IMG/VR virus record: IMGVR_UViG_3300005611_000001
Source: a virus
Taxonomy: Duplodnaviria; Caudoviricetes
Strand: one strand, 5' to 3'
Length of the DNA stretch: 64,000 nucleotides
Shown here: in pieces, positions 1 to 64,000 of the stretch
Numbering within the stretch: position 1 is the stretch's first letter
Layout of the letters: each line of letters opens with the position of its first letter
Made by a program: the position numbers and the translations under genes
The notes under the pieces: generated by a model
Database searches by the model: none
The model's input: only the letters and a program-made list of their open reading frames with translations
What the model was told of the DNA's origin: nothing

Positions 1-393
1 TACGGTGATTTTTTCATCAATATCAATCAATTTGTTTTTTGTACTTTTCGAACATTGTATTTCTTCTAAATTGATTGTATGTTCATTAGCTTCTTGACAA
101 TGAACGCAATTGAGATTTATCGTAGAAAGTTCTCCTACTGATTTTGATCGCAATTTGATAAAAATATATTCGATGTCAAAAGTTGTTAGACTGTCAATGT
201 TGACATCTTGTTGAATACAAGATTTAATTGTATCCAGAATGGCGTTGAGCATTTCGGTGCTGTCACGAGTTTCTGCTGCCATCATTAGAATTTTTTCTTC
301 TTTGACAAGATAAGGTCTGAACTTGATTTTCTTGCCTGTCGAAGGTATTTCTAATTCATATTTTGGTGTGTCATTTAGTGTAGGTAATGCCAT
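1..393 (-). CDS. gp26: Baseplate hub assembly protein gp26-like (3' end runs off the window)
   Basis: Manual translation from the ATG at 393 gives MALPTLNDTPKYELEIPSTGKKIKFRPYLVKEEKILMMAAE...FDIEYIFIKLRSKSVGE, the T4-like gp26 signature. Not in the ORF track because it is truncated. Confidence 0.85.
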   Translation of the reverse strand, partial: MALPTLNDTPKYELEIPSTGKKIKFRPYLVKEEKILMMAAETRDSTEMLNAILDTIKSCIQQDVNIDSLTTFDIEYIFIKLRSKSVGELSTINLNCVHCQEANEHTINLEEIQCSKSTKNKLIDIDEKITV

Positions 394-406
394 GATTTAA
401 TCTCCA

Positions 407-1090
407 TTAAATATTAGCTGCCACTGCTCCCAATACTCCTGCAAGTGCATTTTTAAGTTTGCCTTTGGGTTGTAACTTCTCGCCTTCCCAATATTGATAA
501 GAAAATTCTATATTGATTTGGCTGATTTCATTTGTTGCACCATCATTAAAAGTCTCATGAGTAACACTTATAGGATAAGCGCGATCAAGAGTCCATTTAT
601 AATTCTTTTCTAATTGTGTACCAATGTCTAAATCGAAACTTAGATTGATCGGGCCAAGGCTCACATCTTTGTTAAAGATTGGATAACTCACACCTTTTTC
701 TAATTGATAGATTTCGATTTTTTTACAATAAGTATCTGGGTAAGCTGAGCTATATCTTCCTTCAACATCATCGTATTTACTTAAAGATAGCTCTTGCCAT
801 ATTTCAAAATACTCTCTTACCGCTTGATTGTTTAAAACGCGGAAATTCATATTTACATTTGGGTTTACAAATCCATACACAACATCTTGCTTGACAACAC
901 CTAGCTCACGTTGTACACTAGTTAGCTGGCGTGATGGCAATGTAACATTGGTGCATAATACACCATATTCGTAAGAACTTGTTTCTGGCTGTAATGACGG
1001 AAGGTGAACATAGTATAGATTTGTACGAGCAAATCCTCTACCATCGGTCGCGATTGCTTTAAGTTCTTCGACTGTTCCTGATCTAAGCAT
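407..1090 (-). CDS. Tail-tube-fold baseplate protein (gp54/gp19 family tube initiator)
   Basis: LCTNVTLPSRQL...YFEIWQ...AYPISV...INIEFSYQYWE parallels the gp19 tube protein at 53485. Lies between gp26 and gp2. Confidence 0.7.
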   Translation of the reverse strand: MLRSGTVEELKAIATDGRGFARTNLYYVHLPSLQPETSSYEYGVLCTNVTLPSRQLTSVQRELGVVKQDVVYGFVNPNVNMNFRVLNNQAVREYFEIWQELSLSKYDDVEGRYSSAYPDTYCKKIEIYQLEKGVSYPIFNKDVSLGPINLSFDLDIGTQLEKNYKWTLDRAYPISVTHETFNDGATNEISQINIEFSYQYWEGEKLQPKGKLKNALAGVLGAVAANI

Positions 1091-1673
1091 TTATTATTCT
1101 CCGTGAATCTTTGTACACTTGACCCATCGTGCCTTTCTGCCACTGAGCAACAGGCAAGAATGTAGCAATCTCCCACTCAGGTGGTGGAATATATGCAAGT
1201 CGACCTTCGACTTGACTAGTCAAGTAATGCTTGAAACAGGGCTTGAAGTATTTAAACTTTGCTGCCCTGTTTAAAAACTCATACGATACTTCGAACTTCG
1301 TCGTCTCATCGTATTTCTTATTATTCGTAATGTCCATTAGCCCGTCAAGAAACTTAGCGCGAAGCGGAATCGGCAGATAATGTACATTCATACCATAGAA
1401 ACCTTTAGGCGCTGGTCCGACTGCGATCACAAGAGGGAATGCGTCCCAGTAAGGCAGTGTCTCGCGATGCTTTGCGTCATAGAAAAACATGTACATCGAA
1501 CCAGAAGCAGAGCGCGCCCTCTTTTGAATCGGGTCTTCATTCATCAACGCGCGACGATTGATGTTACGCATGTTCTGTACTTTACGACGAAACCACTCGC
1601 GTGACTCTTTAGTCCGCGGTGTGATACCAGCACGAAACGCTTCTTGTTCTACTTTCTGAAAAAGATTACTCAT
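1083..1673 (-). CDS. gp2: DNA end protector protein gp2
   Basis: MYMFFYDAKHRETLPYWDAFPLVI...GFYGMNVHYLP...FKPCFKHYL motifs of the T4 gp2 family. Confidence 0.9.
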   Translation of the reverse strand: MSNLFQKVEQEAFRAGITPRTKESREWFRRKVQNMRNINRRALMNEDPIQKRARSASGSMYMFFYDAKHRETLPYWDAFPLVIAVGPAPKGFYGMNVHYLPIPLRAKFLDGLMDITNNKKYDETTKFEVSYEFLNRAAKFKYFKPCFKHYLTSQVEGRLAYIPPPEWEIATFLPVAQWQKGTMGQVYKDSRRIINA

Positions 1674-2146
1674 GTTTTCTTTCTACGAAATGGTTTTAGT
1701 GGCTTGATAGATTTAGGCATAATGCCCTTGCTTTCAAGTTCTTTTTCTGTCCAAATCTCAAAGCCCCAACCCTGATCTTTTGCATATTCTTTAGCGGCTT
1801 CCCATTTATTTATATTCTTAATGTAAGTATAACCCTCTACAATGTATCGTTTTGTTCTACGATTGCCAGTCGGTGGCGATAACTCTTTTGCTGGCTTGAT
1901 TTCGACAAGCACTGTTTTTCCTGATTCGTAGACGATTTTTAAGTCCATGAAATATCGATGAATCTTTTTATCGACCTCATATAGATATGGTATGACAACT
2001 TCTTCGCTAGACCAGTATTTTACTTTGGGGTTTTCATCACACCACTTAAAGCAGTGTCTTTCCCACATAGAACGGTAGATCACATTCTTGCAATCGCCTT
2101 TATACTTCTCTATGTTCTTAACTTTGTATTTGCCTTTATATGTCAT
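1670..2146 (-). CDS. gp4: Head completion nuclease gp4
   Basis: YKGKYKVKNIEKYKGD...YRSMWER...WSSEEVVIPY...HRYFMD...EIKP...NKWEAA. Start re-placed at MTYKG (2146). Confidence 0.92.
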   Translation of the reverse strand: MTYKGKYKVKNIEKYKGDCKNVIYRSMWERHCFKWCDENPKVKYWSSEEVVIPYLYEVDKKIHRYFMDLKIVYESGKTVLVEIKPAKELSPPTGNRRTKRYIVEGYTYIKNINKWEAAKEYAKDQGWGFEIWTEKELESKGIMPKSIKPLKPFRRKKT

Positions 2147-2155
2147 GAAAAACTC

Positions 2156-2163
2156 TATAAATA
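2156..2163 (+). promoter_or_regulatory. T4-type late promoter (TATAAATA) for the gp48 operon
   Basis: Exact TATAAATA 34 nt upstream of the gp48 ATG. Two TAAATA cores on the minus strand (2181-2195) may drive the divergent gp4 operon. Confidence 0.8.
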
Positions 2164-2196
2164 GAAACAACACTCGCAACTATTTAGAGTATTTAA

Positions 2197-3402
2197 ATGG
2201 TAGACAATAGAAAGAGAGCCCAAGCTCAAAGAGCGCGCAATTTTCAAAAAGACAGAGAGCAGAGTCAAGAAAATCAAACTGCTACCGAAACTGTTGTCAT
2301 TGCGGAAGAAAAATCAACCGACGAACAGAACAAACAGGCGATTGATCCTGATGTTACGGCGCTTGAAAAAGTAAGACGCGACTTAAAATATCCACTTACA
2401 ATTTCAAGCAATTATCCTGCAAGAATTATTTTTAAAGCAATTGAAGTCGAGGGTGTAAACATAGGTGAAAAAATTGGTGATAGCTTTTCTTCTCTTGCAA
2501 AAAAATTCACAAACTTTTTTTCGTCTGAAGCTGAAGCTGTAGAAGGGGCAACAACTTCTATTTCTGACGGAAAGGTTGAAGCAGGCACCAAGCAAAGACT
2601 AGAAGAGCTTGAGCAAGCTGGAAATGATTTTAGTCAATCGTTCGATAATGTTAGCGCTAGCAATCTTGTTGTAGGTACTGTAACGCTTCCTCTTCAGCGT
2701 GATTTGAGATTTAGCGATAATGCACAATACGAAACAGCAAATCTTGGAGTCCTTGGTGGTGCGTTAGAACAAGGAATTCAAGGCAGAAACGCATTTGCCG
2801 GAATCACACAAAACAATCAATTGGTTCAAACTGCTTCTGCAATTGCAGCTTCAGCGGTTGCAAAAGGTGTTGGTGAAGCAGCAGGTGCTGCAATCGGTGC
2901 GACCGTTGCGAGGGGTCCAGGTGCTGTACTAGGTGTGGCTGCGCTTGGCGGTGCGTTCGAAGGCCTTTCTCCTGCTGTACGAAGCGCTACTCGCATTGCA
3001 ACTGCACCTAATCAGCGTACACTGTTTCAGCAAGTGAACATTCGAAACTTTGCCTTTACTTTTAAAATGGTCGCAAACAATCAAAGAGAAGCTGAAGAAA
3101 TTAAAAGCATTGTACAGTTTTTCAGACAAGAACTTTATCCCGAAAAAATACCTTTAGGCGAAACTGGTGTGCCCTTGGGCTATAAGTTTCCAAACATGTT
3201 CGAAATTGAAATCAAAAACAGACTTGATCGAAATCCAGCGTTCAAAATTCAGCGTTGTTATTTGCGCGATGTTCAAACATCATTTAACCCAACAGCAACT
3301 GGTATGCACGATGATGGTAGTTTTGTTGAGGTGGATATATCTCTAGCATTTCAAGAAATTGTTGCACTTGATAAAGCAAAAGTTAGGGATGGTGAATACT
3401 AA
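2197..3402 (+). CDS. gp48: Baseplate tail-tube cap gp48
   Basis: APNQRTLFQQVNIRNFAFTFKMV...EAEEIKSIVQFFRQELYP...YKFPNMFEIE...CYLRDVQTSF. Lies before gp53. Confidence 0.85.
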   Translation: MVDNRKRAQAQRARNFQKDREQSQENQTATETVVIAEEKSTDEQNKQAIDPDVTALEKVRRDLKYPLTISSNYPARIIFKAIEVEGVNIGEKIGDSFSSLAKKFTNFFSSEAEAVEGATTSISDGKVEAGTKQRLEELEQAGNDFSQSFDNVSASNLVVGTVTLPLQRDLRFSDNAQYETANLGVLGGALEQGIQGRNAFAGITQNNQLVQTASAIAASAVAKGVGEAAGAAIGATVARGPGAVLGVAALGGAFEGLSPAVRSATRIATAPNQRTLFQQVNIRNFAFTFKMVANNQREAEEIKSIVQFFRQELYPEKIPLGETGVPLGYKFPNMFEIEIKNRLDRNPAFKIQRCYLRDVQTSFNPTATGMHDDGSFVEVDISLAFQEIVALDKAKVRDGEY

Positions 3403-4151
3403 TGTCAAATTATTTTCAAAATTTTCCAAAAGTTCTGTATCTTTTCGGTGATGAAGAAGAGCCTGTTCTTTTTCAACAGCTGACGAAATATGTCGATCTT
3501 GTCGATACTTTACGCGACAATACTGGCGCATATATCGAATATGAGATTCGCGACGGTGATCGCCCAGACACTCTGTCATATAGATTGTATGGTAAAAGCG
3601 AATACGATTGGACTTTCTTTCTGATGAATGAAAGGCTGCGCGAAACTGGCTGGCCAAAAAGTTTATCGCAGCTGTATTCTTATGCACAATCGACCTTTTT
3701 TCCTAACTATACCGCAAAGTTAGCCATTACTGAAGCTGACAGTGCTACTGCAAGAAGCTTAGCTGACAAATATCCTGTTGGTCAAGCAGTGCTAGTGCAA
3801 GGAAGCGATGGCGTTGTTGTACGCAAGAATCTGGATCTGGGCGAAATTACAATTTCTTCTGATAGTGATATTACAGGCAAAACTGCTTTGTCTTACGCAG
3901 ACGGAACGAATCTTATTGCTTTGTCTGCAACTGTATATGAATATCAGGGTACACATCACTACGAAGGCGATTCAGGTCAATGGCTTGATTTTTTCTATGA
4001 CAGAACTGGTGTTGTTCCTGTCAAATTGCCTATTACGAATCTAGAATATCTAGTTGCAGAAAATGATCTGTCTAGAAAGATTCGCGTACTTAAAAAAGAA
4101 TATGTAGAAAAAGTCGTCGGTGAATTCAAGCGATTGATAGAGAGAACTTGA
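3402..4151 (+). CDS. gp53: Baseplate wedge subunit gp53 (LysM-like)
   Basis: MSNYFQNFPKVLY...YEIRDGDRPDTLSYRLYGKSEYDWTFFLMN...WP...HHYE...TNLEY...RKIRVLK. Confidence 0.9.
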   Translation: MSNYFQNFPKVLYLFGDEEEPVLFQQLTKYVDLVDTLRDNTGAYIEYEIRDGDRPDTLSYRLYGKSEYDWTFFLMNERLRETGWPKSLSQLYSYAQSTFFPNYTAKLAITEADSATARSLADKYPVGQAVLVQGSDGVVVRKNLDLGEITISSDSDITGKTALSYADGTNLIALSATVYEYQGTHHYEGDSGQWLDFFYDRTGVVPVKLPITNLEYLVAENDLSRKIRVLKKEYVEKVVGEFKRLIERT

Positions 4152-5515
4152 TGGCTCAAAATCAGTCACAGTTTGGTATACTTGAAGCGTCAATAATCTT
4201 ATCTTCTGCGAAGAACGAAGACAAGGTTGTAGATGTTCGTGGTAATATTGTCGAAGTAAACTTCTTCGAAAATCTTTACAAACCTTATGTAGACGCATCG
4301 ATTGCCATCATCGATGATTTCGGATTAAAAGATGCTCTTTCTTTGCAAGGAACTGAGCGAATCAGAATTGTGCTAGGAGATGCTGAGGCACCAGAAACAC
4401 CAATTATCGTCAAGTATTTTTTCTTTTCGAAAATAAATGACACTCGTCGCCTGAATGAAAGATCAGAAATTCTTTTCATTAATCTTGTTGAAGAACATGT
4501 TTACATAGATTCAATTAAACAGTTTAGTAGATCATATACAAACTCTCTTGAAAATATCGTATCTACCGTTGCCGAAAATGAATTAGGCAAAAAAGTTAGA
4601 CAAGATTTTTTTCAAGGTTCTGTGCAAGGGACAAGAAAAATAATAGTTCCTTATATGAGCCCTCTAGAAGCAATTCAATGGATCAAAGATCGCGCGACGA
4701 CAAGAACAGGGTCCCCTTTGTTTTTATATGGCTCTCTTTATACTGACGAACTAATTTTTTCTGATTTAGATAATTTGCTTAAAGAGCCTGTCATAAACAA
4801 CAAACTGCCTTTAAGATATACGAGCGCAATTGCTAGCGTAGACCAAGACCAAGAAAATTTACGACCATACTATGAAGTTATTTCTTTTAAAGAAATGAAT
4901 TCAGAAAACTCACAAGCGCTTTATGAGAATGGTGCTATAGGTTCATACTATGCAAACATCGATGCTGGAACTGGATCAGTTTCAGGAAGCCACATTAGTA
5001 TTCGTGATATCATTGATGAATTTTATACAAACGAATTAATTTCGCCAGACACTGCTCAGAGCATTTTTGATCCTTCGTTAGAAATAAATGGTAAGCTTTC
5101 AGACGAATATAATTCTCTTCATGTACATCAAGCTTTTTCAAGCGGCACATATAATCAATTTAAAAGCTATCATGACGAAGCTACCGTGCTAGATGAAAAT
5201 GGTGCGCTTACAGAATCTAAATTAAAAGTTAAAAACAAAATTATCAGAACAATATTGAAAAAGAATTTGATTGATATTGGTATGAACGGGTCGCTCTTTT
5301 TCAAAGGCAAAGTAACTGTTGGTCGAAAGCTTCGTGTTTTATTTTTGAATTCTAACGTTGATGGGGATAAAAGTGATCCCATCAAACAAGTTGATAAAAG
5401 AAAATCTGGCGACTATTTGATTCTAGCCATCAATCATAGACTTATCGATGAGAAGCACACATCAGTGTTGAGACTTACAAAGCTTGGCGAATTGCCTAGA
5501 GACTTTGAACTATGA
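4148..5515 (+). CDS. Putative baseplate hub protein (gp27-like)
   Basis: Lies between gp53 and gp5. EVNFFENLYKPYVDASIAIID N-terminus and GDYLILAINHRL C-terminus resemble contractile-tail hub proteins. Confidence 0.55.
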   Translation: MMAQNQSQFGILEASIILSSAKNEDKVVDVRGNIVEVNFFENLYKPYVDASIAIIDDFGLKDALSLQGTERIRIVLGDAEAPETPIIVKYFFFSKINDTRRLNERSEILFINLVEEHVYIDSIKQFSRSYTNSLENIVSTVAENELGKKVRQDFFQGSVQGTRKIIVPYMSPLEAIQWIKDRATTRTGSPLFLYGSLYTDELIFSDLDNLLKEPVINNKLPLRYTSAIASVDQDQENLRPYYEVISFKEMNSENSQALYENGAIGSYYANIDAGTGSVSGSHISIRDIIDEFYTNELISPDTAQSIFDPSLEINGKLSDEYNSLHVHQAFSSGTYNQFKSYHDEATVLDENGALTESKLKVKNKIIRTILKKNLIDIGMNGSLFFKGKVTVGRKLRVLFLNSNVDGDKSDPIKQVDKRKSGDYLILAINHRLIDEKHTSVLRLTKLGELPRDFEL

Positions 5516-6381
5516 ATGTTTTAAGACCAATTCAAAAAGAGTTCTACGGTGATGACTATCGCTGGTTTTTTGGCACGGTCGTAAATGCTGTGCCGCCTAG
5601 TGGTCTTGAAGGGCGTGTCAAAGTTCGAATCTATGGCGTTCACAATCCACTGACAAATGAAATACCTGAAAAAGACTTGCCGTGGGCTCAAGTTCTGCTT
5701 CCGACAACCGAAGGTGGTTCGTCGGGTATTGGTCGAATTCCACAGCTAGTGACTGGTGCATTTGTGTTTGGAATTTTTCTTGACGGTATTTCGTCACAAA
5801 TTCCATTAGTTCTTGGTTCTTTGCCTCGCGTTGAGTTTCCTACTTCTATTCAAAGCGGAAGAGAACTGTCGTCTCCTGACAAGTTTCAATATGATCAAGG
5901 GCGTTTGCAAAACGTTGTTGCACAAACTTTCAAAGACGACAAAGAAGCAAAAGCAAGCGTCGGGCTAAGACGACAGCAAGCAATGAAGTTTTTTATCGAC
6001 AATGGATATGATTTGATTCATTCGGCTTCATTGACAGGTGCGATTGAAGCAAGCTCCGGATTTCAAACATATAACACAGATATAAACTCTGAAACAGTTG
6101 GTATTATTAATTGGAAAAATCGTGCAAAGACAGGCAGCAGGTTTAATGAACTTTTGAAATTTGCGGCACAATATTCTCCTAATTCTGATTGGAGACTATA
6201 CTCAATACAATTACAATTTGTGCTGTTTGAGTTGCGCAATCGATTTAATCTTGTTAATAGCAAATTTCTTTTTACCACAGATATAAAAAGCGCTAGTGAA
6301 ATTCTCAACCGTGACTACATAAAAGGTTCGAATCGCAGCGATCAGTTAGCGCAAAGAGCATATGAAGAGGTGTTGTCATAA
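5512..6381 (+). CDS. gp5: gp5 N-terminal OB-fold protein fused to a phage-tail-lysozyme-like domain
   Basis: WFFGTVVN...GRVKVRIYGVH...LPWAQVLLP...GAFVFGIFLDG...PLVLGS is the gp5 OB domain. The C-terminal AMKFFIDNG...GIINW...R...L...QLQFVLFEL resembles the phage tail lysozyme (PF18013-like) fold. Confidence 0.8.
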   Translation: MNVLRPIQKEFYGDDYRWFFGTVVNAVPPSGLEGRVKVRIYGVHNPLTNEIPEKDLPWAQVLLPTTEGGSSGIGRIPQLVTGAFVFGIFLDGISSQIPLVLGSLPRVEFPTSIQSGRELSSPDKFQYDQGRLQNVVAQTFKDDKEAKASVGLRRQQAMKFFIDNGYDLIHSASLTGAIEASSGFQTYNTDINSETVGIINWKNRAKTGSRFNELLKFAAQYSPNSDWRLYSIQLQFVLFELRNRFNLVNSKFLFTTDIKSASEILNRDYIKGSNRSDQLAQRAYEEVLS

Positions 6382-8285
6382 TGGTGGCTACAGGAAAAGA
6401 AAAACTTCAGGAAACAGTTAAGACGGCAGCGTCTTCTGTTGATACATCTCAGATTGATGAGACAGCACAAACCGCACAAGAAACACTCAACAATTCTGTC
6501 GAGACAGTTGTTGGCGGAGTTGCAGGTGAGATAGAAGGTGGTGTTCAAAGTTTAACACAGAAGTTTGACAAGTTTCAAGATAAGTTAAACAATACCACAA
6601 CCGAAGGCTTGATCGCTGATGGTGCGCAAACTCTAGAGAATCTTGCTACTGATTTTGTAAAAGAACAAGCAAGCAATCTTTTGTCGAAGTTTGGTGTAAA
6701 TGTAAACATTCAGTTTAGTGAACCCGATTCGAATGGTGTTGTTGTTCCTATCGATGCATCACTTGATGCTGACGGCGGCGTCAGTGGAACAATCGCGGAT
6801 GTTCTAAAACTTATTACTGGGCTTGGCATTGATACAGGTAATCTGCAAAAAGCGCTTGTTGAAGGTAGCCCCGAAGGTGTTCTATCTGCAGGAGAAGACC
6901 TTCTTGCAGGTAAAATTGGTGCGTTTGATGGTGCCGCAGCAATAAACTCTTTGACCGATGCTGCTGTATCTACTGTCACAGATACGCTTCAGACCACAGT
7001 ATTGAATGCTTTAGCATCTAATTCAAATCTCAACACAGTTATCAATGCAGTCTCAGCAGTTGAGTCTGACGGCTCGGGCGGTATTTCGTTTACAAGAACA
7101 GCAATTACTGCTTCGCGTATCGGTGCAGGAAACACCGACAGCGCTATATTTAATTCTGCAATCACAAAGAACAAAACAGATCCTCTTGCAGATTTAAATA
7201 ATATTGTCACAGATGCGAAGAATATCAAAGTAAATCTGGACAAAGCTAAATCAGATTTAGAAAATCTTTCGGGCGGTAAAGATCCAAGCACGGTTTTAAA
7301 TTCTGTAAAAGGTGCTGCTGCAGCAAGAGATTCTTACACACAAAAGGGCGACGAGTATCGTTCGCTTGTAAAGACTCGTGTAGCTAAAGGATCGCAAACT
7401 GGAGTTGTGCAAGGAATTAGCACAGAGATTCTAACAGATGTCAAGAAACAAATTCGTGACTTTGCTCCTAGACTCACTGGTGAGCAAGTCAATCAAGTAA
7501 TTGCACTTTCACAAGGTGATGCTGCTGACATTTCTCAAGCGGTTCGTCTCTTGTTTGACGCGACAGGAAAACAGTTCGATACCATTCGTCAGTTTATTAA
7601 ATCAATCGATACCTCAATTGAGAGCGCTACACGAGTTACACCCGAAGAAGCTATCTTTACTGAACCTTATGTCATAGGTTCATACGAAAAAGATTGGAAT
7701 CAAGGTGCAGGTAATCCTAAATTCCCATATATCTCTTCGTTAGAAGAACTACAGGCAGAACTTCGCAATGTCAATCGTGAAGTCACAGAGGTTGTGGTTC
7801 ACTGGACAGAGACACATACTGACAAGAATATTGGGTCAGAAGAAATAAATAAGTACCATGTTGATCTGGGGCTGAACGGCATTGGCTATCACTATGTTAT
7901 TCGTCGAGATGGCTCTTTGCAGAGAGGTCGACCAGTCAACATTCAAGGTCAACACGCACCAATCAATAATCATGATCAAAGAAGCATTGGGCTTGTGTTT
8001 GTAGGCGGTATTAATGTATCGTCGGGCACACCAAATCCTGAGAACTTTTTGTCTGCACAGTCACTGACAAGAAGTCAGATAAACACCTTTGACCATTTCT
8101 GTCGAGCGTTCTATGCAGTGTTTCCGGGTGGTCAGATTGTCGGGCACAGCGAGATTGATGCAGATGAGGTTGATCCTGGTTTTGAAGTGATTAATTACGT
8201 TGAGAACGTTTTCGGAAAAACATCTAAGTTTACTGACCCTCTTTCAGAAAGCCCGTTGACAATCGATGAGATATTAACACAATGA
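6381..8285 (+). CDS. Virion protein with C-terminal N-acetylmuramoyl-L-alanine amidase (T7-lysozyme/Amidase_2 type)
   Basis: VVVHWT...IGYHYVIRRDGSLQRGRP...GQHA...SIGLVFVGG...IVGHSEI...DPGF gives candidate Zn ligands His, His and Asp. The long N-terminus is low-complexity and probably helical. Confidence 0.85.
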   Translation: MVATGKEKLQETVKTAASSVDTSQIDETAQTAQETLNNSVETVVGGVAGEIEGGVQSLTQKFDKFQDKLNNTTTEGLIADGAQTLENLATDFVKEQASNLLSKFGVNVNIQFSEPDSNGVVVPIDASLDADGGVSGTIADVLKLITGLGIDTGNLQKALVEGSPEGVLSAGEDLLAGKIGAFDGAAAINSLTDAAVSTVTDTLQTTVLNALASNSNLNTVINAVSAVESDGSGGISFTRTAITASRIGAGNTDSAIFNSAITKNKTDPLADLNNIVTDAKNIKVNLDKAKSDLENLSGGKDPSTVLNSVKGAAAARDSYTQKGDEYRSLVKTRVAKGSQTGVVQGISTEILTDVKKQIRDFAPRLTGEQVNQVIALSQGDAADISQAVRLLFDATGKQFDTIRQFIKSIDTSIESATRVTPEEAIFTEPYVIGSYEKDWNQGAGNPKFPYISSLEELQAELRNVNREVTEVVVHWTETHTDKNIGSEEINKYHVDLGLNGIGYHYVIRRDGSLQRGRPVNIQGQHAPINNHDQRSIGLVFVGGINVSSGTPNPENFLSAQSLTRSQINTFDHFCRAFYAVFPGGQIVGHSEIDADEVDPGFEVINYVENVFGKTSKFTDPLSESPLTIDEILTQ

Positions 8286-9745
8286 CAAATAAGTTAGACG
8301 ATCTACAAGAAAGAATCGATAGATTCGGCGAAGGTCAAGAAGAGACCGTCGGCGTCCCTCAAGAAGGTTTTGCAGACGCGACTGGTGAATATCCTAATCG
8401 CGATTATTTTTTCGGCACAAGCTTAAACAAAGCAGCAAAGGGCGAAAAAGTAAACAATCTTGATCTGGGTGGTGGTGATTATGGTGTTGCGCTGAAAGTT
8501 CCTGATCAAAAACCTTCACAATATCCACACAATCAAGTACAAGAAACACCATCGGGTCACGCTATCGAAGTAGATGATACGCCTGGTGGTGAAAGAATTC
8601 TAATCAAGCACCGCACGGGTGCTGGCGTTGAAATGCGCGCTGATGGTTCTGTTATTGTCTCTTCGAAGAATCAGCGCATTGAAGTTACGGGTGGTGATCA
8701 TACAACCATTGTCGAAGGAGAAGGAAATCTTGTTTACAAAGGAAATCTCAACCTTACTGTTACTGGCGATTTCAATGTGGATGTCGGGGGTAATTATACT
8801 CTTAACGTTGCCGGAGATAAATCTGAGGAAATCAAGGGACGACACACAAAAATAGTTGACCGAGATCAGAACTATACGATTCGTGGTGCGCGTGGTGAGC
8901 AGGTGGTCGGAATGGCGACCTCTACAGTGCTTGGCGACCAGAATCTAATTACAGCGGGCAATCTGAATCAGTTCACTCAAGGTAATACGGAAATACTTGC
9001 AGGTGGTAGTTTAATTACAACTGCAGTAGATGAATGGGTTGCGGCTTCTTCTACTGCAAACATCACAGCGCGGCATATTAGTATGATCGGGCACAAGGGT
9101 ACGATTGGTGGACCTCTGCTTGATTACTACGGCAAAACGTATGGTGGTTTTCCTGCAGGCATTACTAATCTATCTACTTTCTATGGTACGCTTGTAGGTA
9201 AAGCGGCTGAGTCTATTCGCGCAGATTATGCGATGGTATCTTCGCAAGCAGGGTGGTCTGGATTTGCGGGTGCTTCACTAACTGCAGTAACTGCAGCGAG
9301 CCTTGGTGCTGGGCCGCCGCCTGTAGTTGTTCCTCCGGTACCGGGTATCATGCCGTTCATTCCGATTCCTTCAACCGCGCCGCTGCCAAATCCTGCGATT
9401 GTTGAAATGCAGTTGTCGTCTAGCAACTATGGCGTTCGCGGTGTTACCGTTGATCCAAAACTGAAGAAAAAGATTCTACGTTCTGATGACTACAAAGGAT
9501 TGTTTAACTTCGATCCAAACATTCATGAGATTCGTTCGAAACTTCGTGATCCGCAACACTTTAACAATGGTGGGTTCACAAGCTATCTTGTTTCGCAAGG
9601 TAAGCTGAACAAAGACTTTAAAAAGAATCTGCCAAAGAATATTGGGCGCTCTGCATCAAAGACTGGCACGACCAGATTTGGTGTAAATCTACTTGGTAAT
9701 AATGCTGCTGATAATCGAAGCAAGCGATTTAAGGTGAATAAATGA
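8282..9745 (+). CDS. gp5: gp5 C-terminal spike (triple beta-helix) protein
   Basis: YPHNQVQETPSGHAIEVDDTPGGERILIKHRTG followed by VxG octapeptide repeats (TVTGDFNVDVGGNYTLNVAGDKSEEIKG). Confidence 0.85.
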   Translation: MTNKLDDLQERIDRFGEGQEETVGVPQEGFADATGEYPNRDYFFGTSLNKAAKGEKVNNLDLGGGDYGVALKVPDQKPSQYPHNQVQETPSGHAIEVDDTPGGERILIKHRTGAGVEMRADGSVIVSSKNQRIEVTGGDHTTIVEGEGNLVYKGNLNLTVTGDFNVDVGGNYTLNVAGDKSEEIKGRHTKIVDRDQNYTIRGARGEQVVGMATSTVLGDQNLITAGNLNQFTQGNTEILAGGSLITTAVDEWVAASSTANITARHISMIGHKGTIGGPLLDYYGKTYGGFPAGITNLSTFYGTLVGKAAESIRADYAMVSSQAGWSGFAGASLTAVTAASLGAGPPPVVVPPVPGIMPFIPIPSTAPLPNPAIVEMQLSSSNYGVRGVTVDPKLKKKILRSDDYKGLFNFDPNIHEIRSKLRDPQHFNNGGFTSYLVSQGKLNKDFKKNLPKNIGRSASKTGTTRFGVNLLGNNAADNRSKRFKVNK

Positions 9746-10479
9746 AAATTTTAGTTGATCCACAATATAATCCAGAGCTCCAGCCTCAGATCACTTCTGC
9801 GACTAAACTAGGTCCTGGTATTACATGTGCAAAGTTTCTGGGCGCGCGGGGCTCAAGAACACAGTTCGAAAAGCTGTACGCTCCTGGTTTTTTTGGTGCT
9901 GCGGATCGTAAGCAAATTGCTCGCAATTTAGTTCTGCATGCAAATGCCATGCAAACAATCATTGGCAATCCATCGTTTTATCAGCATCGTCTTGTAGTCT
10001 CTGAAGGTATCTACGAGCCAAATCCTAGTTTTGAGACACAAGAAATTCCAGCTGGTAGTGAGATTGCCGCACGAGCGCTAGCGAAAGCAAATTCTGGTGG
10101 ATCGTACGGTAATGGACCAGATGGGTGGGTTGCAAAGATTCCATTGTATGCTGGTGAGCGCCCAACACCTGGCGGTGTTAATGATTTACGTCGAACAGGC
10201 AGAGCAATCGTCTATCAGTTAATCAACAAAGACGGTAATACTGATCCAAGAACATCGTTTGATCTTGCATTGTTTTGGAAAGATTATATCGACTATGACA
10301 AGTTGACTCTTGACTACGACACTCTTGATCCAAACGGTGATTTGACTTGTCAAATCGTTCTTGAAATGCCAGAAGTTCCACCTTCGTTTGAAGTTTCTTT
10401 TGCATACAATATAGAGACGACATACAATGGTGAGCTTCAGGCGAAGAATGAAATCTTAGAAATTCTTCCCGACGATTGA
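9742..10479 (+). CDS. Hypothetical baseplate-associated protein, possibly a degenerate peptidase M15 fold
   Basis: Translationally coupled to gp5C. TKLGPGITCAKF, ARNL, LVVSEGIY and TGRAIVY loosely follow M15A spacing without the Zn ligands. Confidence 0.45.
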   Translation: MKILVDPQYNPELQPQITSATKLGPGITCAKFLGARGSRTQFEKLYAPGFFGAADRKQIARNLVLHANAMQTIIGNPSFYQHRLVVSEGIYEPNPSFETQEIPAGSEIAARALAKANSGGSYGNGPDGWVAKIPLYAGERPTPGGVNDLRRTGRAIVYQLINKDGNTDPRTSFDLALFWKDYIDYDKLTLDYDTLDPNGDLTCQIVLEMPEVPPSFEVSFAYNIETTYNGELQAKNEILEILPDD

Positions 10480-10487
10480 TATAAATA
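10480..10487 (+). promoter_or_regulatory. T4-type late promoter for gp25-gp6
   Basis: Exact TATAAATA 23 nt upstream of the gp25 ATG. Confidence 0.8.
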
Positions 10488-10509
10488 AAAAGAAAAGGTT
10501 TTCACACCT

Positions 10510-11265
10510 ATGTCAAAGATTTTTTCTACAGAAGATGGCAATCTTAGTTCAAGTATTCGCGTCGTAAAAGAGCGCGAGTACTCTGATATTGATTTGTCTC
10601 TCGGCGCAAGAACATCGACCGATGGTGATGTTTTTCGAAAGACGGATGCTGCTTCTGTAAAACAGGCTGTTAAAAATCTGATAATGACCAATAGGTTCGA
10701 AAAACCATATCGCCCTAATTATGGTGCGAATCTTGGCGGTATGTTGTTCGAATTGATGAGTGAAGATGTTGGCGAAGAAATTATAGACAACATTAAAAAG
10801 ACAATACAAAGATATGAACCTAGGGCAAAAGTTTTAAACATAAAAGTAACAGCAACGCCTGACTATAACTCTGTTACAGCAACAATAGAATTTAGAATTG
10901 TAAATACAAATCTTGTCGAATCATTAAAAGTTTCTCTGAACCCGATTTCAGAAGCTGTTATTCCTGTTCTGCCTCTTGACACTTCAGACATTGTTATCTA
11001 CGACAATATTATTCGTGCAGAAAATGATAACAGACTTGCAACATATTTGGGCGATCTTCTTCGTCGCGACTTGTTGATTCCGTCTGTTGATGCGTTATTG
11101 ACAGATCCAGATTCTGATATGATACATGCATTGTTTAATGGTTTTGTTGAAGGGGTGTTGTTAATCGATTCGGCAACGCTAGAAGGTATTCTTACTGTAC
11201 CAAACGAAGATCAGATATTCTTGCAAAATGGTGCTGATTTTATCATACCACAGCAATCAATTTAA
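10510..11265 (+). CDS. gp25: Baseplate wedge subunit gp25 with C-terminal extension
   Basis: YSDIDLS...SVKQAVKNLIMTNRFEKPYRPNYGANL...IQRYEPRAKV. About 110 extra residues follow. Confidence 0.9.
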   Translation: MSKIFSTEDGNLSSSIRVVKEREYSDIDLSLGARTSTDGDVFRKTDAASVKQAVKNLIMTNRFEKPYRPNYGANLGGMLFELMSEDVGEEIIDNIKKTIQRYEPRAKVLNIKVTATPDYNSVTATIEFRIVNTNLVESLKVSLNPISEAVIPVLPLDTSDIVIYDNIIRAENDNRLATYLGDLLRRDLLIPSVDALLTDPDSDMIHALFNGFVEGVLLIDSATLEGILTVPNEDQIFLQNGADFIIPQQSI

Positions 11266-11277
11266 TCGGAGTAAAAA

Positions 11278-13065
11278 ATGGCAACCACCATTAAGTCAAC
11301 AGAACTAGACTTTAATACAATCAAGAACAATTTGAAACTGTTCTTATCTCAGAAGCCTGAGTTCGCCGACTATAACTTTGAAGCATCTGGTCTGTCGAAT
11401 CTATTAGATGTCCTAGCGTACAACACTCACTACAATGCTTTGCTTGCTAATTTTGCATTGAACGAGTCTTTTCTCAGCACAGCACAGCTAAGATCGTCGC
11501 TTGTTGGGCTTGCAGGAAGTCTAGGTTATAATGTTGGTTCTAGAAAAGCTTCTTTTGCAGTGGTAAATTTAAGCGTAACAAATCCAAGCAATCCTTCTAG
11601 TATGACAATGCCTGCAGGAACAACATTTACGACTACAATCAATAACAAGAGCTATACTTTTCAAACAAGAGATTCTTTGAGAGCGACTAACGATGGGTCG
11701 AATGTTTATAACTTCACGCTAGGTGGCAATAGAAACATTCCAATTTATGAAGGTGTTTCAAAAACAAAAACGTTCATTGCAGGTCCTACAAACGAAAATG
11801 ATACTTATGTAATACCAGTAACAAATCTTGATCTTGACACCGTGGTCGTTAAAGTTTACACCAGTCTTACGTCAAACAACTATTTACTGTACACAAACAT
11901 CATCGATGCTACAACCATCGATCAAACGTCAAGAATCTATGTAATGAAAGAATCGCCAAACGGCTATTACGAATTGACATTTGGTAACGGTGTGCGTTTA
12001 GGGCAAAGCCCATCTGCGGGTGATAAAATAGAAGTGACTTACACAACAGTGGCAGGTCCTGAAGCGAACGGTGGGCGAACTTTCACACCGACAGGAACAC
12101 TTGACGGCAGAACAATCAATGTAACAACTACGTCTGTTTCGACTAACGGCTCGTACAAAGAAGAAATTGAATCGATTCGAAAGAACGCTCCTTTCCAGTG
12201 GGCTGCACAGAATCGAATGGTGACAGCAGAAGACTATGCAGCACTGACTCTTCGTAATTTTTCGAATGTAATCAATGATATCAAAACTTGGGGTGGAGAA
12301 GAACACACCACACCAAAATATGGTACCGTCTTTATGTCGATAGTTTTTGACACTGATGATACAACAGTAATTGAGAATACAAAAAGTTCAATTACGACTT
12401 TAGGCAAAGATTTGTCTGTCGCTTCGTTTAATATCGAATTTGTCGATCCTGTCGAAACATATCTTGAAGTTTCTACTGTTTTCCAATTCAATCCAAATCT
12501 TTCTTCTCTTTCACAGACAGCGATTGAAGACGCAGTAAAACTTACAATGCAAACATATTTCGACACAAACGTTGGTGGATTTAATCAGTCTTTCCGTCGC
12601 TCAAGATTGTTAACGGACATCGATGCAACAGACGATGCGATTTTATCAAGCCGTGCTGATATCAAAATGCAAAATAGATTTGTTCCCAATGCTTTAGCAC
12701 CTCTGCAGACTATCTATTTCCCAGCAGCAATTTCTGCGCCTGATGATGTCAATAGAATTATTGAATCAGAGACGTTCTTCTATAACGGTAAAGTCTGCAA
12801 TCTTAAAAATAAGTTAGAAAGTGATGTGTTGCAAGTCATTGAAGTTGCTACCGGTTTGCCTTTGGTTGATAATGTAGGAACTTATTCTGCGACAGACGGC
12901 ACGCTAAGTCTTGTGAACTTTACCGGCACTTTAATTTCTGGTAATCATTTTAAAATCACTGCAATTCCAGCGAACCAATCTGTGATCAACCCTCTGAGAA
13001 ATAATATTCTTACTTATGATGCTCAAGCCTCTAGAGCAAGAGCCGTTCTCACAGATACTGTATAA
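11278..13065 (+). CDS. gp6: Baseplate wedge subunit gp6
   Basis: ELDFNTIKNNLKLFL...DYNFEASGLSNLLDVLAYNTHYNA...ESFLSTAQLRSS...AQNRMVTAEDY. Confidence 0.95.
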   Translation: MATTIKSTELDFNTIKNNLKLFLSQKPEFADYNFEASGLSNLLDVLAYNTHYNALLANFALNESFLSTAQLRSSLVGLAGSLGYNVGSRKASFAVVNLSVTNPSNPSSMTMPAGTTFTTTINNKSYTFQTRDSLRATNDGSNVYNFTLGGNRNIPIYEGVSKTKTFIAGPTNENDTYVIPVTNLDLDTVVVKVYTSLTSNNYLLYTNIIDATTIDQTSRIYVMKESPNGYYELTFGNGVRLGQSPSAGDKIEVTYTTVAGPEANGGRTFTPTGTLDGRTINVTTTSVSTNGSYKEEIESIRKNAPFQWAAQNRMVTAEDYAALTLRNFSNVINDIKTWGGEEHTTPKYGTVFMSIVFDTDDTTVIENTKSSITTLGKDLSVASFNIEFVDPVETYLEVSTVFQFNPNLSSLSQTAIEDAVKLTMQTYFDTNVGGFNQSFRRSRLLTDIDATDDAILSSRADIKMQNRFVPNALAPLQTIYFPAAISAPDDVNRIIESETFFYNGKVCNLKNKLESDVLQVIEVATGLPLVDNVGTYSATDGTLSLVNFTGTLISGNHFKITAIPANQSVINPLRNNILTYDAQASRARAVLTDTV

Positions 13066-13068
13066 ATA
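13061..13068 (+). promoter_or_regulatory. T4-type late promoter for gp8
   Basis: Exact TATAAATA overlapping the gp6 stop codon. Confidence 0.8.
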
Positions 13069-13095
13069 AGATAACTTCAGATAGAGAATTAAACC

Positions 13096-14451
13096 ATGAC
13101 AGCATCCGTTACAAATAGCTTAAGATCATATCTGTTGAATCTTTTTAAAAAAGATATCGACAGTGATGGGATTGGTTATTACATTGGTATTTCTAAATCA
13201 GAACCTATCACTGCAGAAGATGCAATTACAACGGCAACGGTTGCTTCTATAAACAATCAAACAAAATTTCGTCACACTCTACAATCTGTAAAAGTTTTGA
13301 GTAATGCTTCGTTTGTTGTTCCCACAGTTACTTGGGAAGCTGACGCTGTTTATGAAGCATACGACAATAACAATCCTTTTCAAACAGATTTCTATGTGGT
13401 GAATTCTCTTCGTGAAGTTTTTCTTTGTGTCGAACAGGGAAAAAGACCAGATGGAAGCGCACAGCCTGCGTTTTCAGAGCCAGTAGCAGTAGCAGCAAGC
13501 GGGCAAGCAAAGACATTTAGAACTTCTGATGATTATCTTTGGAAGTACATGTATAAGATGAGCAATCTTGCTTATGGAACTTTTAGAACAGCCTCGTTCA
13601 CGCCAGTAAAAAGAATTACAAATCTCAGCACAACAATTCCAGAAGAAATTGAACAAATTCGACTTCAAGACAGTTCTGTCGGTGGAGAAATTCTAAACAT
13701 TGCAATTGACAGTGGCGGCAGAAATTATACTAATGCTACAGTCACCATTGACGGAAATGGAACAAACGCACAATTTGTTGCTGACATTGTAGATAATCGT
13801 ATCGTAAATATTCGATGCGATTCAAATGGCTTTGGTGGTTATTTGCACGGCTCTGGTTATGATTATGCTAAAGTTACTGTTACTGATCCTGGCGGTGGTG
13901 CTGGTGCTAAACTCAGAGCAGTCATTTCACCCAAGCTTGGCGTGACTTACGATCCTGCTGAGACTTTAAAGTCAAGACAATTGATGTTGCAAACTGATTT
14001 TATTGGCAATGAAAACGCATCTATTGTCACAGGCGACACTGAATTCTATCAAGTGGGTATTATTCAAGGGCTTCAAAAATTTGGTGTAGATTCTGCTTTT
14101 GTAGGTAATACAGCAAGCGCATTAAAAAGAATGGAACTTACTACTGTTCTAGGCTCTTGGTTCGATGATGGGCTGTTTACAAATGCTCTAGAAACAGTTA
14201 CAGCAAAGATTTTTCATCTTGACGCAAGCACACTTTATTATTATCAAGACGAAGAAACTGGATTTGGTTCTTTCACGGTCGGCGAAGAGCTTGTCAATCC
14301 AGAAGGCGGTACTGCAGAAATTGTTACTTTAACAAATCCTACAGTTGATGCTTATTCTGGTGATATTCTATACATAAATACACTTGACACTGCGATCACT
14401 CGCGAAAACGCTCAAACCGAAGACATTCGAATAGTTATTCAGTTAGGATAA
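13096..14451 (+). CDS. gp8: Baseplate wedge subunit gp8
   Basis: FYVVNSLREVFLC...TSDDYLWKYMYKM...ITRENAQTEDIRIVIQL matches marine T4-like gp8. Confidence 0.88.
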   Translation: MTASVTNSLRSYLLNLFKKDIDSDGIGYYIGISKSEPITAEDAITTATVASINNQTKFRHTLQSVKVLSNASFVVPTVTWEADAVYEAYDNNNPFQTDFYVVNSLREVFLCVEQGKRPDGSAQPAFSEPVAVAASGQAKTFRTSDDYLWKYMYKMSNLAYGTFRTASFTPVKRITNLSTTIPEEIEQIRLQDSSVGGEILNIAIDSGGRNYTNATVTIDGNGTNAQFVADIVDNRIVNIRCDSNGFGGYLHGSGYDYAKVTVTDPGGGAGAKLRAVISPKLGVTYDPAETLKSRQLMLQTDFIGNENASIVTGDTEFYQVGIIQGLQKFGVDSAFVGNTASALKRMELTTVLGSWFDDGLFTNALETVTAKIFHLDASTLYYYQDEETGFGSFTVGEELVNPEGGTAEIVTLTNPTVDAYSGDILYINTLDTAITRENAQTEDIRIVIQLG

Positions 14452-14454
14452 AAC

Positions 14455-17400
14455 ATGGCGACACAATTTACTTCTAGTACGTTATCTGGCATTTATAATG
14501 ACGATTGGTCAGAAGCAGATAACTATCACCAGATTCTATTCAATAATGGAAGAGCGCTTCAAGCACGAGAGTTGACGCAGCTTCAGACCATAATTTTCAA
14601 TGAGCTTGGTCGTCTTGGAAAAAACATTTTCAAAGAAGGTGCGACGCTTTCTGCTGGCGGCATTGCAGTAAACGCAGACTATGAGTATATCAAAGTTTCT
14701 GCGACAAATGCTGGTGGTGCTTTTGCGAGTATTCCTGTAGGTACAGTTTTTAAGAATCCTAATACAAACGTTGAAGCAAGAGTATTAGAAGTCAAGCCTC
14801 GTGATGGCGTCAACTTCATTCTTGATACTCTTTATGTTCAGTATATTAACAGTGGTGCTAGCGCAATTGGTTCGACTCCGACTAGATTTGGAGACGGTGA
14901 TGTTCTGTTTGATCAGTCTGGCGGTGGTTATCAGATTACAACAGAAACACCAAATGCTACAGGAAAAGGCGTAAGATTTACAGTAGGCGAAGGCGACTTC
15001 TTTATCATGGGTCACTTCGTTCACACACAAGAACAATCGCTTATTCTTTCGCCGTACACTGAAATTGCAAATGCAACTGTTGGTTTTAAAGTAATTCAAG
15101 AAGTTGTTACTGTCAACGATAACAGCGCACTTTTCGACAATGCTAGCGGTATTGTAAATACAGCGTCACCTGGCGCTGATCGATATCGCATCAGTCTTGT
15201 ACTCACAACACAAGATCAAATTGCTTCGGACGAAACCTTTGTTTTTATTGCAACGGTTGAAAATTCTAAAGTTACAGAAGAAATTGAAGAGAATGATGCA
15301 TATAACAAGATTGAAGAATTTGTTGCTCTAAGAACAAAAGAAGAATCTGGAAATTATGTAGTCAATCCTTTTGTCATCAACGTTCAAGATGCAGTAGTTG
15401 GTGACTCTAGCCTTGAGCTTGTGGTGTCTCCTGGGCTTGCGTATATCAACGGATATAGAATAAGCAAGTCTTCGTCTACAAAACTTAATATCCCTCGTCC
15501 ACAGCAAACAGAGACCGTTGCCAACGATGTTGTGCCCATTGTCTATGGAAATTATTTCATTTCTGATAGCAATAGAGGTCTTCCAAATCTTGACGCAACA
15601 CAAGTAAACGTGTATAATGCTTTTGGTGCCGGCGGCTCAGCTATAGGAACTGCTAGAATACGCGCAGTTCAAAAAGATGGTGCTAATCATCGTGTGTATG
15701 TGTTCGATATTAGCGTCGATTCTGATCAAAGCTTGCGTGATGCAAAGAGCATTGGTACAGGCGCAACAGACATCTTCAATCTCGTTCGCGAAGCTGACGG
15801 TGCTAAACTTTATGGGGTGACAGACAATGATCTTCTGTTCCCAACTTCACGCCCTCGCCCTGAATCTTTTGCTGATGTCATTCTAACAAAACAAATTCAT
15901 GAAGGTAGCCTTGTCGCTGACGGTAGCGGAATCATTACTCTGCAAACTCTTTCTTCTGGGCAAGCTTATACAGACACAACTCTTTGGGTTGTTGCTTCTG
16001 CTGATTCTTCTGCAAGGGCTCACACTGTAGGCGCACCCACGAACAGTGGGCGTGACGTTCAAATTTCTGGCCTTGTTGCAGGTAAAACTTACGAGGTTCT
16101 CTCGTATGTTCAAAAGACTGCTACAAGAAAGGCAAAGACACTCACCACAGCAACTGCAACTCTTCCGAAGCAAACTGACACTGTTAATAACATCACTTAC
16201 TACGAATTTACAGTGCCTGATATCTTCGAAGTTGATTCTGCGAAAGCGAATAGCTCGTCAGGCATCAACATGCTTCCAAGTCTTCTTCTTGATGACGGTC
16301 AGCGCGATAACTTCTATGCGAAGGGTCGTCTGATTATGAATCCTGCGGACAGCGCGCCGCCTAATCTTTTTGTTAATTATCGTTACTTTGCGCGTGGCGC
16401 TGGTGGCGATTTCTTTGATGCAACTTCTTATGGTAATGTGCCTGTTGCATACAAAGACATTCCTAATCATGTGCAAAAAGACGGTACGATTGTAAATCTG
16501 CGCAATTATCTGGATTTCAGACCTGACGAAACTTCGTTTGGCTCAGCGTCTGCCATTTTCGATCTGCCAAGAAATGGTGATAATATCACTGCAGATGTTA
16601 GCTATTATCTACCTCGTGCTGACAAGCTTCTTCTGACACAAGAAGGTGAATTCCAAATTCTGTTGGGGCAGCAAGCTGGTAATCCTCAGTATAAGCCAAC
16701 ACCTGATAATGCTCTTGAAGTCTACAAAATTCTATTAAATGCAAACACTCTTGATGAGAATGACCTCAAAGTTACGCCTGTTGAGCATAAGCATTACACG
16801 ATGGCAGATATTGCCAAGATTGAAGCCAAGCTTGATGATCTTGAAGAGTATACAACACTCAGTCTGCTTGAGCTTGAGCAGAAGCTGAATGCTGCGCTTG
16901 ACAGTGATGGCATTGAGCGTGTTGAAAGTGGTTCACAAGTCGACGACTTTAGTGATCAGACTGGTGCTGATACAAAGAATCCTGACTATGCGGCTGCAAT
17001 CGATCCGGAAAGTAAACTCATTCGCCCAATGATTGACGAAGACAACATTCGTCTCATCATTGACAATACGCTTTCTTCAAATATTCTTAAGAAAGGCGAC
17101 AATGTTTACATCAACTACGACTCTGCTGAGTGGGCAGTGCAGTCTCTTGCTTCTCGCTCTGTTAAGATCAATCCGTTTGGTCTTGTCGACAACGTTGGTA
17201 CGATCAAGCTTTCGCCGACATCTGACGAATGGAAAGAGTCCGTTCAAGAAGCAGAGAAAGCAGTATCAGGTTCGGGAAGACTAGATCGTAAACAAGCGCT
17301 TCTTTGGAACAACTGGTCTTGGAACTGGTTTGGGCGTAGTCTAGAAAATATTGAGTTTGACTATGCACAAATTCGTTCGCCTAATCCAAGAATTCGTCAA

Positions 17401-19845
17401 CGCGCATTGCTAGACTTGCGTGAGCAATATTCTTCTAGCTATACACTTCAGAAGAGAGAAAATTCTAATAGCGGTCGCTTCGTATCTCGTGTTGCGCCTT
17501 CTGATACACTTCGTCAGACAATTGGTAAGCGCATTGTTGACCTTGCTCTGATCCCATGGATTCGTTCTAGAAAGATTTATTTCCATGCGAAGGGGCTTAA
17601 GCCTAACACCAGATTTACACCATTCTTTGATGGTGAGAAAGTGACGCAATGGTGTCGTCAAGAAGTGACCTTTGTTCAGTATTCTGATCGCACAGACGAT
17701 GCTGGTAACCAACGTACACACCAAGCAATCACTGCACACCCAAGTGGATCTACCAGCCTTATCTCTGATGAGAACGGTGAGATCATTGGTTCTTTCTTTG
17801 TGCCTAACATTCGCCCTCAGTATTATCTGCCTAAAATCAATCAGAGCGCAAGATTAAAAGCACAAAACGAACGTTATCGTTCCGGTATTCGCGAATTCAA
17901 ACTGCTTGATATTGATACAAACGATTGGGCTGCTGCAGGTAGTAAAGCATTTACTTATTACTCTGCGAGCGGTACTGTCTGGAATCAAATTACTAATTTG
18001 AATTCAACTCGCCCAAGTGAGTACAATTGGCCGATTCCTTATTGGGCGAACTTCCCGCAGTCTTTCAGTTCTAAAGAACTACAAAACTATGTAAATCAGG
18101 TTCGCGAAGCTGAAGTTAAGCTGGTCGATCCTAAACTATCTGGTAAGTATGGTCCTGGCGCTGGTGCTCTGTCTGTTGCTGCTCTTCGCGGGCTTGACAA
18201 CACTGGGCAAATGTCGCAAGTTCTTTCTGACTATATCGACGTAGATCAGAATCAGTTTGCGTCTAATATTGTTTCGACAATGACTGCGCCTCAGAATCCA
18301 ATGGCACAGACTTTCTATGTCGACAATCAATTTGGTGTTGTGTTGACGAGTGTGCAGTTGTATTTCAGAACGAAGGACACTGGTAATCTTCCTGTTTCAA
18401 TTCATCTGCGCCCCGTAGTAAATGGTCGCCCGTCGAATCACGAGATAATTCCAGATTCTCATGTGTATTTGAATCCTGGCCAAGTAACAGCAATTGGTAC
18501 TAATCCAACTCTATCGGTGATTCAAGAAAGACCTACTACATTCACCTTTACTGAGCCTGTCTATCTTGATCCATGGACTCACTACGCAATTGTTGTGAGT
18601 TCACAATCTACTGAGTATGAGCTATTCAGCGCGAAGACTCAAGAGCCTGTGTTCGGTTCTACGTCTAGAATCGTTACAACTCAGCCTGCACCTGGATCAC
18701 TCTTCTTGCCTCAGAATGGTATGTTCTGGGTTGAGACTAAAGACCAAGACCTTATGTTCAAGTTGAAGCGCGCAAGCTTTGATCTTGGCGGCGCGAGTTT
18801 GATTCTTAAGAATGCAAACTTACCTGCTAAACTTCTGAACAGCAACCCTCTGCAGACATACAGTGGCACTAGAAAAGTTTATGTGCACCAAATGTGTCAC
18901 GGGCTTGAGCCTGGCGATTTAGCGTTTATCGACAGCGCAGAGAATATTGCTGGAATTACAGCGTCAACTTATCTCAACGGCAGTCATGTAGTTGATTCTG
19001 CTGACATTCATGGATTCACTTTCAGATATGATTCTGTCGGACCAGTTGCCAACAGTTCTTCAATTGGTGGCGGTGACAAGGTGCTTTCTCGTAGAAATGT
19101 AATCTTTAATGTGACCAACCCTTACATTGAGACTGTGATTCCTAACAATACTTCTATTGATGTTTCTGCTAAATTTACTGAAGGCAAAAACATTTCTAGT
19201 ACAAGAATCACTGCTTCAGGTCGTTGGACACAAGACGAAGAATATTCGCGTGTGACTCCAAGACAGAATGTCGAGTTTGCAACACCAAAAGCAATTTACA
19301 ATGTTGCTGCTGAAACATTAAATCTTGGTGCAGGCGTTGCTTCGGCTTATGTCAAAGTGGACCTAAAGACAGCAAACAACTATGTTTCTCCTGTTGTTGA
19401 TCTGCAAAGAGCATCACTTGTTCTTGTTGGTTTCTGTCAAGACAACCCTGATGTCACACCACACATCAATCCAGTCGCTGAAACTCAACCATCGGGTGGT
19501 ACAACTGGATCGAAACACATCACTGCGCCTGTGTTCCTCGATCAAGATGCTGTTGGTATTGAAGCACGAGCGCTCGTGAACATCCCTGACGCTGCTGATA
19601 TTGTAATGTATTATCGCACAGCGTCTGCGGATGAAAACATCTATGAAAAGTATTGGAAAGTTCAATCTCCTGTAGATGACATTCCTTTTGATAATAGCAT
19701 AAGATATCGTGACGCACAATGGCTTGCTGGCGGAAAAGGTGGTACTTTGAAACCATTCAATCAAGTGCAGGTTAAATTCGTGCTTAAAGGTGCTGATGCT
19801 GCACCTTCAATGAGAAATTTGAGACTTCGTTATCTGGCGGTGTAA
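14455..19845 (+). CDS. Large baseplate/virion structural protein (VrlC-like, DUF4815 family)
   Basis: YNDDW...YHQILFNNGRALQARELTQLQ, APGADRY, YYLPRADK, PMAQTFYV and QDLMFKLKRASF are typical of this family, which follows gp8. Confidence 0.8.
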   Translation: MATQFTSSTLSGIYNDDWSEADNYHQILFNNGRALQARELTQLQTIIFNELGRLGKNIFKEGATLSAGGIAVNADYEYIKVSATNAGGAFASIPVGTVFKNPNTNVEARVLEVKPRDGVNFILDTLYVQYINSGASAIGSTPTRFGDGDVLFDQSGGGYQITTETPNATGKGVRFTVGEGDFFIMGHFVHTQEQSLILSPYTEIANATVGFKVIQEVVTVNDNSALFDNASGIVNTASPGADRYRISLVLTTQDQIASDETFVFIATVENSKVTEEIEENDAYNKIEEFVALRTKEESGNYVVNPFVINVQDAVVGDSSLELVVSPGLAYINGYRISKSSSTKLNIPRPQQTETVANDVVPIVYGNYFISDSNRGLPNLDATQVNVYNAFGAGGSAIGTARIRAVQKDGANHRVYVFDISVDSDQSLRDAKSIGTGATDIFNLVREADGAKLYGVTDNDLLFPTSRPRPESFADVILTKQIHEGSLVADGSGIITLQTLSSGQAYTDTTLWVVASADSSARAHTVGAPTNSGRDVQISGLVAGKTYEVLSYVQKTATRKAKTLTTATATLPKQTDTVNNITYYEFTVPDIFEVDSAKANSSSGINMLPSLLLDDGQRDNFYAKGRLIMNPADSAPPNLFVNYRYFARGAGGDFFDATSYGNVPVAYKDIPNHVQKDGTIVNLRNYLDFRPDETSFGSASAIFDLPRNGDNITADVSYYLPRADKLLLTQEGEFQILLGQQAGNPQYKPTPDNALEVYKILLNANTLDENDLKVTPVEHKHYTMADIAKIEAKLDDLEEYTTLSLLELEQKLNAALDSDGIERVESGSQVDDFSDQTGADTKNPDYAAAIDPESKLIRPMIDEDNIRLIIDNTLSSNILKKGDNVYINYDSAEWAVQSLASRSVKINPFGLVDNVGTIKLSPTSDEWKESVQEAEKAVSGSGRLDRKQALLWNNWSWNWFGRSLENIEFDYAQIRSPNPRIRQRALLDLREQYSSSYTLQKRENSNSGRFVSRVAPSDTLRQTIGKRIVDLALIPWIRSRKIYFHAKGLKPNTRFTPFFDGEKVTQWCRQEVTFVQYSDRTDDAGNQRTHQAITAHPSGSTSLISDENGEIIGSFFVPNIRPQYYLPKINQSARLKAQNERYRSGIREFKLLDIDTNDWAAAGSKAFTYYSASGTVWNQITNLNSTRPSEYNWPIPYWANFPQSFSSKELQNYVNQVREAEVKLVDPKLSGKYGPGAGALSVAALRGLDNTGQMSQVLSDYIDVDQNQFASNIVSTMTAPQNPMAQTFYVDNQFGVVLTSVQLYFRTKDTGNLPVSIHLRPVVNGRPSNHEIIPDSHVYLNPGQVTAIGTNPTLSVIQERPTTFTFTEPVYLDPWTHYAIVVSSQSTEYELFSAKTQEPVFGSTSRIVTTQPAPGSLFLPQNGMFWVETKDQDLMFKLKRASFDLGGASLILKNANLPAKLLNSNPLQTYSGTRKVYVHQMCHGLEPGDLAFIDSAENIAGITASTYLNGSHVVDSADIHGFTFRYDSVGPVANSSSIGGGDKVLSRRNVIFNVTNPYIETVIPNNTSIDVSAKFTEGKNISSTRITASGRWTQDEEYSRVTPRQNVEFATPKAIYNVAAETLNLGAGVASAYVKVDLKTANNYVSPVVDLQRASLVLVGFCQDNPDVTPHINPVAETQPSGGTTGSKHITAPVFLDQDAVGIEARALVNIPDAADIVMYYRTASADENIYEKYWKVQSPVDDIPFDNSIRYRDAQWLAGGKGGTLKPFNQVQVKFVLKGADAAPSMRNLRLRYLAV

Positions 19846-20076
19846 ATGTCTAAATATGTACCAGTGAAAGGCTACTCTGGCTTAGTTCGTGATACAGAAA
19901 CAAATGCACTCATAAATACTAGTGTTTCTGAGATCGAACAAGCCAGAGAGCGAAAAAAACTAAAACAACAAAAACGACAACAAGAGAACGCATTAAGTTT
20001 AAAAGTCGAGCAAATAGAAAATGATGTTTGTGAAATAAAAAATATGCTCAAGACTTTGCTTGAAAAAAACTTATAA
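19846..20076 (+). CDS. Small conserved coiled-coil protein
   Basis: VKGYSGLVRDTETNALINT followed by a coiled coil (VEQIENDVCEIKNMLKTLL), immediately after the VrlC-like gene. Confidence 0.7.
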   Translation: MSKYVPVKGYSGLVRDTETNALINTSVSEIEQARERKKLKQQKRQQENALSLKVEQIENDVCEIKNMLKTLLEKNL

Positions 20077-20079
20077 ATA
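20072..20079 (+). promoter_or_regulatory. T4-type late promoter for the giant repeat gene
   Basis: Exact TATAAATA 33 nt upstream of the ATG at 20112. Confidence 0.8.
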
Positions 20080-20111
20080 GATTACACCAGTCCTGATTTG
20101 TAGAGATTTTA

Positions 20112-23100
20112 ATGCCAGTACGCCCACTAAAACACTTAAATGCAGGCGCGCTCAAAGAACTTCTGATTTCTGAAGAAGATTATCTTGCATATCGTGCCGG
20201 TGTTCATTTAGGTAAAATGAACATCGAAAGCGCTGCTGCATTGTCGCAAGACACGCGCGGCGAATTAGTGGGTATTTTCGAAGATACTTTCTATGGTTCT
20301 GGTTCTGGACCAGTGACAGGGCAGACATATGCTAGAGCATATTCTGTCACACATCTTTCTGATCAGTCTAGTGCGCATCAGGTCACAATTGAAGAGCCTA
20401 TAACACCTTTACCATCAACAGTAAATGTTAACGATTCGCTTGCAATTACTGTGTCTGGTAATGCGATTAGCACTGGTACTGGATATGAAGAAATTGAATA
20501 TCAGCTAGGCTTGTCTGGTACTGCAAGCTATAGCATTACAAGTGTATCTACAACACCTGCAGCAACAAACGTTGCTGGTCTTCAAGCTTCTTGGGAAGAT
20601 TATGCGACCGGAAGTCTTTCTGGTTCGTATGAAGCGACGTTTACTATTCAATTTACAGCTTCTGGTACCGTTAACGTTACGCTGAACGCATCTTCTACTG
20701 ACATAGAAAACGCTGCTCCTGGTGCTTCTGACAGTCATAACTTTTCTACAATAAGTGTACAGCCAGGTGTTCAACCAATCGCGCTTGGTACTGTCAGCGA
20801 AATTTATCAAAACAAAGTTGAAGACTATCCTCTTGATTTGACGAACAATCTCGTTCGCAACCCTTTCTATTGGGATACCTCTAGAAATGGTTTGAAAGAA
20901 ATGAGTGGCGCTGAGCTTGATGTTGTGTGCGAGCGTCTTGTTAAGAAAATCATGGCAAATGAAATGCCAGGTTCTTTCAGACTTTCTGCGTTTTCTCCTG
21001 GTGCTGATTGGCAAGTTTTTCTAGAAGATGTCTTCACTGATACCAGAGGTGACGGTACTACTTTCGACTATTCTATTTGGATTAGAACAAGTGGAACTGC
21101 ACCAACTCCTGTTAAACCAGTAGGTCCTGTCCGCACAAATAATATTTTCTCAGGAATTCGTGAATTAAGCGATCTTGAAACAGAATACACTTTCGGCGAA
21201 AGAATGAAGAAAGTGATTATGGACACTGGGATCGGCACATATGAAATGCGAAAGTCTGGTGACGGTCCTCCTACCGCACCAGGCACTTGGGTCGCAAGAG
21301 GTAGTGCTGTAGATACTCGTCAATCGTTTGCTGCTGGCGCTTCATACGAAGGCACTTCAACTTATGAAGTCCCTTATAATACTGATTATGCAGGAACTTA
21401 CACTGGTGATTATTCTGGGAATTATACTCCAAATTATGAAGGAACTTATGTAAACGAGTATTCTCCTCAGTATACAGATTCTTATACTGGCGATTATACT
21501 GGTGATTATACTGGAACGTTTGAAGGTGATTATGTAGAAACCTACACTGGTAATTTCTTGCAACAGTATACACAAGATTATACTGGTGATTATGTTGGCT
21601 CTTACACACCAACTTATGCTGGTACTGACATTGAAGAGCCATATACAACACCGTACGAAGGTCTAGAATCCGAAGAACAGTACACTGTAGATTTTGAGAC
21701 AGCAAACTATACCGGGAACTTTATCGAAGAATATTCTGGTGATTTCACTACGAATTACACAGGCGATTATGTTGCTACATACGTTGAAGAATTGTATGCA
21801 GGTAATTACGTCTCTGAATATACTGGTGATTATGAGTCACCATACACAGGCAACTTCTTAGAGACTTACGTCGATGATCAGTATACAGGCAACTATGAGT
21901 CTGACTATACTGGTGACTATGAATCTGCTTATACTGGAGATTTCACAGAAACGTATGTCGACGATCAGTACACGGGAGATTTTCTTCAGGAATATACTGG
22001 TGACTTTCTAACACAATATGTTGGTGATTTTCTTGAGACTTATGTTCAAGAGCAATATACTGGTGATTTTTCTGACACATACACTGACGACTTGTACACT
22101 GGTAATTTCTTAGAAAATTACACTGGTGATTATGAGTCTAATTACGCAACACAGTTTCAAGAGACCTATGTTGATGATCAGTACACAGGTAACTTCTTAG
22201 AAAACTACACTGGTGATTACGAGTCTGATTACACTGGTGATTTTACCGAAAATTATATTGACGATACTTACATCGGCAATTTTACCGAAGTATACACTGG
22301 TGATTATGTATCTGCATACGCTGGTGATTATATATCGAACTACATTGATGATCAATATACAGGAAATTATATTGACGCTTACACCGGCGACTTTACTGTA
22401 GTTTACAGTGGTGACTTCGAAACAAACTATGTCGATGAAATATATGCCGGTAACTTTGTAGAAGTTTACTCAGGTGATTTTACCGATAGCTATATTACAA
22501 GCTATGTCGAGACATATCTTCAAGCAGACTATACTGGTAATTATCAGTCTCCATATACTGGCGATTTCATCGAGACTTACACTGGCAACTTTGAGACGAA
22601 TTACACTCAAGAAATTTATTCTGGTGACTTTGAATCTACCTATGCTGGCGACTATGAATCTACATACACTGGTAATTATACCAGTGATTATGAAGTTGCG
22701 CCATATACAGGTGATTATCTAACAGACTACACCGGCGACTTCATCGAAACTTATACTGGTGAATTCATCGAAAACTATGTCGATGATCAGTATTCTGGTG
22801 ACTATGAATCTGCGTACACTGGTGATTTTCTTGAAACATATACTGGTGATTTTGCTCAAAACTTTATTGATGCAGTCTATACTGGTGATTACGAGTCTCC
22901 ATACACTGGCGATTTTACAGAATCGTTCGAAGGTCAATACACCGGTGATTATGAATCGTCATACACAGGTAACTTCTTAGAGACATATAGTGGTGATTAT
23001 GTAACCTCTTTTGCTGGTAATTATATCACTGATTATACAGTAGATTACACTGGTAATTTCATTGAAGAATATATCGACGATATTTACACTGGCGACTACG

Positions 23101-26100
23101 AGTCTGTGTATAGTGGCGATTTTGTTCAGTCGTTTGAAGGGCAGTATACTGGTAACTTCTTAGAAATTTATTCTGGCAATTTTGAGACAGTTTACTCAGG
23201 AGATTTCACTGAAACTTTTGAGGGGCAATACACTTCGTCTTACGAAATTGACTATACTGGTAACTTCCTAGAAGAGTATGTTGATGATCAGTATACAGGC
23301 AACTATGTTTCTGAATATACTGGCGATTTTCTTACGGACTACACTGGTAACTTTGTTGAAAATTATATCGATGGTGTTTATCAGAGCGATTACGAACAAA
23401 CTTATACAAACGAATTCGGTACAAATTATACTGGTGATTTCTTAGACACTTACATCAGCGATAACTACGAATCTTCTTACGATACAAACTACCAAGACAG
23501 TCTCTACGCTAGCCAATATACACAAGAGTATACAGGCGATTATAATCAGGCTTACATTCTAATTTTCCAAGAAGCGTATGCTCAAGCTGAACTAACATAT
23601 AGCAGCTACGAAGGTGCTGCAACATACACTGGCGATTATCTTTCGGATTATCAGTTTGATTATGAAAGAAGATATGAAAGCACCTTTACTACAATTTATA
23701 ATTCAGAACAATATGAAGCGACATTTGACAATCCCACTCCCTACGAGACTCTTTACAACACGCCTGAAGTTTACTCGCAAGGATATGTCGAAGAATACGT
23801 TGGAACTGTCACAACAGCTTATGGCGGTTCTGATTATGTTCAAGATTTTCAAGGCGGAGGTTACACAACTGGTGATCAAGATGACGTAGATACTACCACT
23901 TATTTTAGAGGTGATGTAGAGATTTACGTTGGTGATTATCTTGGATCAGGATATTACGAACAGAATTATCAGCAAGGTGATGGTAATTATGTTAATAGTC
24001 AGTATCTGCCTCCGAATACTCCCCCAGGTGTTGCCCCAAATCTCGCGGCTGGCGGCATAACATATGTCGCTGGGACAGGTGATGGAAATATTTATGCGCA
24101 AACTTATCAAAGCCCGAGCACCAGTTCGGGCGCTGACAACTTTCTAAACACTGACTATTATCTTGGCGGTGTGTCTTACGTCCACGGCTATGTGCCTGGT
24201 GGGGATGATAATTTTATAAATTATACCTCAGGGGTGCCCGTCGCTCCAGATCGTGGAACGGTTTATTATGGTCCTAGTGGCAGTTATTCCGGCGAGAGGT
24301 CAATTGACTACACAGGAACACTTTCAGGCAGTTATCAAGCTGATTATATATTCTTCTCTATATCATATACTGGGCCTACTGGTTCTTATGTTGGTGGTGG
24401 CTACGAAGAAGTATATATTTCAGAAGGCGATCCTATAATAGTGACCGGCGAACCTACTGGGTATTCAGGTCCCTTGACTGGCGATCCTGGATATCCTACC
24501 GTCACAACTTTCACAGGACCTGAAACTCTAAGTGATGATGTGGCAGTTGGTTATGTCCCTTCATATGTAGGAACTTATACACCAGCAGATTACATAGGTA
24601 CTTATGTCGGAGGTTTCGAAAGCCCAGATGCTTTAGGTTATACTGGTGATTATACTGGCAATTATGATGCTGACATCTATTCTCAGTTTTTTGAGTCCGG
24701 GCTCTTCTCTCTTGATGATATTTATGAAGGTGTGATTTATAGCCCGAATGTTTATATAGAAGGCGGCCGCGGGCCTAACCAACTTGGTATCCCGCAATTG
24801 CTCGGGACCTTCTATTATGGACCGCAAGGTGTATTTACTGTAGCATACTTAGGTCCTTTAGGTTGGTTTATTGGGTCAAACCCTGCTTTTTACATTGGTC
24901 CTTATGTGGATACTTATGAAACATTATTTGCAGAAAGAAGTAATGTATACGAACAATCTTATCAAGATGGTTACTTAGACAGCAGCTATCAAGGGGAAAA
25001 TTTCGAAAGCGGGGATGTTTTCGAAGCTCCTCCTTATTCTGGAGATGCCGCCAACTATTTTGGCATCGTCCCCGGGGGCGCCACCGTTAATTATATAACC
25101 AACCCGACTTATGGTGCTTTTCCCGATGGCGGACCCGACGCTGGATATCTCTCACTAGGTGCAGCATTTACTGACGCTATACCCTATACGTCTGGTTATA
25201 CAGACGATCTTCAACCAGGAGACGGTCAAGATAACGTCTATCTGTCTGGTTATGGCGGTGGTTATGAGACTTCAAATGAAGTTTACCAGGGTAATCTCGG
25301 CAATACTTATACAGTTATTAACGAGTATATTGGTGATTATCTCACTGGTGGTTTTATTGCGACTTTTTCCATTAGAGAACAATCGTATGGAGGTTATGAA
25401 GGATATGAAGGTAGCTATCTTGCACCTCCAATTACCACCTATTATGGTCCTTTTGGGAGCTTCGGCGCGCTTTCAGTGTATCAAGGCGTTCCCGCTTATA
25501 CTACAGGATATAGTTACCCCGACTCAATAGATTATTTGGGTTCGTATGTAGGTCCTCCCTCTACTTATTATGGTCCTGGCGGGGGTTTTAGTACACCTCC
25601 TTATGAAGCTGGTAGTACAGACCTTGAAACTTTTGCGGGGACATATGGTTCTGGCGGTGATACAACTGTATATGTCGGTCCAGGTAATCCATATGAAAGT
25701 CAAAACTTATATACTCAAAATTCATATGAAGGACCTGACCAACTTTTTGGGGCGAAGGGATTTGCTACACCTTATAGTGGTTTTGAAAACCAAACTACTT
25801 ATTACGGGCCTCTGCAATATTATATTGGGGGCGAGGAGATCATACTTCCTGGTGATATTATAATACCCGGGCAGCTGCCCGAGGTTGAGCCTCCAGCGTC
25901 TGGTACGACAGACGGTATTGCTTTTGTCGGTGATCTTGCACCAGTTACTTATGGTGCTCATTATATAAATGAAGGCCCTATAACGTATGAAGGCCCTAAA
26001 CTTTTAAATTCGAGTGGAATTTATGCAGGACCAGGCAATTTTGTGGGACCTATAGTTTATATAGGGCTTGTTTACTATGGTCCCGCCGGACAGTTCGCCG

Positions 26101-29100
26101 CTGGGACTGTGTATTCAAGTGACACGAATTATCTAGGTGAGTCTTTTGCTGTTGAATATCTTAGTGACTCATATGTAGATTATTTGACGCCCGGGCCCGC
26201 GGTAGCAAATTACAGTGGTCCTATCGGCACGTATTCCGGTAATATTGCCTATGCGGGCGCTGGGTTCATTGCTTATGAAGGTACCGATTACATTTCAGAT
26301 CACTATATCGATCCTTATGTCTCAACATATGTTAGCGATATAGTTACTCTTTATCTTGGACTTCATGATGGATCTTATTCAAGAAGCTATGTAGGAACTT
26401 ATATAGATGGGTCTGAATCTGGAGAATACATTTCAGAAGAATATGTCGGTACAGGCGACGCTTATCTAGGAAAAGTGACAATCGGACAGTTTGAAGGTGG
26501 TGGCTTCGTTGGTGGTGTCGAAGATCCATACGTTGTTTCTTATGACGAAGCAAATGCTGAAGAATTGTACACAGTTACTTATGAAGCTCAAGAGCTTGAA
26601 ACGTTTACGACTGCAGAATATGAAATAGGGCCCTTTCATCAGATCGAACAATGGCCTGATTATATGGGCCCATTGTCGGATCTTGAAGTTACATACACGG
26701 AAATATTAGGTTATTCAGAGATATACGGAAATACTTATGCTGGCGGTATTGTTAGCACATACACTCCTGCGGGCACAACTTATACAGGTAATTATACAAC
26801 ACCTGTACCTCGAGGTGTAGGAGATTATATTTTTGGTACAGCTAGTTATGATAACCAAGCATATCTTAGCCCCTTTCCTCAAGTCACCTATGTAGGTCCA
26901 ACGGGAATCTTTACAGCTGTTACTGATTATCAAGCTGGCTATGTTGGATTCATTCAAGCTAACTATGGTGGTTACTTAAGACAAATAGTGGGTCCTCCAA
27001 CTTTGGGCGATTATGCCACTAATTTTACTGCTGGTGTTTACGAACAAACATTTTCTTCTGGTCCTTATATCACAGAAGCGAATATTGTTTTCGAACAATC
27101 ATATGTGACGCTTCTAGATGCTGATTACCAGACTGCATACACAGGAACGTTTGCTGCAAACTATGAAGCAACTTATATTGGTGATTATCTAACAGATTAT
27201 GTTAGTGCAACAGGAAAAAATGTTGTCTACACTGGTAATTTTGTTGTCGATTACCTGACAGATTCTTATATCACAGATTACGAGCAAGAAGTTCCTGTCG
27301 ATCAATACGGCGGCGAATATTCAGAGACATATGAGTCTGATTATGAGGGTACTTATTCTGGCACTTATACTTCAGGGTATGAGGGAATCTATACTGGTAA
27401 CTTCACAGTAACATATTCTGGCGACTACATTACCGATTACATTGAAATTTACAGCGGCGATTTTGAAGGTCAATACACCGGTGACTTCTTAGACACCTAT
27501 ACTGGTAACTTCACTGATAGTTACGCTTCTGATTACGAAGATGTGTTTGAAGGTCAATACACTGGTGATTTCCTTGAAACGTTCACTGACTCTTTTGAAG
27601 ATATTTATGTTCAAGAGCAATACACCGGTAACTTCTTAGAAAACTATACTGGTGATTATGTTTCTGATTACACTGGTGATTATGAGTCTGATTACGTTGA
27701 CGATCAGTATAGCGGAAACTATGTTTCTGACTACACTGGTAACTTCTTGCAGAACTTCCTTGGTACTTACACTGGTGATTTCCTTCAAGTTTATACAGGA
27801 AATTATGAAACGGATTATGAGCAAGACGTTTATGCTGGTAATTACATTTCCGATTACACTGGTGATTTTGTAAATACTTACACTGGTAACTTTGTCGAAA
27901 ATTATGTTGACGATTTGTACACTGGTAACTTCTTAGAAGAATACGTTGGTAACTTTACTGACAACTTTGAAGGGCAGTATACTGGTGAATATCAATCTGA
28001 TTATATCGGTAACTTTGTTGAAGAATATGTTGGCAACTTCTTAGATACGTTCGAAGGTCAATACACCGGCGATTATGCTAGCGACTATGAAGGTAACTAT
28101 ACTTCGGATTACGAGACAAATTACGAAGTCACTTTCTTGGGTGTTTACTCCGGCGATTTCTTGGCGAGCTATACCGGCAACTTCATTGAAGAATATACTG
28201 GTAACTTCATAGCGCCGTTTGAAGGTCAATATACAGGTGACTATGTAGACGAATATTCTGGTAATTTTGTCGAAGAATATATCGGCGATTTCCTTGACAT
28301 TTTTGCTGGTCAGTATACCGGTGATTATGTTGATCAGTACACTGGCAACTTCATTGAAGAATACACTGGTGATTTTGTTGACGACTTTGAAGGTAGCTAT
28401 ACCGGCAATTATGTTTCTGATTACACTGGTAACTTTACTCAGAACTACACTGGTGACTTCACAGAAATCTTCGAAGGGCAGTATAGCGGCAACTATGTTT
28501 CTGGATATGAAGGCAACTTCATTGAAGAATACACTGGTGACTTTACTGACAACTTTGAAGGGCAGTATACAGGCAACTTCTTAGACACCTACACTGGAAA
28601 CTATACCGAAGAGTACACTGGTGACTTCACAGAAGTCTTTGAAGGGCAATATGCTACTGACTATGAAAGCGAATACACTGGTAACTTCGAAACAATCTAC
28701 ACTGGCGACTTTACCGATAACTTCCTGGGTGAATATACTGGTGAATTCCAAGATACTTTTGAAGGTCAGTACAGTGCAGAATTTACTGAAATTTACGAAG
28801 GACCCTTCGTACTAGTTTACACTGGTGATTTCGAAGAGCCTTATGAAGGGCTTTACACAGGCGATTTCATCGACAACTACAGTGGTGAATATGCGTCGGA
28901 TTACACTGGTGACTTCACTGCTCAGTTCGAAGGTCAATACACAGGTAACTTTGTAGTTGAATACACAGGTAACTTTATCGATCAGTATTCGGGCGACTTC
29001 ACAGAAACATTTGAAGGTCAGTACGTTGATCAATATCTGACTGATTATGTTGCTGAGTTTGTTGACACTTTCGCAGCACCGCAATATACAGGCGATTACG

Positions 29101-31856
29101 AGTCTACCTACACTGGTGATTTCTTAACTCAATACACTGGTGATTTTTCTGATACTTATGTCGACGATCAATACACTGGTAACTTTGCTGTAGTATACTC
29201 TGGTAACTTCACAGAAACTTATGAAGATCGAGCAACTATCGTTTTCGATGCTGTACAATATACTGGTGAATTCGAAGAAAACTATGAAACCGATACTTAC
29301 ACTGGTAATTTTGAAACAAATTACACGGGCGACTTCTTAGACACTTACACAGCAGAGTTTACAAATAACTTCATTTCTGCACAGTACGAAGCATCGTTTG
29401 TCGAGACATACGTCGGCGATTTCTTGTTGGCGTACACTGGTAACTTTGTAGCATCATTTGAAGCCGCTGTGCAATATGAAACTTCGTTTGAATCAAACTA
29501 TGTTGATAATTTATACACAGGCGATGCTGTAGTACAATACACAGGAAACTTCGATTTCTCGTTTGAAGGTCAGTACACAGGCGACTACACTTCTGGATAC
29601 GAGGGTAATTTTGCAGGGCAATACACTGGTGACTTCTTAGTTGGCTTTGCTGGTGTTTACACAGGCGACTTCACTCAAATTTATACCGGCGATTTCTCTC
29701 AGACATACACCGGTGATTTTACTGCAAACTTCCAAGCAACTTACACAGGCAACTTTACACAGAATTTCGCAGGTGTTTATACCGGCGATTTCTCTCAGAC
29801 ATACACCGGTGATTTTGTCGGTACTGATCTAGAAACTTATACTAGTCCTGATGCTTGGACTTCATATTTTGAAAGCCTTAGTGCCCCAGTTTATTACTGG
29901 CGGGAGTTTAACGGTGTACCTACTACTCTTTATTGGAATAGTACGTTTATAGGAGTCCCACCTCCTAGCAGCCCTGCTACATGGACTACTGGCGGATATG
30001 AATATCAGCGCGCAATCAATCCTTTTACAACAGCCACTACAAAGGCGGGAACTGATAGGTGGTATGCTGTAAGAAGACGCTCTGTTTCTGTTAACTACAC
30101 CGGCGATTACTCTGCTGCTTTTGCTGAAAACTTTGTAGCGTCTGGAACAACGCAGTTCACTGGACCTAGTTACACTGGTGATTTTACATCACCTTTCTCT
30201 GCTCCAATTTACACTGGTGATTTTGCTGAAAACTTTGTAGCGTCTGGAACAACGCAGTTCACTGGTAACTTTACAGCAAGCTATGAAGCACCCACATATA
30301 TTGGTAACTTCTTAGCAACATACACTGGTGACTATGCAAGCAATTTTGATTCTCCTTTCCAGAATACTTTTGCAGGCTCTTCATACACTAGTACGTTTGT
30401 CGAAACTTATCAAGGTGATTTTTCGCTTTCTTTCGAAGGGCAATACCTAGGTAATTATCTGAGCCAGTACGAAGGCTCTTATCTTGGTGACTTCGTTCAA
30501 AGCTATACAGGCAATTTTGCAGTTGAATATACTGGTAACTTTATTGCTCAGTTTGAAGGGCAGTACACAGGAAACTTTGCTGCAGAATATACTGGTAATT
30601 TCTTAGCAACTTTTACTTCTGACAATCCTCAAGACTACACAGGCAATTATATAGGTACTTTTGCAGCAAGCTTTAACGCAGAATATACTGGTGATTTCGT
30701 TCTAGAGTACACTGGTGACTTCTTAGAAGATTATCAAGCAGACTTTGTTGAAATCTTCGAAGGTCAATACGTTGGTGATTTCTCAGATACTTATGAAGGC
30801 AATTTCCTTACTGACTATACTGGTAACTTTACTCAAATCTTTGAGGGGCAGTACACAGGTAACTTCATCGACATTTATGTCGCTGATTACGAGACTACAT
30901 ACATTGATGATCAGTACACTGGTAATTTCATAGAGACATATGAAAGCGACTATGAATCTCCTTATCAAGGCGATTTCACTGCAGGATTTACTGATCAGTA
31001 TACGGGCAATTACCTTGATGAATATACAGGTGATTATGCTGGCACATATACTTCAGAATACGCTTCTGATTATGCTGGTACATACGTCGGAACTTTCGTA
31101 GAAATTTACGGCGGCGCTTATCAGTCTGAATACACTGCTGAATTTACAGAGAATTTTGAAGGTCAATATACCGGCAACTTCTTAGAAGAGTATGTTGGAA
31201 ACTTTGAAACAGTTTATACTGGTGACTTTACAGAAATCTTTGAAGGCCAATATACAGGTGATTTCCTTGAGACATATATCGGAAATTATCAAGATGAATA
31301 CACTGGAGATTTCATTCAAAATTATGAGCAAGATTATTCTGGCAATTTCCAAAGCATTTACACTGGTAACTTTACTGAAGCGTATAGCGGCGACTTTGTA
31401 GCTACATATACTGAAACAAATACGATTGATTACACTGGTAATTACCTTGCTACATTCAGCGATACATATAGCGGAAATTACACACCAGATTATGAAGCAG
31501 ATGGTGTTAATGAAGCTTATGCACAAGAGTATATTGAGCAAGATTACGAATCAGAATATCTGTCTGATTTTGACGGCAGCATATATACAAGAACAGTAGA
31601 GTCTACTTACGAAGGCGCTGCACAAGGGTTACCGTTTAGTGCAGACTATAGTGGTGCTGAAATCACTGAAGATTACACTAGTGATTTCGAAGGCGACGAT
31701 GACATTGAAACTTATCAGGACGATTATACAGGGATTAATTATGAAACCGCATATGCGGATGACATTGAAGTAACAGTTGCTTATCTAAGAGAAGCAGTTC
31801 TTTCTTCAACGCCAACAACAATAGAAACTTACACACTTTATGTTCGTGTTGCTTAA
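20112..31856 (+). CDS. Giant (3914 aa) acidic Tyr/Gly/Thr repeat virion fibre-like protein
   Basis: Single uninterrupted ORF with its own late promoter. The N-terminus has three ..P....G(A/L/I)(K/R)E(L/M) segments, then thousands of residues of YTG[DN][FY] repeats, ending TYTLYVRVA. Confidence 0.9.
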   Translation: MPVRPLKHLNAGALKELLISEEDYLAYRAGVHLGKMNIESAAALSQDTRGELVGIFEDTFYGSGSGPVTGQTYARAYSVTHLSDQSSAHQVTIEEPITPLPSTVNVNDSLAITVSGNAISTGTGYEEIEYQLGLSGTASYSITSVSTTPAATNVAGLQASWEDYATGSLSGSYEATFTIQFTASGTVNVTLNASSTDIENAAPGASDSHNFSTISVQPGVQPIALGTVSEIYQNKVEDYPLDLTNNLVRNPFYWDTSRNGLKEMSGAELDVVCERLVKKIMANEMPGSFRLSAFSPGADWQVFLEDVFTDTRGDGTTFDYSIWIRTSGTAPTPVKPVGPVRTNNIFSGIRELSDLETEYTFGERMKKVIMDTGIGTYEMRKSGDGPPTAPGTWVARGSAVDTRQSFAAGASYEGTSTYEVPYNTDYAGTYTGDYSGNYTPNYEGTYVNEYSPQYTDSYTGDYTGDYTGTFEGDYVETYTGNFLQQYTQDYTGDYVGSYTPTYAGTDIEEPYTTPYEGLESEEQYTVDFETANYTGNFIEEYSGDFTTNYTGDYVATYVEELYAGNYVSEYTGDYESPYTGNFLETYVDDQYTGNYESDYTGDYESAYTGDFTETYVDDQYTGDFLQEYTGDFLTQYVGDFLETYVQEQYTGDFSDTYTDDLYTGNFLENYTGDYESNYATQFQETYVDDQYTGNFLENYTGDYESDYTGDFTENYIDDTYIGNFTEVYTGDYVSAYAGDYISNYIDDQYTGNYIDAYTGDFTVVYSGDFETNYVDEIYAGNFVEVYSGDFTDSYITSYVETYLQADYTGNYQSPYTGDFIETYTGNFETNYTQEIYSGDFESTYAGDYESTYTGNYTSDYEVAPYTGDYLTDYTGDFIETYTGEFIENYVDDQYSGDYESAYTGDFLETYTGDFAQNFIDAVYTGDYESPYTGDFTESFEGQYTGDYESSYTGNFLETYSGDYVTSFAGNYITDYTVDYTGNFIEEYIDDIYTGDYESVYSGDFVQSFEGQYTGNFLEIYSGNFETVYSGDFTETFEGQYTSSYEIDYTGNFLEEYVDDQYTGNYVSEYTGDFLTDYTGNFVENYIDGVYQSDYEQTYTNEFGTNYTGDFLDTYISDNYESSYDTNYQDSLYASQYTQEYTGDYNQAYILIFQEAYAQAELTYSSYEGAATYTGDYLSDYQFDYERRYESTFTTIYNSEQYEATFDNPTPYETLYNTPEVYSQGYVEEYVGTVTTAYGGSDYVQDFQGGGYTTGDQDDVDTTTYFRGDVEIYVGDYLGSGYYEQNYQQGDGNYVNSQYLPPNTPPGVAPNLAAGGITYVAGTGDGNIYAQTYQSPSTSSGADNFLNTDYYLGGVSYVHGYVPGGDDNFINYTSGVPVAPDRGTVYYGPSGSYSGERSIDYTGTLSGSYQADYIFFSISYTGPTGSYVGGGYEEVYISEGDPIIVTGEPTGYSGPLTGDPGYPTVTTFTGPETLSDDVAVGYVPSYVGTYTPADYIGTYVGGFESPDALGYTGDYTGNYDADIYSQFFESGLFSLDDIYEGVIYSPNVYIEGGRGPNQLGIPQLLGTFYYGPQGVFTVAYLGPLGWFIGSNPAFYIGPYVDTYETLFAERSNVYEQSYQDGYLDSSYQGENFESGDVFEAPPYSGDAANYFGIVPGGATVNYITNPTYGAFPDGGPDAGYLSLGAAFTDAIPYTSGYTDDLQPGDGQDNVYLSGYGGGYETSNEVYQGNLGNTYTVINEYIGDYLTGGFIATFSIREQSYGGYEGYEGSYLAPPITTYYGPFGSFGALSVYQGVPAYTTGYSYPDSIDYLGSYVGPPSTYYGPGGGFSTPPYEAGSTDLETFAGTYGSGGDTTVYVGPGNPYESQNLYTQNSYEGPDQLFGAKGFATPYSGFENQTTYYGPLQYYIGGEEIILPGDIIIPGQLPEVEPPASGTTDGIAFVGDLAPVTYGAHYINEGPITYEGPKLLNSSGIYAGPGNFVGPIVYIGLVYYGPAGQFAAGTVYSSDTNYLGESFAVEYLSDSYVDYLTPGPAVANYSGPIGTYSGNIAYAGAGFIAYEGTDYISDHYIDPYVSTYVSDIVTLYLGLHDGSYSRSYVGTYIDGSESGEYISEEYVGTGDAYLGKVTIGQFEGGGFVGGVEDPYVVSYDEANAEELYTVTYEAQELETFTTAEYEIGPFHQIEQWPDYMGPLSDLEVTYTEILGYSEIYGNTYAGGIVSTYTPAGTTYTGNYTTPVPRGVGDYIFGTASYDNQAYLSPFPQVTYVGPTGIFTAVTDYQAGYVGFIQANYGGYLRQIVGPPTLGDYATNFTAGVYEQTFSSGPYITEANIVFEQSYVTLLDADYQTAYTGTFAANYEATYIGDYLTDYVSATGKNVVYTGNFVVDYLTDSYITDYEQEVPVDQYGGEYSETYESDYEGTYSGTYTSGYEGIYTGNFTVTYSGDYITDYIEIYSGDFEGQYTGDFLDTYTGNFTDSYASDYEDVFEGQYTGDFLETFTDSFEDIYVQEQYTGNFLENYTGDYVSDYTGDYESDYVDDQYSGNYVSDYTGNFLQNFLGTYTGDFLQVYTGNYETDYEQDVYAGNYISDYTGDFVNTYTGNFVENYVDDLYTGNFLEEYVGNFTDNFEGQYTGEYQSDYIGNFVEEYVGNFLDTFEGQYTGDYASDYEGNYTSDYETNYEVTFLGVYSGDFLASYTGNFIEEYTGNFIAPFEGQYTGDYVDEYSGNFVEEYIGDFLDIFAGQYTGDYVDQYTGNFIEEYTGDFVDDFEGSYTGNYVSDYTGNFTQNYTGDFTEIFEGQYSGNYVSGYEGNFIEEYTGDFTDNFEGQYTGNFLDTYTGNYTEEYTGDFTEVFEGQYATDYESEYTGNFETIYTGDFTDNFLGEYTGEFQDTFEGQYSAEFTEIYEGPFVLVYTGDFEEPYEGLYTGDFIDNYSGEYASDYTGDFTAQFEGQYTGNFVVEYTGNFIDQYSGDFTETFEGQYVDQYLTDYVAEFVDTFAAPQYTGDYESTYTGDFLTQYTGDFSDTYVDDQYTGNFAVVYSGNFTETYEDRATIVFDAVQYTGEFEENYETDTYTGNFETNYTGDFLDTYTAEFTNNFISAQYEASFVETYVGDFLLAYTGNFVASFEAAVQYETSFESNYVDNLYTGDAVVQYTGNFDFSFEGQYTGDYTSGYEGNFAGQYTGDFLVGFAGVYTGDFTQIYTGDFSQTYTGDFTANFQATYTGNFTQNFAGVYTGDFSQTYTGDFVGTDLETYTSPDAWTSYFESLSAPVYYWREFNGVPTTLYWNSTFIGVPPPSSPATWTTGGYEYQRAINPFTTATTKAGTDRWYAVRRRSVSVNYTGDYSAAFAENFVASGTTQFTGPSYTGDFTSPFSAPIYTGDFAENFVASGTTQFTGNFTASYEAPTYIGNFLATYTGDYASNFDSPFQNTFAGSSYTSTFVETYQGDFSLSFEGQYLGNYLSQYEGSYLGDFVQSYTGNFAVEYTGNFIAQFEGQYTGNFAAEYTGNFLATFTSDNPQDYTGNYIGTFAASFNAEYTGDFVLEYTGDFLEDYQADFVEIFEGQYVGDFSDTYEGNFLTDYTGNFTQIFEGQYTGNFIDIYVADYETTYIDDQYTGNFIETYESDYESPYQGDFTAGFTDQYTGNYLDEYTGDYAGTYTSEYASDYAGTYVGTFVEIYGGAYQSEYTAEFTENFEGQYTGNFLEEYVGNFETVYTGDFTEIFEGQYTGDFLETYIGNYQDEYTGDFIQNYEQDYSGNFQSIYTGNFTEAYSGDFVATYTETNTIDYTGNYLATFSDTYSGNYTPDYEADGVNEAYAQEYIEQDYESEYLSDFDGSIYTRTVESTYEGAAQGLPFSADYSGAEITEDYTSDFEGDDDIETYQDDYTGINYETAYADDIEVTVAYLREAVLSSTPTTIETYTLYVRVA
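21345..23660 (+). repeat. First Y-x-G-[DN]-[FY] repeat block (8- and 13-residue units)
   Basis: Example: YTGNFLENYTGDYESDYTGDFTENYIDDTYIGNFTEVYTGDY. DNA units such as tacactggtgat(t/a) recur. Boundaries approximate. Confidence 0.9.
27127..31745 (+). repeat. Second Y-x-G-[DNE]-[FY] repeat block, often with an FEGQ linker
   Basis: Example: FEGQYTGNFLDTYTGNYTEEYTGDFTEVFEGQY. Interrupted once at about 29840-30090. Boundaries approximate. Confidence 0.9.
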
Positions 31857-31870
31857 AATATGGAGTTATT

Positions 31871-32329
31871 ATGGGTTACAAATATTTAGATAATGCTTTT
31901 TGGGAAGCAGATGACAGATCGGTAATGAAATGTATTCGTTTGACTGATCAACCTGATGGTAAGCAGAAAAAAGAAGTTCTACAACTTGCTAGAATTCGAT
32001 CCGATGGTTCTGAATGCCCCATGTACAAAGAAGTTGTTCAAACTTGGGGCATTCAAAAAATCGATGAGAATACAAATGAGCGCAAAAAAAGAAAAGAAAC
32101 AGAAGCGCGCGAAGCTAGAGCAAAGCACGAGCAAAAGAAAAAGTCTGTTGAACTAGAACAGCTTTTCAATCTGAAACTCCAGGCTTTTGAAATCGAAGAA
32201 GTAAAAAATTCTGATGATCGTGCTATGAGATCCAAAATTCGTCGAGCAAAAAACGTGATTGAAATGCAAGCTTTGACCTCTATTTTGATTGCAAAAGAAC
32301 TTGGTTATTTTGGAGAAAAAAATGAGTGA
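31871..32329 (+). CDS. Basic hypothetical protein, putative fibre assembly chaperone
   Basis: Lys/Arg-rich helical protein directly after the giant acidic gene. The function is inferred from position and charge only. Confidence 0.5.
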   Translation: MGYKYLDNAFWEADDRSVMKCIRLTDQPDGKQKKEVLQLARIRSDGSECPMYKEVVQTWGIQKIDENTNERKKRKETEAREARAKHEQKKKSVELEQLFNLKLQAFEIEEVKNSDDRAMRSKIRRAKNVIEMQALTSILIAKELGYFGEKNE

Positions 32330-33059
32330 GCCGACTAAAGGTTATGTGATTGTAGCATCAAGAAGAGAAGTTTTTTATGTTTTTGCAATGAATCTTATGG
32401 AGTCGATTCTAGAGTTTTATCCTGATGCAAAATTCTGTCTTGTCACCGAAGAACGCTTTCTTGATGGGCGTGAAAAGATGGCGGATAAAGTAATTTTTTG
32501 TAATGATCATAAAAGAGCAAAGTTGTGGGGAATGGCGCAATCTCCCTATGATATCACTTTTTATATTGATGCAGACACAGAATGTGAACATGGCGATATC
32601 GAACATGTCTTTGACGAACTAGGCGATTATGATGTTCTGTTTACGGGTCTTCCCGAAGAAAGATCGTATTGTTATGCACAGCTTAAATTCCCGGGTGGTC
32701 AATTCTATCTTTGTGGAGCAGTTTGTCTCTACGATATGAGAAATCCCCTTGTAAAAGAATTTATGCAAGATTGGTACGATCTTACAGTAAAGCAATATGC
32801 GGGAACTTGGTGGCCGACAAAAGAAGACGGTTCTTGGGATGAAGACTTGTATCCAAGATCACTTGCAAGATGGGATCAGTTCACGCTTTGGTGGCTTACG
32901 CAGAAAGAACCAAAATACAAAGACCTAAAAGTAGGTGTGTTTGAAGATGATGCTAGGTGGAATTATTTTTCTAGATATAAATATGACCACAATATAAAGC
33001 CAGTGGTTCTCAGACACTGGTCGGCAGCAGATGTTAAGCACATGGAGTTTACGCTATGA
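32322..33059 (+). CDS. GT-A fold nucleotide-diphospho-sugar glycosyltransferase
   Basis: GYVIVAS (beta1)...KLWGMAQSPYDITFYIDADT (DxD motif)...DQFTLW. Start re-placed at MSEPTK (32322). Confidence 0.75.
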   Translation: MSEPTKGYVIVASRREVFYVFAMNLMESILEFYPDAKFCLVTEERFLDGREKMADKVIFCNDHKRAKLWGMAQSPYDITFYIDADTECEHGDIEHVFDELGDYDVLFTGLPEERSYCYAQLKFPGGQFYLCGAVCLYDMRNPLVKEFMQDWYDLTVKQYAGTWWPTKEDGSWDEDLYPRSLARWDQFTLWWLTQKEPKYKDLKVGVFEDDARWNYFSRYKYDHNIKPVVLRHWSAADVKHMEFTL

Positions 33060-33754
33060 CAGAAAAATTAGTGCCTCTTATGAGAGATATACCCTTAAAC
33101 GATTTTGCAAAAGACATTCTTAATGAATCTCTTTGGTTTGTGCAAGACGAAAATTATAAAACAGTGCAAATGGCACAAGAGAAAAGATTTACTCCTGAAC
33201 TGGCTGATTGGTACACAAGTCACGAATATTTTGAGAAGATTAAAGCTATGGGTCCAGCACATGCTGGTTTCCCAGAAGTAAATGCTCTTTATTCGTATAC
33301 TTTAGGTCATCTTAGATTTAGCAAAGAAGAGAATCATCAAGCAAAAATCCCGCATGTAACAGAAAAACAAAACGGGTTTTTTGAAAAGATACAAAGAACG
33401 TTTAACTTAAAAAGAAGCGCACTATTTGCAATTTATCATCCAGGTTGCTACATCTCTTGGCATAACAATGCAAACGCTTCTGCATATAATTTTATTTTTA
33501 CATGGTCAGAAACAGGTGATGGCTATTGGGAACACTACGACAATCGAACAAAAGAATTCGTAAAAATTCCTGATAAGCCTGGTTGGCAGTGTAAAGCTGG
33601 ATACTTTGGTGCATATGAAGACGGTGAAGATAAGCTAGTTTATCACACAGCAAGAACATACAGTTCATTACGAATGACTGTCGCATTTATTCTTGATCGA
33701 TCAGAAATGTCTCAAGGCATTCAAGATTGGATTATTGACGATATTCACGCCTAA
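33056..33754 (+). CDS. 2OG-Fe(II) oxygenase-like (double-stranded beta-helix) protein
   Basis: IYHPGCYISWHNN (H-x-N in place of H-x-D)...VYHTA (distal His)...RMTVAF (2OG-binding Arg-x-Thr). Confidence 0.6.
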   Translation: MTEKLVPLMRDIPLNDFAKDILNESLWFVQDENYKTVQMAQEKRFTPELADWYTSHEYFEKIKAMGPAHAGFPEVNALYSYTLGHLRFSKEENHQAKIPHVTEKQNGFFEKIQRTFNLKRSALFAIYHPGCYISWHNNANASAYNFIFTWSETGDGYWEHYDNRTKEFVKIPDKPGWQCKAGYFGAYEDGEDKLVYHTARTYSSLRMTVAFILDRSEMSQGIQDWIIDDIHA

Positions 33755-33759
33755 ATTCT

Positions 33760-33767
33760 TATAAATA
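33760..33767 (+). promoter_or_regulatory. T4-type late promoter
   Basis: Exact TATAAATA 34 nt upstream of the ATG at 33801. Confidence 0.8.
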
Positions 33768-33800
33768 GTGCCATAGGGTTTTTTTCTGGACAGAAGACTT

Positions 33801-34154
33801 ATGGCACGATATGAAGAATTAACAATTGATCAGGGTACAGACGTTTCAATTGATCTGTACCTGACAAACAAAGATGGCTCTGTGAAAGACTTGTCTGGTT
33901 TTTCTGCTGCTGCAAAAATGAGTACGCGGTACGGCACTTCAGATTCAGATAAAGTTGCATTTGCTGCGTATGTCACTGTTCCTCCAACTGATGGTATCGT
34001 GAACTTATCGTTAACAAACGTAGTCACAAATGCGCTAAATACTAGAAAAAGATATGTTTATGATGTTGAAATATCTTATGTAGACAGCGACTCAAACACC
34101 ATCGTAGAAAGGGTACTTGAAGGATTGATTACAGTTAATCCTTCTGTCACATGA
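33801..34154 (+). CDS. Small virion structural protein (BppU-like Ig-fold adaptor)
   Basis: LTIDQGTD...DLSGFSAAAKM...GIVNLSLT...RYVYDVEI...VLEGLITVNPSVT is a pattern common in T4-like fibre regions. Confidence 0.65.
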   Translation: MARYEELTIDQGTDVSIDLYLTNKDGSVKDLSGFSAAAKMSTRYGTSDSDKVAFAAYVTVPPTDGIVNLSLTNVVTNALNTRKRYVYDVEISYVDSDSNTIVERVLEGLITVNPSVT

Positions 34155-34161
34155 GGTCAGC

Positions 34162-35289
34162 ATGACAGATCAAATAGTACAAGCTGGTAATGTAACGCTA
34201 GTTAGCAAAATAACTTACGGCACTCCTTTGCGTACGGCTGTGATATCTTCTAGTGCTGACATCGATGCTATTGTGGGGCTAAGCACTACTGGTGCTGTTG
34301 ATGGTTCTTTGTTCGTCTACGATTCTGATGCAGGCGAATGGCGCGCTTCTAATATTTTAAACAATCAAATAATCGATGGGCGTGTTTATCCATCTGATTC
34401 TGATCGCGCTCAGATTCTTATTCGTCGTTCTGGTACTCAAGGCGATCCTCTTGTTCTTAGAACAGGAGAGCTAGCGTATTCGTGGCTTCAAGACTCTGGA
34501 AGCCCCGTTGATGGATTTGGTAACGGCGGCGACAGGCTCTTTATTGGTGTAGGCACAGAAACAGATAGTAATGGTGTTGTTTACGCTGAACGCATCGAAG
34601 TTATCGGCGGTAAATACTTTACCGATCTTCTAAATCACGCTCACGGTACACTTACAGCATCTAGCGCTCTGATAGTAGACTCTGCAAAAAGAATAGATGA
34701 GTTTTATGCTGATGCAATCTTCATTGATAGTGCAAGCATCACAAGACTTTATATTAGCGACTCTGCAACTGCTCAAGACCTCAAAGTAACAAATCTTTTC
34801 ATTGCAAATGATATCTTAGCGACTGGCACTTCGACGTTCAACACAATCAATGTAAATCGATTGTCAACGTTCGACTCTGCAGTTACCATTGACGCTGCGC
34901 TTTCTGTTACTGAAACTCTGAATGTTACCGGGTTGACGACGCTTGATTCTGCGAACATCAATCGTCTGCAAGTTGATTCAAGTCTTTCGATTCTTGGTGA
35001 TCTTAGCATTAGTGGTGCAACAACTTTTGATTCTTCTGCGACATTTAACGGCGATATTTTTGTCGGTGATAGAGTTCTTAGAGAATTCATCGACAGCAGT
35101 GTTTTCAATCTTTTGATTGGTGGTCAATCAATCACACTAACATACAATGACTCTGCAAACACTTTGACGGTTGATGCTGATGTTGCTACAGTTTCTTTAC
35201 CTGGTGTTGCTTCTTTTGATTCGTCGCAGTTTTCGATTACTGGAGCTGGGCAAGTGTCTGTCATAGAATTAAATGGTGGGACTTATTAA
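34162..35289 (+). CDS. Tail fibre-like protein
   Basis: ILIRRSG...LRTGELAYS...RLFIG...IGGKYFTD fibre N-domain followed by beta-strand repeats. Confidence 0.7.
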   Translation: MTDQIVQAGNVTLVSKITYGTPLRTAVISSSADIDAIVGLSTTGAVDGSLFVYDSDAGEWRASNILNNQIIDGRVYPSDSDRAQILIRRSGTQGDPLVLRTGELAYSWLQDSGSPVDGFGNGGDRLFIGVGTETDSNGVVYAERIEVIGGKYFTDLLNHAHGTLTASSALIVDSAKRIDEFYADAIFIDSASITRLYISDSATAQDLKVTNLFIANDILATGTSTFNTINVNRLSTFDSAVTIDAALSVTETLNVTGLTTLDSANINRLQVDSSLSILGDLSISGATTFDSSATFNGDIFVGDRVLREFIDSSVFNLLIGGQSITLTYNDSANTLTVDADVATVSLPGVASFDSSQFSITGAGQVSVIELNGGTY

Positions 35290-35330
35290 AATGCGCACTA
35301 AATATAATATTACCTCAGTAGAGATTTAAA

Positions 35331-37667
35331 ATGGTAGACACAAGATTAATTAATAAACAATCTTCTGTACCTGGTAAAAGACCCGGCATTTCCGATCTGC
35401 AACTTGGTGAAATTGCTATCAATACGCATGATGGCAAAATGTTCATCAAGCAAGACAGAAACGGAAATATCGAAGTTGTTCAGGTCGGTGACGATCCCAC
35501 TGAAAACGTATACTATGTGTCAAAGGGCGGTAAAAAAGGTAATGCGGGAACATCACTTTCAGATGCTTTTGCTACGCTAGATTCTGCAGTAACAACGCTT
35601 CAGACTCTGGAAGCTTTTACTTTTAATGAAGGCACTTGCACTAGAGACCTAGGGCTTATCTTAGATGGTCTTCAATACGACATTGCTTTCGGTACAAACT
35701 ATAATGCAGTGACTTCTGGTCTTGCATATCAGCGCGCGGGCTCTGTAAAAGTAATCGATGAGCAACTGGTAGCTACAAGAAGCGCGTTCAATGAAGTGAA
35801 GGGTGCCATAGCGTCTGACCCTATTGTAAAACTCAGCACAGGCTATGACGGTGCGCTAGAAAGAAGTAATCGGCATTGGTCGGAAGTTGTTGACATTCTT
35901 GTTAATGGCGTACAAAGCACAGAGACTGCAGCAGACGATCTCGTTTTTCCTGCGCCTGCAGTTCTTCCTACTCCAGACGCTGATGATGCTGCAGTTATTC
36001 TACAAAACAACCGTGAATGGTTTAAGACAGAAGTTGTAGAATATATTTCTACAAACGTTCCTGGTCTAGTTTACGACAGTGTAAGATGTCGCCGTGACGT
36101 TGGTTTTATTATCGACGGTCTTACGTTCGATATTCTTTATGGCGGTACGTTTGCAATTGATATAAACACTCGCGCATATTTCTCGTTCGGTTCGAATCAG
36201 CTAGGTGATAGCGCAAACGATCCTGAAGTTGTTGCGACAACACAAACTTATACACACCTTTCTAACATCATAGAAGAAGTTGTTCAGGGCAGTTTGACAT
36301 CGAATCTATCGTCCGGTGCAGACGAAACCGGTAACGGCGGGCAGTATGCTACAGCCACAGAATCTGTTATTCTTGCTAACAACTTCAGTATTCTAATTGA
36401 TGCTGTTACGGCAGGAAATCTTGACAGTGTTCCTGCAGTTGTTTTGCCAAATCTAACTTCTAGAGGTGTTGGATCTGATCTTGTAGCAGCTATCAATTCT
36501 ATAAACGATCAAAGAGATTTGTTTATTCTGCAAGGGGTGAAAAGAGCAACTGCAACTGGCGACGCAACAATTTTCTTGAAGAGCGGCGATTATGTAGTTA
36601 ACAATCCTCTGACACTGCCTGCCAAAACTTCTGTGATTGGTGACAACTTAAGAACAACTACTATTCGCCCGCAAAACGTCGATTCAGATATTTTCTACGT
36701 TAATACAGGTTGCTATATTAGAGACATTACTTTTAGGGATCATCAGAATGGTGCTGCGTGTGTTGCGTTCGATCCCAATGTAGATAGCCCTGGTGCAGGT
36801 CCTTTTATTATTCAGTCACCCTATATTCAAAACTGCACATCTATTACCACAAATGGTACTGGTCTGAAAGTAGATGGATCTAAAGCGACAGGGCTTAGAT
36901 CGATGGTTGCTGATGCATTTACTCAATACAATGCAGCAGGAATTGGGGTTCATATTCTCAATCGGGGTTATGCTCAGCTAGTTTCTATCTTCACAATTTC
37001 TACACAAACTGGAATTCTAGCTGAAGATGGTGGGCAATGCTCACTGACTAACTCTAACTCTAGCTTTGGTGATCGTGGGCTTGTTGCAACAGGTAGTAGT
37101 AAAGTTCTTTATTCTGGTACTTTGGATTCTGATTATTTCATATTTGACGATGTTATGATCGTTAATGAAATTACAAATCTGGATTCTACAGATTACTTAA
37201 ATCCATTTGGTCAGTATAAGCGCCCGAACTATGGTGACGCAATACTTTTCGATTCAGAAAATTATTACTACACAGTTCTTGATGTTGATTCGGTTGCTCC
37301 TGGGAAATATACAATTACATTTGAGCCACCTTTGAATCAGGACAAGTTAAGAAATCAAACGATTTCTTTTAAACAAAGATCAAATATCGTTACAAGTTCT
37401 CACACTTTCGAATTTGTGGGTGCTGGTACGAACACGTTTACAGCAATTCCTCAAAATGGTGGTATACCAGATCAAACAAAAGAAGTTGTTTTTGATTCAG
37501 CAAATAACGAAGGGCTTGTGGTATTCACAAGTACCGACCAACTTGGTGATTTTAGAATTGGTAGTGAATTGACAATTCGTAGACAGCTCGGTCGAATCGA
37601 AGGTGAAACTTTCGAAAGATCGCTGTATCAAATCTTAACTCCGTATATCCTAGCACTTGAGGGTTGA
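35331..37667 (+). CDS. Tail fibre/spike with pectin-lyase-like beta-helix
   Basis: N-terminal LQLGEIAINTHDGKMF, then YYVSKGG and IFLKSGDYVVNNPL...VIGDNLRTTTIRP...SPYIQNCTS...SMVADAFTQ. Two C(T/R)RD(L/V)G repeats. Confidence 0.75.
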   Translation: MVDTRLINKQSSVPGKRPGISDLQLGEIAINTHDGKMFIKQDRNGNIEVVQVGDDPTENVYYVSKGGKKGNAGTSLSDAFATLDSAVTTLQTLEAFTFNEGTCTRDLGLILDGLQYDIAFGTNYNAVTSGLAYQRAGSVKVIDEQLVATRSAFNEVKGAIASDPIVKLSTGYDGALERSNRHWSEVVDILVNGVQSTETAADDLVFPAPAVLPTPDADDAAVILQNNREWFKTEVVEYISTNVPGLVYDSVRCRRDVGFIIDGLTFDILYGGTFAIDINTRAYFSFGSNQLGDSANDPEVVATTQTYTHLSNIIEEVVQGSLTSNLSSGADETGNGGQYATATESVILANNFSILIDAVTAGNLDSVPAVVLPNLTSRGVGSDLVAAINSINDQRDLFILQGVKRATATGDATIFLKSGDYVVNNPLTLPAKTSVIGDNLRTTTIRPQNVDSDIFYVNTGCYIRDITFRDHQNGAACVAFDPNVDSPGAGPFIIQSPYIQNCTSITTNGTGLKVDGSKATGLRSMVADAFTQYNAAGIGVHILNRGYAQLVSIFTISTQTGILAEDGGQCSLTNSNSSFGDRGLVATGSSKVLYSGTLDSDYFIFDDVMIVNEITNLDSTDYLNPFGQYKRPNYGDAILFDSENYYYTVLDVDSVAPGKYTITFEPPLNQDKLRNQTISFKQRSNIVTSSHTFEFVGAGTNTFTAIPQNGGIPDQTKEVVFDSANNEGLVVFTSTDQLGDFRIGSELTIRRQLGRIEGETFERSLYQILTPYILALEG

Positions 37668-37670
37668 TAA

Positions 37671-38039
37671 ATGGCTATTCCATTAAACGTATTTAAAACG
37701 ACAACTGCGGTTATTGCAGAAGAACCCTCTGGTGGGTTCATCGGCGATAGTGATCTTGTATACACTGTGCCTTCTGGAATTACCACAATTGTTCTGATGG
37801 CTCAGGTTGCTAACACTGATAGCGCTGAGCATACAGTTACATTCCAACATTATAATAACGTAAGCCTTGTTGCGACAGAGCTTGTGAAAGATTTTCCTAT
37901 ACCTCCAAAAGATGCAACTGGCTTGATTACAGGAAAATTAATTGTCGAACAAGGCAACAGAGTTCGCGCTTCTGTATCTGCAGGATCTGGCAGCACGATG
38001 AAACTCACATTAAGTTATCTGGAATCTCTAAATGGCTAG
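37671..38039 (+). CDS. Small conserved virion-associated protein
   Basis: LNVFKT...VYTVPSGITTIVLMAQVAN...GKLIVEQG...LTLSYLESLNG. Coupled to the next fibre gene. Confidence 0.6.
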   Translation: MAIPLNVFKTTTAVIAEEPSGGFIGDSDLVYTVPSGITTIVLMAQVANTDSAEHTVTFQHYNNVSLVATELVKDFPIPPKDATGLITGKLIVEQGNRVRASVSAGSGSTMKLTLSYLESLNG

Positions 38040-39240
38040 ATTGATAAGGACCCTTAGTGGTCGAGTAAAAAGAACTGATCCAACTCAGTTAGACTCTGGC
38101 AGATTTGAGTATCTAACTCTTGATCAGGCTGAACCGGGCTTAGGTGTTCCTGAGTCAGACGGGGCCGTTCTTATTTCTAATACGGATGGAACACGTTCTT
38201 TTACTAACGAACTTATCATCAAGGGTCTTGCATTTCAATCTGGTCAGCTAGATTCTGCTGATTCTTCAAGTCTTTATGCGTTGTTTGTTAAGGGCAATCC
38301 TTTTGATGCTTCGGTTGATAGCATTGGGTTTCGTCGGATTAGCGACACTATTTTTGAAGCTGACACTCTTGACACAGTAACAAGTCGCGGCGCACAGACA
38401 GGAAATAATATTCAAGTCGGTGGGCTTATTGCTGACAGTGTGTCGATTCTAGGTAATCTTACCGTTCAAGGTACGACTACCACAATCAATTCGACAGTTC
38501 TGACAATCAATGACAAGAATATTGTTATTGCGGATGGTGCAGGAAGCGCAGCAGCAGCAGACAGCGCTGGTATTACCGTTGCGGGCGCAAACGCAAACAT
38601 CTACTATAAAGCAGGTACGAATAGCTGGAATATTGATCGGGCGTTAAATGTAGATTCGAATGTTGTTGTTGGTGGTAAACTTTTTATTAATGTTACTGAA
38701 ACACAGCAAACTTCGCTGGCTCTTTACATCGACGAAGTTACAGGTGAAGTGTACGCAGGAGCTCCTACGGGTGACAGTGCTGGTGAAGCGACATTTGCAA
38801 GACAAATTCAAATTACAAAAACTGATGACAGCGGAACATTCTATCCGCTGTTTGCTGGTGTCAATGCCGGCATTGATAGTGTAAATGCTGATTCGAATTT
38901 CTCTTATGATCCTTCTATTAATCAGCTAACACTTGGTAGACTTGTTCTAAATCAACTTGCAAACTATCCTACAGCAAGTAACTTCCTTGTCATTGACTCA
39001 AGCAACAATGTTGGATTTAGAGACGCAGGAAGCCTTCCGTTCTTAGACTCTGAACAAGACACTCTTGATACAGTAACGACAAGAGGGGACTCTACAAACA
39101 ATGCTATTACAGTGGGTAAAGTTACCACTGTTGACAGCGTGAGTGTAGGCAGCACACTTCAATTTGCAGATCAATTCTTAGATGGTTCGGGTAGAAGATT
39201 GGTAATTTACGATTCTACAGGTTCGGTTCTTTGGGGTTAA
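38032..39240 (+). CDS. Tail fibre-like protein
   Basis: GNLTVQGTTTTINSTVLTINDKNIVIADGA...AGITV fibre motif. Internal duplicated DTLDTVT(S/T)RG. Confidence 0.7.
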   Translation: MARLIRTLSGRVKRTDPTQLDSGRFEYLTLDQAEPGLGVPESDGAVLISNTDGTRSFTNELIIKGLAFQSGQLDSADSSSLYALFVKGNPFDASVDSIGFRRISDTIFEADTLDTVTSRGAQTGNNIQVGGLIADSVSILGNLTVQGTTTTINSTVLTINDKNIVIADGAGSAAAADSAGITVAGANANIYYKAGTNSWNIDRALNVDSNVVVGGKLFINVTETQQTSLALYIDEVTGEVYAGAPTGDSAGEATFARQIQITKTDDSGTFYPLFAGVNAGIDSVNADSNFSYDPSINQLTLGRLVLNQLANYPTASNFLVIDSSNNVGFRDAGSLPFLDSEQDTLDTVTTRGDSTNNAITVGKVTTVDSVSVGSTLQFADQFLDGSGRRLVIYDSTGSVLWG

Positions 39241-39245
39241 AATAA

Positions 39246-40001
39246 ATGGCATCACCAGCATCAAGACAAGAACTGATTGATTTTTGCTTGCGCAGACTCG
39301 GAGAGCCTGTCATTGAAATTAATGTCGATACTGATCAGGTAGAAGATAAAGTAGATGATGCAATTCAAAAATATCAAGAGTTTCACAGCGATGCGACCAT
39401 TCGCACCTATCTGAAATATCAAGTGACTGCGGACGATGTTACGAACGGGTATGTTCCTATTTCGTCGAACATTATTTTTATTTCGAAAGTGTTTCCGTTC
39501 TCTTCTACATTTGGTTCCTCTGGTAATCTGTTTGACATTCGTTATCAGATGTTTTTGAATAACATGGGCGACTTCATTAACTTCGCCGGCGATCTTGCGT
39601 ATCTGTATCAGATGGAGCAATATCTGAGCATGATCGATCTTCAGCTTCACGGGCATCCTACTGTGAAGTTTTCACGCCGTCAGAATCGTCTGTATATTTG
39701 GGGCGACTTTGAAGACAAAGACCTGCAAGCTGGTGACTATCTGGTTGCAGAAGTTTTTCAAACAATCGATCCTGAGACGCACACAAGCATCTACAATGAC
39801 ATGTTTATCAAAGACTACACCACCGCTTTAATCAAGCAGCAATGGGGTGCGAATCTTAGCAAGTTTGAAGGAATGCAATTACCTGGTGGTGTAACGATGA
39901 ATGGTCGTCAAATTTTTGAAGATGCGACCGCTGATATTGAACGTCTAGAAGAGAAGCTGAGAACAGAGCAAGAGCTACCTGTCGACTTCTTCGTGGGTTA
40001 A
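39246..40001 (+). CDS. gp13: Neck protein gp13
   Basis: SRQELIDFCLRRLGEPVIEINV...KQQWGANLSKFEGMQLPGGVTMNG. Confidence 0.95.
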   Translation: MASPASRQELIDFCLRRLGEPVIEINVDTDQVEDKVDDAIQKYQEFHSDATIRTYLKYQVTADDVTNGYVPISSNIIFISKVFPFSSTFGSSGNLFDIRYQMFLNNMGDFINFAGDLAYLYQMEQYLSMIDLQLHGHPTVKFSRRQNRLYIWGDFEDKDLQAGDYLVAEVFQTIDPETHTSIYNDMFIKDYTTALIKQQWGANLSKFEGMQLPGGVTMNGRQIFEDATADIERLEEKLRTEQELPVDFFVG

Positions 40002-40002
40002 C

Positions 40003-40893
40003 ATGGCTATAAATCGATATTTCAGTCAAGGAACAGCATCAGAACAGCGACTCTACGAAGATATTATAATTGAGTCACTGAAAATCTATGGGCAAGATGT
40101 TTACTATTTACCTCGTGAAATAGTTAATCGCGATACTATTTTTAGCGATGACTCTACTTCTAGATTCAAAGATGCGTATCGTATTGAAATGTACATTGAA
40201 AACGTCGAAGGTTTTGACGGTGAAGGCGATCTGTTTACCAAGTTTGGTGTAGAAATTCGTGATGCTGCTACATTTATTGTAGCGCGTCGTCGATGGAATT
40301 CTAAAGTTGCTTTTTATGAAAACACTGACACTCAGTCATTTTATCGCCCGCGCGAAGGTGACTTGATCTATCTTACTTTGTCAAGGTCTTTCTTTGAGAT
40401 TACAAAAGTCGAAACAGAAAATCCGTTTTATCAATTGAAAGACTTGCCTGTGTTTCGCATTCGCGCAGAGTTGTTTGAGTACAATGATGAAGATTTTGAT
40501 ACGAGTCTCAATCTTGATACCATCGAATCTAATCATGCTTATCAAACAATTCTCACATTTGATTTAGCACAAATGACAGGCAAATTTGAGATTGGTGATA
40601 CAATTACTCAGACAAATCCAAACGGATTTACAATTACAGGTGATGTTGTTAAGACTGACGCAACCGTTTCAAGCGCGTATAAAGTTTATGTTGCTCACGC
40701 TGGAGCGAGCGATGGCGAGTTTCATAACTTTTCGACATTGTACAGAATTGAAAATGAAAATGGAATTGGTGGTAAGCCGTCAGCAGTAGGCGAAGAAGAT
40801 TTGCAAGACAGTCAACAGAATGCAGACTTCGATACTGAAGCAACAAATATCATTGATTTCAGTGAGCAGAATCCCTTTGGAGATCCAGTCTAA
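40003..40893 (+). CDS. gp14: Neck protein gp14
   Basis: EQRLYEDIIIESLKIYGQDVYYLPRE...GFDGEGDLFTKFG...RPREGDLIY...DFSEQNPFG. Confidence 0.95.
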   Translation: MAINRYFSQGTASEQRLYEDIIIESLKIYGQDVYYLPREIVNRDTIFSDDSTSRFKDAYRIEMYIENVEGFDGEGDLFTKFGVEIRDAATFIVARRRWNSKVAFYENTDTQSFYRPREGDLIYLTLSRSFFEITKVETENPFYQLKDLPVFRIRAELFEYNDEDFDTSLNLDTIESNHAYQTILTFDLAQMTGKFEIGDTITQTNPNGFTITGDVVKTDATVSSAYKVYVAHAGASDGEFHNFSTLYRIENENGIGGKPSAVGEEDLQDSQQNADFDTEATNIIDFSEQNPFGDPV

Positions 40894-42275
40894 TGTTTGG
40901 CACTTATTTTTATCACCAAAGGATTCGCAAAGCAGTAGCGGTGTTTGGCTCTCTGTTTAATAACATTAATGTTGTTCGAACAAACAGCGCTGGTGCTGTA
41001 ATGAGTCAAGTTAAAGTACCTTTGTCTTACGCACCAAAAAGAGATTTTCTAGCTAGAATCGATGCAACACAAGATGGTGAAGAAGCAGAGCGTCAGGTAG
41101 CAATTAAATTGCCAAGAATGTCTTTTGAAATTACGAATATGCAATATGATCCTGCAAGACAATTGCCTAAGATGAATAAGTGTGTGACTTTTCCCACGAA
41201 CTTCGAAGGTGGTGCGCGAGAGCTTTACACACCCGTTCCTTATCTAATTGGCTTTCAGTTGAATGTTTATGCAAAATCACAAGATGATGCATTACAAATT
41301 GTCGAACAGATTTTACCATATTTTACACCACAGTATACGGTGACTGTCAAGCCTTTATCTGATTTTGATACAAAAGAAGATACGCCAATTTCTTTGGTAG
41401 GTATTACTTTTAGTGATGACTATGAAGGGTTGATTGAGGCAAGAAGATCGATCATCTACACACTTGACTTTGAAATGAAACTCAGTCTCTATAAAAACAT
41501 TGCTGCAACAAGTGCGGTTATTACTTCTGCCGATGTTAATATCTACGACTATGACGACACAGATAATTTATACTCTACAGTCGAAGTTCGAACATTTTCG
41601 AAAGCGGGTCTTTCAGGTTCTCTTCTGTTCGAAGACGGTGGCACAATTACCAATTCCAATTTCAAAATAGATAATGTACCAGCAGAAGTTTCTTCGCTTG
41701 AAATATTGACAGCACCGTCAAACGGTACAGCAACAGCAACTTTGACTACGAACACTACAACAGCGCTTGGTAAAATTACGTCAACAGGCACTTGGACGTA
41801 TACGCCAAACGCAGACTGGTATGGATCAGATTCGTTTGTGATCAAAGCTAATTTTGTTGGTGGTGGATCGATCAATTCTACGATTACTGTCTCTGTACAG
41901 AATCCTGAAAAAGATGCGATCAATGATGCATTTACGTTTGATCTTGCTTTCGACAATTATATTGATTTCAACGTAGCATCAAACGATGATTTTGAAACAA
42001 CAGGCGGTGTTACATATTCTATTTCTGCTGGCGGTTACCCATCGAATGGTTCGGTGCAAGTTTTAAATGCGAATACAGGTGCGTTTAGATACACTCCAAA
42101 CGCAGGATTTACAGGAACAGATACTTTTCTTTACAGGGCAACACCAGCAACGGGTCAATCAGAAACGGGAATTGTTACGATAACAGTTAATGATACCGCA
42201 AGTACTATGATTGCAGAATCTGGTGCATTAATTGCAATAGAACAAGACATTGACACTATTATCGCTTACGAATAG
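40893..42275 (+). CDS. gp15: Tail sheath stabilizer/terminator gp15 with two C-terminal Ig-like (Big_9-type) domains
   Basis: MFGTYFYHQRIRKAVAVFGSLFNNI...KVPLSYAPK...LPRMSFE...EQILPYF. Then PSNGT...YTPNADWYGSDSF and PSNGSV...YTPNAGFTGTDTF. Confidence 0.92.
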   Translation: MFGTYFYHQRIRKAVAVFGSLFNNINVVRTNSAGAVMSQVKVPLSYAPKRDFLARIDATQDGEEAERQVAIKLPRMSFEITNMQYDPARQLPKMNKCVTFPTNFEGGARELYTPVPYLIGFQLNVYAKSQDDALQIVEQILPYFTPQYTVTVKPLSDFDTKEDTPISLVGITFSDDYEGLIEARRSIIYTLDFEMKLSLYKNIAATSAVITSADVNIYDYDDTDNLYSTVEVRTFSKAGLSGSLLFEDGGTITNSNFKIDNVPAEVSSLEILTAPSNGTATATLTTNTTTALGKITSTGTWTYTPNADWYGSDSFVIKANFVGGGSINSTITVSVQNPEKDAINDAFTFDLAFDNYIDFNVASNDDFETTGGVTYSISAGGYPSNGSVQVLNANTGAFRYTPNAGFTGTDTFLYRATPATGQSETGIVTITVNDTASTMIAESGALIAIEQDIDTIIAYE

Positions 42276-42283
42276 GAACGATC

Positions 42284-42598
42284 ATGCCAACTATAAAAAT
42301 TTCTCAGTTAGACGAGTTTTCTGGAACACCAGATAGTTCTGATTTGCTTCCACTTGTAGATTTAAGTGAAACGCAAACTAAAAGAATCTCAATACGAGAT
42401 TTAGCCTCTTATATGGACAGCGCAGAAAACGCGACTAATGCAATTGTGGCTTTAAGAGCAGACACAACTGAAAATGCAATTTATGTTTCAGGAGACTCGT
42501 CTGGCATCTGGAGTGGTGATCCACCAGAAACTGTAAATGATGCAATTGATAGACTGGCTGCACTTATTCAATCTTTGAATGGTGGTACTGGCGCATAA
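42284..42598 (+). CDS. Short fibre-family protein (KISQL N-terminal motif)
   Basis: MPTIKISQL...DLLPLVDLSETQTKRISI. Short Ala-X-Y stretch. Confidence 0.6.
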   Translation: MPTIKISQLDEFSGTPDSSDLLPLVDLSETQTKRISIRDLASYMDSAENATNAIVALRADTTENAIYVSGDSSGIWSGDPPETVNDAIDRLAALIQSLNGGTGA

Positions 42599-42602
42599 TC
42601 AG

Positions 42603-42610
42603 TATAAATA
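42603..42610 (+). promoter_or_regulatory. T4-type late promoter
   Basis: Exact TATAAATA 26 nt upstream of the ATG at 42636. Confidence 0.8.
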
Positions 42611-42635
42611 AAGAAAACTCTTTTGAGGAATTACG

Positions 42636-43340
42636 ATGGCTATAGCAGGCGTACCAATATCGACTCTTAGGGAACTTGTCATACCCGCGAGCGATGATTA
42701 TCTAGTCATTAATGACCAAAGCACTTTTACAACAAAAAGAATTACATTCGCTAATCTTTTTGCTGATTATGCTAGCAATCTTAGAGATTCTGCTACGGGT
42801 GCGTTCGTCGATAATTTTACAACTAACAGTCTTAACGTAAAAGGAAATGCGTCAGTTACGGGTGATGCTACGATCTTAGGCACAATCAATTTCGAAAATC
42901 TCTATGATGTTGTTGAAGGTATTACGATAAGTAAGTTTGTTGATGAAGCTGATGGTATTGCAAGTAATGATAATGATACTTCGATCCCAACATCAGCAGC
43001 AATAAAAGCATATGTTGACGGAGCTGTTTCTGACTATCGTGCAAAAGAAAACATCAAGCCATTTGGTGAGGCGTTAAAAAAACTAAATGGTATTAAAGCG
43101 TATGAGTACAACCTGATTGCAGAACCTGGCGTCACCGAAGTTGGTTTCATTGCACACGAACTACAAGAAAGATTGCCTACTTTAGTCAATGGCGAAAAAG
43201 ATGCAGTTTACGAAGGTGGTAAGCCGAAATATCAAACAGTGAATTACGCTAAAATGGTTCCCATTTTGTTCACCGCAATTCGTGAACTAGAAAAGCAAGT
43301 AAGAGACTTAAGAGATCAACTTGCAGAGATTAAAGGATAA
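42636..43340 (+). CDS. Fibre protein with C-terminal intramolecular chaperone (peptidase S74) domain
   Basis: SDYRAKENI...GFIAHELQERLPTLV.GEKD...QTVNYAKMVPILFTAIRELEKQV is the S74 autocleaving chaperone pattern. Confidence 0.85.
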   Translation: MAIAGVPISTLRELVIPASDDYLVINDQSTFTTKRITFANLFADYASNLRDSATGAFVDNFTTNSLNVKGNASVTGDATILGTINFENLYDVVEGITISKFVDEADGIASNDNDTSIPTSAAIKAYVDGAVSDYRAKENIKPFGEALKKLNGIKAYEYNLIAEPGVTEVGFIAHELQERLPTLVNGEKDAVYEGGKPKYQTVNYAKMVPILFTAIRELEKQVRDLRDQLAEIKG

Positions 43341-43343
43341 ATC

Positions 43344-44798
43344 ATGGCTGGAGTAAAAATAACAGACTTAGATCAGCTGATTGGTCAACCTGCGGATGAT
43401 GATGTTCTTATTGTCGTAGACACAAGTGATAATGTCACAAAACAGATTACTGTTGCTGATCTTATTACTGCAACCGAAGATGCTACGACAGCACAGGTCG
43501 CTGATCAATTTAAAGTTGCCACAGAAAGTACGAATGCTTCTTTTTATGTTACCTTCGTAGCTTCTACTTCTGGGCAAGATTCAGCTAAAGTCGATACAGC
43601 TTTAAGTTATAATCCTGCTACGAATATTCTGACTGCTGGTCAGTTCACTGGAAGTGGTGCTGGGCTTACAAACGTAAATGCTGACAGCGCTCTGAATGCG
43701 GCTAATGCTGTCTTAGCGACCACTGCAATTACTGCTTTAAATGCTCTAGCAGCTGACAGTGCGACCACAGCAACTTCTTCTATTACTGCTTTGCGCGCCA
43801 CTTCTGCAGATAGTGCTACTAATGCCACGAACGCAATTGTTGCCCTTCGCGCGACAACTGCTGACAGTGCAGCAAATGCAACAAATGCATTGTTTGCAAC
43901 TACTGCCACTTCTGCTCTGACTGCTGACAGTGCCACTAACGCCACAAATGCCAATAATGCAATTAGAGCATTGACTGCTGCTGGTGCTGATAGTGCTGCG
44001 TTTGCTACTTCTGCTTTGACTGCTCAGACTGCGCAAATTTCTATTTTTTCTGACAGTGCAGGAAATGCAACCAATGCGCTTCATGCTTTAAATGCTGATG
44101 CTGCTTTGATTGCAGATAGTGCATTTAATGCTGCAAATGCTTTGCTCGCAACTCTTGCTATAGAATCTTTGGGCGATTTGGACAACATTAGAGATTCTGC
44201 TAATGGTGTAACAGCGACTGGTGATCTAACCGTTGATAGCGATCTTATCGTTCGCGGTGTTTTGTTCGGTGATGGTTCAGGTCTAACAGGTGTAACAAGT
44301 ACTTCTGTCGCAACTGCTGCAGAAAAAGTCGATGCGAAAGCTGCGGATTCGACCGGTACACACTATCTTATGTTGCGTACAACGCAAACTGGTTATGATA
44401 GTGTTTCAACTAAAGCTAATTTAACTTATGATCCTGTTACTGGTATTTTAGCGTCTGGTGGATTTTCTGGAGACGGGTCGAACATCAGCAACGTTGCTGC
44501 CGTTAGCGCAACAAATGCGTCAAACGTTGTAATTACAACAGTAGCAGACAGTTCGACATATTTCCCTTTGCTTTCAAGCACATCTTCTGGTAATGATAAT
44601 GTTCATGTTAGTGTGAATATGCAAGTCAATCCGTTTAGGGGAAGATTAAAGCTTAATATTTTTGCCACAGATAATTGGGAAATGTTTGAAAGCGCAAACG
44701 AACTATTCTTCTCATATAACGGAGTTAAGAAAGTTAAATTTGATTCGTCTGGCAATGTGTTCATGACAGGAACCCTTACTCAAAGCGCTTCGTTATAA
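43344..44798 (+). CDS. Fibre protein with (Ala-X-Y)n shaft
   Basis: MAGVKITDL N-terminus, GSGAGLT and GDGSGLTGV fibre motifs, and 54 consecutive A-X-Y triplets. Confidence 0.75.
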   Translation: MAGVKITDLDQLIGQPADDDVLIVVDTSDNVTKQITVADLITATEDATTAQVADQFKVATESTNASFYVTFVASTSGQDSAKVDTALSYNPATNILTAGQFTGSGAGLTNVNADSALNAANAVLATTAITALNALAADSATTATSSITALRATSADSATNATNAIVALRATTADSAANATNALFATTATSALTADSATNATNANNAIRALTAAGADSAAFATSALTAQTAQISIFSDSAGNATNALHALNADAALIADSAFNAANALLATLAIESLGDLDNIRDSANGVTATGDLTVDSDLIVRGVLFGDGSGLTGVTSTSVATAAEKVDAKAADSTGTHYLMLRTTQTGYDSVSTKANLTYDPVTGILASGGFSGDGSNISNVAAVSATNASNVVITTVADSSTYFPLLSSTSSGNDNVHVSVNMQVNPFRGRLKLNIFATDNWEMFESANELFFSYNGVKKVKFDSSGNVFMTGTLTQSASL

Positions 44799-44801
44799 AT
44801 A
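44794..44801 (+). promoter_or_regulatory. T4-type late promoter
   Basis: Exact TATAAATA overlapping the upstream stop, 25 nt before the ATG at 44826. Confidence 0.8.
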
Positions 44802-44825
44802 TTGCTAGATTGCTGAGGAAACAAA

Positions 44826-45587
44826 ATGGCAGACATTAGAATTTCAGAGTTGTCCGAACTAATAAACATTGCGGCAGACGATGTTCTTGTCGTCAATGAT
44901 GTTTCGGCTGCGACGACGAAAAAAATCACTCGTGCAAACTTCTTAGTCGGTGTAACACAAAACGTTACGGACTCTGGCGATAATGCTGTTGTTGCTCAAG
45001 ATTTAACAGTAAACAATGATCTTTTCGTCGGTGGAAATATTGACACCACTGGTGATGTCAAGTTTGGTTCTTTAACAGATGCTGTTTCCGGTCTGACCGT
45101 AAATCGTATAATCAAAGATACCGATGGTTTGCAGAATCACGATAGCAACGGCGCTCTTCCTACTACTGGCTCTGTGATTGAATACTTAAATTATTACAAC
45201 ACTGACATTAATGTGCGCAATTCTTTTTCAGTGACTACGGCTTCACTTGCAAATAGTGATTCTGCAGAAGCGCTGATTGCTGGATACAAAGGCTACGCTC
45301 TGTACAAAATTCAAACAGACAAAGCTGCTTGGGTAAGAGTTTATACGGACTCGGCTTCAAGAACGGCTGATGAAGGAAGAGCTAAAGGAGTTACACCAGC
45401 AGACCACATAGGTCTTGTCTCTGAAGTTGTGACTTCTGGTGCGCAAACAATTAATCTTGCTCCAGCACCCGTTGGCTTTAATAATTCTTCACCTGTGAAA
45501 AGTTCGATCCCGCTTAAGATCGTGAATCTCAGCGGCTCTACGGACACTGTTCAAGTTACTCTTACGGCTATGAAGCTTGAAGGGTAA
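44826..45587 (+). CDS. Fibre-family protein (RISEL N-terminal motif)
   Basis: MADIRISEL...DDVLVVNDVSAATTKKIT. C-terminal YALYKIQTDKAAWVRVYTD...SRTAD domain. Confidence 0.65.
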   Translation: MADIRISELSELINIAADDVLVVNDVSAATTKKITRANFLVGVTQNVTDSGDNAVVAQDLTVNNDLFVGGNIDTTGDVKFGSLTDAVSGLTVNRIIKDTDGLQNHDSNGALPTTGSVIEYLNYYNTDINVRNSFSVTTASLANSDSAEALIAGYKGYALYKIQTDKAAWVRVYTDSASRTADEGRAKGVTPADHIGLVSEVVTSGAQTINLAPAPVGFNNSSPVKSSIPLKIVNLSGSTDTVQVTLTAMKLEG

Positions 45588-45604
45588 AAAACAAGAAGAT
45601 TGTA

Positions 45605-48600
45605 ATGCATAAAGGCTTTCTCGACAAAAGAAGAAGATTCCTTAATCTGCGAGAAATGCAGATCGAAAATGTTTTGCCTGAACATTTTACACAGTCATAT
45701 CCAAAATTTATCAATCTTCTTTCTCGCTACTATGAGTGGCAAGATCAAAACAATCCTAATGAATTATTAAATCATCTTTTTGCGACTCGTGATATTAATG
45801 AAACTGATATCACGCTTCTCTCGTTTATTGAAGATGAGTTTCTTTTAGGCGAAGCATACTTCGAAGGCTTTGGTGACACCGAAGCAGAGAAAAGGGCTGC
45901 TGCAAATTTTTCAAATCAGATGTTTCGTTCAAAAGGCACAAAATTCGCAATCGAATGGTTTTTCAGATCATTCTATGGGCTAGACGCAGAAGTTCGTTAC
46001 ACAAAAGAAAATGTATTTACGCTCAACACACAGTCTTCTCAGATAGGACCAGATTCGCTACGCTATCTTACCAATGACGAACTATATCAGACATTTGCGC
46101 TTCTTGTTCGCGTAGGTGTTCCTATTGCAAAGTGGAGAGATATCTTTAAACTCTTTGCACATCCTGCGGGAATGTATCTCGGTGCTGAAGTTTCTATAAA
46201 TGATGCTGTGACTTCTGCCGTAAATTCTTTGATGCTTGATTCTGCAGTTGAACAAAGAGCCAACGAATCATATACAATTCTTGCAACGCCTGACAGCACA
46301 AACGAAGGCGCTATAATTAATTTTAAAGTTAACGGAACAAACATTCCTAACAATACTGGTTATATTTACTATCATGTTCTTGATCTCACTACAAGCGATT
46401 CAGATTTTGTGGGAACTGTTCCTCGATTAGACAGTTTGCAGTATCTTCCCATAAACGATAGTGCTGGTCAAGCGGTTGGAAGATTTACGATTACCACCAA
46501 GCTTGATAGTGTTGAAGGTGAAGGTGTTCATTCGTTTAATGTTATTTTGCGTGACGATGATTTGAGACCTCGAGGTGTTGAAAGAGTCAACTTAAACGAT
46601 GTTATTTCTTCGTATGTTATGACTCCTACGGCAACTACTATCGCTGAAGGTTCGCCTGTTACTTTTAATGTTGTGGGAACAAATGTCCCAAGCGGCGGTA
46701 GCACAACATTATATTATTATGTACAACACGTTACTACAAGTGATTCTGATTTTAAAGTTGCACCTCCAAGTGCTGCTGCGCCTGCTTCATTTTTTATTCG
46801 AGGAAGTACAGGGTCGTTTTCTATAACGCCTCAAATTGATAATGATCTTGTTGACAGTGACGAACAGTTTAAAGTAATTATTCAGACACTTGACGCTATC
46901 AAAAAAGATTCAGCAACAATTACAGTTTCACAGACCATTCCTCCCTTTGCTGTAAATGCAATTGATTCTGCGATTGAAGGCACGAGTATTGTTGCACCTC
47001 TTACAATTTCAGAACAAGATTTTGGCGACACTTTAACGTGGGCAATTACAGGCGCTGCAGCATCCGATAGTCGACTAGCTTTCAATACTTCAGGCACAAT
47101 TGTAGCGACTTCTGCAAGTCAAAATCTAGTAATACCTTTGGGCACTACTAAAGAATACACAGGTCCAGTTTCGGGAACCCTTACGGTCACAAATTCGAAC
47201 TATACTCCTACACCGTTAAGTACGAACAATACTTTCACGATTTTTGATTCTGCACCTACATATTCTATTCTTATGAATCCTGCAGTTGCTGGAGAAGGCG
47301 ACACCGTAACATTTAAACTAGCTGGCAGAAACATTCAAGACAGCACTTTTTATTTTTATATCGACAATGTAACAACTAACGATTTAGATTTTCTTGGTGG
47401 GCGACCAAAAAACACTAGCAGAGAAGCAGTCTCAGTTGTTAACGACTCTGGTACCACCAATTCAATCACTTTTGCTGACAGTGGTGAAGTTGTAGATCAA
47501 AATTTCATTGCTTACATGTATAATACAGTATCTGGTGGATCGGTGCTTGCGTCGAAGCAATTTACGATTGCGGGCATTACTTATACACTTACACCAAATA
47601 CGAGTTCTGTTAACGAAGGCGGTACAGTAACGTTTACGTTTATTGGTCCGGACGGAACTTATTATTACTGGCTTGAAGGGCAGCGGCTACCAGGACAGAC
47701 TCAGCTTTTCTCACAAGGCGATTTTACTAGTGGTTTTGCAAATATAAACAGTCGTTTGGCATTTAACGTAACCGGAGGCAGTGGATCTTTTTCAGTAACA
47801 CTCGCAAATGATATTCGATCAGAAGGTACAGAAGCTTTCATTGCAAGCGTGTCAACAAGCCCAACAAGCGGAGCTATAGCTGTTTCGCCACAGATTACAA
47901 TTAATGATACTTCTAAGCAAGAATATACGATGACGATTCAAAACATTCTTGAAGGTGACGATTTGCTTGTTAATGTAGCATCAAATGCAGGACCTTCAGA
48001 GCCTTTGTTTTATGAAATTTCTGGGGCGGCCGCGGCTAAATTCAGTTCAACACAAATTTATAGATTATACACTGGGGCTCAGACTTCTTTTAATGTAAAT
48101 CTTGGAACTTCGACAACAAACTCAGCTTTTGATGGTGTGTTATCTGGTACTGTAACACTGTCGCGTGGCGGTTATGTTGGAAGCGGCGGTACACTAATCG
48201 ACACCGCGAACTTTACTTTAAGCGATCTTGCTGCTACGTTTACGCTTGCTGCAAGCACAACTACACCAAACGAAGGCGGAACTATTACTTGGACTGTAGG
48301 CGGCTCAAGTATTGAAGACGGCACTTACTATTATAGAGTATCTGATGTTAAAAGAGCATCAGTATCTTCGGCTGTTTCATCCGGAACTTCTGTTATTAAT
48401 CTTGCAAGCACAGCTGGAATTACAGTTGGCATGGCATGCGATAACGCTTCAATATCTGGGACAGTCACAGGTGTTTGGGATACTCAAGTTACAATGAGTT
48501 CACCAGTCACATCTACGATAGGCGCAGGAACAATTTTGAATTTTGCAAATCAATCGGTGTTTGATGATTTTACAAGTGGCTATGCAGGATCAGTCAGTGT

Positions 48601-49687
48601 GACATCGAATGCAGGTGCTTTCAACACTGTCACTGCAATTAACGCAGACACTAAGAACGATGCGTATACGATGGGATTATACACCACATCAACTGGTGCT
48701 TCTCCTGTAGCGTCTGTAGGATTTACGACAACAGATGCAACTCCAGCTTCGATAGTTAATATTCTTATCGATGCTGGTAAAGACTTTGTTTACGATATTA
48801 ATCCTGATCCACCTGCGTATGATGCGGGCGTGGCAAGATCGATTATCAGATTTGAAAACGATGGTAAAGTATATGCTATTGGCAGCGAGAATCCAGGAGG
48901 AGGTGACCGCAGCAGTGGCGAGTTGATTGGCACTTGGGTGTCTAGTGGGCCCGTTGGTAACTTTAACATATCAGCACAGGTCGTTTCAGGACCTACACCA
49001 AAAGGCACGTTTATTGGTTCTACAGGAACGCAATTGTCTCTGTCGACGAACAGAGGCTGGTATCTTGAAGTGCCAGCGCCGACATCTGGTAGCAATGAAG
49101 GAACGTTAAGAGTTGACATTACAATTACAGACGTAGAAGATCCTTCGAACACAGACACACAACGCTTTGAGCTATATGCCGTTGCGAATGCTTTGCCTGT
49201 AACAGCACCTGTTGATCCGCCTCCTCCAGGCTCAAGTAGTCAGCTTGACGAAGACTGTTTTACAGAAAATTCTTTTGTCACGTTAACTGATGGAACTAGA
49301 AAAGAAATTCGATTAATTGAAGTTGGTGATAAAGTACTTGGTGCAGACAAGTCGATCAATGAAGTTACGCGCAATCATTCTATCGAAAAAACTTCTGCTC
49401 TGTATGGATGGGGCAGCACAGTACCGTTTGTGACTGGCGCTCATCCATTCTTAACAACACAAGGTTGGAAATGTTTTAATTTAGAAGCAGGGCGTAAACT
49501 ACATCCTGAGCTTGACCTGACAGAAATACAAGAAAACGATAAATTAATTGTTTGGAATGGAACAGAATATACGACTTCGACAGTTCAAAATATTGCCATT
49601 GAAATCAAAAACGTTAAAATCAATAGCTTGAGTGTGACGGGTAATGACACTTACATTGCGAATGGATTTGTTGTTCACAACAAATAA
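45605..49687 (+). CDS. gp7: Baseplate wedge gp7-like core fused to Calx-beta-like repeats and a C-terminal Hint domain
   Basis: IENVLPEHF...FINLLSRYY...FRSKGT...FFRSFYG...HPAGM (gp7 core). Seven ..EG..(V/I)xF repeats. CFTENS...TGAHPF...NGFVVHNK at the C-terminus. Confidence 0.75.
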   Translation: MHKGFLDKRRRFLNLREMQIENVLPEHFTQSYPKFINLLSRYYEWQDQNNPNELLNHLFATRDINETDITLLSFIEDEFLLGEAYFEGFGDTEAEKRAAANFSNQMFRSKGTKFAIEWFFRSFYGLDAEVRYTKENVFTLNTQSSQIGPDSLRYLTNDELYQTFALLVRVGVPIAKWRDIFKLFAHPAGMYLGAEVSINDAVTSAVNSLMLDSAVEQRANESYTILATPDSTNEGAIINFKVNGTNIPNNTGYIYYHVLDLTTSDSDFVGTVPRLDSLQYLPINDSAGQAVGRFTITTKLDSVEGEGVHSFNVILRDDDLRPRGVERVNLNDVISSYVMTPTATTIAEGSPVTFNVVGTNVPSGGSTTLYYYVQHVTTSDSDFKVAPPSAAAPASFFIRGSTGSFSITPQIDNDLVDSDEQFKVIIQTLDAIKKDSATITVSQTIPPFAVNAIDSAIEGTSIVAPLTISEQDFGDTLTWAITGAAASDSRLAFNTSGTIVATSASQNLVIPLGTTKEYTGPVSGTLTVTNSNYTPTPLSTNNTFTIFDSAPTYSILMNPAVAGEGDTVTFKLAGRNIQDSTFYFYIDNVTTNDLDFLGGRPKNTSREAVSVVNDSGTTNSITFADSGEVVDQNFIAYMYNTVSGGSVLASKQFTIAGITYTLTPNTSSVNEGGTVTFTFIGPDGTYYYWLEGQRLPGQTQLFSQGDFTSGFANINSRLAFNVTGGSGSFSVTLANDIRSEGTEAFIASVSTSPTSGAIAVSPQITINDTSKQEYTMTIQNILEGDDLLVNVASNAGPSEPLFYEISGAAAAKFSSTQIYRLYTGAQTSFNVNLGTSTTNSAFDGVLSGTVTLSRGGYVGSGGTLIDTANFTLSDLAATFTLAASTTTPNEGGTITWTVGGSSIEDGTYYYRVSDVKRASVSSAVSSGTSVINLASTAGITVGMACDNASISGTVTGVWDTQVTMSSPVTSTIGAGTILNFANQSVFDDFTSGYAGSVSVTSNAGAFNTVTAINADTKNDAYTMGLYTTSTGASPVASVGFTTTDATPASIVNILIDAGKDFVYDINPDPPAYDAGVARSIIRFENDGKVYAIGSENPGGGDRSSGELIGTWVSSGPVGNFNISAQVVSGPTPKGTFIGSTGTQLSLSTNRGWYLEVPAPTSGSNEGTLRVDITITDVEDPSNTDTQRFELYAVANALPVTAPVDPPPPGSSSQLDEDCFTENSFVTLTDGTRKEIRLIEVGDKVLGADKSINEVTRNHSIEKTSALYGWGSTVPFVTGAHPFLTTQGWKCFNLEAGRKLHPELDLTEIQENDKLIVWNGTEYTTSTVQNIAIEIKNVKINSLSVTGNDTYIANGFVVHNK
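49256..49684 (+). other. Hint (intein-like) autoprocessing domain
   Basis: Block A CFTENSFVTLTDG, block B TGAH (TxxH) and terminal HN followed only by Lys and stop. No endonuclease. Confidence 0.85.
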
Positions 49688-49694
49688 CGGTTAG

Positions 49695-49702
49695 TATAAA
49701 TA
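49695..49702 (+). promoter_or_regulatory. T4-type late promoter for the terminase genes
   Basis: Exact TATAAATA 5 nt upstream of the gp16 ATG. Confidence 0.75.
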
Positions 49703-49707
49703 ACAGT

Positions 49708-50064
49708 ATGAAAGATGATGATCCGAATATCAAGTCAGACTACGATTATTCCCGCGCAACCTATTACGAACTAATAGACAAGGGAAGAGAGTCACTTGAT
49801 CTGATGATTGAAGTCGCTCGCGAATCAGAACATCCTCGCGCGTTCGAAGTTCTTTCGAACATGATCAAAAACATCTCTGATGTTAATGATAAGCTTATGG
49901 AGCTTAACAAAAAGACGCGAGAAGTTACTCAACACGAAAAGAAACAAGACCAAAAGGCAATCACCAATAACAATGTGTTTATTGGCAGCACTACTGACTT
50001 GCAAAGATTATTAATGAAACATGATGATGAAAAGGTGATTGATGTTAGCCCTGCGGATGAATGA
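49708..50064 (+). CDS. gp16: Terminase small subunit gp16
   Basis: DYDYSRATYYELI...ARESEHPRAFEV...TNNNVFIGSTTDLQRLL. Confidence 0.92.
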   Translation: MKDDDPNIKSDYDYSRATYYELIDKGRESLDLMIEVARESEHPRAFEVLSNMIKNISDVNDKLMELNKKTREVTQHEKKQDQKAITNNNVFIGSTTDLQRLLMKHDDEKVIDVSPADE

Positions 50065-51658
50065 TCAAAGACACTACTTAGGCAATATCAATGTAAAAGC
50101 GGACGGTGTTCAACAGCAATGGACTGAACACGAAGTTCGTGAGTATGCGAAGTGTATGCGTGATCCTGCATATTTTGCAAGAAATTATGTAAAGATTATA
50201 TCACTTGACAATGGTCTTGTCAATTTCAACTTGTATCCTTACCAAGAAAAGATGTTCGATCACTTCAACGGTAATCGATTCTCTATTGTTCTTGCTTGTC
50301 GTCAGTCTGGTAAATCTATCTCTTCTGTTGTCTATCTGCTTTGGTATGCAATCTTTCACCCCGAAAAAACTATCGCCGTGTTAGCAAACAAAGGTGCTAC
50401 TGCGAGGGAGATGCTTGCTCGTGTTACATTGGCTCTGGAAAACTTACCCTTCTTTTTGCAACCAGGTTGTAGGGCTCTTAACAAAGGTAGTATTGAGTTT
50501 TCAAATAATTCTCGGATTATTGCTGCTGCTACTTCTGGCAGTTCTATTCGTGGTATGTCTGTTAACTTACTATTTCTTGATGAGTTTGCTTTTGTTGAGC
50601 GAGCAAATGAGTTTTATACTTCGACGTATCCCGTTATATCGGCGGGTAGAGACACCAAAGTTATTATCACATCTACGGCGAACGGAATAGGTAATACTTT
50701 TCACAAGATTTGGGAAGGTGCGGTTCAGAAGACAAACGAATACAAAGCGTTTACAGTCAACTGGTGGGACGTACCTGGAAGAGACGAAGAGTGGAAGCGT
50801 CAAACAATCGCGAACACTTCACAAATGCAGTTTGACCAAGAGTTTGGTAACACCTTCTTTGGGACAGGCGATACTCTGATCAATGCAGAAACTCTGCTTG
50901 GTCTGAGAGCAAAACCACCTAAGAAAATTCTTGAAGGGGGTGATGTAAAAATCTACGAAGAGACCAAAGAGAAGCACGAATATCTCATGATGGTCGACGT
51001 AGCGAAAGGAAGAGGACAGGACTATTCGACATTTAATGTCATCGATATATCTGAGCGACCTTTTAAACAGGTAGCAGTGTATCGGAATAACCGTATCTCT
51101 CCAATACTCTTCCCTGATATTATCTATAAGTTTGCGAAAGTCTACAATAATGCATATGTGATCATTGAGTCAAACGATCAAGGTTCCGTAGTGTGTAATG
51201 GATTGTATTACGACCTTGAATATGAGAATGTTCACGTTGAGTCTGCTGTCAAAGCAAACGCAATTGGTATTGAAATGAATCGTAAAGTCAAGCGGCTTGG
51301 TTGCTCAGGTATTAAAGACTTACTTGAAGAACAGAAACTTGATATATGTGACGAGGAAACTATTCTAGAAGTCTCTACTTTCGTCTCGAAAGGGCAATCA
51401 TACGAAGCAAGTGATGGCAACCATGACGATCTGATGATGAATCTTGTCATGCTTGGTTATTTTGTCGCCACTCAAATGTTTGCAGATATGACAGACATCA
51501 ATCTAAAACAAATGATGTTTGAAAACCAAATGAGAGAAATTGAAGACGCAATCGTGCCTTTTGGTTTTGTTGATGACGGAAGCGATGCGATAAAAGAAAT
51601 TGAAGAGCAGGATAAAATGAAATACGATCCATGGCAAATATGGGAAGATGTGTACTGA
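50057..51658 (+). CDS. gp17: Terminase large subunit gp17
   Basis: RQSGKS Walker A, LFLDEFAFV Walker B, DVAKGRGQDYS and HDDLMM nuclease motifs. Start re-placed at MNDQ (50057). Confidence 0.97.
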   Translation: MNDQRHYLGNINVKADGVQQQWTEHEVREYAKCMRDPAYFARNYVKIISLDNGLVNFNLYPYQEKMFDHFNGNRFSIVLACRQSGKSISSVVYLLWYAIFHPEKTIAVLANKGATAREMLARVTLALENLPFFLQPGCRALNKGSIEFSNNSRIIAAATSGSSIRGMSVNLLFLDEFAFVERANEFYTSTYPVISAGRDTKVIITSTANGIGNTFHKIWEGAVQKTNEYKAFTVNWWDVPGRDEEWKRQTIANTSQMQFDQEFGNTFFGTGDTLINAETLLGLRAKPPKKILEGGDVKIYEETKEKHEYLMMVDVAKGRGQDYSTFNVIDISERPFKQVAVYRNNRISPILFPDIIYKFAKVYNNAYVIIESNDQGSVVCNGLYYDLEYENVHVESAVKANAIGIEMNRKVKRLGCSGIKDLLEEQKLDICDEETILEVSTFVSKGQSYEASDGNHDDLMMNLVMLGYFVATQMFADMTDINLKQMMFENQMREIEDAIVPFGFVDDGSDAIKEIEEQDKMKYDPWQIWEDVY

Positions 51659-51670
51659 AAACATACATTT

Positions 51671-51678
51671 TATAAATA
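51671..51678 (+). promoter_or_regulatory. T4-type late promoter for gp18
   Basis: Exact TATAAATA in the gp17-gp18 intergenic region. Confidence 0.8.
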
Positions 51679-51740
51679 AATAATGTGAATCTTCCGTATT
51701 ATGTTCTCTTATCATATGTTAACGAAAAAAGGACACGACC

Positions 51741-53465
51741 ATGGCATTAATACCATCTGAGTCTCCCAACATTATCGTAAAGGAATTCGACCTGTCAGGT
51801 GTTGTGCCGGCAGTGACAACCACTACGGGCGCGTTGGTAGGAGACTTCAATTGGGGTCCTGTTGAACAGCCTATTCGTATAGGTAACGAAGCAGAGCTTG
51901 TTTCAACTTTTGGATCTCCTTCTACAGATTCTGCAGCAGATGTCTCTGACTTTCTGTCTGCGGCTATGTTCCTCAAATATTCTGGCAGTTCTTTTGTCAC
52001 TCGCGTAATCGGCGATTCTGACACCAATGCGTGTGCTGCTGGTTCTGCACCTGTTGTCAGGAATCTTGATAACTGGAACGCTCAGACTCTGACGGCTAAC
52101 AAGATTGTTGCTAAGTATCCTGGCACACTAGGAAACAGCATCAAGGTTTCTATCTGCCCGCAGTCTACAAGCGACAGCGCGTTTGAAAACTGGACTGTCG
52201 ACGGTGTGAATATGTTTGCACTCTTTGATGGTGCACCATCAACATCTTCTTATGTGTCTGCGCTTAGCTCTGCTACAGCATACGACGAAGTTCACGCAGT
52301 TGTTTACGACGAAGACGGTAAAATCACAGGTACTCCTGGCACGATTCTTGAAACGTTCCCTTACCTGTCTCTCGCAACTGACGCGAAAAAATCAGATGGT
52401 TCTACAAACTATATTTTGGATGTTCTGAACAACCAATCTGATTATGTTTGGGGAGCTAGTCTCGCGACTGAGTTTACGGGCATTACTGGAGCTGCTTCTT
52501 TTAGTGGGCCTGGTTCTACAAATGTTCAAAACTACTCGCTGGGCGGTGGTGTTCATGTTGCACTAGATGTTGGCGATTATCAAACTGGTTTTGATCTGTA
52601 CAATGATCCCGATAACATTCAGGTAGATTTCTTGATTGCTCCTGGTTTGCAAGCAGACGCTGATCAAACAACGATAATTAACTATCTTGCTACAATCGCT
52701 AGCACTCAGAGAAAAGACTGCGTGGTGGTAGCATCGCCTTCTCGTAACATTGTCGTGAATCAGACAAATACTAATACACTTGTGACAAACACGAAGACAT
52801 GGTCTAGCACAATAAATTCTTCTTCATATGTTATTCTAGACAATAATTACATTAAAGTCTATGATAAGTATAGAGACCAATATGTGTTTATCCCTGCTGC
52901 TCCCGCAACTGCTGGTATTATGGCTGCTTCTGACAACAGTAGCGCACCATGGTTCTCGCCTGCAGGTCAGCGTCGTGGGCAATACTTCGGTGTAACTTCG
53001 CTTGCGTACAATGCTTCTAAGTCTCAAAGAGACACGCTGTACAAAGCGGGGGTCAACCCGATTGTGAATCTGCCTGGTCAGGGTATTCTGCTATTTGGTG
53101 ATAAGACTAAACTTGGTCGCCCATCTGCATTTGATCGCATCAACGTTCGTCGCCTGTTCTTGGTGATGGAACGCGCAATCAAAGCAGCTGCACAGAATGT
53201 TATGTTCGAATTTAATGATGAATTCACAAGAGCAGAGTTCGTTAACATTGTCGAGCCTTTCTTGAGAGAGATTAAGGGTCGACGCGGTATCACTGATTTC
53301 CGTGTGGTGTGTGATGAAACAAACAACACACCGAATATCATTGATAACAACCAATTTGTCGCTTCGGTCTTCGTGAAGCCTGCACGTTCTATCAACTACG
53401 TTACTTTGAACTTCGTAGCGGTTAGAACTGGCGTAGACTTCGATGAAGTCGTCGGGATTGTTTAA
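51741..53465 (+). CDS. gp18: Tail sheath protein gp18
   Basis: SPNIIVKEFDLS...WFSPAGQRRG...LYKAGVNPI...FDRINVRRLF...KPARSINYVTLNFVAVRTGVDF. Confidence 0.97.
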   Translation: MALIPSESPNIIVKEFDLSGVVPAVTTTTGALVGDFNWGPVEQPIRIGNEAELVSTFGSPSTDSAADVSDFLSAAMFLKYSGSSFVTRVIGDSDTNACAAGSAPVVRNLDNWNAQTLTANKIVAKYPGTLGNSIKVSICPQSTSDSAFENWTVDGVNMFALFDGAPSTSSYVSALSSATAYDEVHAVVYDEDGKITGTPGTILETFPYLSLATDAKKSDGSTNYILDVLNNQSDYVWGASLATEFTGITGAASFSGPGSTNVQNYSLGGGVHVALDVGDYQTGFDLYNDPDNIQVDFLIAPGLQADADQTTIINYLATIASTQRKDCVVVASPSRNIVVNQTNTNTLVTNTKTWSSTINSSSYVILDNNYIKVYDKYRDQYVFIPAAPATAGIMAASDNSSAPWFSPAGQRRGQYFGVTSLAYNASKSQRDTLYKAGVNPIVNLPGQGILLFGDKTKLGRPSAFDRINVRRLFLVMERAIKAAAQNVMFEFNDEFTRAEFVNIVEPFLREIKGRRGITDFRVVCDETNNTPNIIDNNQFVASVFVKPARSINYVTLNFVAVRTGVDFDEVVGIV

Positions 53466-53484
53466 GCGCACAGGAGTATAAGAA

Positions 53485-54012
53485 ATGGCATTACTAGGAA
53501 TTGATGATTTTAAATCAAAGCTGAGAGGTGGTGGTGCGCGCCCGAACATGTTCAAGGCGACCATCAACTTTCCAGCATATGCGGGGGGCGATGTCGAATT
53601 GACATCGTTCCTTTGCAAAACTGCTCAGCTTCCGCAATCTCAGACTAACTCTTTTCCCGTACCGTTTCGCGGTCGTGAACTGAAGGTAGCAGGAGATCGC
53701 ACGTTCGAAGATTGGACAGTCACCATCATTAACGATACTGACTTCGAAGTTCGTGACGCAATGGAGCGCTGGATGAATGGTATCAATGCTCACGCAGCAA
53801 ATACCGGTCTGACGAATCCGATTGACTATCAAGCGGACCTGCTTGTTGATCAACTGGATCGTGACGAGTCTGTAATCAAGCGTTACACTTTCAGAGGTGC
53901 ATTCCCGACCACTGTTGGTACTATCGCTCTTGACTATGACACTCGTGATCAGATCGAAGTTTTTGATGTTACGTTTGCTTACCAGTATTGGGAAAGCAAT
54001 ACCACATCTTAA
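53485..54012 (+). CDS. gp19: Tail tube protein gp19
   Basis: GGGARPNMF...FRGRELKVAGDRTFEDWTVTIIND...FDVTFAYQYW. Confidence 0.97.
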   Translation: MALLGIDDFKSKLRGGGARPNMFKATINFPAYAGGDVELTSFLCKTAQLPQSQTNSFPVPFRGRELKVAGDRTFEDWTVTIINDTDFEVRDAMERWMNGINAHAANTGLTNPIDYQADLLVDQLDRDESVIKRYTFRGAFPTTVGTIALDYDTRDQIEVFDVTFAYQYWESNTTS

Positions 54013-54023
54013 GGTCGGTCTAA

Positions 54024-54062
54024 ATACTGAGGAGTCTTCACGGGCTCCTCAGTATATTTTTT
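54024..54062 (+). terminator. Rho-independent terminator after gp19
   Basis: atactgaggag (54024-54034) pairs with ctcctcagtat (54045-54055), followed by atttttt. Confidence 0.8.
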
Positions 54063-54072
54063 AGGGAAAATC

Positions 54073-55659
54073 ATGGCAGAATACGATAATGGTATAAGAC
54101 TCTTTGGTTTTGAAATCAAAAGAGCGAAAAAAGATGATAAGGGCAAACAGGAGCTCCAATCTGTCGTGCCCCCAACTGACCCAGACGGTTCTGGATATGT
54201 CACTGCGACAGCCGGACACTTTGGGCAGTATATTAATATGGAAGGTGATGAGGCGAAAGATAACCATCATCTAATTTCGCGTTATCGTGGTGTTGCAATG
54301 CATCCCGAAGTCGATATGGCTATCGACGAAATTGTAAACGAAACTATTTCGGCATCTGAACTTCAGTCATCTGTAGAAATTTCTCTTGACGATATCGAAG
54401 CAGGCGAAAAGATTAAAGATCAAATTCGCGAAGAATTTGAAACCATTGTAGGTATGCTTCGCTTTAATGAAATTGGTCACGAGATTTTTAGATCGTGGTA
54501 TGTTGATGGAAGAATCTATCACCATCTGCTTGTTAACGAAGCAAGCCCCAAAGCGGGTATTCAAGAAATTCGTAACATTGATTCTGTCAAGATTCGTAAG
54601 GTTCGCCAAGTCAAGTACAAAAAAGATCCGCAAACTGGTGTAAAGATTGTTGACAGTGTTGATGAGTATTATATCTACGAAGACAAGCCTGGTCAGACAC
54701 AGACAGGTGTTAAGCTGTCGAACGATTCGATTAGCTATGTAACTTCTGGTCTTCTAGACGAAACTAAAAAGAAAGTTGTCTCGCATCTGCACAAAGCGCT
54801 GAAGCCTATTAACCAGCTTCGCATGATGGAAGACTCCTTGGTCATCTATCGTCTTGCTCGCGCACCCGAGCGTCGTATCTTCTATATTGATGTCGGTAAC
54901 TTGCCTCGCGGTAAAGCTGAGCAGTACATGAAAGATATCATGACTCAGTATCGCAATAAGCTTGTGTATGACGCGACGACTGGTCAGATTAAAGATGATC
55001 GCAAGCACATGTCAATGCTTGAAGACTTCTGGCTACCTCGCCGTGAGAACGGGCGTGGCACTGAGATTAGCACACTGCCTGGTGGTGAAAATCTTGGGCA
55101 GATTGATGACATCATTTATTTCCAGAAAAGATTATATCGTTCTTTGAATGTGCCTGTCAATAGGCTAGAGCAAGAAGCCCAGTTTTCGCTTGGTCGTTCT
55201 ACTGAAATTAGCAGAGACGAAGTAAAGTTCCAGAAATTTGTTGATAGACTTCGTAGACGATTCTCATGGGTTTTCCTTGGAATTCTTAAGAAGCAACTTA
55301 TTCTCAAGGGTGTTATCACTGAGCAAGACTGGGAAGAGTGGAAAGATAACATCTATATCGACTTCATAAAAGACAATCACTTTACTGAGTTGAAAGAGAT
55401 GGAAATTCTTCGTGAGCGTATTGGTGTGATGAACGAAATCACACAATATGTTGGCGAATACTACTCAAAAGATTGGGTAATGAGAAATGTTATGCGACTG
55501 TCTGACGAAGACATCGATAACATGAAAAAAGAAATAGACAAAGAAATGAAGTCTGGTGAAATCCCAGACGAAGAAGAGAAGGCGCAGCAAGCGGCTCCAC
55601 CCGAGCCCAAGCCTGTTCCCGTTCAAGTAGTACCTGATGATAACAAAAAAGAGGAATAG
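54073..55659 (+). CDS. gp20: Portal protein gp20
   Basis: LFGFEI...NQLRMMEDSLVIYRLARAPERRIFYIDVGNLP...MLEDFWLPRRENGRGTEISTLPGG. Confidence 0.98.
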   Translation: MAEYDNGIRLFGFEIKRAKKDDKGKQELQSVVPPTDPDGSGYVTATAGHFGQYINMEGDEAKDNHHLISRYRGVAMHPEVDMAIDEIVNETISASELQSSVEISLDDIEAGEKIKDQIREEFETIVGMLRFNEIGHEIFRSWYVDGRIYHHLLVNEASPKAGIQEIRNIDSVKIRKVRQVKYKKDPQTGVKIVDSVDEYYIYEDKPGQTQTGVKLSNDSISYVTSGLLDETKKKVVSHLHKALKPINQLRMMEDSLVIYRLARAPERRIFYIDVGNLPRGKAEQYMKDIMTQYRNKLVYDATTGQIKDDRKHMSMLEDFWLPRRENGRGTEISTLPGGENLGQIDDIIYFQKRLYRSLNVPVNRLEQEAQFSLGRSTEISRDEVKFQKFVDRLRRRFSWVFLGILKKQLILKGVITEQDWEEWKDNIYIDFIKDNHFTELKEMEILRERIGVMNEITQYVGEYYSKDWVMRNVMRLSDEDIDNMKKEIDKEMKSGEIPDEEEKAQQAAPPEPKPVPVQVVPDDNKKEE

Positions 55660-55661
55660 TT

Positions 55662-55973
55662 ATGAGTGAAGCACAAGATACTGTAATTGATGAACTTGAG
55701 GCAGAGCCTATCCAAACCGATTCGCAACCAATTGCTGATCTAATAAAAGCAATTGAAGATCAAAATTTTACACAAGCTGAGCGTCATTTTAACGATGTCG
55801 TTGGCGACCGTTTGCAAGATACGCTTGATCAAGCAAAATCAAGAATTGCCGCTTCACTGGGTCAAGAACCTGAAGAAGCGTCTGCTGATGAGTATGAAGT
55901 TGAAAATGATGACGAAGAAATCGATCTTGATGATGAAGACTTCGACGACGAAGAAGAAGACACTGAAAAATAA
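55662..55973 (+). CDS. Acidic prohead core protein (gp67-like position)
   Basis: Very acidic small protein directly after gp20. Confidence 0.6.
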   Translation: MSEAQDTVIDELEAEPIQTDSQPIADLIKAIEDQNFTQAERHFNDVVGDRLQDTLDQAKSRIAASLGQEPEEASADEYEVENDDEEIDLDDEDFDDEEEDTEK

Positions 55974-55978
55974 ATTTT

Positions 55979-55986
55979 TATAAATA
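55979..55986 (+). promoter_or_regulatory. T4-type late promoter
   Basis: Exact TATAAATA 12 nt upstream of the ATG at 55999. Confidence 0.75.
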
Positions 55987-55998
55987 ATTAATAACATT

Positions 55999-56646
55999 AT
56001 GAATATAGATGAAAAATTTATAACTAAAGTTGCCAATGCTCATATGTACGAAGTTATGGCAAATAAAAGTCGGTATCTTGAGCCCGACAACTTTAGTACA
56101 GTTCAATATATGAATCCTCGTGTACATATTGATCTGATTAAATTTAAAGAAATGGTAATTAGAACGTTACATAAATTTGACAAGGCGGGGGCTTACTTAA
56201 ATATAGGTAGTGCAGCAGGTCATTTAGAATATGTGAACAATCTAATTCCTTCTGCTCCTCACAGAGCTTCAAGAATTATCATGAGTTCTGTTGAGTGGGT
56301 TGATCAGTATGATTGTTGTAAAGCAATCAGAGAGCAACTTGGGGTAGATATACATTACATTTGCAATGACGTTTTACAAGACGATTTTGAAATTTTCAAT
56401 TGTAAAACTTATTTTGATAATGTAATTTTAGAAAGATTTTTTCCTGTGTATAGAAGTATGACTTATCACAGGATAGAAGAAGTTTTAAGAAAGTTTGTGC
56501 CATATGGAAGAAATGCAGTTGTAGTCGAAAGTGAAGGTAATTTGAGCAAAGATCAAGTAAATTACTTTAACAGAATTGCAACAGACAAAATGCATATTTC
56601 TGGAAAATGGCATTGTTTTGTAGTTAAACTGGAACAATTTAAATGA
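55999..56646 (+). CDS. Putative class I SAM-dependent methyltransferase-like protein
   Basis: YLNIGSAAGHLE resembles motif I, followed by an acidic strand end (SSVEW) and YFDNVIL. Visibly AT-richer than neighbouring genes. Confidence 0.5.
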   Translation: MNIDEKFITKVANAHMYEVMANKSRYLEPDNFSTVQYMNPRVHIDLIKFKEMVIRTLHKFDKAGAYLNIGSAAGHLEYVNNLIPSAPHRASRIIMSSVEWVDQYDCCKAIREQLGVDIHYICNDVLQDDFEIFNCKTYFDNVILERFFPVYRSMTYHRIEEVLRKFVPYGRNAVVVESEGNLSKDQVNYFNRIATDKMHISGKWHCFVVKLEQFK

Positions 56647-56849
56647 AGACATTTAAACAACTTCGCGAAGCAAAGGGCAAAATGCCGCCAGGCGAACATG
56701 TCTTCGATAAAAAAGTGAATCGTCATTCTGTGATGGTTCACAAAGATAGTAAAGGATTCACTGTTTATATTGACGGTGACAAACTGGACACCTATCGTTC
56801 TCAAAAAGAAGCAGAGAAGATGGGTGTGGCTTTTGCAAAGGAAATGTAG
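56643..56849 (+). CDS. Small prohead-associated protein upstream of gp21
   Basis: MKTFKQLRE start and FTVYIDGDKLDTYRSQKEAEK. Coupled to gp21. Confidence 0.65.
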   Translation: MKTFKQLREAKGKMPPGEHVFDKKVNRHSVMVHKDSKGFTVYIDGDKLDTYRSQKEAEKMGVAFAKEM

Positions 56850-57515
56850 ATGAAACTCATTGCTGAATACATTGACAACGGACTAGAAGTTATTACCGAA
56901 GCGAAGAGCGACGGTACTAAGTCCTATATGATTGAAGGCATCTTTGCACAAGCGGAACAAAAGAATCGTAACGGTCGTGTATACCCTCGCACAATCATGG
57001 AGCGAGCAGTAGAAAAATACATGACCGATCAAGTTGCTAAAAAGCGTTCGGTGGGTGAGTTGAATCACCCCGACGGACCTACTATCAACTTGGACAAAGT
57101 TTCTCACCTCATCACTGGGCTTCAATGGGAAGGCAATGATGTGGTTGGAAAGGCACAAATATTGGATACTCCAATGGGTAAGATTGTAAAAGGTCTACTT
57201 GATGGCGGTGTTCAACTAGGTGTGTCAACTCGTGGTATGGGTAGTCTTGAGCAAAGAAATGGCACTATGTATGTGCGTGACGACTTTATTTTAAATACTG
57301 TCGATATCGTACAAGATCCTTCTGCACCTGCAGCCTTTGTTAATGGAATTATGGAAGGTGTCGAATGGGTATGGAATAACGGTGTCATTCAAGCACAAGA
57401 AATTGAGAAGATGGAGACTGAAATTAAAGCCGCTCCGAAAAAGCATCTCTACGAGACGCAAGTTCGCGAGTACAAGAATTTCCTCTCACAGCTCAAATCA
57501 AACTTTAAGGAGTAA
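56850..57515 (+). CDS. gp21: Prohead protease gp21
   Basis: IEGIFAQAEQKNRNGRVYP...GELNHP...LGVSTRGMGSL...DIVQDPSAPAAFV. Confidence 0.97.
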   Translation: MKLIAEYIDNGLEVITEAKSDGTKSYMIEGIFAQAEQKNRNGRVYPRTIMERAVEKYMTDQVAKKRSVGELNHPDGPTINLDKVSHLITGLQWEGNDVVGKAQILDTPMGKIVKGLLDGGVQLGVSTRGMGSLEQRNGTMYVRDDFILNTVDIVQDPSAPAAFVNGIMEGVEWVWNNGVIQAQEIEKMETEIKAAPKKHLYETQVREYKNFLSQLKSNFKE

Positions 57516-57520
57516 AACAT

Positions 57521-58549
57521 ATGTCTGATCAAGACCAACATGTTGAGCTTCCGGTCGATGAGTCTATCGAGGAAGCTAGTGCTGCGAAGATGCCTGTAGG
57601 TACTGAGGCAGATTCAATTGCGTCTGTAGACAAGACGGATACTACTAAGAAGGCTCCCGCTCGTAAAGGGGATACCGGAAAGCAAGATCCGATGCCGAAG
57701 ACCAAAGCAGGAATGCTCAACGCTATGTATGGCAAGATGGCTGGTATGAAAAAAGACCAACTGACTGCTATGTACAGCAAGATGCAAGAAGAAGTCGATC
57801 TGGATGACGAAGAAGCCATTGAGCTTCCTGAGTTCTCTTACACCGACGAGCTTGATGCACTTGTTGAAAGCGAAGCAACATTGTCTGATGAGTTCAAAGC
57901 GAAGACTGCTGTGATCTTTGAAACGGCTATTCGTTCTAAGCTGTCTGAAGAAATTCAGCGCTTGGAAGATGAATATCAAACTCGCCTCGACGAAGAACTG
58001 GACGCTACGCGCACAGACCTTGTTGAGAAAGTTGATAGCTACCTCAACTACGTTGTTGAAAATTGGATGGAGCAAAACAAACTCGCTGTTGAGACTGGTC
58101 TGCGCACTGAAATCGCTGAAGATTTCATGGGCAAACTGAAGGACCTGTTCCTTGAGTCTTACATCGAAGTGCCTGAGTCCAAGATTGACCTAGTTGATGA
58201 ACTTGCTGAGCAAGTTGAAGAGCTTGAAGAAAAACTCAATGCTCAAACTGCTGACGTTCTTGCAATGAACGAAACGCTTGAGGCTTACATGCGCGAAGCT
58301 GTAATCCGTGAAGCTGCTCGTGACCTTGCAGAAACTCAAGTAGAAAAACTCAAGTCTCTTGTTGAGTCTCTTGACTTTGAAGACGAAGAAACTTTCGCAC
58401 AAAAGGTGAAAACTGTGAAAGAGTCTTACTTCAAGAAAGAAGTGAAGAGTGAAGAAGAGATTGTTGAAGATTGGGAAGCAGATCAATCGCGCGAAGTTTC
58501 TAGCGTGATGGATATGTACCTTAACGCAATTAAGAAATCCAATAAGTAA
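57521..58549 (+). CDS. gp22: Prohead scaffold protein gp22
   Basis: LSDEFKAKTAVIFETA...VDSYLNYVVENWMEQNKLAVETGLRTEIAE. Confidence 0.95.
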   Translation: MSDQDQHVELPVDESIEEASAAKMPVGTEADSIASVDKTDTTKKAPARKGDTGKQDPMPKTKAGMLNAMYGKMAGMKKDQLTAMYSKMQEEVDLDDEEAIELPEFSYTDELDALVESEATLSDEFKAKTAVIFETAIRSKLSEEIQRLEDEYQTRLDEELDATRTDLVEKVDSYLNYVVENWMEQNKLAVETGLRTEIAEDFMGKLKDLFLESYIEVPESKIDLVDELAEQVEELEEKLNAQTADVLAMNETLEAYMREAVIREAARDLAETQVEKLKSLVESLDFEDEETFAQKVKTVKESYFKKEVKSEEEIVEDWEADQSREVSSVMDMYLNAIKKSNK

Positions 58550-58560
58550 GGAGTACAACA

Positions 58561-59943
58561 ATGACTGTACAAGTGTCTTATGACAAACTGATGGAGAAGT
58601 GGGCTCCCGTTCTGAACGAAGAGTCTGCTGGCGCCATCAAAGATAACCATCGTCGCGCTGTGACGGCTGCTATTCTTGAGAACCAAGAAATGGCATTCCG
58701 TGAAGAAGCCGGCATGCTGGCCGAAGCCCCCACCAACACCAACTTCACCGCTACTGGTGCTGCTGCTGGCGTGACGGGTGCTAACTGGAACCCCGTGCTT
58801 ATCGCCCTCGTGCGTCGCGCTATGCCTAACCTCATGGCTTATGACCTCGCTGGTGTGCAGCCGATGACGGGTCCGACTGGTCTTATCTTCGCAATGAAGA
58901 GCCGTTACAAGACGACTCGTGGCGGTGCAACTGACGGTGCAGAAGCACTTGGTCTCCAAGAGCCTCACACTCCGTTCTCTGGCGACTCTTCTGTGTCGCA
59001 AGATTCTCAGTTTGCTTCCGGCAACAAGGGTCCTTCTGGTCTCTCTGGTGTGACCGACACAGACGACGATTCTTCTATCGTTGACTCTGGTTCGACTTAT
59101 GTGCCTGGCGTGGGCGGTGGTATGCCTACTGCTGACGCAGAAGCACTCGGTTCGACCGGTTCTGCATTCGCAGAAATGGGCTTCACCATTGAGAAAGCAA
59201 CTGTGACTGCTAAGAGCCGCGCTCTGAAAGCAGAATACAGCCTTGAGCTTGCTCAAGACCTCAAAGCAATCCACGGGCTTGACGCCGAGACGGAACTTGC
59301 GAACATTCTCAGCACAGAAATTCTTGCTGAAATCAACCGTGAGATCGTCCGTACGATCAATGCTCAAGCTAAGATCGGTTGCCGGACTGCAAACGTTCAA
59401 ACTCAAGGTATCTTCGACCTCAGCACCGACGCTGATGGCCGTTGGTCCGTTGAGAAGTTCAAGGGTCTCCTCGTGCAACTTGAGCGTGAAGCCAATGTTA
59501 TCGCGAAAGAAACTCGTCGCGGTAAGGGCAACATCGTGGTTTGCTCCTCGGATGTTGCTACGGCTCTCGTGGCTGCTGGCATGCTCGACTATTCGCCTGC
59601 TCTCAGCACGAACCTGCAAGTGGACGACACAGGCAACACCTTTGCTGGTGTGCTGAATGGTCGTACTCGTGTGTACATCGACCCCTATGCAGTTGCAGAC
59701 TATGTGACTGTGGGCTACAAGGGCACGAACCCTTACGACGCCGGTGTGTTCTACTGCCCCTATGTGCCGCTCCAAATGGTGCGCGCTGTGGGCGAGAACG
59801 ACTTCCAGCCTCGCATCGGGTTCAAGACTCGCTACGGCATGGCTTCCAACCCCTTCGTTGGTTCCACTCCCGCAGACGGTCTTGCCACGAACCGCACGAA
59901 CCAGTACTATCGCATCTTCCGCGTGGACAACATCCTCGCCTAA
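58561..59943 (+). CDS. gp23: Major capsid protein gp23
   Basis: KWAPVL...LVRRAMPNLMAYD...GVQPMTGPTGLIFAM...KSRALKAEYSLELAQDLKAIHGLDAETEL...FQPRIGFKTRYG. Confidence 0.99.
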   Translation: MTVQVSYDKLMEKWAPVLNEESAGAIKDNHRRAVTAAILENQEMAFREEAGMLAEAPTNTNFTATGAAAGVTGANWNPVLIALVRRAMPNLMAYDLAGVQPMTGPTGLIFAMKSRYKTTRGGATDGAEALGLQEPHTPFSGDSSVSQDSQFASGNKGPSGLSGVTDTDDDSSIVDSGSTYVPGVGGGMPTADAEALGSTGSAFAEMGFTIEKATVTAKSRALKAEYSLELAQDLKAIHGLDAETELANILSTEILAEINREIVRTINAQAKIGCRTANVQTQGIFDLSTDADGRWSVEKFKGLLVQLEREANVIAKETRRGKGNIVVCSSDVATALVAAGMLDYSPALSTNLQVDDTGNTFAGVLNGRTRVYIDPYAVADYVTVGYKGTNPYDAGVFYCPYVPLQMVRAVGENDFQPRIGFKTRYGMASNPFVGSTPADGLATNRTNQYYRIFRVDNILA

Positions 59944-59980
59944 GCGATATAAAAAGAGCGAGGTTCACTCGCCACTTTCA

Positions 59981-60005
59981 AGGGGCTCTTCGGAGCCCCT
60001 TTTTT
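59981..60005 (+). terminator. Rho-independent terminator with UUCG tetraloop after gp23
   Basis: aggggctc-ttcg-gagcccct followed by ttttt. Confidence 0.92.
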
Positions 60006-60011
60006 GTGCAG

Positions 60012-60019
60012 TATAAATA
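60012..60019 (+). promoter_or_regulatory. T4-type late promoter for gp3
   Basis: Exact TATAAATA just after the gp23 terminator. Confidence 0.8.
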
Positions 60020-60049
60020 CAGTCATCACTTTCTTATTGGTGTTTTAAA

Positions 60050-60559
60050 ATGGCAGACTTTACATGCGATCCGACATATCTTGCTCCTACAGGATTTAAA
60101 ATTCTCATTGATAGAGAAAATTATCCTAACATACAATTTTTTGCGCAGCAAGTTTTACACCCTTCTATGGATATTAATCCGTCTGAACAGAATTATAGAA
60201 GAGTTGGTTCGGTTGTCACACCAGGCGATACAATCACTTTTGGCACAGTCACCATGGACGTTCTTATGGACGAAAACATGAATGTCTATCAAGAAATGTA
60301 TGATTGGATAAAAAGACTTGTAGAAACGAATCATCGTCAAAATACAGGCAGACTGTACACTCGTGATACTGATGCTTTAGCGTCTTATTCTGATATTACT
60401 GTCTCTGTATTGACAAGCCACAACAACGTTTCTAGATCGTTCAAATATGTCAATGCGCTACCTGTTTCTTTGGGCGATATAACCTTTGCTGCAACTCAAG
60501 ATGCACAATACATAACATTCCCGGTGTCTTTTAGGTTTGACTATTTTGATTTCGTTTGA
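60050..60559 (+). CDS. gp3: Tail tube terminator gp3
   Basis: YLAPTGFKILI...FFAQQVLHP...PGDTITFG...LMDENMNVYQEMYDWI...FRFDYFDF. Confidence 0.88.
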   Translation: MADFTCDPTYLAPTGFKILIDRENYPNIQFFAQQVLHPSMDINPSEQNYRRVGSVVTPGDTITFGTVTMDVLMDENMNVYQEMYDWIKRLVETNHRQNTGRLYTRDTDALASYSDITVSVLTSHNNVSRSFKYVNALPVSLGDITFAATQDAQYITFPVSFRFDYFDFV

Positions 60560-60565
60560 TATACT
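60537..60565 (+). promoter_or_regulatory. Sigma70-type promoter upstream of uvsY
   Basis: TTGACT (60537-60542), 17 nt spacer, TATACT (60560-60565). Confidence 0.7.
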
Positions 60566-60600
60566 ATATTAGATTATGAATTTAAATTATGGAGTGTACT

Positions 60601-61044
60601 ATGAACTTGGACGATATTTTAAACGAATGGAAAAAAGATTCGCACATCGAATTTAATAAGCTTGATGTTACTTCTCAAGAGACTCCTAAGCTACATGCTA
60701 AGTATCTTGAAATGTATACTAATGCAAAGCTAAAGCTGAAAGATGCAGAGTTTAAGCAGAAAATTTTACTCAAAGATAAATGGCTATATTACAACGGTAA
60801 GATGCCAATAGAAACTGTTATAGAAAAAGGCTGGAATCCTGATCCGTTTGATGGCCTTAAAATTCTCAAAGGTGAAATGGACTACTACTATAATAGCGAT
60901 CCAGAAATAATTTCTAGTGAAGCAAAAATTGCTTATGTAAAAGAAGTTGTTGATACGCTGAAAGAAATTATGGATCACATCAAGTGGAGACATTCTACGA
61001 TCAAAAACATGATCGACTGGAAAAAATTTGAAGCTGGATTTTAA
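60601..61044 (+). CDS. uvsY: Recombination mediator UvsY
   Basis: WKKDSHI...PKLHAKYL...KWLYYNGK...IKWRHSTIKNMIDWKKFEAG. Start placed at MNLDD. Confidence 0.92.
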   Translation: MNLDDILNEWKKDSHIEFNKLDVTSQETPKLHAKYLEMYTNAKLKLKDAEFKQKILLKDKWLYYNGKMPIETVIEKGWNPDPFDGLKILKGEMDYYYNSDPEIISSEAKIAYVKEVVDTLKEIMDHIKWRHSTIKNMIDWKKFEAGF

Positions 61045-62519
61045 TGGAAATAATCAAATTCAAAATGAAAGATCATGCGTTTCTTCAGTTAACGGAATGC
61101 TCACCACATGTCGTCGCTGAAATGTCACAGCATTTTACTTTCGAAGTGCCTGGTGCTAAGTTCATGCCTGCTGTTAAGAAAAGACTGTGGGATGGTAAGA
61201 TTCGCATGCTGGATCGTAACACTGGGCAAATCAATGCGGGCTTATACTGGGCGATTAAAAAGTTCGCGATGGAGCGTGGCTACGGCGTCAAGGTAGAAGA
61301 GAGTGAGTACGGCTATCCATATGATAAAAACAAAGTCAATCACATGGAGACGATGCAGTGGCTTGAAACGCTAGACGCGCCCTACAAGCCTCGCGACTAT
61401 CAGTACGATGCGTTTACGCACGGTGTAGAAAATAAGCGTTCTATTCTACTCTCTCCTACAGGTTCTGGTAAATCTTTTATCATCTATCTACTCATGCGAT
61501 GGTATCTACAGAATCATGACGATAAAGTGCTTGTCATCGTGCCCACAACATCTCTGGTAGAGCAGCTATATTCAGACTTCGAAGACTACGGTTTTGATGT
61601 CGAACAAAACTGTCATCGAATTTATTCAGGCAAAGACAAAGAGACTGAGAAGCGCATCATCATATCAACTTGGCAGTCCATCTACAAGTTACACCCCAAT
61701 TGGTTCTGGCAGTTTGGCGCAATTTTTGGTGACGAAGTGCATGGCTTCAAGTCGAAATCTCTTTCGTCGATCATGAACAAAGCAAAGAACGCAGAGTATC
61801 GATGGGGAACGACTGGTACGCTTGACGGTACGCAAGTTCACAAACTTGTGCTTGAGGGTCTGTTCGGTCCTGTGAAGCGCGTGACTACAACTCATGAACT
61901 ACAGCAAGAAGATACCCTTGCTAAACTGAAGATAAATATTATACTGCTAGAGTATGCTAAAGAAATTTGTAAGTCAATGGAAGGTAAATCATATCATGAC
62001 GAAATCGACTTCATTGTCTCAAACGAAAAACGAAACAAGTTCATCGCAAACCTCGCTGTTGACAGAACTGGAAATACGCTTGTTCTATTCAACTTGGTGG
62101 ATCGTCATGGCAAGGTGCTTCGGGATTTAATTCAAGATAGATTAAAAGAAGGGCAACGTCTATTTTATGTTAGCGGTGAAACTAAAACAAGTGATCGAGA
62201 GCAAATACGAAACATTGTTGAGAATCAAAAAAACTCTATTATTCTCGCTAGTCTGGGTACTTTTTCCACTGGCATTAATATCAAAAACATTCACAACATT
62301 ATATTTGCATCTCCTTCGAAGAGTCAAATACGAGTGCTACAGTCCATCGGCAGAGGCTTAAGAAAGTCAGACGATGGTAGCGACACAATATTGTACGATA
62401 TAGCAGACGATTTACATGTAGGTGGAAAGAAGAATTTTACACTACTACATAGTGGTGAGAGAATACGAATATATAATAATGAGAAGTTTCCTTACCATAT
62501 TATTAAAATTGGGATGTAA
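61044..62519 (+). CDS. uvsW: DNA helicase UvsW
   Basis: SPTGSGKS, VPTTSLVEQ, GDEVH and QSIGRGLRK SF2 motifs. Confidence 0.97.
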   Translation: MEIIKFKMKDHAFLQLTECSPHVVAEMSQHFTFEVPGAKFMPAVKKRLWDGKIRMLDRNTGQINAGLYWAIKKFAMERGYGVKVEESEYGYPYDKNKVNHMETMQWLETLDAPYKPRDYQYDAFTHGVENKRSILLSPTGSGKSFIIYLLMRWYLQNHDDKVLVIVPTTSLVEQLYSDFEDYGFDVEQNCHRIYSGKDKETEKRIIISTWQSIYKLHPNWFWQFGAIFGDEVHGFKSKSLSSIMNKAKNAEYRWGTTGTLDGTQVHKLVLEGLFGPVKRVTTTHELQQEDTLAKLKINIILLEYAKEICKSMEGKSYHDEIDFIVSNEKRNKFIANLAVDRTGNTLVLFNLVDRHGKVLRDLIQDRLKEGQRLFYVSGETKTSDREQIRNIVENQKNSIILASLGTFSTGINIKNIHNIIFASPSKSQIRVLQSIGRGLRKSDDGSDTILYDIADDLHVGGKKNFTLLHSGERIRIYNNEKFPYHIIKIGM

Positions 62520-62521
62520 TT

Positions 62522-62974
62522 ATGCATGTACACGATTTAGCACAATTTAAATTTAGTAGTGGTCAGGAAATTGTTTGTGAAGTTATGGAATGGCCTACCG
62601 ATGGTGAAAAAGATATTATAGTGCGAAACGCTATGTCTATAGTGATGGGCGAAACTTCTGATGGTGAAAGAATTTATGTTTTTAAGCCTTGGGTACATTT
62701 TCTTGCAAAGAACGATGAATATATTGTAATTAATTCATTTCATGTTGTAAGTCAAAATCGCCCCAACGAACATCTGATTACAGAATATATTTACGCTGTA
62801 AAAGAAATGCACAATCAAGCAATTGAACGTGACGAAGACTATAAAAACGACGAGAGAGAAAAACTCAATAAAATACAAAACGCCTTAAATTTATATACCA
62901 AGCAGAAAGTTAGTTACGATAGCGCTGAGTCGAATGTAGTACGCTTCCCTCGCAAAGATGATACTCTACATTAA
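62522..62974 (+). CDS. Conserved hypothetical protein between uvsW and gp55
   Basis: QFKFSSGQEIVCEV...FKPWV pattern in the slot usually seen before gp55 in T4-like phages. Confidence 0.7.
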   Translation: MHVHDLAQFKFSSGQEIVCEVMEWPTDGEKDIIVRNAMSIVMGETSDGERIYVFKPWVHFLAKNDEYIVINSFHVVSQNRPNEHLITEYIYAVKEMHNQAIERDEDYKNDEREKLNKIQNALNLYTKQKVSYDSAESNVVRFPRKDDTLH

Positions 62975-63004
62975 TATTCTCTGTTCCCTGGCGCGTGGAG
63001 TTTT

Positions 63005-63033
63005 ATTTTAGCACGAATTTTTTGATTTGTCAA
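63005..63033 (-). promoter_or_regulatory. Near-consensus sigma70 promoter on the minus strand (antisense to the uvsW operon)
   Basis: Minus strand reads TTGACA, 17 nt (ending TGC), TAAAAT. Confidence 0.65.
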
Positions 63034-63083
63034 TATGTTTTTGATTTTAATTTTAGTTTATAATGTAAACCGAAAGTTAACTA

Positions 63084-63680
63084 ATGAGTAATATTATGAA
63101 AGAAGAAAAGCCACACTACGTCAACAATGCACAGTTTTCTCAAGCGGTTGTCAATTATGTCGAACATGCTAGCCGAGAAGTCGCTGCAGGTCGTGACAAG
63201 CCTATCATACCAGATTATGTGGCTATGTGCTTTTTGCGGATCGCAGAAGGATTATCTCACAAAGCAAACTTCGTTCGCTACACCTATCGCGAAGAGATGG
63301 TGATGGATGCTGTGGAAAACTGTCTCAAAGCCATTGAGAATTATAATCTAGAAACAGCGACTCGCACAGGCAAACCTAACGCATTTGCATACTTCACACA
63401 GATTGCATGGTACGCTTTTCTTCGTCGTATCGAAAAAGAAAAGAAGCAGCAAGATGTCAAACTGAAGTTCATTGCTGAAGCAGGCATTGAACACTTCTTT
63501 GATACATCTTCGCCCGAAGACTTCGATGACGCATCTGCCCTCCCCTTCCTTGATGAGTTGCGCGGTCGCATCGATCTTGTGAAAGAAAATGATCGCACGT
63601 TCAAAGAGTACTACAAGAAAGAAAAGCGTCGCCGCAAAGCAAAAGTTGATTCTGATCTATCAGAGTTTCTTGAAGATTGA
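63084..63680 (+). CDS. gp55: Late transcription sigma factor gp55
   Basis: HYVNNAQF...CFLRIAEGLSHKANFVRYTYREEMVMDAVENCL...NAFAYFTQIAWYAFLRRIEKEKKQ. Confidence 0.97.
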   Translation: MSNIMKEEKPHYVNNAQFSQAVVNYVEHASREVAAGRDKPIIPDYVAMCFLRIAEGLSHKANFVRYTYREEMVMDAVENCLKAIENYNLETATRTGKPNAFAYFTQIAWYAFLRRIEKEKKQQDVKLKFIAEAGIEHFFDTSSPEDFDDASALPFLDELRGRIDLVKENDRTFKEYYKKEKRRRKAKVDSDLSEFLED

Positions 63681-63698
63681 TGTTGGTTTGTGTATAAT
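63670..63698 (+). promoter_or_regulatory. Sigma70-type promoter upstream of gp47
   Basis: TTGAAG (63670-63675), 17 nt spacer, TATAAT (63693-63698). Confidence 0.6.
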
Positions 63699-63727
63699 AC
63701 ACATTAAACCACAACTATAGGTTTATT

Positions 63728-64000
63728 ATGAAAGTAGCAATACTGAATGATACGCATTGCGGAATTCGCAATTCTGCTGAGATTATGATGCAGTATCAAG
63801 AGCGCTTCTATTCTGAAGTGTTCTTTCCACACCTGCTGAAGAATGGTATCACCAAGATTCTACACCTTGGTGACTACTATGACAATCGCAAGTTCATCAA
63901 CTTCAAAGCGCTAGAACACAATCGCAAAATCTTTTTAGAGAAACTGCGTGAACATAAGATTCACATGGATATCATTCCAGGTAACCATGATGTGTTCTAT
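63728..64000 (+). CDS. gp47: Recombination endonuclease gp47 (Mre11/SbcD-like), partial
   Basis: Manual translation: MKVAILNDTHCGIRNS...HLGDYYDNRK...IIPGNHDVFY. Runs off the window. Confidence 0.93.
   Translation, partial: MKVAILNDTHCGIRNSAEIMMQYQERFYSEVFFPHLLKNGITKILHLGDYYDNRKFINFKALEHNRKIFLEKLREHKIHMDIIPGNHDVFY

What the first reader, a model, noticed from the sequence alone, without database searches (positions are those of the whole stretch)
20112..31856. 3914-aa hyper-acidic protein built from Y-x-G-[DNE]-[FY] octapeptides: candidate very long triple beta-helix fibre
Seen: roughly 200 (manual estimate) units such as YTGDFLET, mixed with 12-13-residue variants (YVDDQ, FEGQ linkers). The repeat blocks are nearly free of Lys, Arg, His, Cys and Trp, and the gene has its own late promoter. 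Known: T4 gp5C forms a triple beta-helix from VxGxxxxx octapeptides, and the same register appears in the gp5C gene here. Inference: aromatic-x-Gly octamers could form a trimeric beta-prism with a Tyr/Phe core and an acidic, cation-binding surface. At about 0.48 nm per strand this would be on the order of 100-200 nm long. I do not recognise a characterised family for this repeat.
Basis: partly seen in the sequence, partly recalled or inferred. Interest (0 to 1): 0.85.

Follow-up and report, generated by a model that had tools for sequence, protein, structure and literature searches.

The report
Giant aromatic-repeat phage fibre protein
A marine T4-like phage spends 11.7 kb on one 3914-residue, extremely acidic protein with a tyrosine or phenylalanine at every fourth position; it is an oversized member of an uncharacterised but widespread family that sits where such phages keep their host-recognition fibres, and its fold is probably a beta-helix rod whose chain number is unresolved.

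Summary
ORF 20112-31856 (+) encodes 3914 aa (Tyr 13.4 %, Thr 12.1 %, Gly 11.9 %; 625 acidic and 53 basic residues). It has 179 [YF]xG[DNE][FY] units and a TATAAATA late promoter 33 nt upstream.

An aromatic residue falls at every 4th position. Octads follow Y-x-G-[DN]-[FY]-x-x-x. The real unit is three octads plus a 4- or 5-residue linker, giving 28 or 29 aa.

The protein belongs to a family of at least 364 clusters, with no Pfam, PHROG or PDB match. Members share a roughly 260-aa N-terminal domain and a C-terminal ETYTLYVR[IV][AS]. The middle varies from about 300 to 3500 aa and flips charge: the phage C48C1 homologue is basic. The gene lies just after VrlC/DUF4815, in the published "host recognition cluster".

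A virion fibre is likely from context only. The triple beta-helix is neither shown nor excluded, because the homotrimer fold gave no verdict. AlphaFold2 folds one chain as a beta-helix with one coil per 28 aa (pLDDT 83.5).

Other first-stage notes of this scan on the same genome, unchecked, had already noted the aromatic-every-fourth pattern, the central block and the Trp-rich insert.

The parts
20072..20079 (+). T4-type late promoter TATAAATA, 33 nt upstream of the start codon
   Evidence: 13 sites in the window against 3.1 expected. No further site occurs until 32976.
20112..31856 (+). Giant gene: 3914 aa, about 436 kDa, pI at or below 4.05 (the routine's floor)
20112..21401 (+). N-terminal domain (aa 1-430). 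The family-defining core is aa 1-60 plus about 245-405. An Ig-like beta-sandwich insert (about aa 84-220) is present only in the closest clade.
   Evidence: Alignments A1 and A3. The profile search found 364 clusters. AF2 with a 74-sequence alignment gave pLDDT 89.9. The insert matches cohesin/pilin-like sandwiches at Z about 8.6, which is generic. The core has no informative fold or sequence match.
21402..23651 (+). Repeat block 1 (aa 431-1180). The 29-aa unit is a 5-residue linker (YVDDQ type) plus three octads Y-x-G-[DN]-[FY]-x-x-x. It has 155 acidic and 0 basic residues.
23652..27281 (+). Central non-periodic Gly/Pro/Tyr-rich block (aa 1181-2390) with 20 [YF]xGP motifs. P0003, P0004, P0036 and P0044 have blocks that look similar by eye; the close relative P0005 appears to lack one.
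   Evidence: Only weak pairwise similarity to the P0004 block.
27282..29849 (+). Repeat block 2 (aa 2391-3246). The 28-aa unit is an FEGQ linker plus three octads.
   Evidence: The AF2 model of aa 2703-2954 has one coil per 28 aa, pLDDT 83.5.
29850..30089 (+). Trp-rich, net basic insert of 80 aa (aa 3247-3326) within the shaft. An apparent counterpart lies in P0005 (aa 1790-1862), judged by shared short motifs read by eye, not by an alignment score.
   Evidence: The sequences were read. The pairwise test used wrong coordinates and does not bear on this.
30090..31511 (+). Repeat block 3 (aa 3327-3800), with 28-aa units
31512..31856 (+). C-terminal tail ending in IETYTLYVRVA, the family-wide terminal motif ETYTLYVR[IV][AS]
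   Evidence: almost every full-length relative of 700-4046 aa ends in this motif. C48C1 does too.
19846..20076 (+). 76-aa ORF between VrlC and the giant gene. It is homologous to the small 'virion structural protein, similar to gp106' of Synechococcus phage S-RIM2 and marks the start of the fibre region.
   Evidence: with the annotation.
14455..19845 (+). VrlC-like DUF4815 baseplate protein (1796 aa), the upstream border of the host recognition cluster
   Evidence: The cluster is defined in PMC7029224.
31871..33754 (+). Three small genes that follow the family gene in every relative examined (152, 256 and 232 aa). The first has a Lys/Glu-rich region that looks helical by composition. The second has nucleotide-sugar-transferase-like features. 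The third is unassigned.
   Evidence: Synteny. Alignment A4. Language-model leads only. No Pfam or PHROG hit.

Best explanation
The gene encodes a late-expressed virion fibre or adhesin of the host recognition cluster of an uncultured marine T4-like phage.

Shown:
- It is the largest or near-largest member of a large, unannotated family with a fixed architecture: a conserved N-terminal domain, aromatic-every-fourth-residue repeats, often a Gly/Pro-rich middle and small inserted domains, more repeats, and a conserved terminal strand ETYTLYVR[IV][AS].
- It lies directly after VrlC and the gp106-like gene.

Inferred:
- The N-terminal domain anchors the protein to the baseplate periphery or to another fibre.
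- The repeats form a stiff beta-helical rod whose structural unit is the 28/29-aa super-repeat. Three octads form the three sides of one coil, G-[DN] sits at the corners, the Tyr/Phe ladders stack coil on coil, and the linker lengthens one side.
- Most likely each chain makes its own solenoid, and such solenoids may still bundle.
- The outward-facing positions are free to vary. This would explain why length and charge differ so widely between relatives, and it would make the rod surface and the inserted domains the host-contacting parts.
- The conserved C-terminal strand docks onto a conserved partner.

The function-level claim (virion fibre of the recognition cluster) is more likely, about 0.65, than the combined function-plus-fold claim scored here.
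For: Context:
- The gene order is gp48, gp53, gp5 parts, gp25, gp6, a gp8-like gene, VrlC/DUF4815, the 76-aa gp106-like gene, the giant gene, Tfa-like and tail-fibre-like genes, then a gp13-like adaptor.
- The same order occurs in C48C1, L002, L003 and a 155-kb contig.
- PMC7029224 and PMC12379486 define the VrlC-to-gp14 interval as the host recognition cluster, holding the tail fibres and many structural variants.
- The gene has its own late promoter.

Family:
- 364 clusters at E <= 1e-3 and 139 at E <= 1e-30.
- The terminal motif is near-universal, while length (700-4046 aa) and charge vary.

Fold:
- Periods of 29 and 28 aa dominate.
- There are 31 and 64 runs of exactly three octads in P0001 and P0005.
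- The three octads differ from one another in the same way in both proteins.
- The AF2 single-chain model has pLDDT 83.5 and pTM 0.74, with strands of 14 and 10 residues and 2-residue turns, repeating every 28 aa.
- That model aligns to right-handed beta-helix proteins over about 190-200 of 252 residues at Z 8-9. Three unnamed viral clusters match at TM 0.57-0.64.
- Synonymous codon use shows selection on the protein.
Against: - There is no direct evidence that the protein is in virions. No cultured phage with proteomics carries the family: only C48C1 among 50,697 phage records has it, annotated as hypothetical.
- The N-terminal core resembles no known baseplate-binding domain.
- AF2 is known to give confident solenoids for idealised repeats (my own knowledge), and the model was made from a single sequence.
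- ESMFold2 did not fold the same region: pLDDT 32-43 in the trimer job.
- The fold matches at Z 8-9 are in the range the tool itself calls generic.
- Conservation of both ends is unusual for a receptor-binding fibre, where the tip usually varies.
- Other family members have 12-residue rather than 28/29-residue periods, so the coil geometry cannot be uniform across the family.
Confidence: 0.4

Rival explanations
1. The octads form a gp5C-type homotrimeric, intertwined triple beta-helix with an aromatic core, giving a fibre of about 125 nm for the repeat blocks. The linkers form periodic bulges after each full turn of every chain.
For: - The octad Y-x-G-[DN]-[FY]-x-x-x fits the gp5C register. 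The phage's own gp5C-like protein reads VTGDFNVDVGGNYTLNVAGD, and VxGxxxxx is the published gp5 motif (PMC4576200).
- The gp5 helix holds buried glutamates and a Mg2+ ion, so inward-facing Glu is not disqualifying.
- Three octads equal one full turn of a chain in such a helix, so a three-octad super-repeat is not absurd.
- Most phage fibres are trimers (my own knowledge).
Against: - There is no Gp5_C or other Pfam hit.
- Linkers of 4-5 residues interrupt the register after every third octad.
- The three octads are not equivalent to each other.
- The homotrimer prediction gave no support, though the tool says this is not evidence against binding.
- AF2 builds a confident single-chain coil of 28 aa.
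- The helix would be more than ten times longer than gp5's. That paper calls gp5's helix the longest and most regular known of its kind, at about 150-190 residues.
Confidence: 0.22
2. The protein is made late but is not a stable virion appendage. It might be an amyloid-like or matrix protein released at lysis, an assembly scaffold, or a decoy.
For: - There are no virion proteomics for any family member.
- The weak Foldseek rows for the repeat model include the curli subunit CsgA and FapC.
- Published relatives of such phages carry curli-secretion homologues of unknown function (PMC7029224).
Against: - By eye, the N-terminus read looks polar and has no obvious signal peptide. No predictor was run.
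- The gene sits inside the baseplate/fibre operon with conserved synteny.
- A conserved globular N-domain and a conserved terminal strand suggest defined protein-protein contacts.
- The Foldseek rows have E > 0.5.
Confidence: 0.1
3. The repeats are largely disordered. The protein acts as a flexible polyanionic brush or spacer rather than as a folded rod.
For: - ESMFold2 gave pLDDT 32-43.
- The charge is extreme and the sequence complexity is low.
Against: - About 20 % aromatic residues at strictly periodic positions, plus position-specific conservation kept against synonymous drift, point to a folded repeat.
- AF2 predicts beta-strands with pLDDT 83.5.
- The homologues are basic or neutral.
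Confidence: 0.06

Closest known systems
T4 gp5 C-terminal triple-stranded beta-helix (VxGxxxxx)
   Same: It has an octapeptide with a hydrophobic residue, any residue, Gly, then Asp/Asn. This phage's own gp5C-like protein has VTGDF and VGGNY octads. It is a beta-rich rod in a contractile-tail phage, and interior acidic residues and a cation are tolerated (PMC4576200).
   Different: - There is no HMM match.
- The hydrophobic positions are aromatic.
- Octads are grouped in threes with linkers, giving a 28/29-aa unit.
- The repeat region is more than ten times longer.
- Trimer formation is untested in effect.
- AF2 prefers a single-chain coil.
Single-chain parallel beta-helix proteins (phage tailspikes, SufD-type, autotransporter passengers)
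   Same: The AF2 model aligns over about 190-200 residues at Z 8-9. The sequence period equals the coil length.
   Different: The coil sequence is far more regular. There is no sequence similarity, no catalytic groove is known, and the Z values are in the generic range.
T4 long tail fibre proximal half, gp34 (recalled from memory, a lead only)
   Same: It is a long fibre protein with both ends engaged by partners: the baseplate at the N-terminus and the hinge at the C-terminus. That would explain two conserved ends and a variable shaft. It is also the first gene of a fibre cassette followed by smaller proteins and a Tfa-like chaperone.
   Different: There is no sequence or fold match. No PHROG tail-fibre family hits the giant protein. 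The repeat chemistry is different.
Bacterial ice-nucleation proteins and curli/Fap amyloid solenoids (recalled from memory, a lead only)
   Same: They have hierarchical short repeats with Tyr ladders and Thr/Ser/Gly-rich beta-solenoid coils. CsgA and FapC appear among the weak Foldseek rows.
   Different: E-values are above 0.5, and there is no shared motif. By eye the N-terminus shows no obvious signal peptide (no predictor was run). The genomic context also differs.
Giant fibre-like proteins of cultured cyanomyoviruses (the S-RIM2 1912-aa 'structural protein'; S-CREM2 ORF85, a 'long tail fiber' found in the virion proteome)
   Same: The S-RIM2 protein lies in the same region, just after the VrlC-like and gp106-like genes, and has a tetrapeptide repeat (VTGN)n with a hydrophobic residue every 4th position and Gly-[ND]. 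S-CREM2 ORF85 (coordinates 42559-57474) shows that very large fibre proteins of this kind of phage can be virion components (PMC10665884).
   Different: They are not homologous to the N- or C-terminal family signatures. The tblastn match is to low-complexity repeats only. No homology to S-CREM2 ORF85 was tested.

Membership tests
gp5C-type triple-stranded beta-helix (Pfam Gp5_C repeat) | Octapeptide motif: hydrophobic residue, any residue, Gly, then usually Asp/Asn | tested here: met
   179 [YF]xG[DNE][FY] matches. The same register occurs in the window's gp5C-like ORF.
gp5C-type triple-stranded beta-helix (Pfam Gp5_C repeat) | Match to the family profile | tested here: not met
   No Pfam family matched at E <= 0.01 for the whole protein or at E <= 1 for a 301-aa repeat segment.
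gp5C-type triple-stranded beta-helix (Pfam Gp5_C repeat) | Uninterrupted octad register over many turns | tested here: not met
   Runs of octads stop at three (31 runs of three, one of four). Linkers of 4 or 5 residues follow.
gp5C-type triple-stranded beta-helix (Pfam Gp5_C repeat) | Three intertwined chains | tested here: inconclusive
   Homotrimer of aa 2703-2882: score 0.00, pLDDT 32-43. The tool states this is no verdict.
Single-chain beta-solenoid / parallel beta-helix | Sequence period equal to one coil and constant along the rod | tested here: met
   Autocorrelation peaks at 29 and 28 aa. The AF2 strand pattern repeats every 28 aa.
Single-chain beta-solenoid / parallel beta-helix | Predicted or solved structure with stacked parallel coils | tested here: inconclusive
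   The AF2 single-sequence model has pLDDT 83.5 and Z 8-9 to beta-helix proteins, which is generic. ESMFold2 had low confidence. The coordinates could not be inspected.
Phage tail fibre families (PHROG tail fibre groups, T4 gp34/gp37 type) | Profile match to a tail-fibre family | tested here: not met
   No PHROG matched at E <= 0.001 for the whole protein, and only chance-level rows appeared for segments. By contrast, the neighbouring 778-aa protein hits ten families, seven of them tail-fibre or baseplate families.
Phage tail fibre families (PHROG tail fibre groups, T4 gp34/gp37 type) | Location in the fibre/host-recognition module and late transcription | tested here: met
   The gene lies between VrlC/DUF4815 and the gp13-like gene and has a late promoter. 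The cluster is defined in PMC7029224.
Phage tail fibre families (PHROG tail fibre groups, T4 gp34/gp37 type) | Presence in the virion | not testable with these tools
   No cultured relative has proteomics. C48C1 is annotated 'hypothetical protein'.
The new family itself (N-domain, aromatic tetrads, ETYTLYVR terminus) | N-terminal core, aromatic residue every 4th position, and the terminal motif | tested here: met
   The window protein ends in IETYTLYVRVA.

The most novel reading that the evidence does not exclude
The family represents a new fibre architecture: an 'aromatic-tetrad' beta-helix with Tyr/Phe ladders. Its length (0.3-3.5 thousand residues) and surface charge (pI about 4 to about 10) would be tuned freely by repeat gain and loss. 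It may be modified by the co-transcribed transferase-like and oxygenase-like genes, and in this phage it would form the longest regular beta-helical rod known in any virus.
Probability: 0.25. Interest if true: 0.8.

Novelty: new variant of a known kind. Interest (0 to 1): 0.6.

Why it matters
Uncultured marine T4-like phages are abundant. Some notes on this genome point to traits reported for SAR11 and cyanobacterial myophages, which I did not test. How these phages recognise hosts is largely unknown, because their fibre genes cannot be annotated (PMC7029224 says so).

This work defines a family of at least 364 clusters in the recognition cluster, with clear end signatures and a new repeat. 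That gives annotators a handle. It gives structural biologists a very regular, easily truncated repeat to solve. It may also provide a natural system in which fibre length and charge vary by repeat number.

A phage of this size devoting 11.7 kb to one gene implies a strong selective payoff.

Tried and rejected
- Homotrimer prediction of aa 2703-2882 gave no verdict: score 0.00. It counts neither for nor against the trimer.
- Pfam, PHROG and PDB sequence searches gave nothing usable. This covered the whole protein, six segments and the 74-member N-domain alignment.
- Foldseek/VIA/atlas/AFDB searches with both models gave only generic matches. These were beta-helix hits for the repeat model, Ig-like sandwich hits for the N-domain insert, and unnamed relatives.
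- megablast of 5 kb and 12 kb of the window against 50,697 phage records found no close relative. The only hit was a 583-nt stretch in C48C1 at 77.6 %.
- tblastn of the C-terminal 135 aa found nothing.
- The 68 tblastn hits of a repeat segment were mostly Synechococcus phages. For S-RIM2, which I inspected, the match was to an unrelated (VTGN)n fibre repeat. I rejected these hits as evidence of homology.
- No whole genome is held for this window.
- A scan of prokaryote genomes gave one hit, on a MAG contig labelled Thiotrichaceae. I take it as probably a binned phage contig and draw no host inference.
- I considered S-CREM2 as the source phage and rejected it: its clade has 48-52 % GC, against about 40 % here.
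- Literature searches for C48C1 and for the motif strings found nothing relevant.
- I dropped a rough packing argument against an aromatic core in a gp5-sized prism, because the gp5 interior has large cavities.
- My first pairwise test of the Trp-rich insert used wrong coordinates.
Full report
**1. Observation**

The window holds an uninterrupted ORF at 20112-31856 on the + strand, encoding 3914 aa. The product is about 436 kDa. Tyr is 13.4 %, Thr 12.1 %, Gly 11.9 %, Asp 8.2 % and Glu 7.8 %. There are 625 acidic and 53 basic residues.

The pattern [YF]xG[DNE][FY] occurs 179 times. Successive matches lie 8 (90 times), 12 (27 times) or 13 (21 times) residues apart. The repeat blocks are essentially free of K, R, H, C and W. 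Block 431-1180 has 155 acidic and no basic residues.

A T4-type late promoter TATAAATA lies at 20072-20079. The window has 13 such sites against 3.1 expected, and none lies inside the gene.

**2. Anatomy**

The repeat has three levels.

- First level: an aromatic residue at every fourth position. This holds for 153 of 178, 190 of 213 and 99 of 106 aromatic-to-aromatic spacings in the three blocks.
- Second level: tetrads alternate between a turn type Y-x-G-[DN] and a strand type [FY]-x-x-x, which gives the octad.
- Third level: octads come in sets of exactly three, followed by a 5-residue linker (YVDDQ type, 29-aa unit, block 431-1180) or a 4-residue linker (FEGQ, 28-aa unit, blocks 2391-3246 and 3327-3800).

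There are 31 runs of three octads and one of four in this protein. Its relative P0005 has 64 runs of three and none longer.

The three octads of a unit are not equivalent. They differ in the same way in both proteins. In the 28-mer, for example, the second turn is G-N in 100 % and 97 % of units, and the third is G-D in 79 % and 87 %.

Two segments break the repeats. Residues 1181-2390 are a non-periodic Gly/Pro/Tyr-rich block with 20 [YF]xGP motifs. Residues 3247-3326 are a Trp-rich, net basic insert. P0005 appears to carry the same insert at 1790-1862, judged by shared short motifs read by eye.

At the DNA level the arrays are old. Tandem Repeats Finder reports only short arrays at 63-91 % match. 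Conserved Tyr and Gly use synonymous codons freely. Between 28-aa units, only 51 % of identical residues share a codon. The periodicity is therefore held by selection on the protein.

**3. Relatives**

The protein has no Pfam, PHROG or PDB sequence match, whole or in pieces.

Among 50,697 phage records only phage C48C1 (OQ984149, filed under Kyanoviridae) has a homologue. It is a syntenic 3347-aa 'hypothetical protein' that ends in the same ETYTLYVRVA. Its repeat is an Arg-rich version (FxGNYxRx, pI 9.7).

Metagenomes hold closer relatives:

- P0005: 3237 aa, 59 % identity in the N-domain, and apparently no central block.
- P0003 and P0004: 2503 and 2654 aa.

An exhaustive profile search with the N-terminal domain found 364 clusters at E <= 1e-3 and 139 at E <= 1e-30. 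Nearly every full-length member (700-4046 aa) ends in ETYTLYVR[IV][AS]. Members have 12-20 % aromatic residues, and their acidic and basic content varies widely. Member names and sources point to marine and aquatic samples, including Tara Oceans viral-size fractions.

Near-identical members of one cluster (99.8-100 %) differ by in-frame indels of 25-59 aa. This could be population variation or assembly collapse.

**4. Context**

The gene order is:

- gp48-like, gp53-like, a tail protein, the gp5 N-terminal part, an amidase, a gp5C-like protein and gp25-like;
- gp6, a gp8-like wedge protein and VrlC/DUF4815;
- a 76-aa homologue of the S-RIM2 'virion structural protein similar to gp106';
- the giant gene;
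- three small genes of 152, 256 and 232 aa;
- a Tfa-like chaperone;
- proteins of 375, 778 and 402 aa, of which the 778-aa one hits seven PHROG tail-fibre or baseplate families;
- a gp13-like adaptor.

The same order, including the three small genes, holds in C48C1, L002 and a 155-kb contig.

Zaragoza-Solas et al. (PMC7029224) name the VrlC-to-gp14 interval the host recognition cluster of pelagi- and cyanomyophages. They say the genes after VrlC are the tail fibres in most genomes. PMC12379486 finds structural variants concentrated there.

This is positional evidence for a virion fibre, not proof.

**5. Fold**

The requested homotrimer test (three copies of aa 2703-2882, ESMFold2) gave score 0.00 and pLDDT 32-43. 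The tool says this is no verdict.

AlphaFold2 on a single chain (aa 2703-2954, no alignment) gave mean pLDDT 83.5 and pTM 0.74. Strands of 14 and 10 residues are joined by 2-residue turns at the G-D of the first and third octads. The pattern repeats exactly every 28 residues.

The model aligns to right-handed beta-helix proteins over about 190-200 residues at Z 8-9, a range the tool calls generic. Foldseek finds nothing below E 0.5, and its weak rows are mostly beta-solenoids. Three unnamed viral clusters match at TM 0.57-0.64.

A constant sequence period equal to the coil length, together with non-equivalent sides, is what a single-chain solenoid predicts.

A gp5C-type intertwined trimer is not excluded:

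- The octad has the gp5 register, and this phage's gp5C-like protein even reads VTGDFNVDVGGNYTLN.
- The gp5 helix tolerates buried Glu and Mg2+ (PMC4576200).
- Three octads are one turn of a chain in such a helix.

Against it stand the linkers after every third octad, the lack of any profile match, and the required length. That length would be more than ten times that of gp5, which the paper calls the longest and most regular helix of its kind.

Rod length for the about 2075 repeat residues would be about 35 nm as single-chain coils (about 73 coils at 0.48 nm). It would be about 125 nm as a triple helix (about 259 octad equivalents at 0.48 nm). Both figures are my arithmetic from the block sizes.

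I rate the single-chain solenoid at about 0.4, the triple helix at about 0.22, and other folds at the remainder.

**6. The two ends**

AF2 with a 74-sequence alignment models the N-terminal 430 aa at pLDDT 89.9. Residues 84-220 form an Ig-like sandwich (Z about 8.6 to cohesins and pilins, generic) that only the nearest clade has. The family core (aa 1-60 plus 245-405) matches nothing informative.

Both ends are conserved while the middle is free. I take this to mean that both ends contact conserved partners, as in a proximal half-fibre. This is an inference only.

**7. Neighbours**

The 152-aa protein has a conserved N-terminal part and a Lys/Glu-rich region that looks helical by composition. 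The 256-aa protein has language-model features of nucleotide-diphospho-sugar transferases (score 0.97). The 232-aa protein has only weak leads, at 0.87-0.88, to 2OG-Fe(II) and Asp/Asn hydroxylases. None passes Pfam. Modification of the Thr/Asp/Asn-rich repeats is a lead, not a finding.

**8. Verdict**

- A fibre-like structural role is likely from context.
- The resemblance to the gp5C register is real.
- The trimeric triple helix is unproven and is not the favoured fold.
- The acidic, cation-binding surface is specific to this clade, not to the family.

The protein is an oversized member of a large, undescribed family, so I class it as a new variant of a known kind (phage fibre or beta-helix repeat protein).

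First-stage notes of this scan, on another window over the same stretch and on this window, had already recorded the aromatic-every-fourth pattern, the central block and the Trp-rich insert. I checked these myself, as listed under the earlier findings.

Noticed in passing
window 5512-9745: The gp5 functions seem split over three ORFs: an N-terminal gp5-like part (289 aa), a 634-aa protein with a C-terminal amidase domain, and a 487-aa gp5C-like beta-helix protein with a long basic tail.
   Followed up: partly
window 19846-20076: A 76-aa ORF was missed by the 80-aa ORF listing. It is homologous (29-36 %) to the small 'virion structural protein similar to gp106' of S-RIM2 and to equivalents in C48C1 and L005, and always lies right after VrlC.
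   Followed up: yes
window 31871-33754: Three small genes (152, 256 and 232 aa) always follow the family gene. The 256-aa one looks like a nucleotide-sugar transferase by language-model features (0.97). The 232-aa one has only weak oxygenase-like leads. A TATAAATA at 32976 lies inside the 256-aa gene, just upstream of the 232-aa start.
   Followed up: partly
L001 14668-24711 (phage C48C1 CDS0201): The basic homologue carries several inserted globular domains between repeat blocks. It also has an exact internal duplication of about 75 aa (RKTRHRSYLYY...SGQY twice), which is either a recent duplication or an assembly artefact.
   Followed up: no
proteins P0044, P0163 and P0166 (metagenome relatives): Members that are 99.8-100 % identical differ by in-frame indels of 25-59 aa in the repeat region.
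   Followed up: partly
L004 7423-13161 (S-RIM2 structural protein): A cultured cyanophage fibre protein, in the same region just after the VrlC-like and gp106-like genes, has a (V/L)TG(N/D) tetrapeptide run. This is a simpler 'hydrophobic every fourth residue plus Gly-Asn/Asp' repeat and may be a structural cousin.
   Followed up: no
window 35331-37667: A 778-aa protein has strong PHROG tail-fibre matches (3e-86) and a weak pectate-lyase-like hit. The phage therefore also has conventional fibres downstream of the giant gene.
   Followed up: no
L007 (MAG contig DKOR01000032.1, labelled Thiotrichaceae): This is the only prokaryote-genome hit for the family. It lies near the end of a 32-kb contig and is probably a phage contig binned into the MAG.
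   Followed up: no

Follow-up and report, generated by a model that had tools for sequence, protein, structure and literature searches.

Background

Pairs of a hydroxylase and a glycosyltransferase that modify proteins are known from collagen (LH3), from Mimivirus, where L230 acts on a collagen-like fibril protein, and from Skp1 (PhyA and Gnt1). In mycobacteriophage virion glycosylation and in chlorovirus capsid glycosylation, glycosyltransferases encoded by the virus act in the cytoplasm and decorate its own structural proteins. To our knowledge, phage-encoded decoration of virion proteins is known from few systems, and the literature that we searched offered no direct precedent for glycosylation of a phage fibre.

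Here we describe three genes located immediately downstream of the gene of a giant repeat fibre in a stretch of viral DNA of 64,000 nt (the window). Our observations concern the folds and motifs of the proteins, the layout of the operon and the co-occurrence of its genes. Judging from fold and gene context, we tentatively favour the reading that the trio is a conserved, late-expressed and probably enzymatic module for fibre maturation in a clade of uncultured marine T4-like myoviruses.

Gene layout and transcription

The features of the locus are as follows.

20072–20079, plus strand: T4-type late promoter box TATAAATA before the giant fibre gene, the likely start of a transcript that also carries the trio
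20112–31856, plus strand: gene of a giant fibre-like protein (3914 aa), acidic, with [YF]xGx[YF] repeats
31871–32329, plus strand: gene 1 (152 aa), predicted partner of the double-stranded beta-helix (DSBH) protein, from complex prediction
32322–33059, plus strand: gene 2 (245 aa), predicted GT-A glycosyltransferase, GT8/glycogenin-like by structure, from an AF2 model and structure comparison
32976–32983, plus strand: TATAAATA within gene 2, 73 nt ahead of the gene 3 ATG, from a sequence match
33056–33754, plus strand: gene 3 (232 aa), predicted prolyl-hydroxylase-type DSBH protein, from an AF2 model and structure comparison
33760–33767, plus strand: late promoter box TATAAATA, 6 nt past the gene 3 stop, the 3' boundary of the cassette

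An ORF check of the window reproduced the arrangement claimed in the first-pass annotation, three tightly coupled genes behind a giant ORF. The stop of the giant ORF lies 14 nt before the start of gene 1, which is preceded by GGAG. The overlap is 8 nt between genes 1 and 2 and 4 nt (ATGA) between genes 2 and 3. The length of gene 2 is counted from the ATG; the TTG-extended ORF begins at 32289. A sequence scan of the fibre-to-gene 3 span (31856–33754) found no terminator-like site.

The box TATAAATA was observed 13 times in the window, compared to 3.1 times expected. The next promoter had been placed at 33760, and the box is indeed there; the unit that it opens codes for a 117-aa phrog_1084 protein, followed by downstream fibre genes. 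The cassette had also been described as free of internal promoters, which was wrong given the box within gene 2. We found this internal box in 12 of the 62 distinct related loci, all of them close relatives, and with so few carriers it was rejected as a family-wide promoter. It is possibly a clade-specific late promoter, or else a coincidence of R-Y-K-Y coding.

The boxes on the two sides of the trio showed a consistent pattern. In none of the 62 distinct loci did TATAAATA occur in the 120 nt before gene 1, while 50 had it within 120 nt past the DSBH stop. Since boxes are absent before gene 1, frequent after gene 3 and rare in between, the pattern that is conserved is one of co-transcription with the fibre gene, and the proposed late-operon organisation is borne out across relatives.

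Conservation of the trio with the repeat fibre

The order fibre, gene 1, glycosyltransferase (GT), DSBH was present in all 80 related IMG/VR loci as well as in phage C48C1, the only GenBank phage record with the trio; a search of the literature on C48C1 found nothing relevant. In C48C1 (OQ984149) the repeat fibre is encoded at 141011–151054 and the cassette at 151149–153029. In total, IMG/VR contains 318 GT loci. We also observed a second, deeply diverged T4-like lineage (lineage B), where 27 loci showed the same trio order next to repeat fibres. The homologues in lineage B were a gene 1 protein (hhalign probability 98.5%), a GT (99.7%, with 31% identity) and a DSBH protein with the same His-x-Asn (HxN) motif as gene 3. 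The earlier suggestion that these genes would co-occur with YTG-type repeat genes thus held in both lineages and in C48C1. The 80 loci are phylogenetically related, and therefore the count amounts to about two independent lineages rather than to 80 independent observations.

Among 64 distinct ORFs located directly upstream of gene 1, 62 carried at least five [YF]xGx[YF] motifs; a few upstream ORFs had a low repeat count or no C-terminal motif. In the fibre of the window the repeat has a period of 4 or 8 residues, and the protein ends in ...ETYTLYVRVA. Its 3914 residues contain 233 motifs, i.e. 59.5 per 1000 aa compared to 0.31 per 1000 aa in all other proteins of the window. The composition is 13.4% Y, 12.1% T, 11.9% G and 1.3% K+R, and the protein had no match in Pfam. 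Across the two lineages the common positions of the repeat are aromatic residues and Gly only. Proline, which had been listed among the possible acceptors, is not kept in the repeat between the lineages.

Among relatives the identity of the GT was 54–80%, compared to 24–45% for the fibre. Such conservation, far above that of the fibre, fits enzymes and not receptor-binding tips. Because the trio always travels with the repeat-fibre gene, it probably modifies or matures the fibre.

Gene 2: a predicted glycosyltransferase

The AF2 model of the gene 2 product (pLDDT 94.5, pTM 0.91) had its best structural match in glycogenin, a GT8 enzyme (3t7n_A; Z 16.9, rmsd 3.6, 189 aligned). The other matches were at Z 14.6–15.2, among them the Skp1 galactosyltransferase 6mw5 (15.2) and UGGT, GlyE and LgtC (14.8–14.9), and the nearest Atlas clusters belonged to PF03407 or PF01501 (TM 0.72–0.74). 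The DxD motif, D83-A-D85, directly follows the strand 78–82 and was invariant in 37 sequences, as were K67, D185-Q186 and H232. The invariant Lys, Asp-Gln and C-terminal His may correspond to the metal- and UDP-binding residues of GT8 enzymes such as glycogenin and LgtC, with H232 as a candidate third metal ligand and D185-Q186 as a candidate catalytic Asp-Gln. The model thus indicates a GT-A glycosyltransferase fold and, together with the invariant DxD, agrees with the first description of gene 2 as a DxD GT-A enzyme.

The sequence itself had no significant match to known families in Pfam, PHROG or a PDB-sequence profile search. The GT2 family PF00535 produced weak, sub-threshold matches in 22 of the 37 family members, and PF01501 produced none in the same 37 at E up to 10. 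An hhalign comparison of the gene 2 profile with E. coli WaaJ and WaaO was not significant (probability 0.9%); with WaaJ, the DxD motif was the sole aligned segment. For this reason the assignment of gene 2 to GT8 by sequence was rejected.

The gene 2 protein shares the GT-A fold, with the DxD after the central strand, with glycogenin and its GT8 kin (LgtC, Gat1, GlyE) and with the GT24 domain of UGGT. Unlike the GT8 enzymes, it is minimal in size, has a Trp-rich C-terminal half (WWP, WDQF, LWWL) and bears no significant sequence similarity to them. Since GT8-like enzymes act also on LPS, small molecules and glycans, a GT8-like fold does not identify the acceptor.

Gene 3: a DSBH protein with a His-x-Asn site

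The AF2 model of the gene 3 product (pLDDT 94.1) was closest to PHD2 (3oui; Z 11.5, rmsd 3.0, 150 aligned), followed by the P4H of P. putida and the Dictyostelium PHD (both Z 11.0); PhyA-like proteins and vCPH were within Z 10–11.5, and AlkB and FTO were also among the fold matches. The model therefore points to a prolyl-hydroxylase-type DSBH fold. The facial triad HxD/E...H is replaced here by HxN: the motif reads W-H136-N137-N138 ... H197 ... R206, with Asn in the usual position of the carboxylate. H136 ends strand beta II, H197 is in beta VII, and R206 opens beta VIII (strand 206–213); the spacing of nine residues between H197 and R206 is typical of P4H enzymes. R206 is invariant and, judged by position only, its place fits the basic residue that binds the C5 carboxylate of 2OG.

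The first-pass title of 2OG-Fe(II) oxygenase is supported in its DSBH part, while the carboxylate ligand that it implies is replaced by an Asn. We found N138 invariant in 76 aligned sequences (43 from close and 33 from distant relatives), and the paralogue of C48C1 has it too. Along with Y127, W135, H136, W177, H197 and R206, it is invariant down to 23% identity. Such deep invariance points to a working active site and not to a bare scaffold. On the other hand, with the carboxylate replaced by an invariant Asn, hydroxylase activity is uncertain and the protein may not be an oxygenase.

Precedents for 2OG-type DSBH enzymes that are active without a carboxylate ligand are AspH, with a two-His iron site, and the 2OG halogenases, with HxA/G (PMC10947486, PMC10915816). 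The position is Gly or Ala in those enzymes, compared to a conserved Asn in the gene 3 family that could itself bind metal. A non-exhaustive literature search returned no description of a 2-His-1-Asn 2OG oxygenase.

Gene 3 shares its DSBH topology, over 150–160 aligned residues, with P4H-type oxygenases (PHD2, the P. putida P4H that acts on EF-Tu, Dictyostelium PHD and PBCV-1 vCPH; PF13640). Unlike these enzymes, it has Asn for the Asp/Glu iron ligand, an extra N-terminal helical layer and no Pfam match. Searches with gene 3 against Pfam, PHROG and PDB-sequence profiles produced no match, and 43 family members had no match to 2OG families (PF13640, PF03171 and related) at E up to 10. The HxN-DSBH gene of lineage B is followed by the gene of a canonical PF13640 hydroxylase (WHADD), directly before gp13–gp15; the hhalign probability between gene 3 and this canonical protein was 0.4%. 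Because the two are adjacent, they are not redundant. The HxN DSBH family includes at least 515 clusters at 50% identity and is annotated in no database. It would represent either a 2OG oxygenase group with a new variant of the metal site or a pseudo-oxygenase of wide occurrence.

Paralogues and sugar genes were examined in related IMG/VR genomes. DSBH paralogues outside the fibre module adjoin DnaB and NifU (in C48C1, among others), and one distant member lies in a non-viral-looking cluster with a sugar nucleotidyltransferase (NTP_transferase), radical SAM enzymes, a methyltransferase, PhyH and GT2. With these members outside the fibre module, the chemistry of the family may be on sugars or small molecules rather than on proteins. 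Genes for a nucleotide-sugar epimerase and for a UDP-glucose dehydrogenase occur in related genomes too, and the donor sugars could come from their products. A specific link between the DSBH paralogue and the nucleotide-sugar genes was rejected: the two are about 3 kb apart in G004 and in C48C1, with DNA replication genes between them, while in G001, whose record is 89% complete, the paralogue is present and no UDP-glucose dehydrogenase match was seen.

Gene 1: a predicted helical partner

The gene 1 product has a small domain at its N-terminus along with a long, charged helix. It had been called a basic protein, which is true of the strongly basic central helix, while the net charge is merely +4. 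It had no match in Pfam or PHROG, and in the Atlas it matched unnamed viral clusters only (score 0.81). The label of chaperone is therefore unsupported, as no chaperone family in these three resources is similar. Compared with the tail-fibre assembly chaperones (Caudo_TAP, gp38, gp57A, Phage_tail_APC), gene 1 has no sequence or profile similarity; like their genes, it is located directly 3' of a fibre gene, and in the same place in all related loci.

A complex prediction in which gene 1 was scored as the partner, with the GT and the DSBH protein as the other chains, supports binding of the gene 1 product to the gene 3 product. The score of gene 1 with the DSBH protein was 0.78, compared to 0.45 for the best control; 58 of 80 solved complexes attain the mark set for this score, as against 2 of 110 mismatched pairs. 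In three runs, the second and the third had 75% of contacts in common and the first shared none; the pLDDT of the partner was at least 81. The confident contacts listed for the best run were all between gene 1 and the DSBH protein and none to the GT, which is not evidence against GT binding.

The predicted interface on gene 1 spans residues 73–107 and 124–127. In 37 aligned homologues, W11, I64, R71, K75, L98, K102, R124 and E131 were invariant. The interface takes in three of these (L98, K102, R124) along with the near-invariant L95, E96, F99, E107 and R125. On the DSBH protein, the predicted contact surface lies on helices 98–116 and 217–231.

Proposed role of the trio

We suggest the following scheme. 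The trio would share a transcript with the giant [YF]xGx[YF]-repeat fibre gene, and its genes would be translationally coupled. Gene 2 would code for a cytoplasmic, metal-dependent GT-A enzyme, probably retaining (as GT8-like), that takes its sugar from a nucleotide sugar. Gene 3 would supply a prolyl-hydroxylase-type DSBH protein that keeps the two His and the 2OG-type Arg, with Asn for the carboxylate, and gene 1 a helical subunit docked on two surface helices of the gene 3 protein. Together they would most likely decorate the upstream repeat fibre by glycosylation, alone or along with an oxidative step, either ahead of its assembly onto the baseplate or in the course of it. In this scheme we infer catalysis, the role of the fibre as substrate and the sequence of the reactions. 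The fusion of a DSBH-like fold to a tail assembly chaperone domain in other phages (Atlas, TM 0.66) is also in its favour.

A narrower reading sees in the trio a new kind of post-translational system and takes the repeat tyrosines as its target; of the modifiable residues, Tyr alone is kept in the repeat of both lineages. The glycogenin-like GT would then O-glycosylate Tyr. The DSBH protein, as a new class of enzyme with a 2-His-1-Asn metal site, would act with its dedicated helical partner either to oxidise or cross-link these repeats or to tailor the sugar. We regard this as a long shot; if true, the fibre, with its several thousand residues, would bear a sugar coat or cross-links.

Alternative explanations

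The enzymes could instead produce or modify a glycan or a nucleotide sugar with no attachment to the fibre, either in late remodelling of the host envelope or with the DSBH protein tailoring the donor or the transferred sugar. GT8-like enzymes such as LgtC (Z 14.8) often act on LPS and glycans, one GT homologue (P0215) is fused to a methyltransferase domain, related phages carry the nucleotide-sugar genes described above, and the distant DSBH member has its sugar-type neighbours. However, the tie of the trio to the repeat-fibre gene within a late structural operon is strict and ancient, seen in two lineages, whereas lytic phages usually express their genes for host remodelling early or have them on mobile elements. 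We consider this explanation unlikely. A variant where the DSBH protein tailors a sugar on the fibre still fits the fibre-maturation reading.

It is distinctly unlikely, in our judgement, that the three proteins serve the repeat fibre without catalysis, as assembly factors, chaperones or minor structural parts, with the GT-A and DSBH folds reused as pseudo-enzyme binding scaffolds. The position directly 3' of the fibre gene is the usual place of tail-fibre assembly genes, the DSBH carboxylate has been lost, the complex prediction has gene 1 bound to the DSBH protein, and in other phages a DSBH-like fold is fused to a Phage_tail_APC domain (Atlas cluster, TM 0.66). Yet pseudo-enzymes usually lose residues of the catalytic type, and here the DxD, K67, D185-Q186 and H232 of the GT and the H, N, H and R of the DSBH protein stayed invariant over deep divergence. 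The enzyme sequences are, besides, far more conserved than the fibre.

Late expression and a location among baseplate and fibre genes would also suit virion-borne enzymes that sit at the baseplate or fibre and act on the host surface at adsorption. A Leloir-type transferase would need a nucleotide sugar, however, and a 2OG-type enzyme would need 2OG, Fe and O2, a supply that is lacking extracellularly. No recognised domain for attachment to a fibre is present in the three proteins, and their high conservation is unlike that of host-contact proteins. We find this very improbable.

That the pair is a DNA hypermodification system is extremely unlikely: hydroxylase-plus-GT pairs for DNA, of the TET/JBP type, are known in phages, and AlkB and FTO are among the DSBH fold matches, but the related genome G001 has a separate bona fide pair of Tet_JBP (PF12851) and TAGT (PF20691) in its replication region, which argues against a DNA role of the cassette pair, the cassette proteins have no match to PF12851 or PF20691, the best DSBH structural matches are protein prolyl hydroxylases, and the cassette is late and inside a structural operon.

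Significance and comparison with known systems

If the fibre-maturation reading is true, abundant and almost uncultured marine T4-like phages (hundreds of metagenomic clusters, Tara samples included) have dedicated enzymes that decorate their most conspicuous fibre. This would matter for adsorption and host range, for the stability of the particles and for grazing or immune-like recognition at sea. Three families with no Pfam or PHROG annotation gain a testable role, and C48C1 offers an experimental entry point.

Compared with mycobacteriophage and chlorovirus glycosylation, the GT of the trio belongs to another family, a fibre rather than a capsid or a tail tube is presumed to be the target, and the GT comes together with a DSBH protein and an adaptor. 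Compared with LH3, L230 and PhyA/Gnt1, the trio, known from its genes, consists of separate proteins with a third helical subunit, lacks the carboxylate, and goes with an aromatic/Gly repeat instead of a Gly-X-Y or Pro-rich one. What it has in common with them is the pairing of a DSBH protein with a GT-A protein, tied to a highly repetitive structural protein of the virus particle. This pair is inherited together with its repetitive candidate substrate in 80/80 loci, in C48C1 and in 27 loci of lineage B, with the repeat in 62/64 of the upstream ORFs.

Organization of the locus

The window is the late structural module of a T4-like myovirus, with gp48-, gp5-, gp6- and gp7-like baseplate genes, a giant DUF4815 protein, gp15 and several fibre genes. 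Among GenBank phages, C48C1 (Kyanoviridae; host not recorded) comes closest, at a gp6 identity of only 41%, followed in the gp6 comparison by cyanophages and Pelagibacter phage HTVC008M (~33%). The giant repeat fibre gene is followed by a trio of genes, g1, GT and DSBH:

20072: late-promoter box TATAAATA
20112-31856: giant fibre ORF, 3914 aa
31871-32329: g1, 152 aa
32322-33059: GT, 245 aa counted from ATG
32976: internal TATAAATA box, within the GT gene, 73 nt ahead of the DSBH start
33056-33754: DSBH, 232 aa
33760: late-promoter box TATAAATA, 6 nt past the DSBH stop

The tight coupling of the trio to the giant ORF, described in the first-pass annotation, was borne out by the 14-nt gap between the giant-gene stop and the g1 ATG (which GGAG precedes) and by overlaps of 8 nt (g1/GT) and 4 nt (GT/DSBH, ATGA). 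The next promoter is at 33760, as that annotation had it; its claim that the trio genes have no promoter box between them did not hold, as the box at 32976 had been missed. T4 late-promoter boxes number 13 in the window, compared to 3.1 expected, and a window scan found no terminator-like site between the giant gene and the end of DSBH.

Among 62 distinct related loci, the box was found within 120 nt upstream of g1 in none, just 3' of the DSBH gene in 50, and within the GT gene in 12, all close relatives. Therefore, the conserved unit comprises the fibre, g1, GT and DSBH, while the internal box is either a clade-specific feature or a by-product of R-Y-K-Y coding. We also observed six loci (L048-L051, L056, L067) with an extra fibre-like ORF of 700-870 aa, with its own TATAAATA, between GT and DSBH; thus, the pair can be split by a second fibre gene.

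Association of the trio with repeat fibres

Each of the best 80 IMG/VR loci had the same order: DUF4815 protein, fibre, g1, GT, DSBH, a 117-aa protein, then more fibre genes. In these loci the fibre gene, sometimes split, ranges in length from some 650 to over 3900 aa, and its product is only 24-45% identical to that of the window, compared to 54-80% for GT, 33-69% for DSBH and 30-70% for g1. Among 50,697 GenBank phage records, homologues of any trio gene were found only in C48C1, in the same order and downstream of a 3347-aa ORF.

A second T4-like lineage (lineage B, 27 loci), deeply diverged from the relatives of the window (lineage A), was reached through a distant DSBH representative. Here two repeat proteins are followed by homologues of g1 (hhalign 98.5%) and GT (hhalign 99.7%, 31% identity), a DSBH protein with His-x-Asn (HxN) in place of the usual HxD/E (23% identity), and a canonical PF13640 hydroxylase with WHADD; the cassette is directly upstream of gp13, gp14 and gp15.

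The giant protein of the window has 233 [YF]xGx[YF] motifs with a period of 4 or 8, a density of 59.5 per 1000 aa; the background in the 42 other window proteins is 0.31 per 1000 aa. At least five motifs were present in 62 of the 64 distinct ORFs that immediately precede g1 in lineages A and B, a count that represents about two independent lineages and confirms the co-occurrence of the trio with YTG-repeat genes, which the first-pass annotation had proposed as a check. The link of the trio to repeat-fibre genes is strong and old.

Between the two lineages the repeat is conserved at the aromatic and Gly positions only, and within lineage A the fibre charge flips from very acidic to basic. The fibres of the window and C48C1 end in the peptide ...ETYTLYVRVA, and those of lineage B in ...TY[ST][LF]WKR.A (window 31780-31856; L002:2850-2924; ends of the upstream ORFs in L003-L119). 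Present in 43/51 lineage-A and 13/13 lineage-B distinct upstream ORFs, even where the repeats diverged, this peptide may be a docking or assembly signal.

Two further observations concern the fibre region. Asp-Ser occurs 3.4 to 4.6 times over the composition-based expectation in several downstream fibre proteins (14, 16 and 15 copies; window 34162-35289, 37671-39240 and 43344-44798; also 35331-37667 and 45605-49687) and is depleted in the giant fibre (ratio 0.55); the excess could reflect structural repetition or sites of modification. Shortly ahead of its repeat-fibre gene, the related genome G004 has an ORF of 168 aa that carries a Phage_tail_APC (tail assembly chaperone) domain (L121 = G004:C1:84487-87669; match at contig 85987-86169).

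The GT protein

Metagenomic homologues of GT number in the hundreds, and a Pfam domain was found in none of them. Residues invariant in 37 aligned sequences include K67, D83-A-D85, D104, D185-Q186, a run of Trp and H232. The GT-A fold assigned to gene 2 earlier is upheld by a confident AlphaFold model (pLDDT 94.5), which Foldseek and VIA-align place among retaining GT-A enzymes.

Structural matches of the GT model (VIA-align)
Glycogenin: Z 15-16.9, about 190 aligned, rmsd 3.6-3.9
Skp1 alpha-galactosyltransferase 6mw5: Z 15.2
UGGT catalytic domain: Z 14.9
GlyE: Z 14.8
LgtC: Z 14.8
GT6 enzymes: Z about 14

The nearest annotated Atlas clusters are PF03407 or PF01501, and the viral structural neighbours are assorted phage and giant-virus GT8-like proteins. 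By sequence GT belonged to none of the described families: 22 of the 37 members gave only sub-threshold GT2 matches around the DxD, and the profile comparison with the E. coli GT8 enzymes WaaJ and WaaO was not significant, the DxD segment alone aligning. As modelled, GT is structurally a GT8-like GT-A transferase, and its sequence places it in a new family. One metagenomic homologue (P0215, 427 aa) is fused to a methyltransferase domain (PF13489), a hint that some relatives may methylate the sugar or the acceptor.

Genes for an epimerase and a UDP-glucose dehydrogenase were found in C48C1 and in four of five relatives, two of these above the Pfam cut-off. In G004 (L090:4332-6228) and C48C1 (L001:7197-9097) these NAD-dependent sugar epimerase/dehydratase and UDP-glucose/GDP-mannose dehydrogenase family genes lie between primase and UvsX. 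On this circumstantial ground, they could supply sugar donors for phage glycosyltransferases. G004 also carries two genes unusual for a phage, for an isocitrate lyase family protein (L090:12639-13880, E 5e-94) and a Druantia DruA-like domain protein (L090:2250-3386).

The DSBH protein and its HxN site

The DSBH model is confident (pLDDT 94.1), with an N-terminal layer of helices in front of a DSBH of eight strands. VIA-align matched it to PHD2 (Z 11.5, rmsd 3.0, 150 aligned) and, with Z 10-11, to P. putida P4H, Dictyostelium PHD, PBCV-1 vCPH, PiuC and ALKBH7. At the expected ligand positions stand H136, where beta II ends, H197 in beta VII and, nine residues after this distal His, R206, with which beta VIII starts; the carboxylate position is taken by N138, in the motif W-H-N-N-A-N-A. 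Thus, of the earlier label '2OG-Fe(II) oxygenase' the fold stands, while the activity, with Asn at the carboxylate position, is not established.

The hundreds of homologues carry no annotation, and no member scanned matched the Pfam 2OG families. A profile search of 1.84 billion representatives gave at least 515 clusters at E up to 0.001; Y127, W135, H136, N138, W177, H197 and R206 are invariant at 23-36% identity, and HxN is also present in the C48C1 paralogue. Judged by its sequences, this is a large undescribed family with the signature His-x-Asn...His...Arg. AspH, with its two-His site, and halogenases are, according to two papers (PMC10947486, PMC10915816), 2OG enzymes functional without the carboxylate; a non-exhaustive literature search turned up no description of a 2-His-1-Asn 2OG oxygenase. 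The family may consist of oxygenases, of metal enzymes of another kind or of pseudo-enzymes.

The number of DSBH-family genes in related near-complete genomes ranges from one to three. Additional copies follow DnaB helicase, adjoining NifU, in C48C1 and G004, and lie near a true Tet_JBP/TAGT pair in the related genome G001. A distant HxN member, P0348 (339 aa), was observed in a non-phage-looking cluster (L083:1027-10219) with a sugar nucleotidyltransferase (NTP_transferase), two radical SAM enzymes (one B12-binding), a methyltransferase, a PhyH oxygenase, a GT2 and an M28 peptidase, which looks like a glycan or natural-product pathway. Among the Atlas neighbours of the fold are a bacterial cluster with a Nif11 fusion (TM 0.70) and one from phages with a Phage_tail_APC domain (TM 0.66). 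Therefore, the DSBH family extends beyond fibres, and sugars or peptides could be the substrates of its chemistry. The company of P0348 (nucleotidyltransferase, radical SAM, methyltransferase, PhyH, GT2) speaks for glycan or sugar chemistry in which the fibre is not the target, a reading of the trio that we consider unlikely.

Predicted complex of g1 and DSBH

No family membership was found for g1 in Pfam, PHROG or Atlas, and the 'chaperone' label given to it earlier is not established. The protein is conserved and has a small N-terminal domain and a long charged helix, with W11, I64, R71, K75, L98, K102, R124 and E131 invariant.

In a three-chain complex prediction (g1, GT, DSBH) with g1 as the scored partner, g1 passed with a score of 0.78, compared to 0.45 for the best control, which kept the DSBH protein and replaced GT alone. 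Of 80 solved complexes, 58 reached the pass mark, as did 2 of 110 mismatched pairs; for g1 these counts are only a rough guide, since its prediction used three chains and alignments made for this analysis. Contacts are 75% shared between runs 2 and 3; run 1 shares none. Partner pLDDT was at least 81. The confident interface joins g1 73-107 and 124-127 to DSBH helices 98-116 and 213-225 and holds the invariant or near-invariant g1 residues L95, E96, L98, F99, K102, E107, R124 and R125. The model lends support to a putative role of g1 as subunit of, or adaptor to, the DSBH protein.

Function of the trio

The folds and the operon are as the first-pass annotation described, judging from the AlphaFold models, overlapping ORFs and flanking boxes. 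As to its claim that the trio modifies the phage's own fibre, we tentatively regard it as most likely that the repeat fibre is matured by enzymes in the cytoplasm, where the GT8-like transferase would act on the fibre and the predicted g1-DSBH complex would share in the maturation. An order of hydroxylation followed by glycosylation would be pure analogy.

The pocket residues of DSBH are strictly conserved, which speaks for an active site and so argues against a non-catalytic assembly role of the trio, which appears still less probable than sugar chemistry away from the fibre. That the trio is a virion-borne enzyme seems improbable. DNA modification is very improbable, given the separate DNA hypermodification pair in G001, a Tet_JBP oxygenase followed by a TET-associated glycosyltransferase (L091:8445-10579), about 1 kb downstream of a DSBH paralogue and a cell-wall hydrolase gene.

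As a putative decoration system, the trio is like in kind to the virus-encoded virion decoration of mycobacteriophages (glycosylation) and Mimivirus (L230). It is set apart from them by all three protein families, by its HxN site, by a predicted adaptor subunit and by a putative aromatic/Gly repeat target.

Follow-up and report, generated by a model that had tools for sequence, protein, structure and literature searches.

In an uncultured marine T4-like phage, the last domain of a 1360-aa protein of the baseplate arm is, judged by its fold, profile and catalytic residues, a Hint domain of the type A BIL-like kind and not an intein. In the explanation that we favour, with slightly better than even confidence as a whole, this domain is an optional cassette that sheds itself through a thioester at Asp1217-Cys1218 and leaves a mature end near residue 1217. 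The gene is part of the window, by which we mean the whole stretch of 64,000 nucleotides that was analysed, and is composed as follows.

45605..49687, + strand: whole gene, an open ORF of 1360 aa
45605..46249, + strand: N-terminal conserved wedge-type domain, aa 1-215, with PF23786 (Baseplate_wedge) over aa 104-190
46265..48616, + strand: seven tandem beta-sandwich repeats of ~106-128 aa (internal BLASTP, AF2, Foldseek)
48617..49204, + strand: end ('tip') domain, aa 1005-1200 (AF2), the last domain of the Hint-less orthologues
49205..49255, + strand: flexible Pro/Ser/acidic linker, aa 1201-1217, with Asp1217 as its last residue (-1); pLDDT 55-63
49256..49681, + strand: Hint (type A BIL-like) domain, aa 1218-1359, 142 aa (fold, profile, catalytic residues)
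49682..49687, + strand: Lys1360 (+1 residue) and stop codon, read from the sequence

The motifs on which this anatomy had been based in an earlier reading of the DNA are all in their places in the checked translation, with LSLSTNRGW at aa 1144, PVDPPPPG at 1202, the Cys of CFTENS at 1218, and VVHNK followed by the stop codon at the end of the protein. The gene is preceded by gp15 (40893-42275) and four small fibre-like ORFs and followed by gp16 TerS (49708-50064). Because the reading frame of gp16 differs from that of the Hint gene, a fusion of the two proteins by read-through is excluded. The order gp15 - X - gp16 recurs in the related contigs L001 and L002, and in L002 the gene, which is Hint-less there, leads directly into gp16. 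A nearby fibre gene (42636-43340) bears Peptidase_S74, which is another kind of self-cleaving C-terminal module. Such S74 domains, the intramolecular chaperones of phage tail fibres and endosialidases, detach themselves after assembly and are thus analogous to the Hint in function only: they are Ser-Lys dyad proteases of unrelated fold and chemistry, and trimer folding needs them, whereas most orthologues of the 1360-aa protein do without the Hint. Scanning the window for further Hints or PF23786 cores revealed none beyond the 45605-49687 gene. Close relatives were not found by an INPHARED megablast with positions 40000-52000, and an INPHARED tblastn with the 1360-aa protein matched only a 316-aa gene of the Kyanoviridae phage C48C1.

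The assignment of the terminal domain to the Hint fold, as originally predicted, is borne out by several independent comparisons. AF2 models the domain with a pLDDT of ~95, Foldseek finds 43 Hint matches at E<1e-3 (BIL2 at E 5e-9), and superposition on 28 Hint structures with VIA gives Z scores from 18.7 down to 10. BIL2 leads again, with a Z of 18.7 and an rmsd of 2.4 across 140 residues, some 2 units ahead of the runner-up, and the other Hint structures include the gp41-1 intein (16.5), the Cth BIL (16.2) and Hh-C (15.4). The TIGR01443 model (intein_Cterm) scores above its cut-off, the single Pfam Hint models score under their gathering thresholds on the 1360-aa protein, and PF07591 does not match this protein at E<=1 but gives weak matches on some relatives. 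Kinship of the Hint to PDB entries was only revealed with a profile of 120 Hint sequences, which finds BIL2 at 9e-18, the C. thermocellum BIL at 5e-15 and the best intein at 6e-12; the PDB search with the single Hint sequence gave only matches with E>0.2.

The key residues of the domain are Cys1218 in block A, Thr1277 and His1280 in block B, and His1358-Asn1359 in block G. In the 120 Hints, which are only 28-65% identical, Cys1, the His of block B and the His-Asn at the end show no exception, and the block B Thr and the +1 Lys are conserved in at least 90%. The residue following the Asn is a Lys in 186 (84%) of the 221 complete copies, an Arg in 12, three of which are terminal copies, a Cys in three and a Ser in two, so that Lys or Arg follow the Asn in ~90%. 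By these comparisons the Lys at the end is not a leftover but a signature shared across the family. The original prediction had mentioned neither this signature nor the BIL branch nor the optional presence of the Hint. It had noted that splicing would be of little use, and the Lys at +1 indeed rules out canonical splicing.

Several other identities of the domain were considered and rejected. A canonical class 1 intein does not fit a Lys and a stop codon at +1, where Cys, Ser or Thr and a C-extein would be needed, and the Hint-less orthologues end at the start of the Hint instead of being contiguous across an insertion. A truncated intein does not fit either, as none of the orthologues has a C-extein. 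There is no toxin domain downstream of the Hint as in pretoxin HINT (PT-HINT) proteins, and the protein stops one residue past the Hint, leaving no adduct (sterol) recognition region of the Hedgehog-type Hog. The class 1 mini-inteins (gp41-1, Npu/Ssp DnaB, Mtu RecA; Z 15-16.5) agree with the phage Hint in fold and in blocks A, B, F and G. However, the phage domain is optional, does not occupy a conserved position within an essential enzyme, and cannot splice canonically because both the +1 nucleophile and the C-extein are absent. Hedgehog Hh-C (PDB 1AT0; Z 15.4) is likewise a C-terminal Hint that activates the upstream C-terminus as a thioester, but it has no His-Asn and depends on a sterol-recognition region behind the Hint to recruit cholesterol, whereas the phage protein stops after Asn+1.

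The closest parallels are found among the BILs. Type A BILs, to the extent that the work of Amitai et al. 2003 and Dassa et al. 2004 is summarised in PMC4031507 and PMC7664689, resemble the phage Hint in that they have no Cys, Ser or Thr at +1 and no homing endonuclease, and are found in surface proteins that are not conserved, within the variable parts of these. With the C. thermocellum BIL (PDB 2LWY) the phage domain has the Hint fold in common, as well as Cys1, the Thr-x-x-His of block B and the His-Asn at the C-terminus. In contrast to type A BILs, this phage-borne copy sits at the extreme C-terminus with a single residue past the Asn, and the phage Hints have Lys or Arg at +1 in ~90% of the copies and often form arrays of 2-7. 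BIL2 of Tetrahymena thermophila (BUBL1 polyubiquitin-like locus; PDB 6TMM, 6Y75), the best match of both profile and structure, has no +1 nucleophile either. It lies, however, between two ubiquitin-like domains and reportedly conjugates the upstream one to lysines (PMC8616854), whereas the phage Hint follows, as its N-flank, a baseplate arm whose tail is unconserved, a C-flank is missing, and the identity is ~22-24%.

The N-terminal domain had been called a gp7 core, and this is only partly supported. PF23786 matches with 44.1 bits against a gathering cut-off of 27 (E 2e-11, Pfam) and is present in all 120 homologues among the matches listed, and 54 columns of the N-domain are invariant across 117 homologues. 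In phage C48C1 the 316-aa PF23786 gene occupies the gp7 slot directly after gp6. T4 gp7 itself, on the other hand, is without PF23786 and has no Pfam domain in common with the Hint-bearing protein, and its alignment to the family profile (hhalign) covers only 31 columns around a W..F.HP.G motif with 8% probability. The Gp7_helical, Gp7_5th and Gp7_6th Pfam domains do not match the 1360-aa protein. The gene that comes after gp6 (11278-13065) in the window is a wedge gene of phrog_438 and not the Hint-bearing gene, which unlike T4 gp7 sits between gp15 and gp16, and no alternative candidate is found next to gp6. The AF2 model of the N-terminal core monomer is poor (pLDDT only 35-65), and PDB searches with a profile of aa 1-450 and with the neighbouring 451-aa wedge protein yielded nothing useful. 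Taken together, the N-domain is probably the gp7-equivalent core.

The repeats comprise R1 (aa 221-334), R2 (335-444), R3 (445-550), R4 (551-657), R5 (658-769), R6 (770-876) and R7 (877-1004), and their motifs start at aa 231, 345, 455, 561, 668, 780 and 887. The similarity between them is beyond chance: R1, R2, R4, R5 and R7 match each other with BLASTP E values of 1e-6 to 4e-10, and R3 and R6 form a weaker subtype. AlphaFold models R1-R2 as beta sandwiches (pLDDT >90), for which the best Foldseek matches are the Calx-beta tandems of NCX1/CALX CBD12 (E 4e-9 to 8e-9), closely followed in score by integrin, transglutaminase and Ig tandems. Of the earlier description as seven Calx-beta-like repeats, the number is confirmed, and the fold is a beta sandwich that may be of the Calx-beta type. 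Pfam Calx-beta (PF03160) has no match at E<=1 on the 1360-aa protein. The tip domain is an ordered beta sandwich at ~aa 1050-1196 (AF2 pLDDT ~90) with only generic PapD/pilin-like structure matches (VIA, Z 6-7). The linker and the -1 residues are not conserved among the Hint-bearing orthologues, and the residues at -1 to -4 vary widely (DED, ENQ, GGG, EFA, PFG).

Most orthologues do without the Hint. It is missing in ~110 of the 120 orthologues among the matches listed, and these Hint-less proteins terminate 3-40 residues beyond the end domain. The eight Hint-bearing orthologues, which are spread over three diverged subclades, all end in HNK and a stop codon. On the tree of the host protein the presence of the Hint requires at least four gains or losses. 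In a free quick tree of the Hints the eight wedge Hints are scattered, with P0125 nested among them, as would be expected from independent acquisitions, but the AU test did not reject monophyly of the eight (p 0.59). Therefore, a single ancient gain followed by several losses is possible as judged from these trees. GC and GC3 of the Hint segment equal those of the rest of the gene, a comparison in which there is no sign of a recent foreign origin. On balance, the Hint seems to be dispensable for the baseplate and to behave like a mobile accessory module of genes for virion proteins.

The Hint type is not restricted to this protein. An exhaustive search retrieved 1,628 representative proteins containing it, and the clade is mostly phage-borne. 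Forty of the copies stand at the end of a protein, and many are found in head-to-tail arrays of 2-7 with linkers of 0-5 residues. Such arrays are also present in orthologues of the window's DUF4815 protein, which is contiguous in the window phage and contains internal Hints in some orthologues, a pattern that favours rejoining of the flanks there. A literature search for Hint domains in phage, cyanophage or virion proteins found only terminase inteins and unrelated papers; the Hint type, although widespread in phage virion proteins, seems to be without prior study.

We propose that the gene product is a gp7-type baseplate wedge or arm protein with an assembly core, a stalk of seven sandwiches and a terminal beta sandwich, to which a type A BIL-like Hint would have been added in this lineage via a flexible linker. 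After folding, Cys1218 would attack the carbonyl of Asp1217 in an N-S acyl shift aided by Thr1277 and His1280, and a thioester would be formed. A branched ester is not expected because +1 is a Lys and the C-extein is absent, and since it cannot form, the thioester would chiefly be resolved by hydrolysis or thiolysis, releasing the 16-kDa Hint. In parallel, cyclisation of Asn1359 would remove Lys1360. The mature C-terminus would then be located near residue 1217, like that of the Hint-less orthologues, and the Hint could perhaps act as a temporary C-terminal cap in folding or assembly. The thioester chemistry originally suggested is compatible with these data, as the residues for both thioester formation and Asn cyclisation are all conserved. 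Likewise, orthologues that end exactly where the Hint would start are what a self-removing module, one of the two roles that had been put forward, predicts. Whereas the anatomy, the fold, the conserved catalytic residues, the family relations and the optional distribution are observed, the cleavage itself, its route and any benefit to the phage are inferred. As a precedent, type A BILs with His-Asn and without a +1 nucleophile mainly yield cleavage products (PMC4031507; PMC7664689; PMC7765530). Were cleavage on the N-terminal side all that counts, terminal copies would be expected to lose His-Asn-Lys. It is nevertheless intact in eight of eight orthologues, a hint that either the reaction at the C-terminus or the Lys is of importance.

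The other suggested role, ligation of the arm tip, is a legitimate alternative because the closest solved relative, BIL2, reportedly ligates its N-flank to lysine amines (PMC8616854). The C-terminus of the arm would be passed to a lysine of a virion protein, resulting in a covalent cross-link of the baseplate, or to an amine of the host envelope. BIL2, the top match by profile (9e-18) and structure (Z 18.7), reportedly makes K(epsilon-NH2)-C-terminus isopeptide bonds on several substrates without ATP (PMC8616854), a counterpoint to mere cleavage. All catalytic residues of the phage Hint are conserved, and it is located at the far tip of the long arm. However, with the Hint absent from ~90% of the listed orthologues no essential cross-link can depend on it, there is no acceptor-recognition region before or after the Hint, and the -1 to -4 residues vary, unlike the fixed tail of ubiquitin. 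Head-to-tail arrays of the identical Hint type with 0-5-residue linkers would not lead to an obvious ligation product. We therefore regard this reaction as unlikely, and nothing indicates the small-molecule or host-surface acceptor originally envisaged.

Even less probable is a kind of splicing of one residue, in which the +1 Lys attacks the thioester either with its epsilon-amine or, as in the type A BIL route, with its alpha-amine once the Asn has cyclised, so that the mature end would be Asp1217-Lys and the Hint would exit as a scar-poor intein-like parasite. Type A BILs splice via aminolysis by the freed amine of the C-flank (PMC4031507), 84% of the 221 complete copies and every terminal copy of the wedge family have Lys at +1, His-Asn is invariant even in terminal domains, and the DUF4815 protein is contiguous in the window phage while orthologues have internal Hints. 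Terminal Asn cyclisation, however, would release a single lysine that would diffuse off, and cleavage dominates in the type A BILs tested (PMC7664689; PMC4031507). The 12 copies with Arg, a poor nucleophile, at +1 are better explained by an electrostatic role of this residue than by a nucleophilic one. Similarly improbable is that the Hint stays unprocessed as a terminal knob on the virion, be it a structural or adhesive domain or a stalled precursor: the amide-thioester equilibrium, as established for inteins, lies toward the amide and the compact beta fold resembles the rest of the arm, but that Cys1, the His of block B and His-Asn are strictly kept in more than 100 diverged copies is hard to reconcile with a lack of catalysis, and the tethering linker is flexible and disordered.

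Hint domains and BILs are known to process themselves, but their natural roles outside inteins and Hedgehog are poorly understood. The phage family offers a natural experiment, namely one baseplate protein that occurs at the same genomic position in two forms, only one of which ends in a Hint. If the preferred self-shedding by cleavage is all that happens, these domains would represent a new class of modules in virion genes that are optional and either serve maturation or are selfish. A rather doubtful extension, drawn from the analogy to BIL2, is that the phage Hints form a distinct and abundant BIL clade with Lys or Arg after the Asn and use the thioester for ATP-free ligation in the virion, tying the arm C-terminus through an amide or isopeptide bond to a lysine, which may be its own +1 Lys, that of another virion protein or that of the host surface. 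If this were true, the assembly or adsorption of phages would gain a covalent chemistry, marine phages would have in intein-like chemistry a general means to assemble covalently or adsorb irreversibly, and the Hints could yield compact, nucleophile-free ligation tools.

The window belongs to an uncultured myovirus of T4-like type (GC content about 40%) and spans its late structural module, with the genes in this order:

gp48, then gp53
5512-9745, gp5, seemingly split into an N-terminal part (5512-6381) and a C-terminal part (8282-9745); between them, at 6381-8285, a protein of 634 aa whose C-terminal domain is an amidase
gp25
11278-14451, gp6 directly followed by a phrog_438 wedge protein of 451 aa, which synteny with the related contig L009 marks as gp8-like
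14455-19845, DUF4815 protein of 1796 aa
giant protein of 3914 aa
fibre genes
gp13 and gp14
40893-42275, gp15 (tail sheath stabiliser)
42284-45587, four consecutive small fibre-like ORFs of 104, 234, 484 and 253 aa
45605-49687, plus strand, the gene under study
gp16, gp17, gp18, gp19 and gp20

Deposited phage genomes contain no close relative. About 200 homologues were found in metagenomes, and two related contigs (112 and 132 kb) have the gene in the identical slot between gp15 and gp16. The gp15 proteins of the window and of the related contigs L001 (2961-4259) and L002 (1700-2986) comprise 430-460 aa and carry a C-terminal Cadherin_5/Big_9-type Ig extension, which T4 gp15 (272 aa) does not have. 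In the four fibre-like ORFs a common N-terminal module of around 45 aa, (I/V)x(I/V)(S/T)xL...TK(R/K/Q)I(S/T), is joined to unrelated C-termini; the start of P0125, a 218-aa Hint protein, loosely resembles this module. The C-terminus of the 234-aa protein (42636-43340) is formed by a Peptidase_S74 intramolecular chaperone domain (E 4e-12), a self-cleaving module unrelated to the Hint domain; it would be the second such C-terminal module in the cluster.

The ORF encodes 1360 aa, and each motif quoted in the original prediction was found at its place. Residues 1-215 are the best-conserved part (54 invariant columns in 117 homologues) and match the Baseplate_wedge family PF23786 (E 2e-11). This part had been called a gp7 core, which agrees with the family membership and with synteny in the Kyanoviridae phage C48C1 but not with T4 gp7 itself, which has neither PF23786 nor any other domain in common with the protein; aligning both with hhalign returned only a 31-column motif (W..F.HP.G) at a probability of 8%. 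In C48C1, a 316-aa PF23786 protein is encoded immediately after gp6, in the gp7 slot (L003 6977-7927, OQ984149.1 125349-126299), and shares 32% identity with residues 14-195 of the protein under study. Its annotation as 'head closure Hc2' and the label of phrog_3465 look wrong. The window has no gp7-type gene in the slot after gp6, and its only PF23786 gene is the one under study, 31 kb downstream of the gp6 region. Family membership and synteny, rather than structure, thus partly support a relocated gp7-equivalent wedge or arm protein. The AF2 monomer model of the N-terminal core is poor, as would be expected if assembly into the wedge is needed for the core to fold.

After the N-terminal domain come seven repeats of 106-128 aa, as had been predicted. 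Repeats R1, R2, R4, R5 and R7 are mutually similar (E 1e-6 to 4e-10); a subtype with weaker similarity is made up of R3 and R6. R1-R2 are modelled as beta sandwiches (pLDDT > 90, AF2), for which Foldseek ranks the NCX1 and CALX Calx-beta tandems highest (E 4e-9 to 8e-9), with other Ig-like tandems scoring nearly as high. Because of these close scores, and because the Pfam Calx-beta model does not match the protein, the proposed term Calx-beta-like is fair for the fold only. The end domain (~1050-1196) is confidently modelled as a beta sandwich, whose matches are all of a generic PapD/pilin-like kind, and a disordered linker rich in Pro, Ser and acidic residues (1201-1217) leads into the Hint domain.

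The Hint domain was modelled at a pLDDT of about 95 (AF2) and ranked with VIA-align against 48,161 PDB representatives; Foldseek concurs with the matches.

Closest folds to the Hint domain (VIA-align)
Tetrahymena BIL2: Z 18.7, rmsd 2.4, 140 residues
gp41-1 intein: Z 16.5
C. thermocellum BIL: Z 16.2
Npu DnaB intein: Z 16.1
Hedgehog Hh-C: Z 15.4

With a profile of 120 related Hints, true inteins (6e-12 and weaker) rank behind BIL2 (9e-18) and the C. thermocellum BIL (5e-15). On the protein under study, TIGR01443 intein_Cterm scores above its cut-off, and single Pfam Hint models stay below theirs. Cys1218, His1280, His1358 and Asn1359 are invariant in the 120-sequence alignment, and conservation of Thr1277 and Lys1360 is at least 90%, with an overall identity of 28-65%. 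The domain lacks a homing endonuclease, a +1 nucleophile and a C-extein. Its features are those of a type A BIL-like domain and not of an intein, a Hog domain or a pretoxin Hint. BIL domains are already known, and the searchable literature contains nothing on a phage-borne BIL clade with a conserved basic +1 residue, a terminal position on a baseplate protein and tandem arrays; in the databases, some members are merely auto-labelled 'Hint domain containing'.

An exhaustive HMMER search with residues 1195-1360 against 1.84 billion representatives retrieved 1,628 proteins with this Hint type at E<=1e-3, of which 551 reach E<=1e-10. The top 149 of the 1,628 contain 221 complete C-terminal motifs, with Lys at +1 in 186 of them and Arg in 12; 40 copies terminate their protein as HN-x-stop. 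Two to seven copies are present in 72 of these 149 proteins, in many cases joined head to tail by linkers of 0-5 residues (HNK|CF), for example in P0121, P0122, P0124, P0131 and P0233. Some arrays lie in the middle of proteins of 3,300-4,100 aa with laminin-G/ConA-like ends. To our knowledge, such head-to-tail arrays have been neither described nor explained. Domains found alongside the Hints include DUF4815, laminin-G/ConA-like, laminin B and TSP1; BFVD lists phage 'Hint domain containing proteins' that also have collagen and FN3, and the ESM Atlas neighbours are mostly Uroviricota.

Among the 120 best of the about 200 homologues, only eight carry the Hint (the query, P0002, P0003, P0030, P0061, P0087, P0099 and P0115). 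All eight end in HNK-stop, and several were found on multiple contigs and samples. The others stop 3-40 residues past the end domain, and the gene in L002, which lacks the Hint, runs straight into gp16. The Hint-less P0006, P0007, P0016 and P0032 terminate in a Pro- or Gly-rich linker plus (L/F/Q)IER or LKER; this ending may be a short conserved tag at the C-terminus or what is left of a lost module. A tree built from the first 450 aa splits the carriers into four separate groups nested among Hint-less proteins, and well-supported branches force at least four changes in Hint presence, be they gains or losses. A quick free Hint tree scatters the eight wedge Hints and places that of the unrelated P0125 among the query's nearest relatives; monophyly of the eight is not rejected by an AU test (p 0.59). 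The composition of the Hint segment agrees with that of the gene.

According to reviews, type A BILs form an N-terminal thioester and cleave C-terminally through Asn cyclisation; cleavage products dominate, and weak splicing through aminolysis is possible (PMC7765530, PMC7664689, PMC4031507). On balance, we lean towards the Hint removing itself from the baseplate arm. An N-S acyl shift at Asp1217-Cys1218 would give a thioester that would then be hydrolysed, cyclisation of Asn1359 would release Lys1360, and the mature arm would be equivalent to the Hint-less orthologues. This is supported by the behaviour of type A BILs, the optional distribution, the flexible and unconserved junction, and the replacement of Lys by Arg at +1, which suggests an electrostatic and not a nucleophilic role of this residue. 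However, the closest solved relative, BIL2, is a ligase-like BIL reported to form lysine isopeptide bonds (PMC8616854), so that ligation of the arm C-terminus to a lysine is conceivable, although unlikely. His-Asn-Lys is also kept in terminal copies across diverged subclades, a point against plain self-removal which suggests that either the reaction at the C-terminus or the Lys is of importance. Still less likely than ligation is one-residue splicing or a transfer of the +1 Lys, and just as improbable is a Hint that stays unprocessed as a terminal knob. The module may be of use to the phage, for instance as a cap present transiently in folding or assembly, or may be essentially selfish.

Several Hint-family proteins are orthologues of the window's DUF4815 protein. 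P0147, P0157 and P0215 carry one to three Hints at a single inter-domain site; together with the DUF4815 relatives P0131, P0141 and P0154 the range is one to five tandem copies at one such site. In the first three, the Hints end in HN-R, directly followed by a conserved DP(L/V)(A/S)Q motif (then SF in P0147) that aligns with NPMAQTF at residue 1280 of the window's protein, which is contiguous and Hint-free there (~1186-1280). The Hint type thus behaves like a movable cassette inserted at borders between domains and at C-termini of virion proteins. Nature offers a test here, since DUF4815 orthologues with and without Hints can be compared to see if the flanks become rejoined or only separated.
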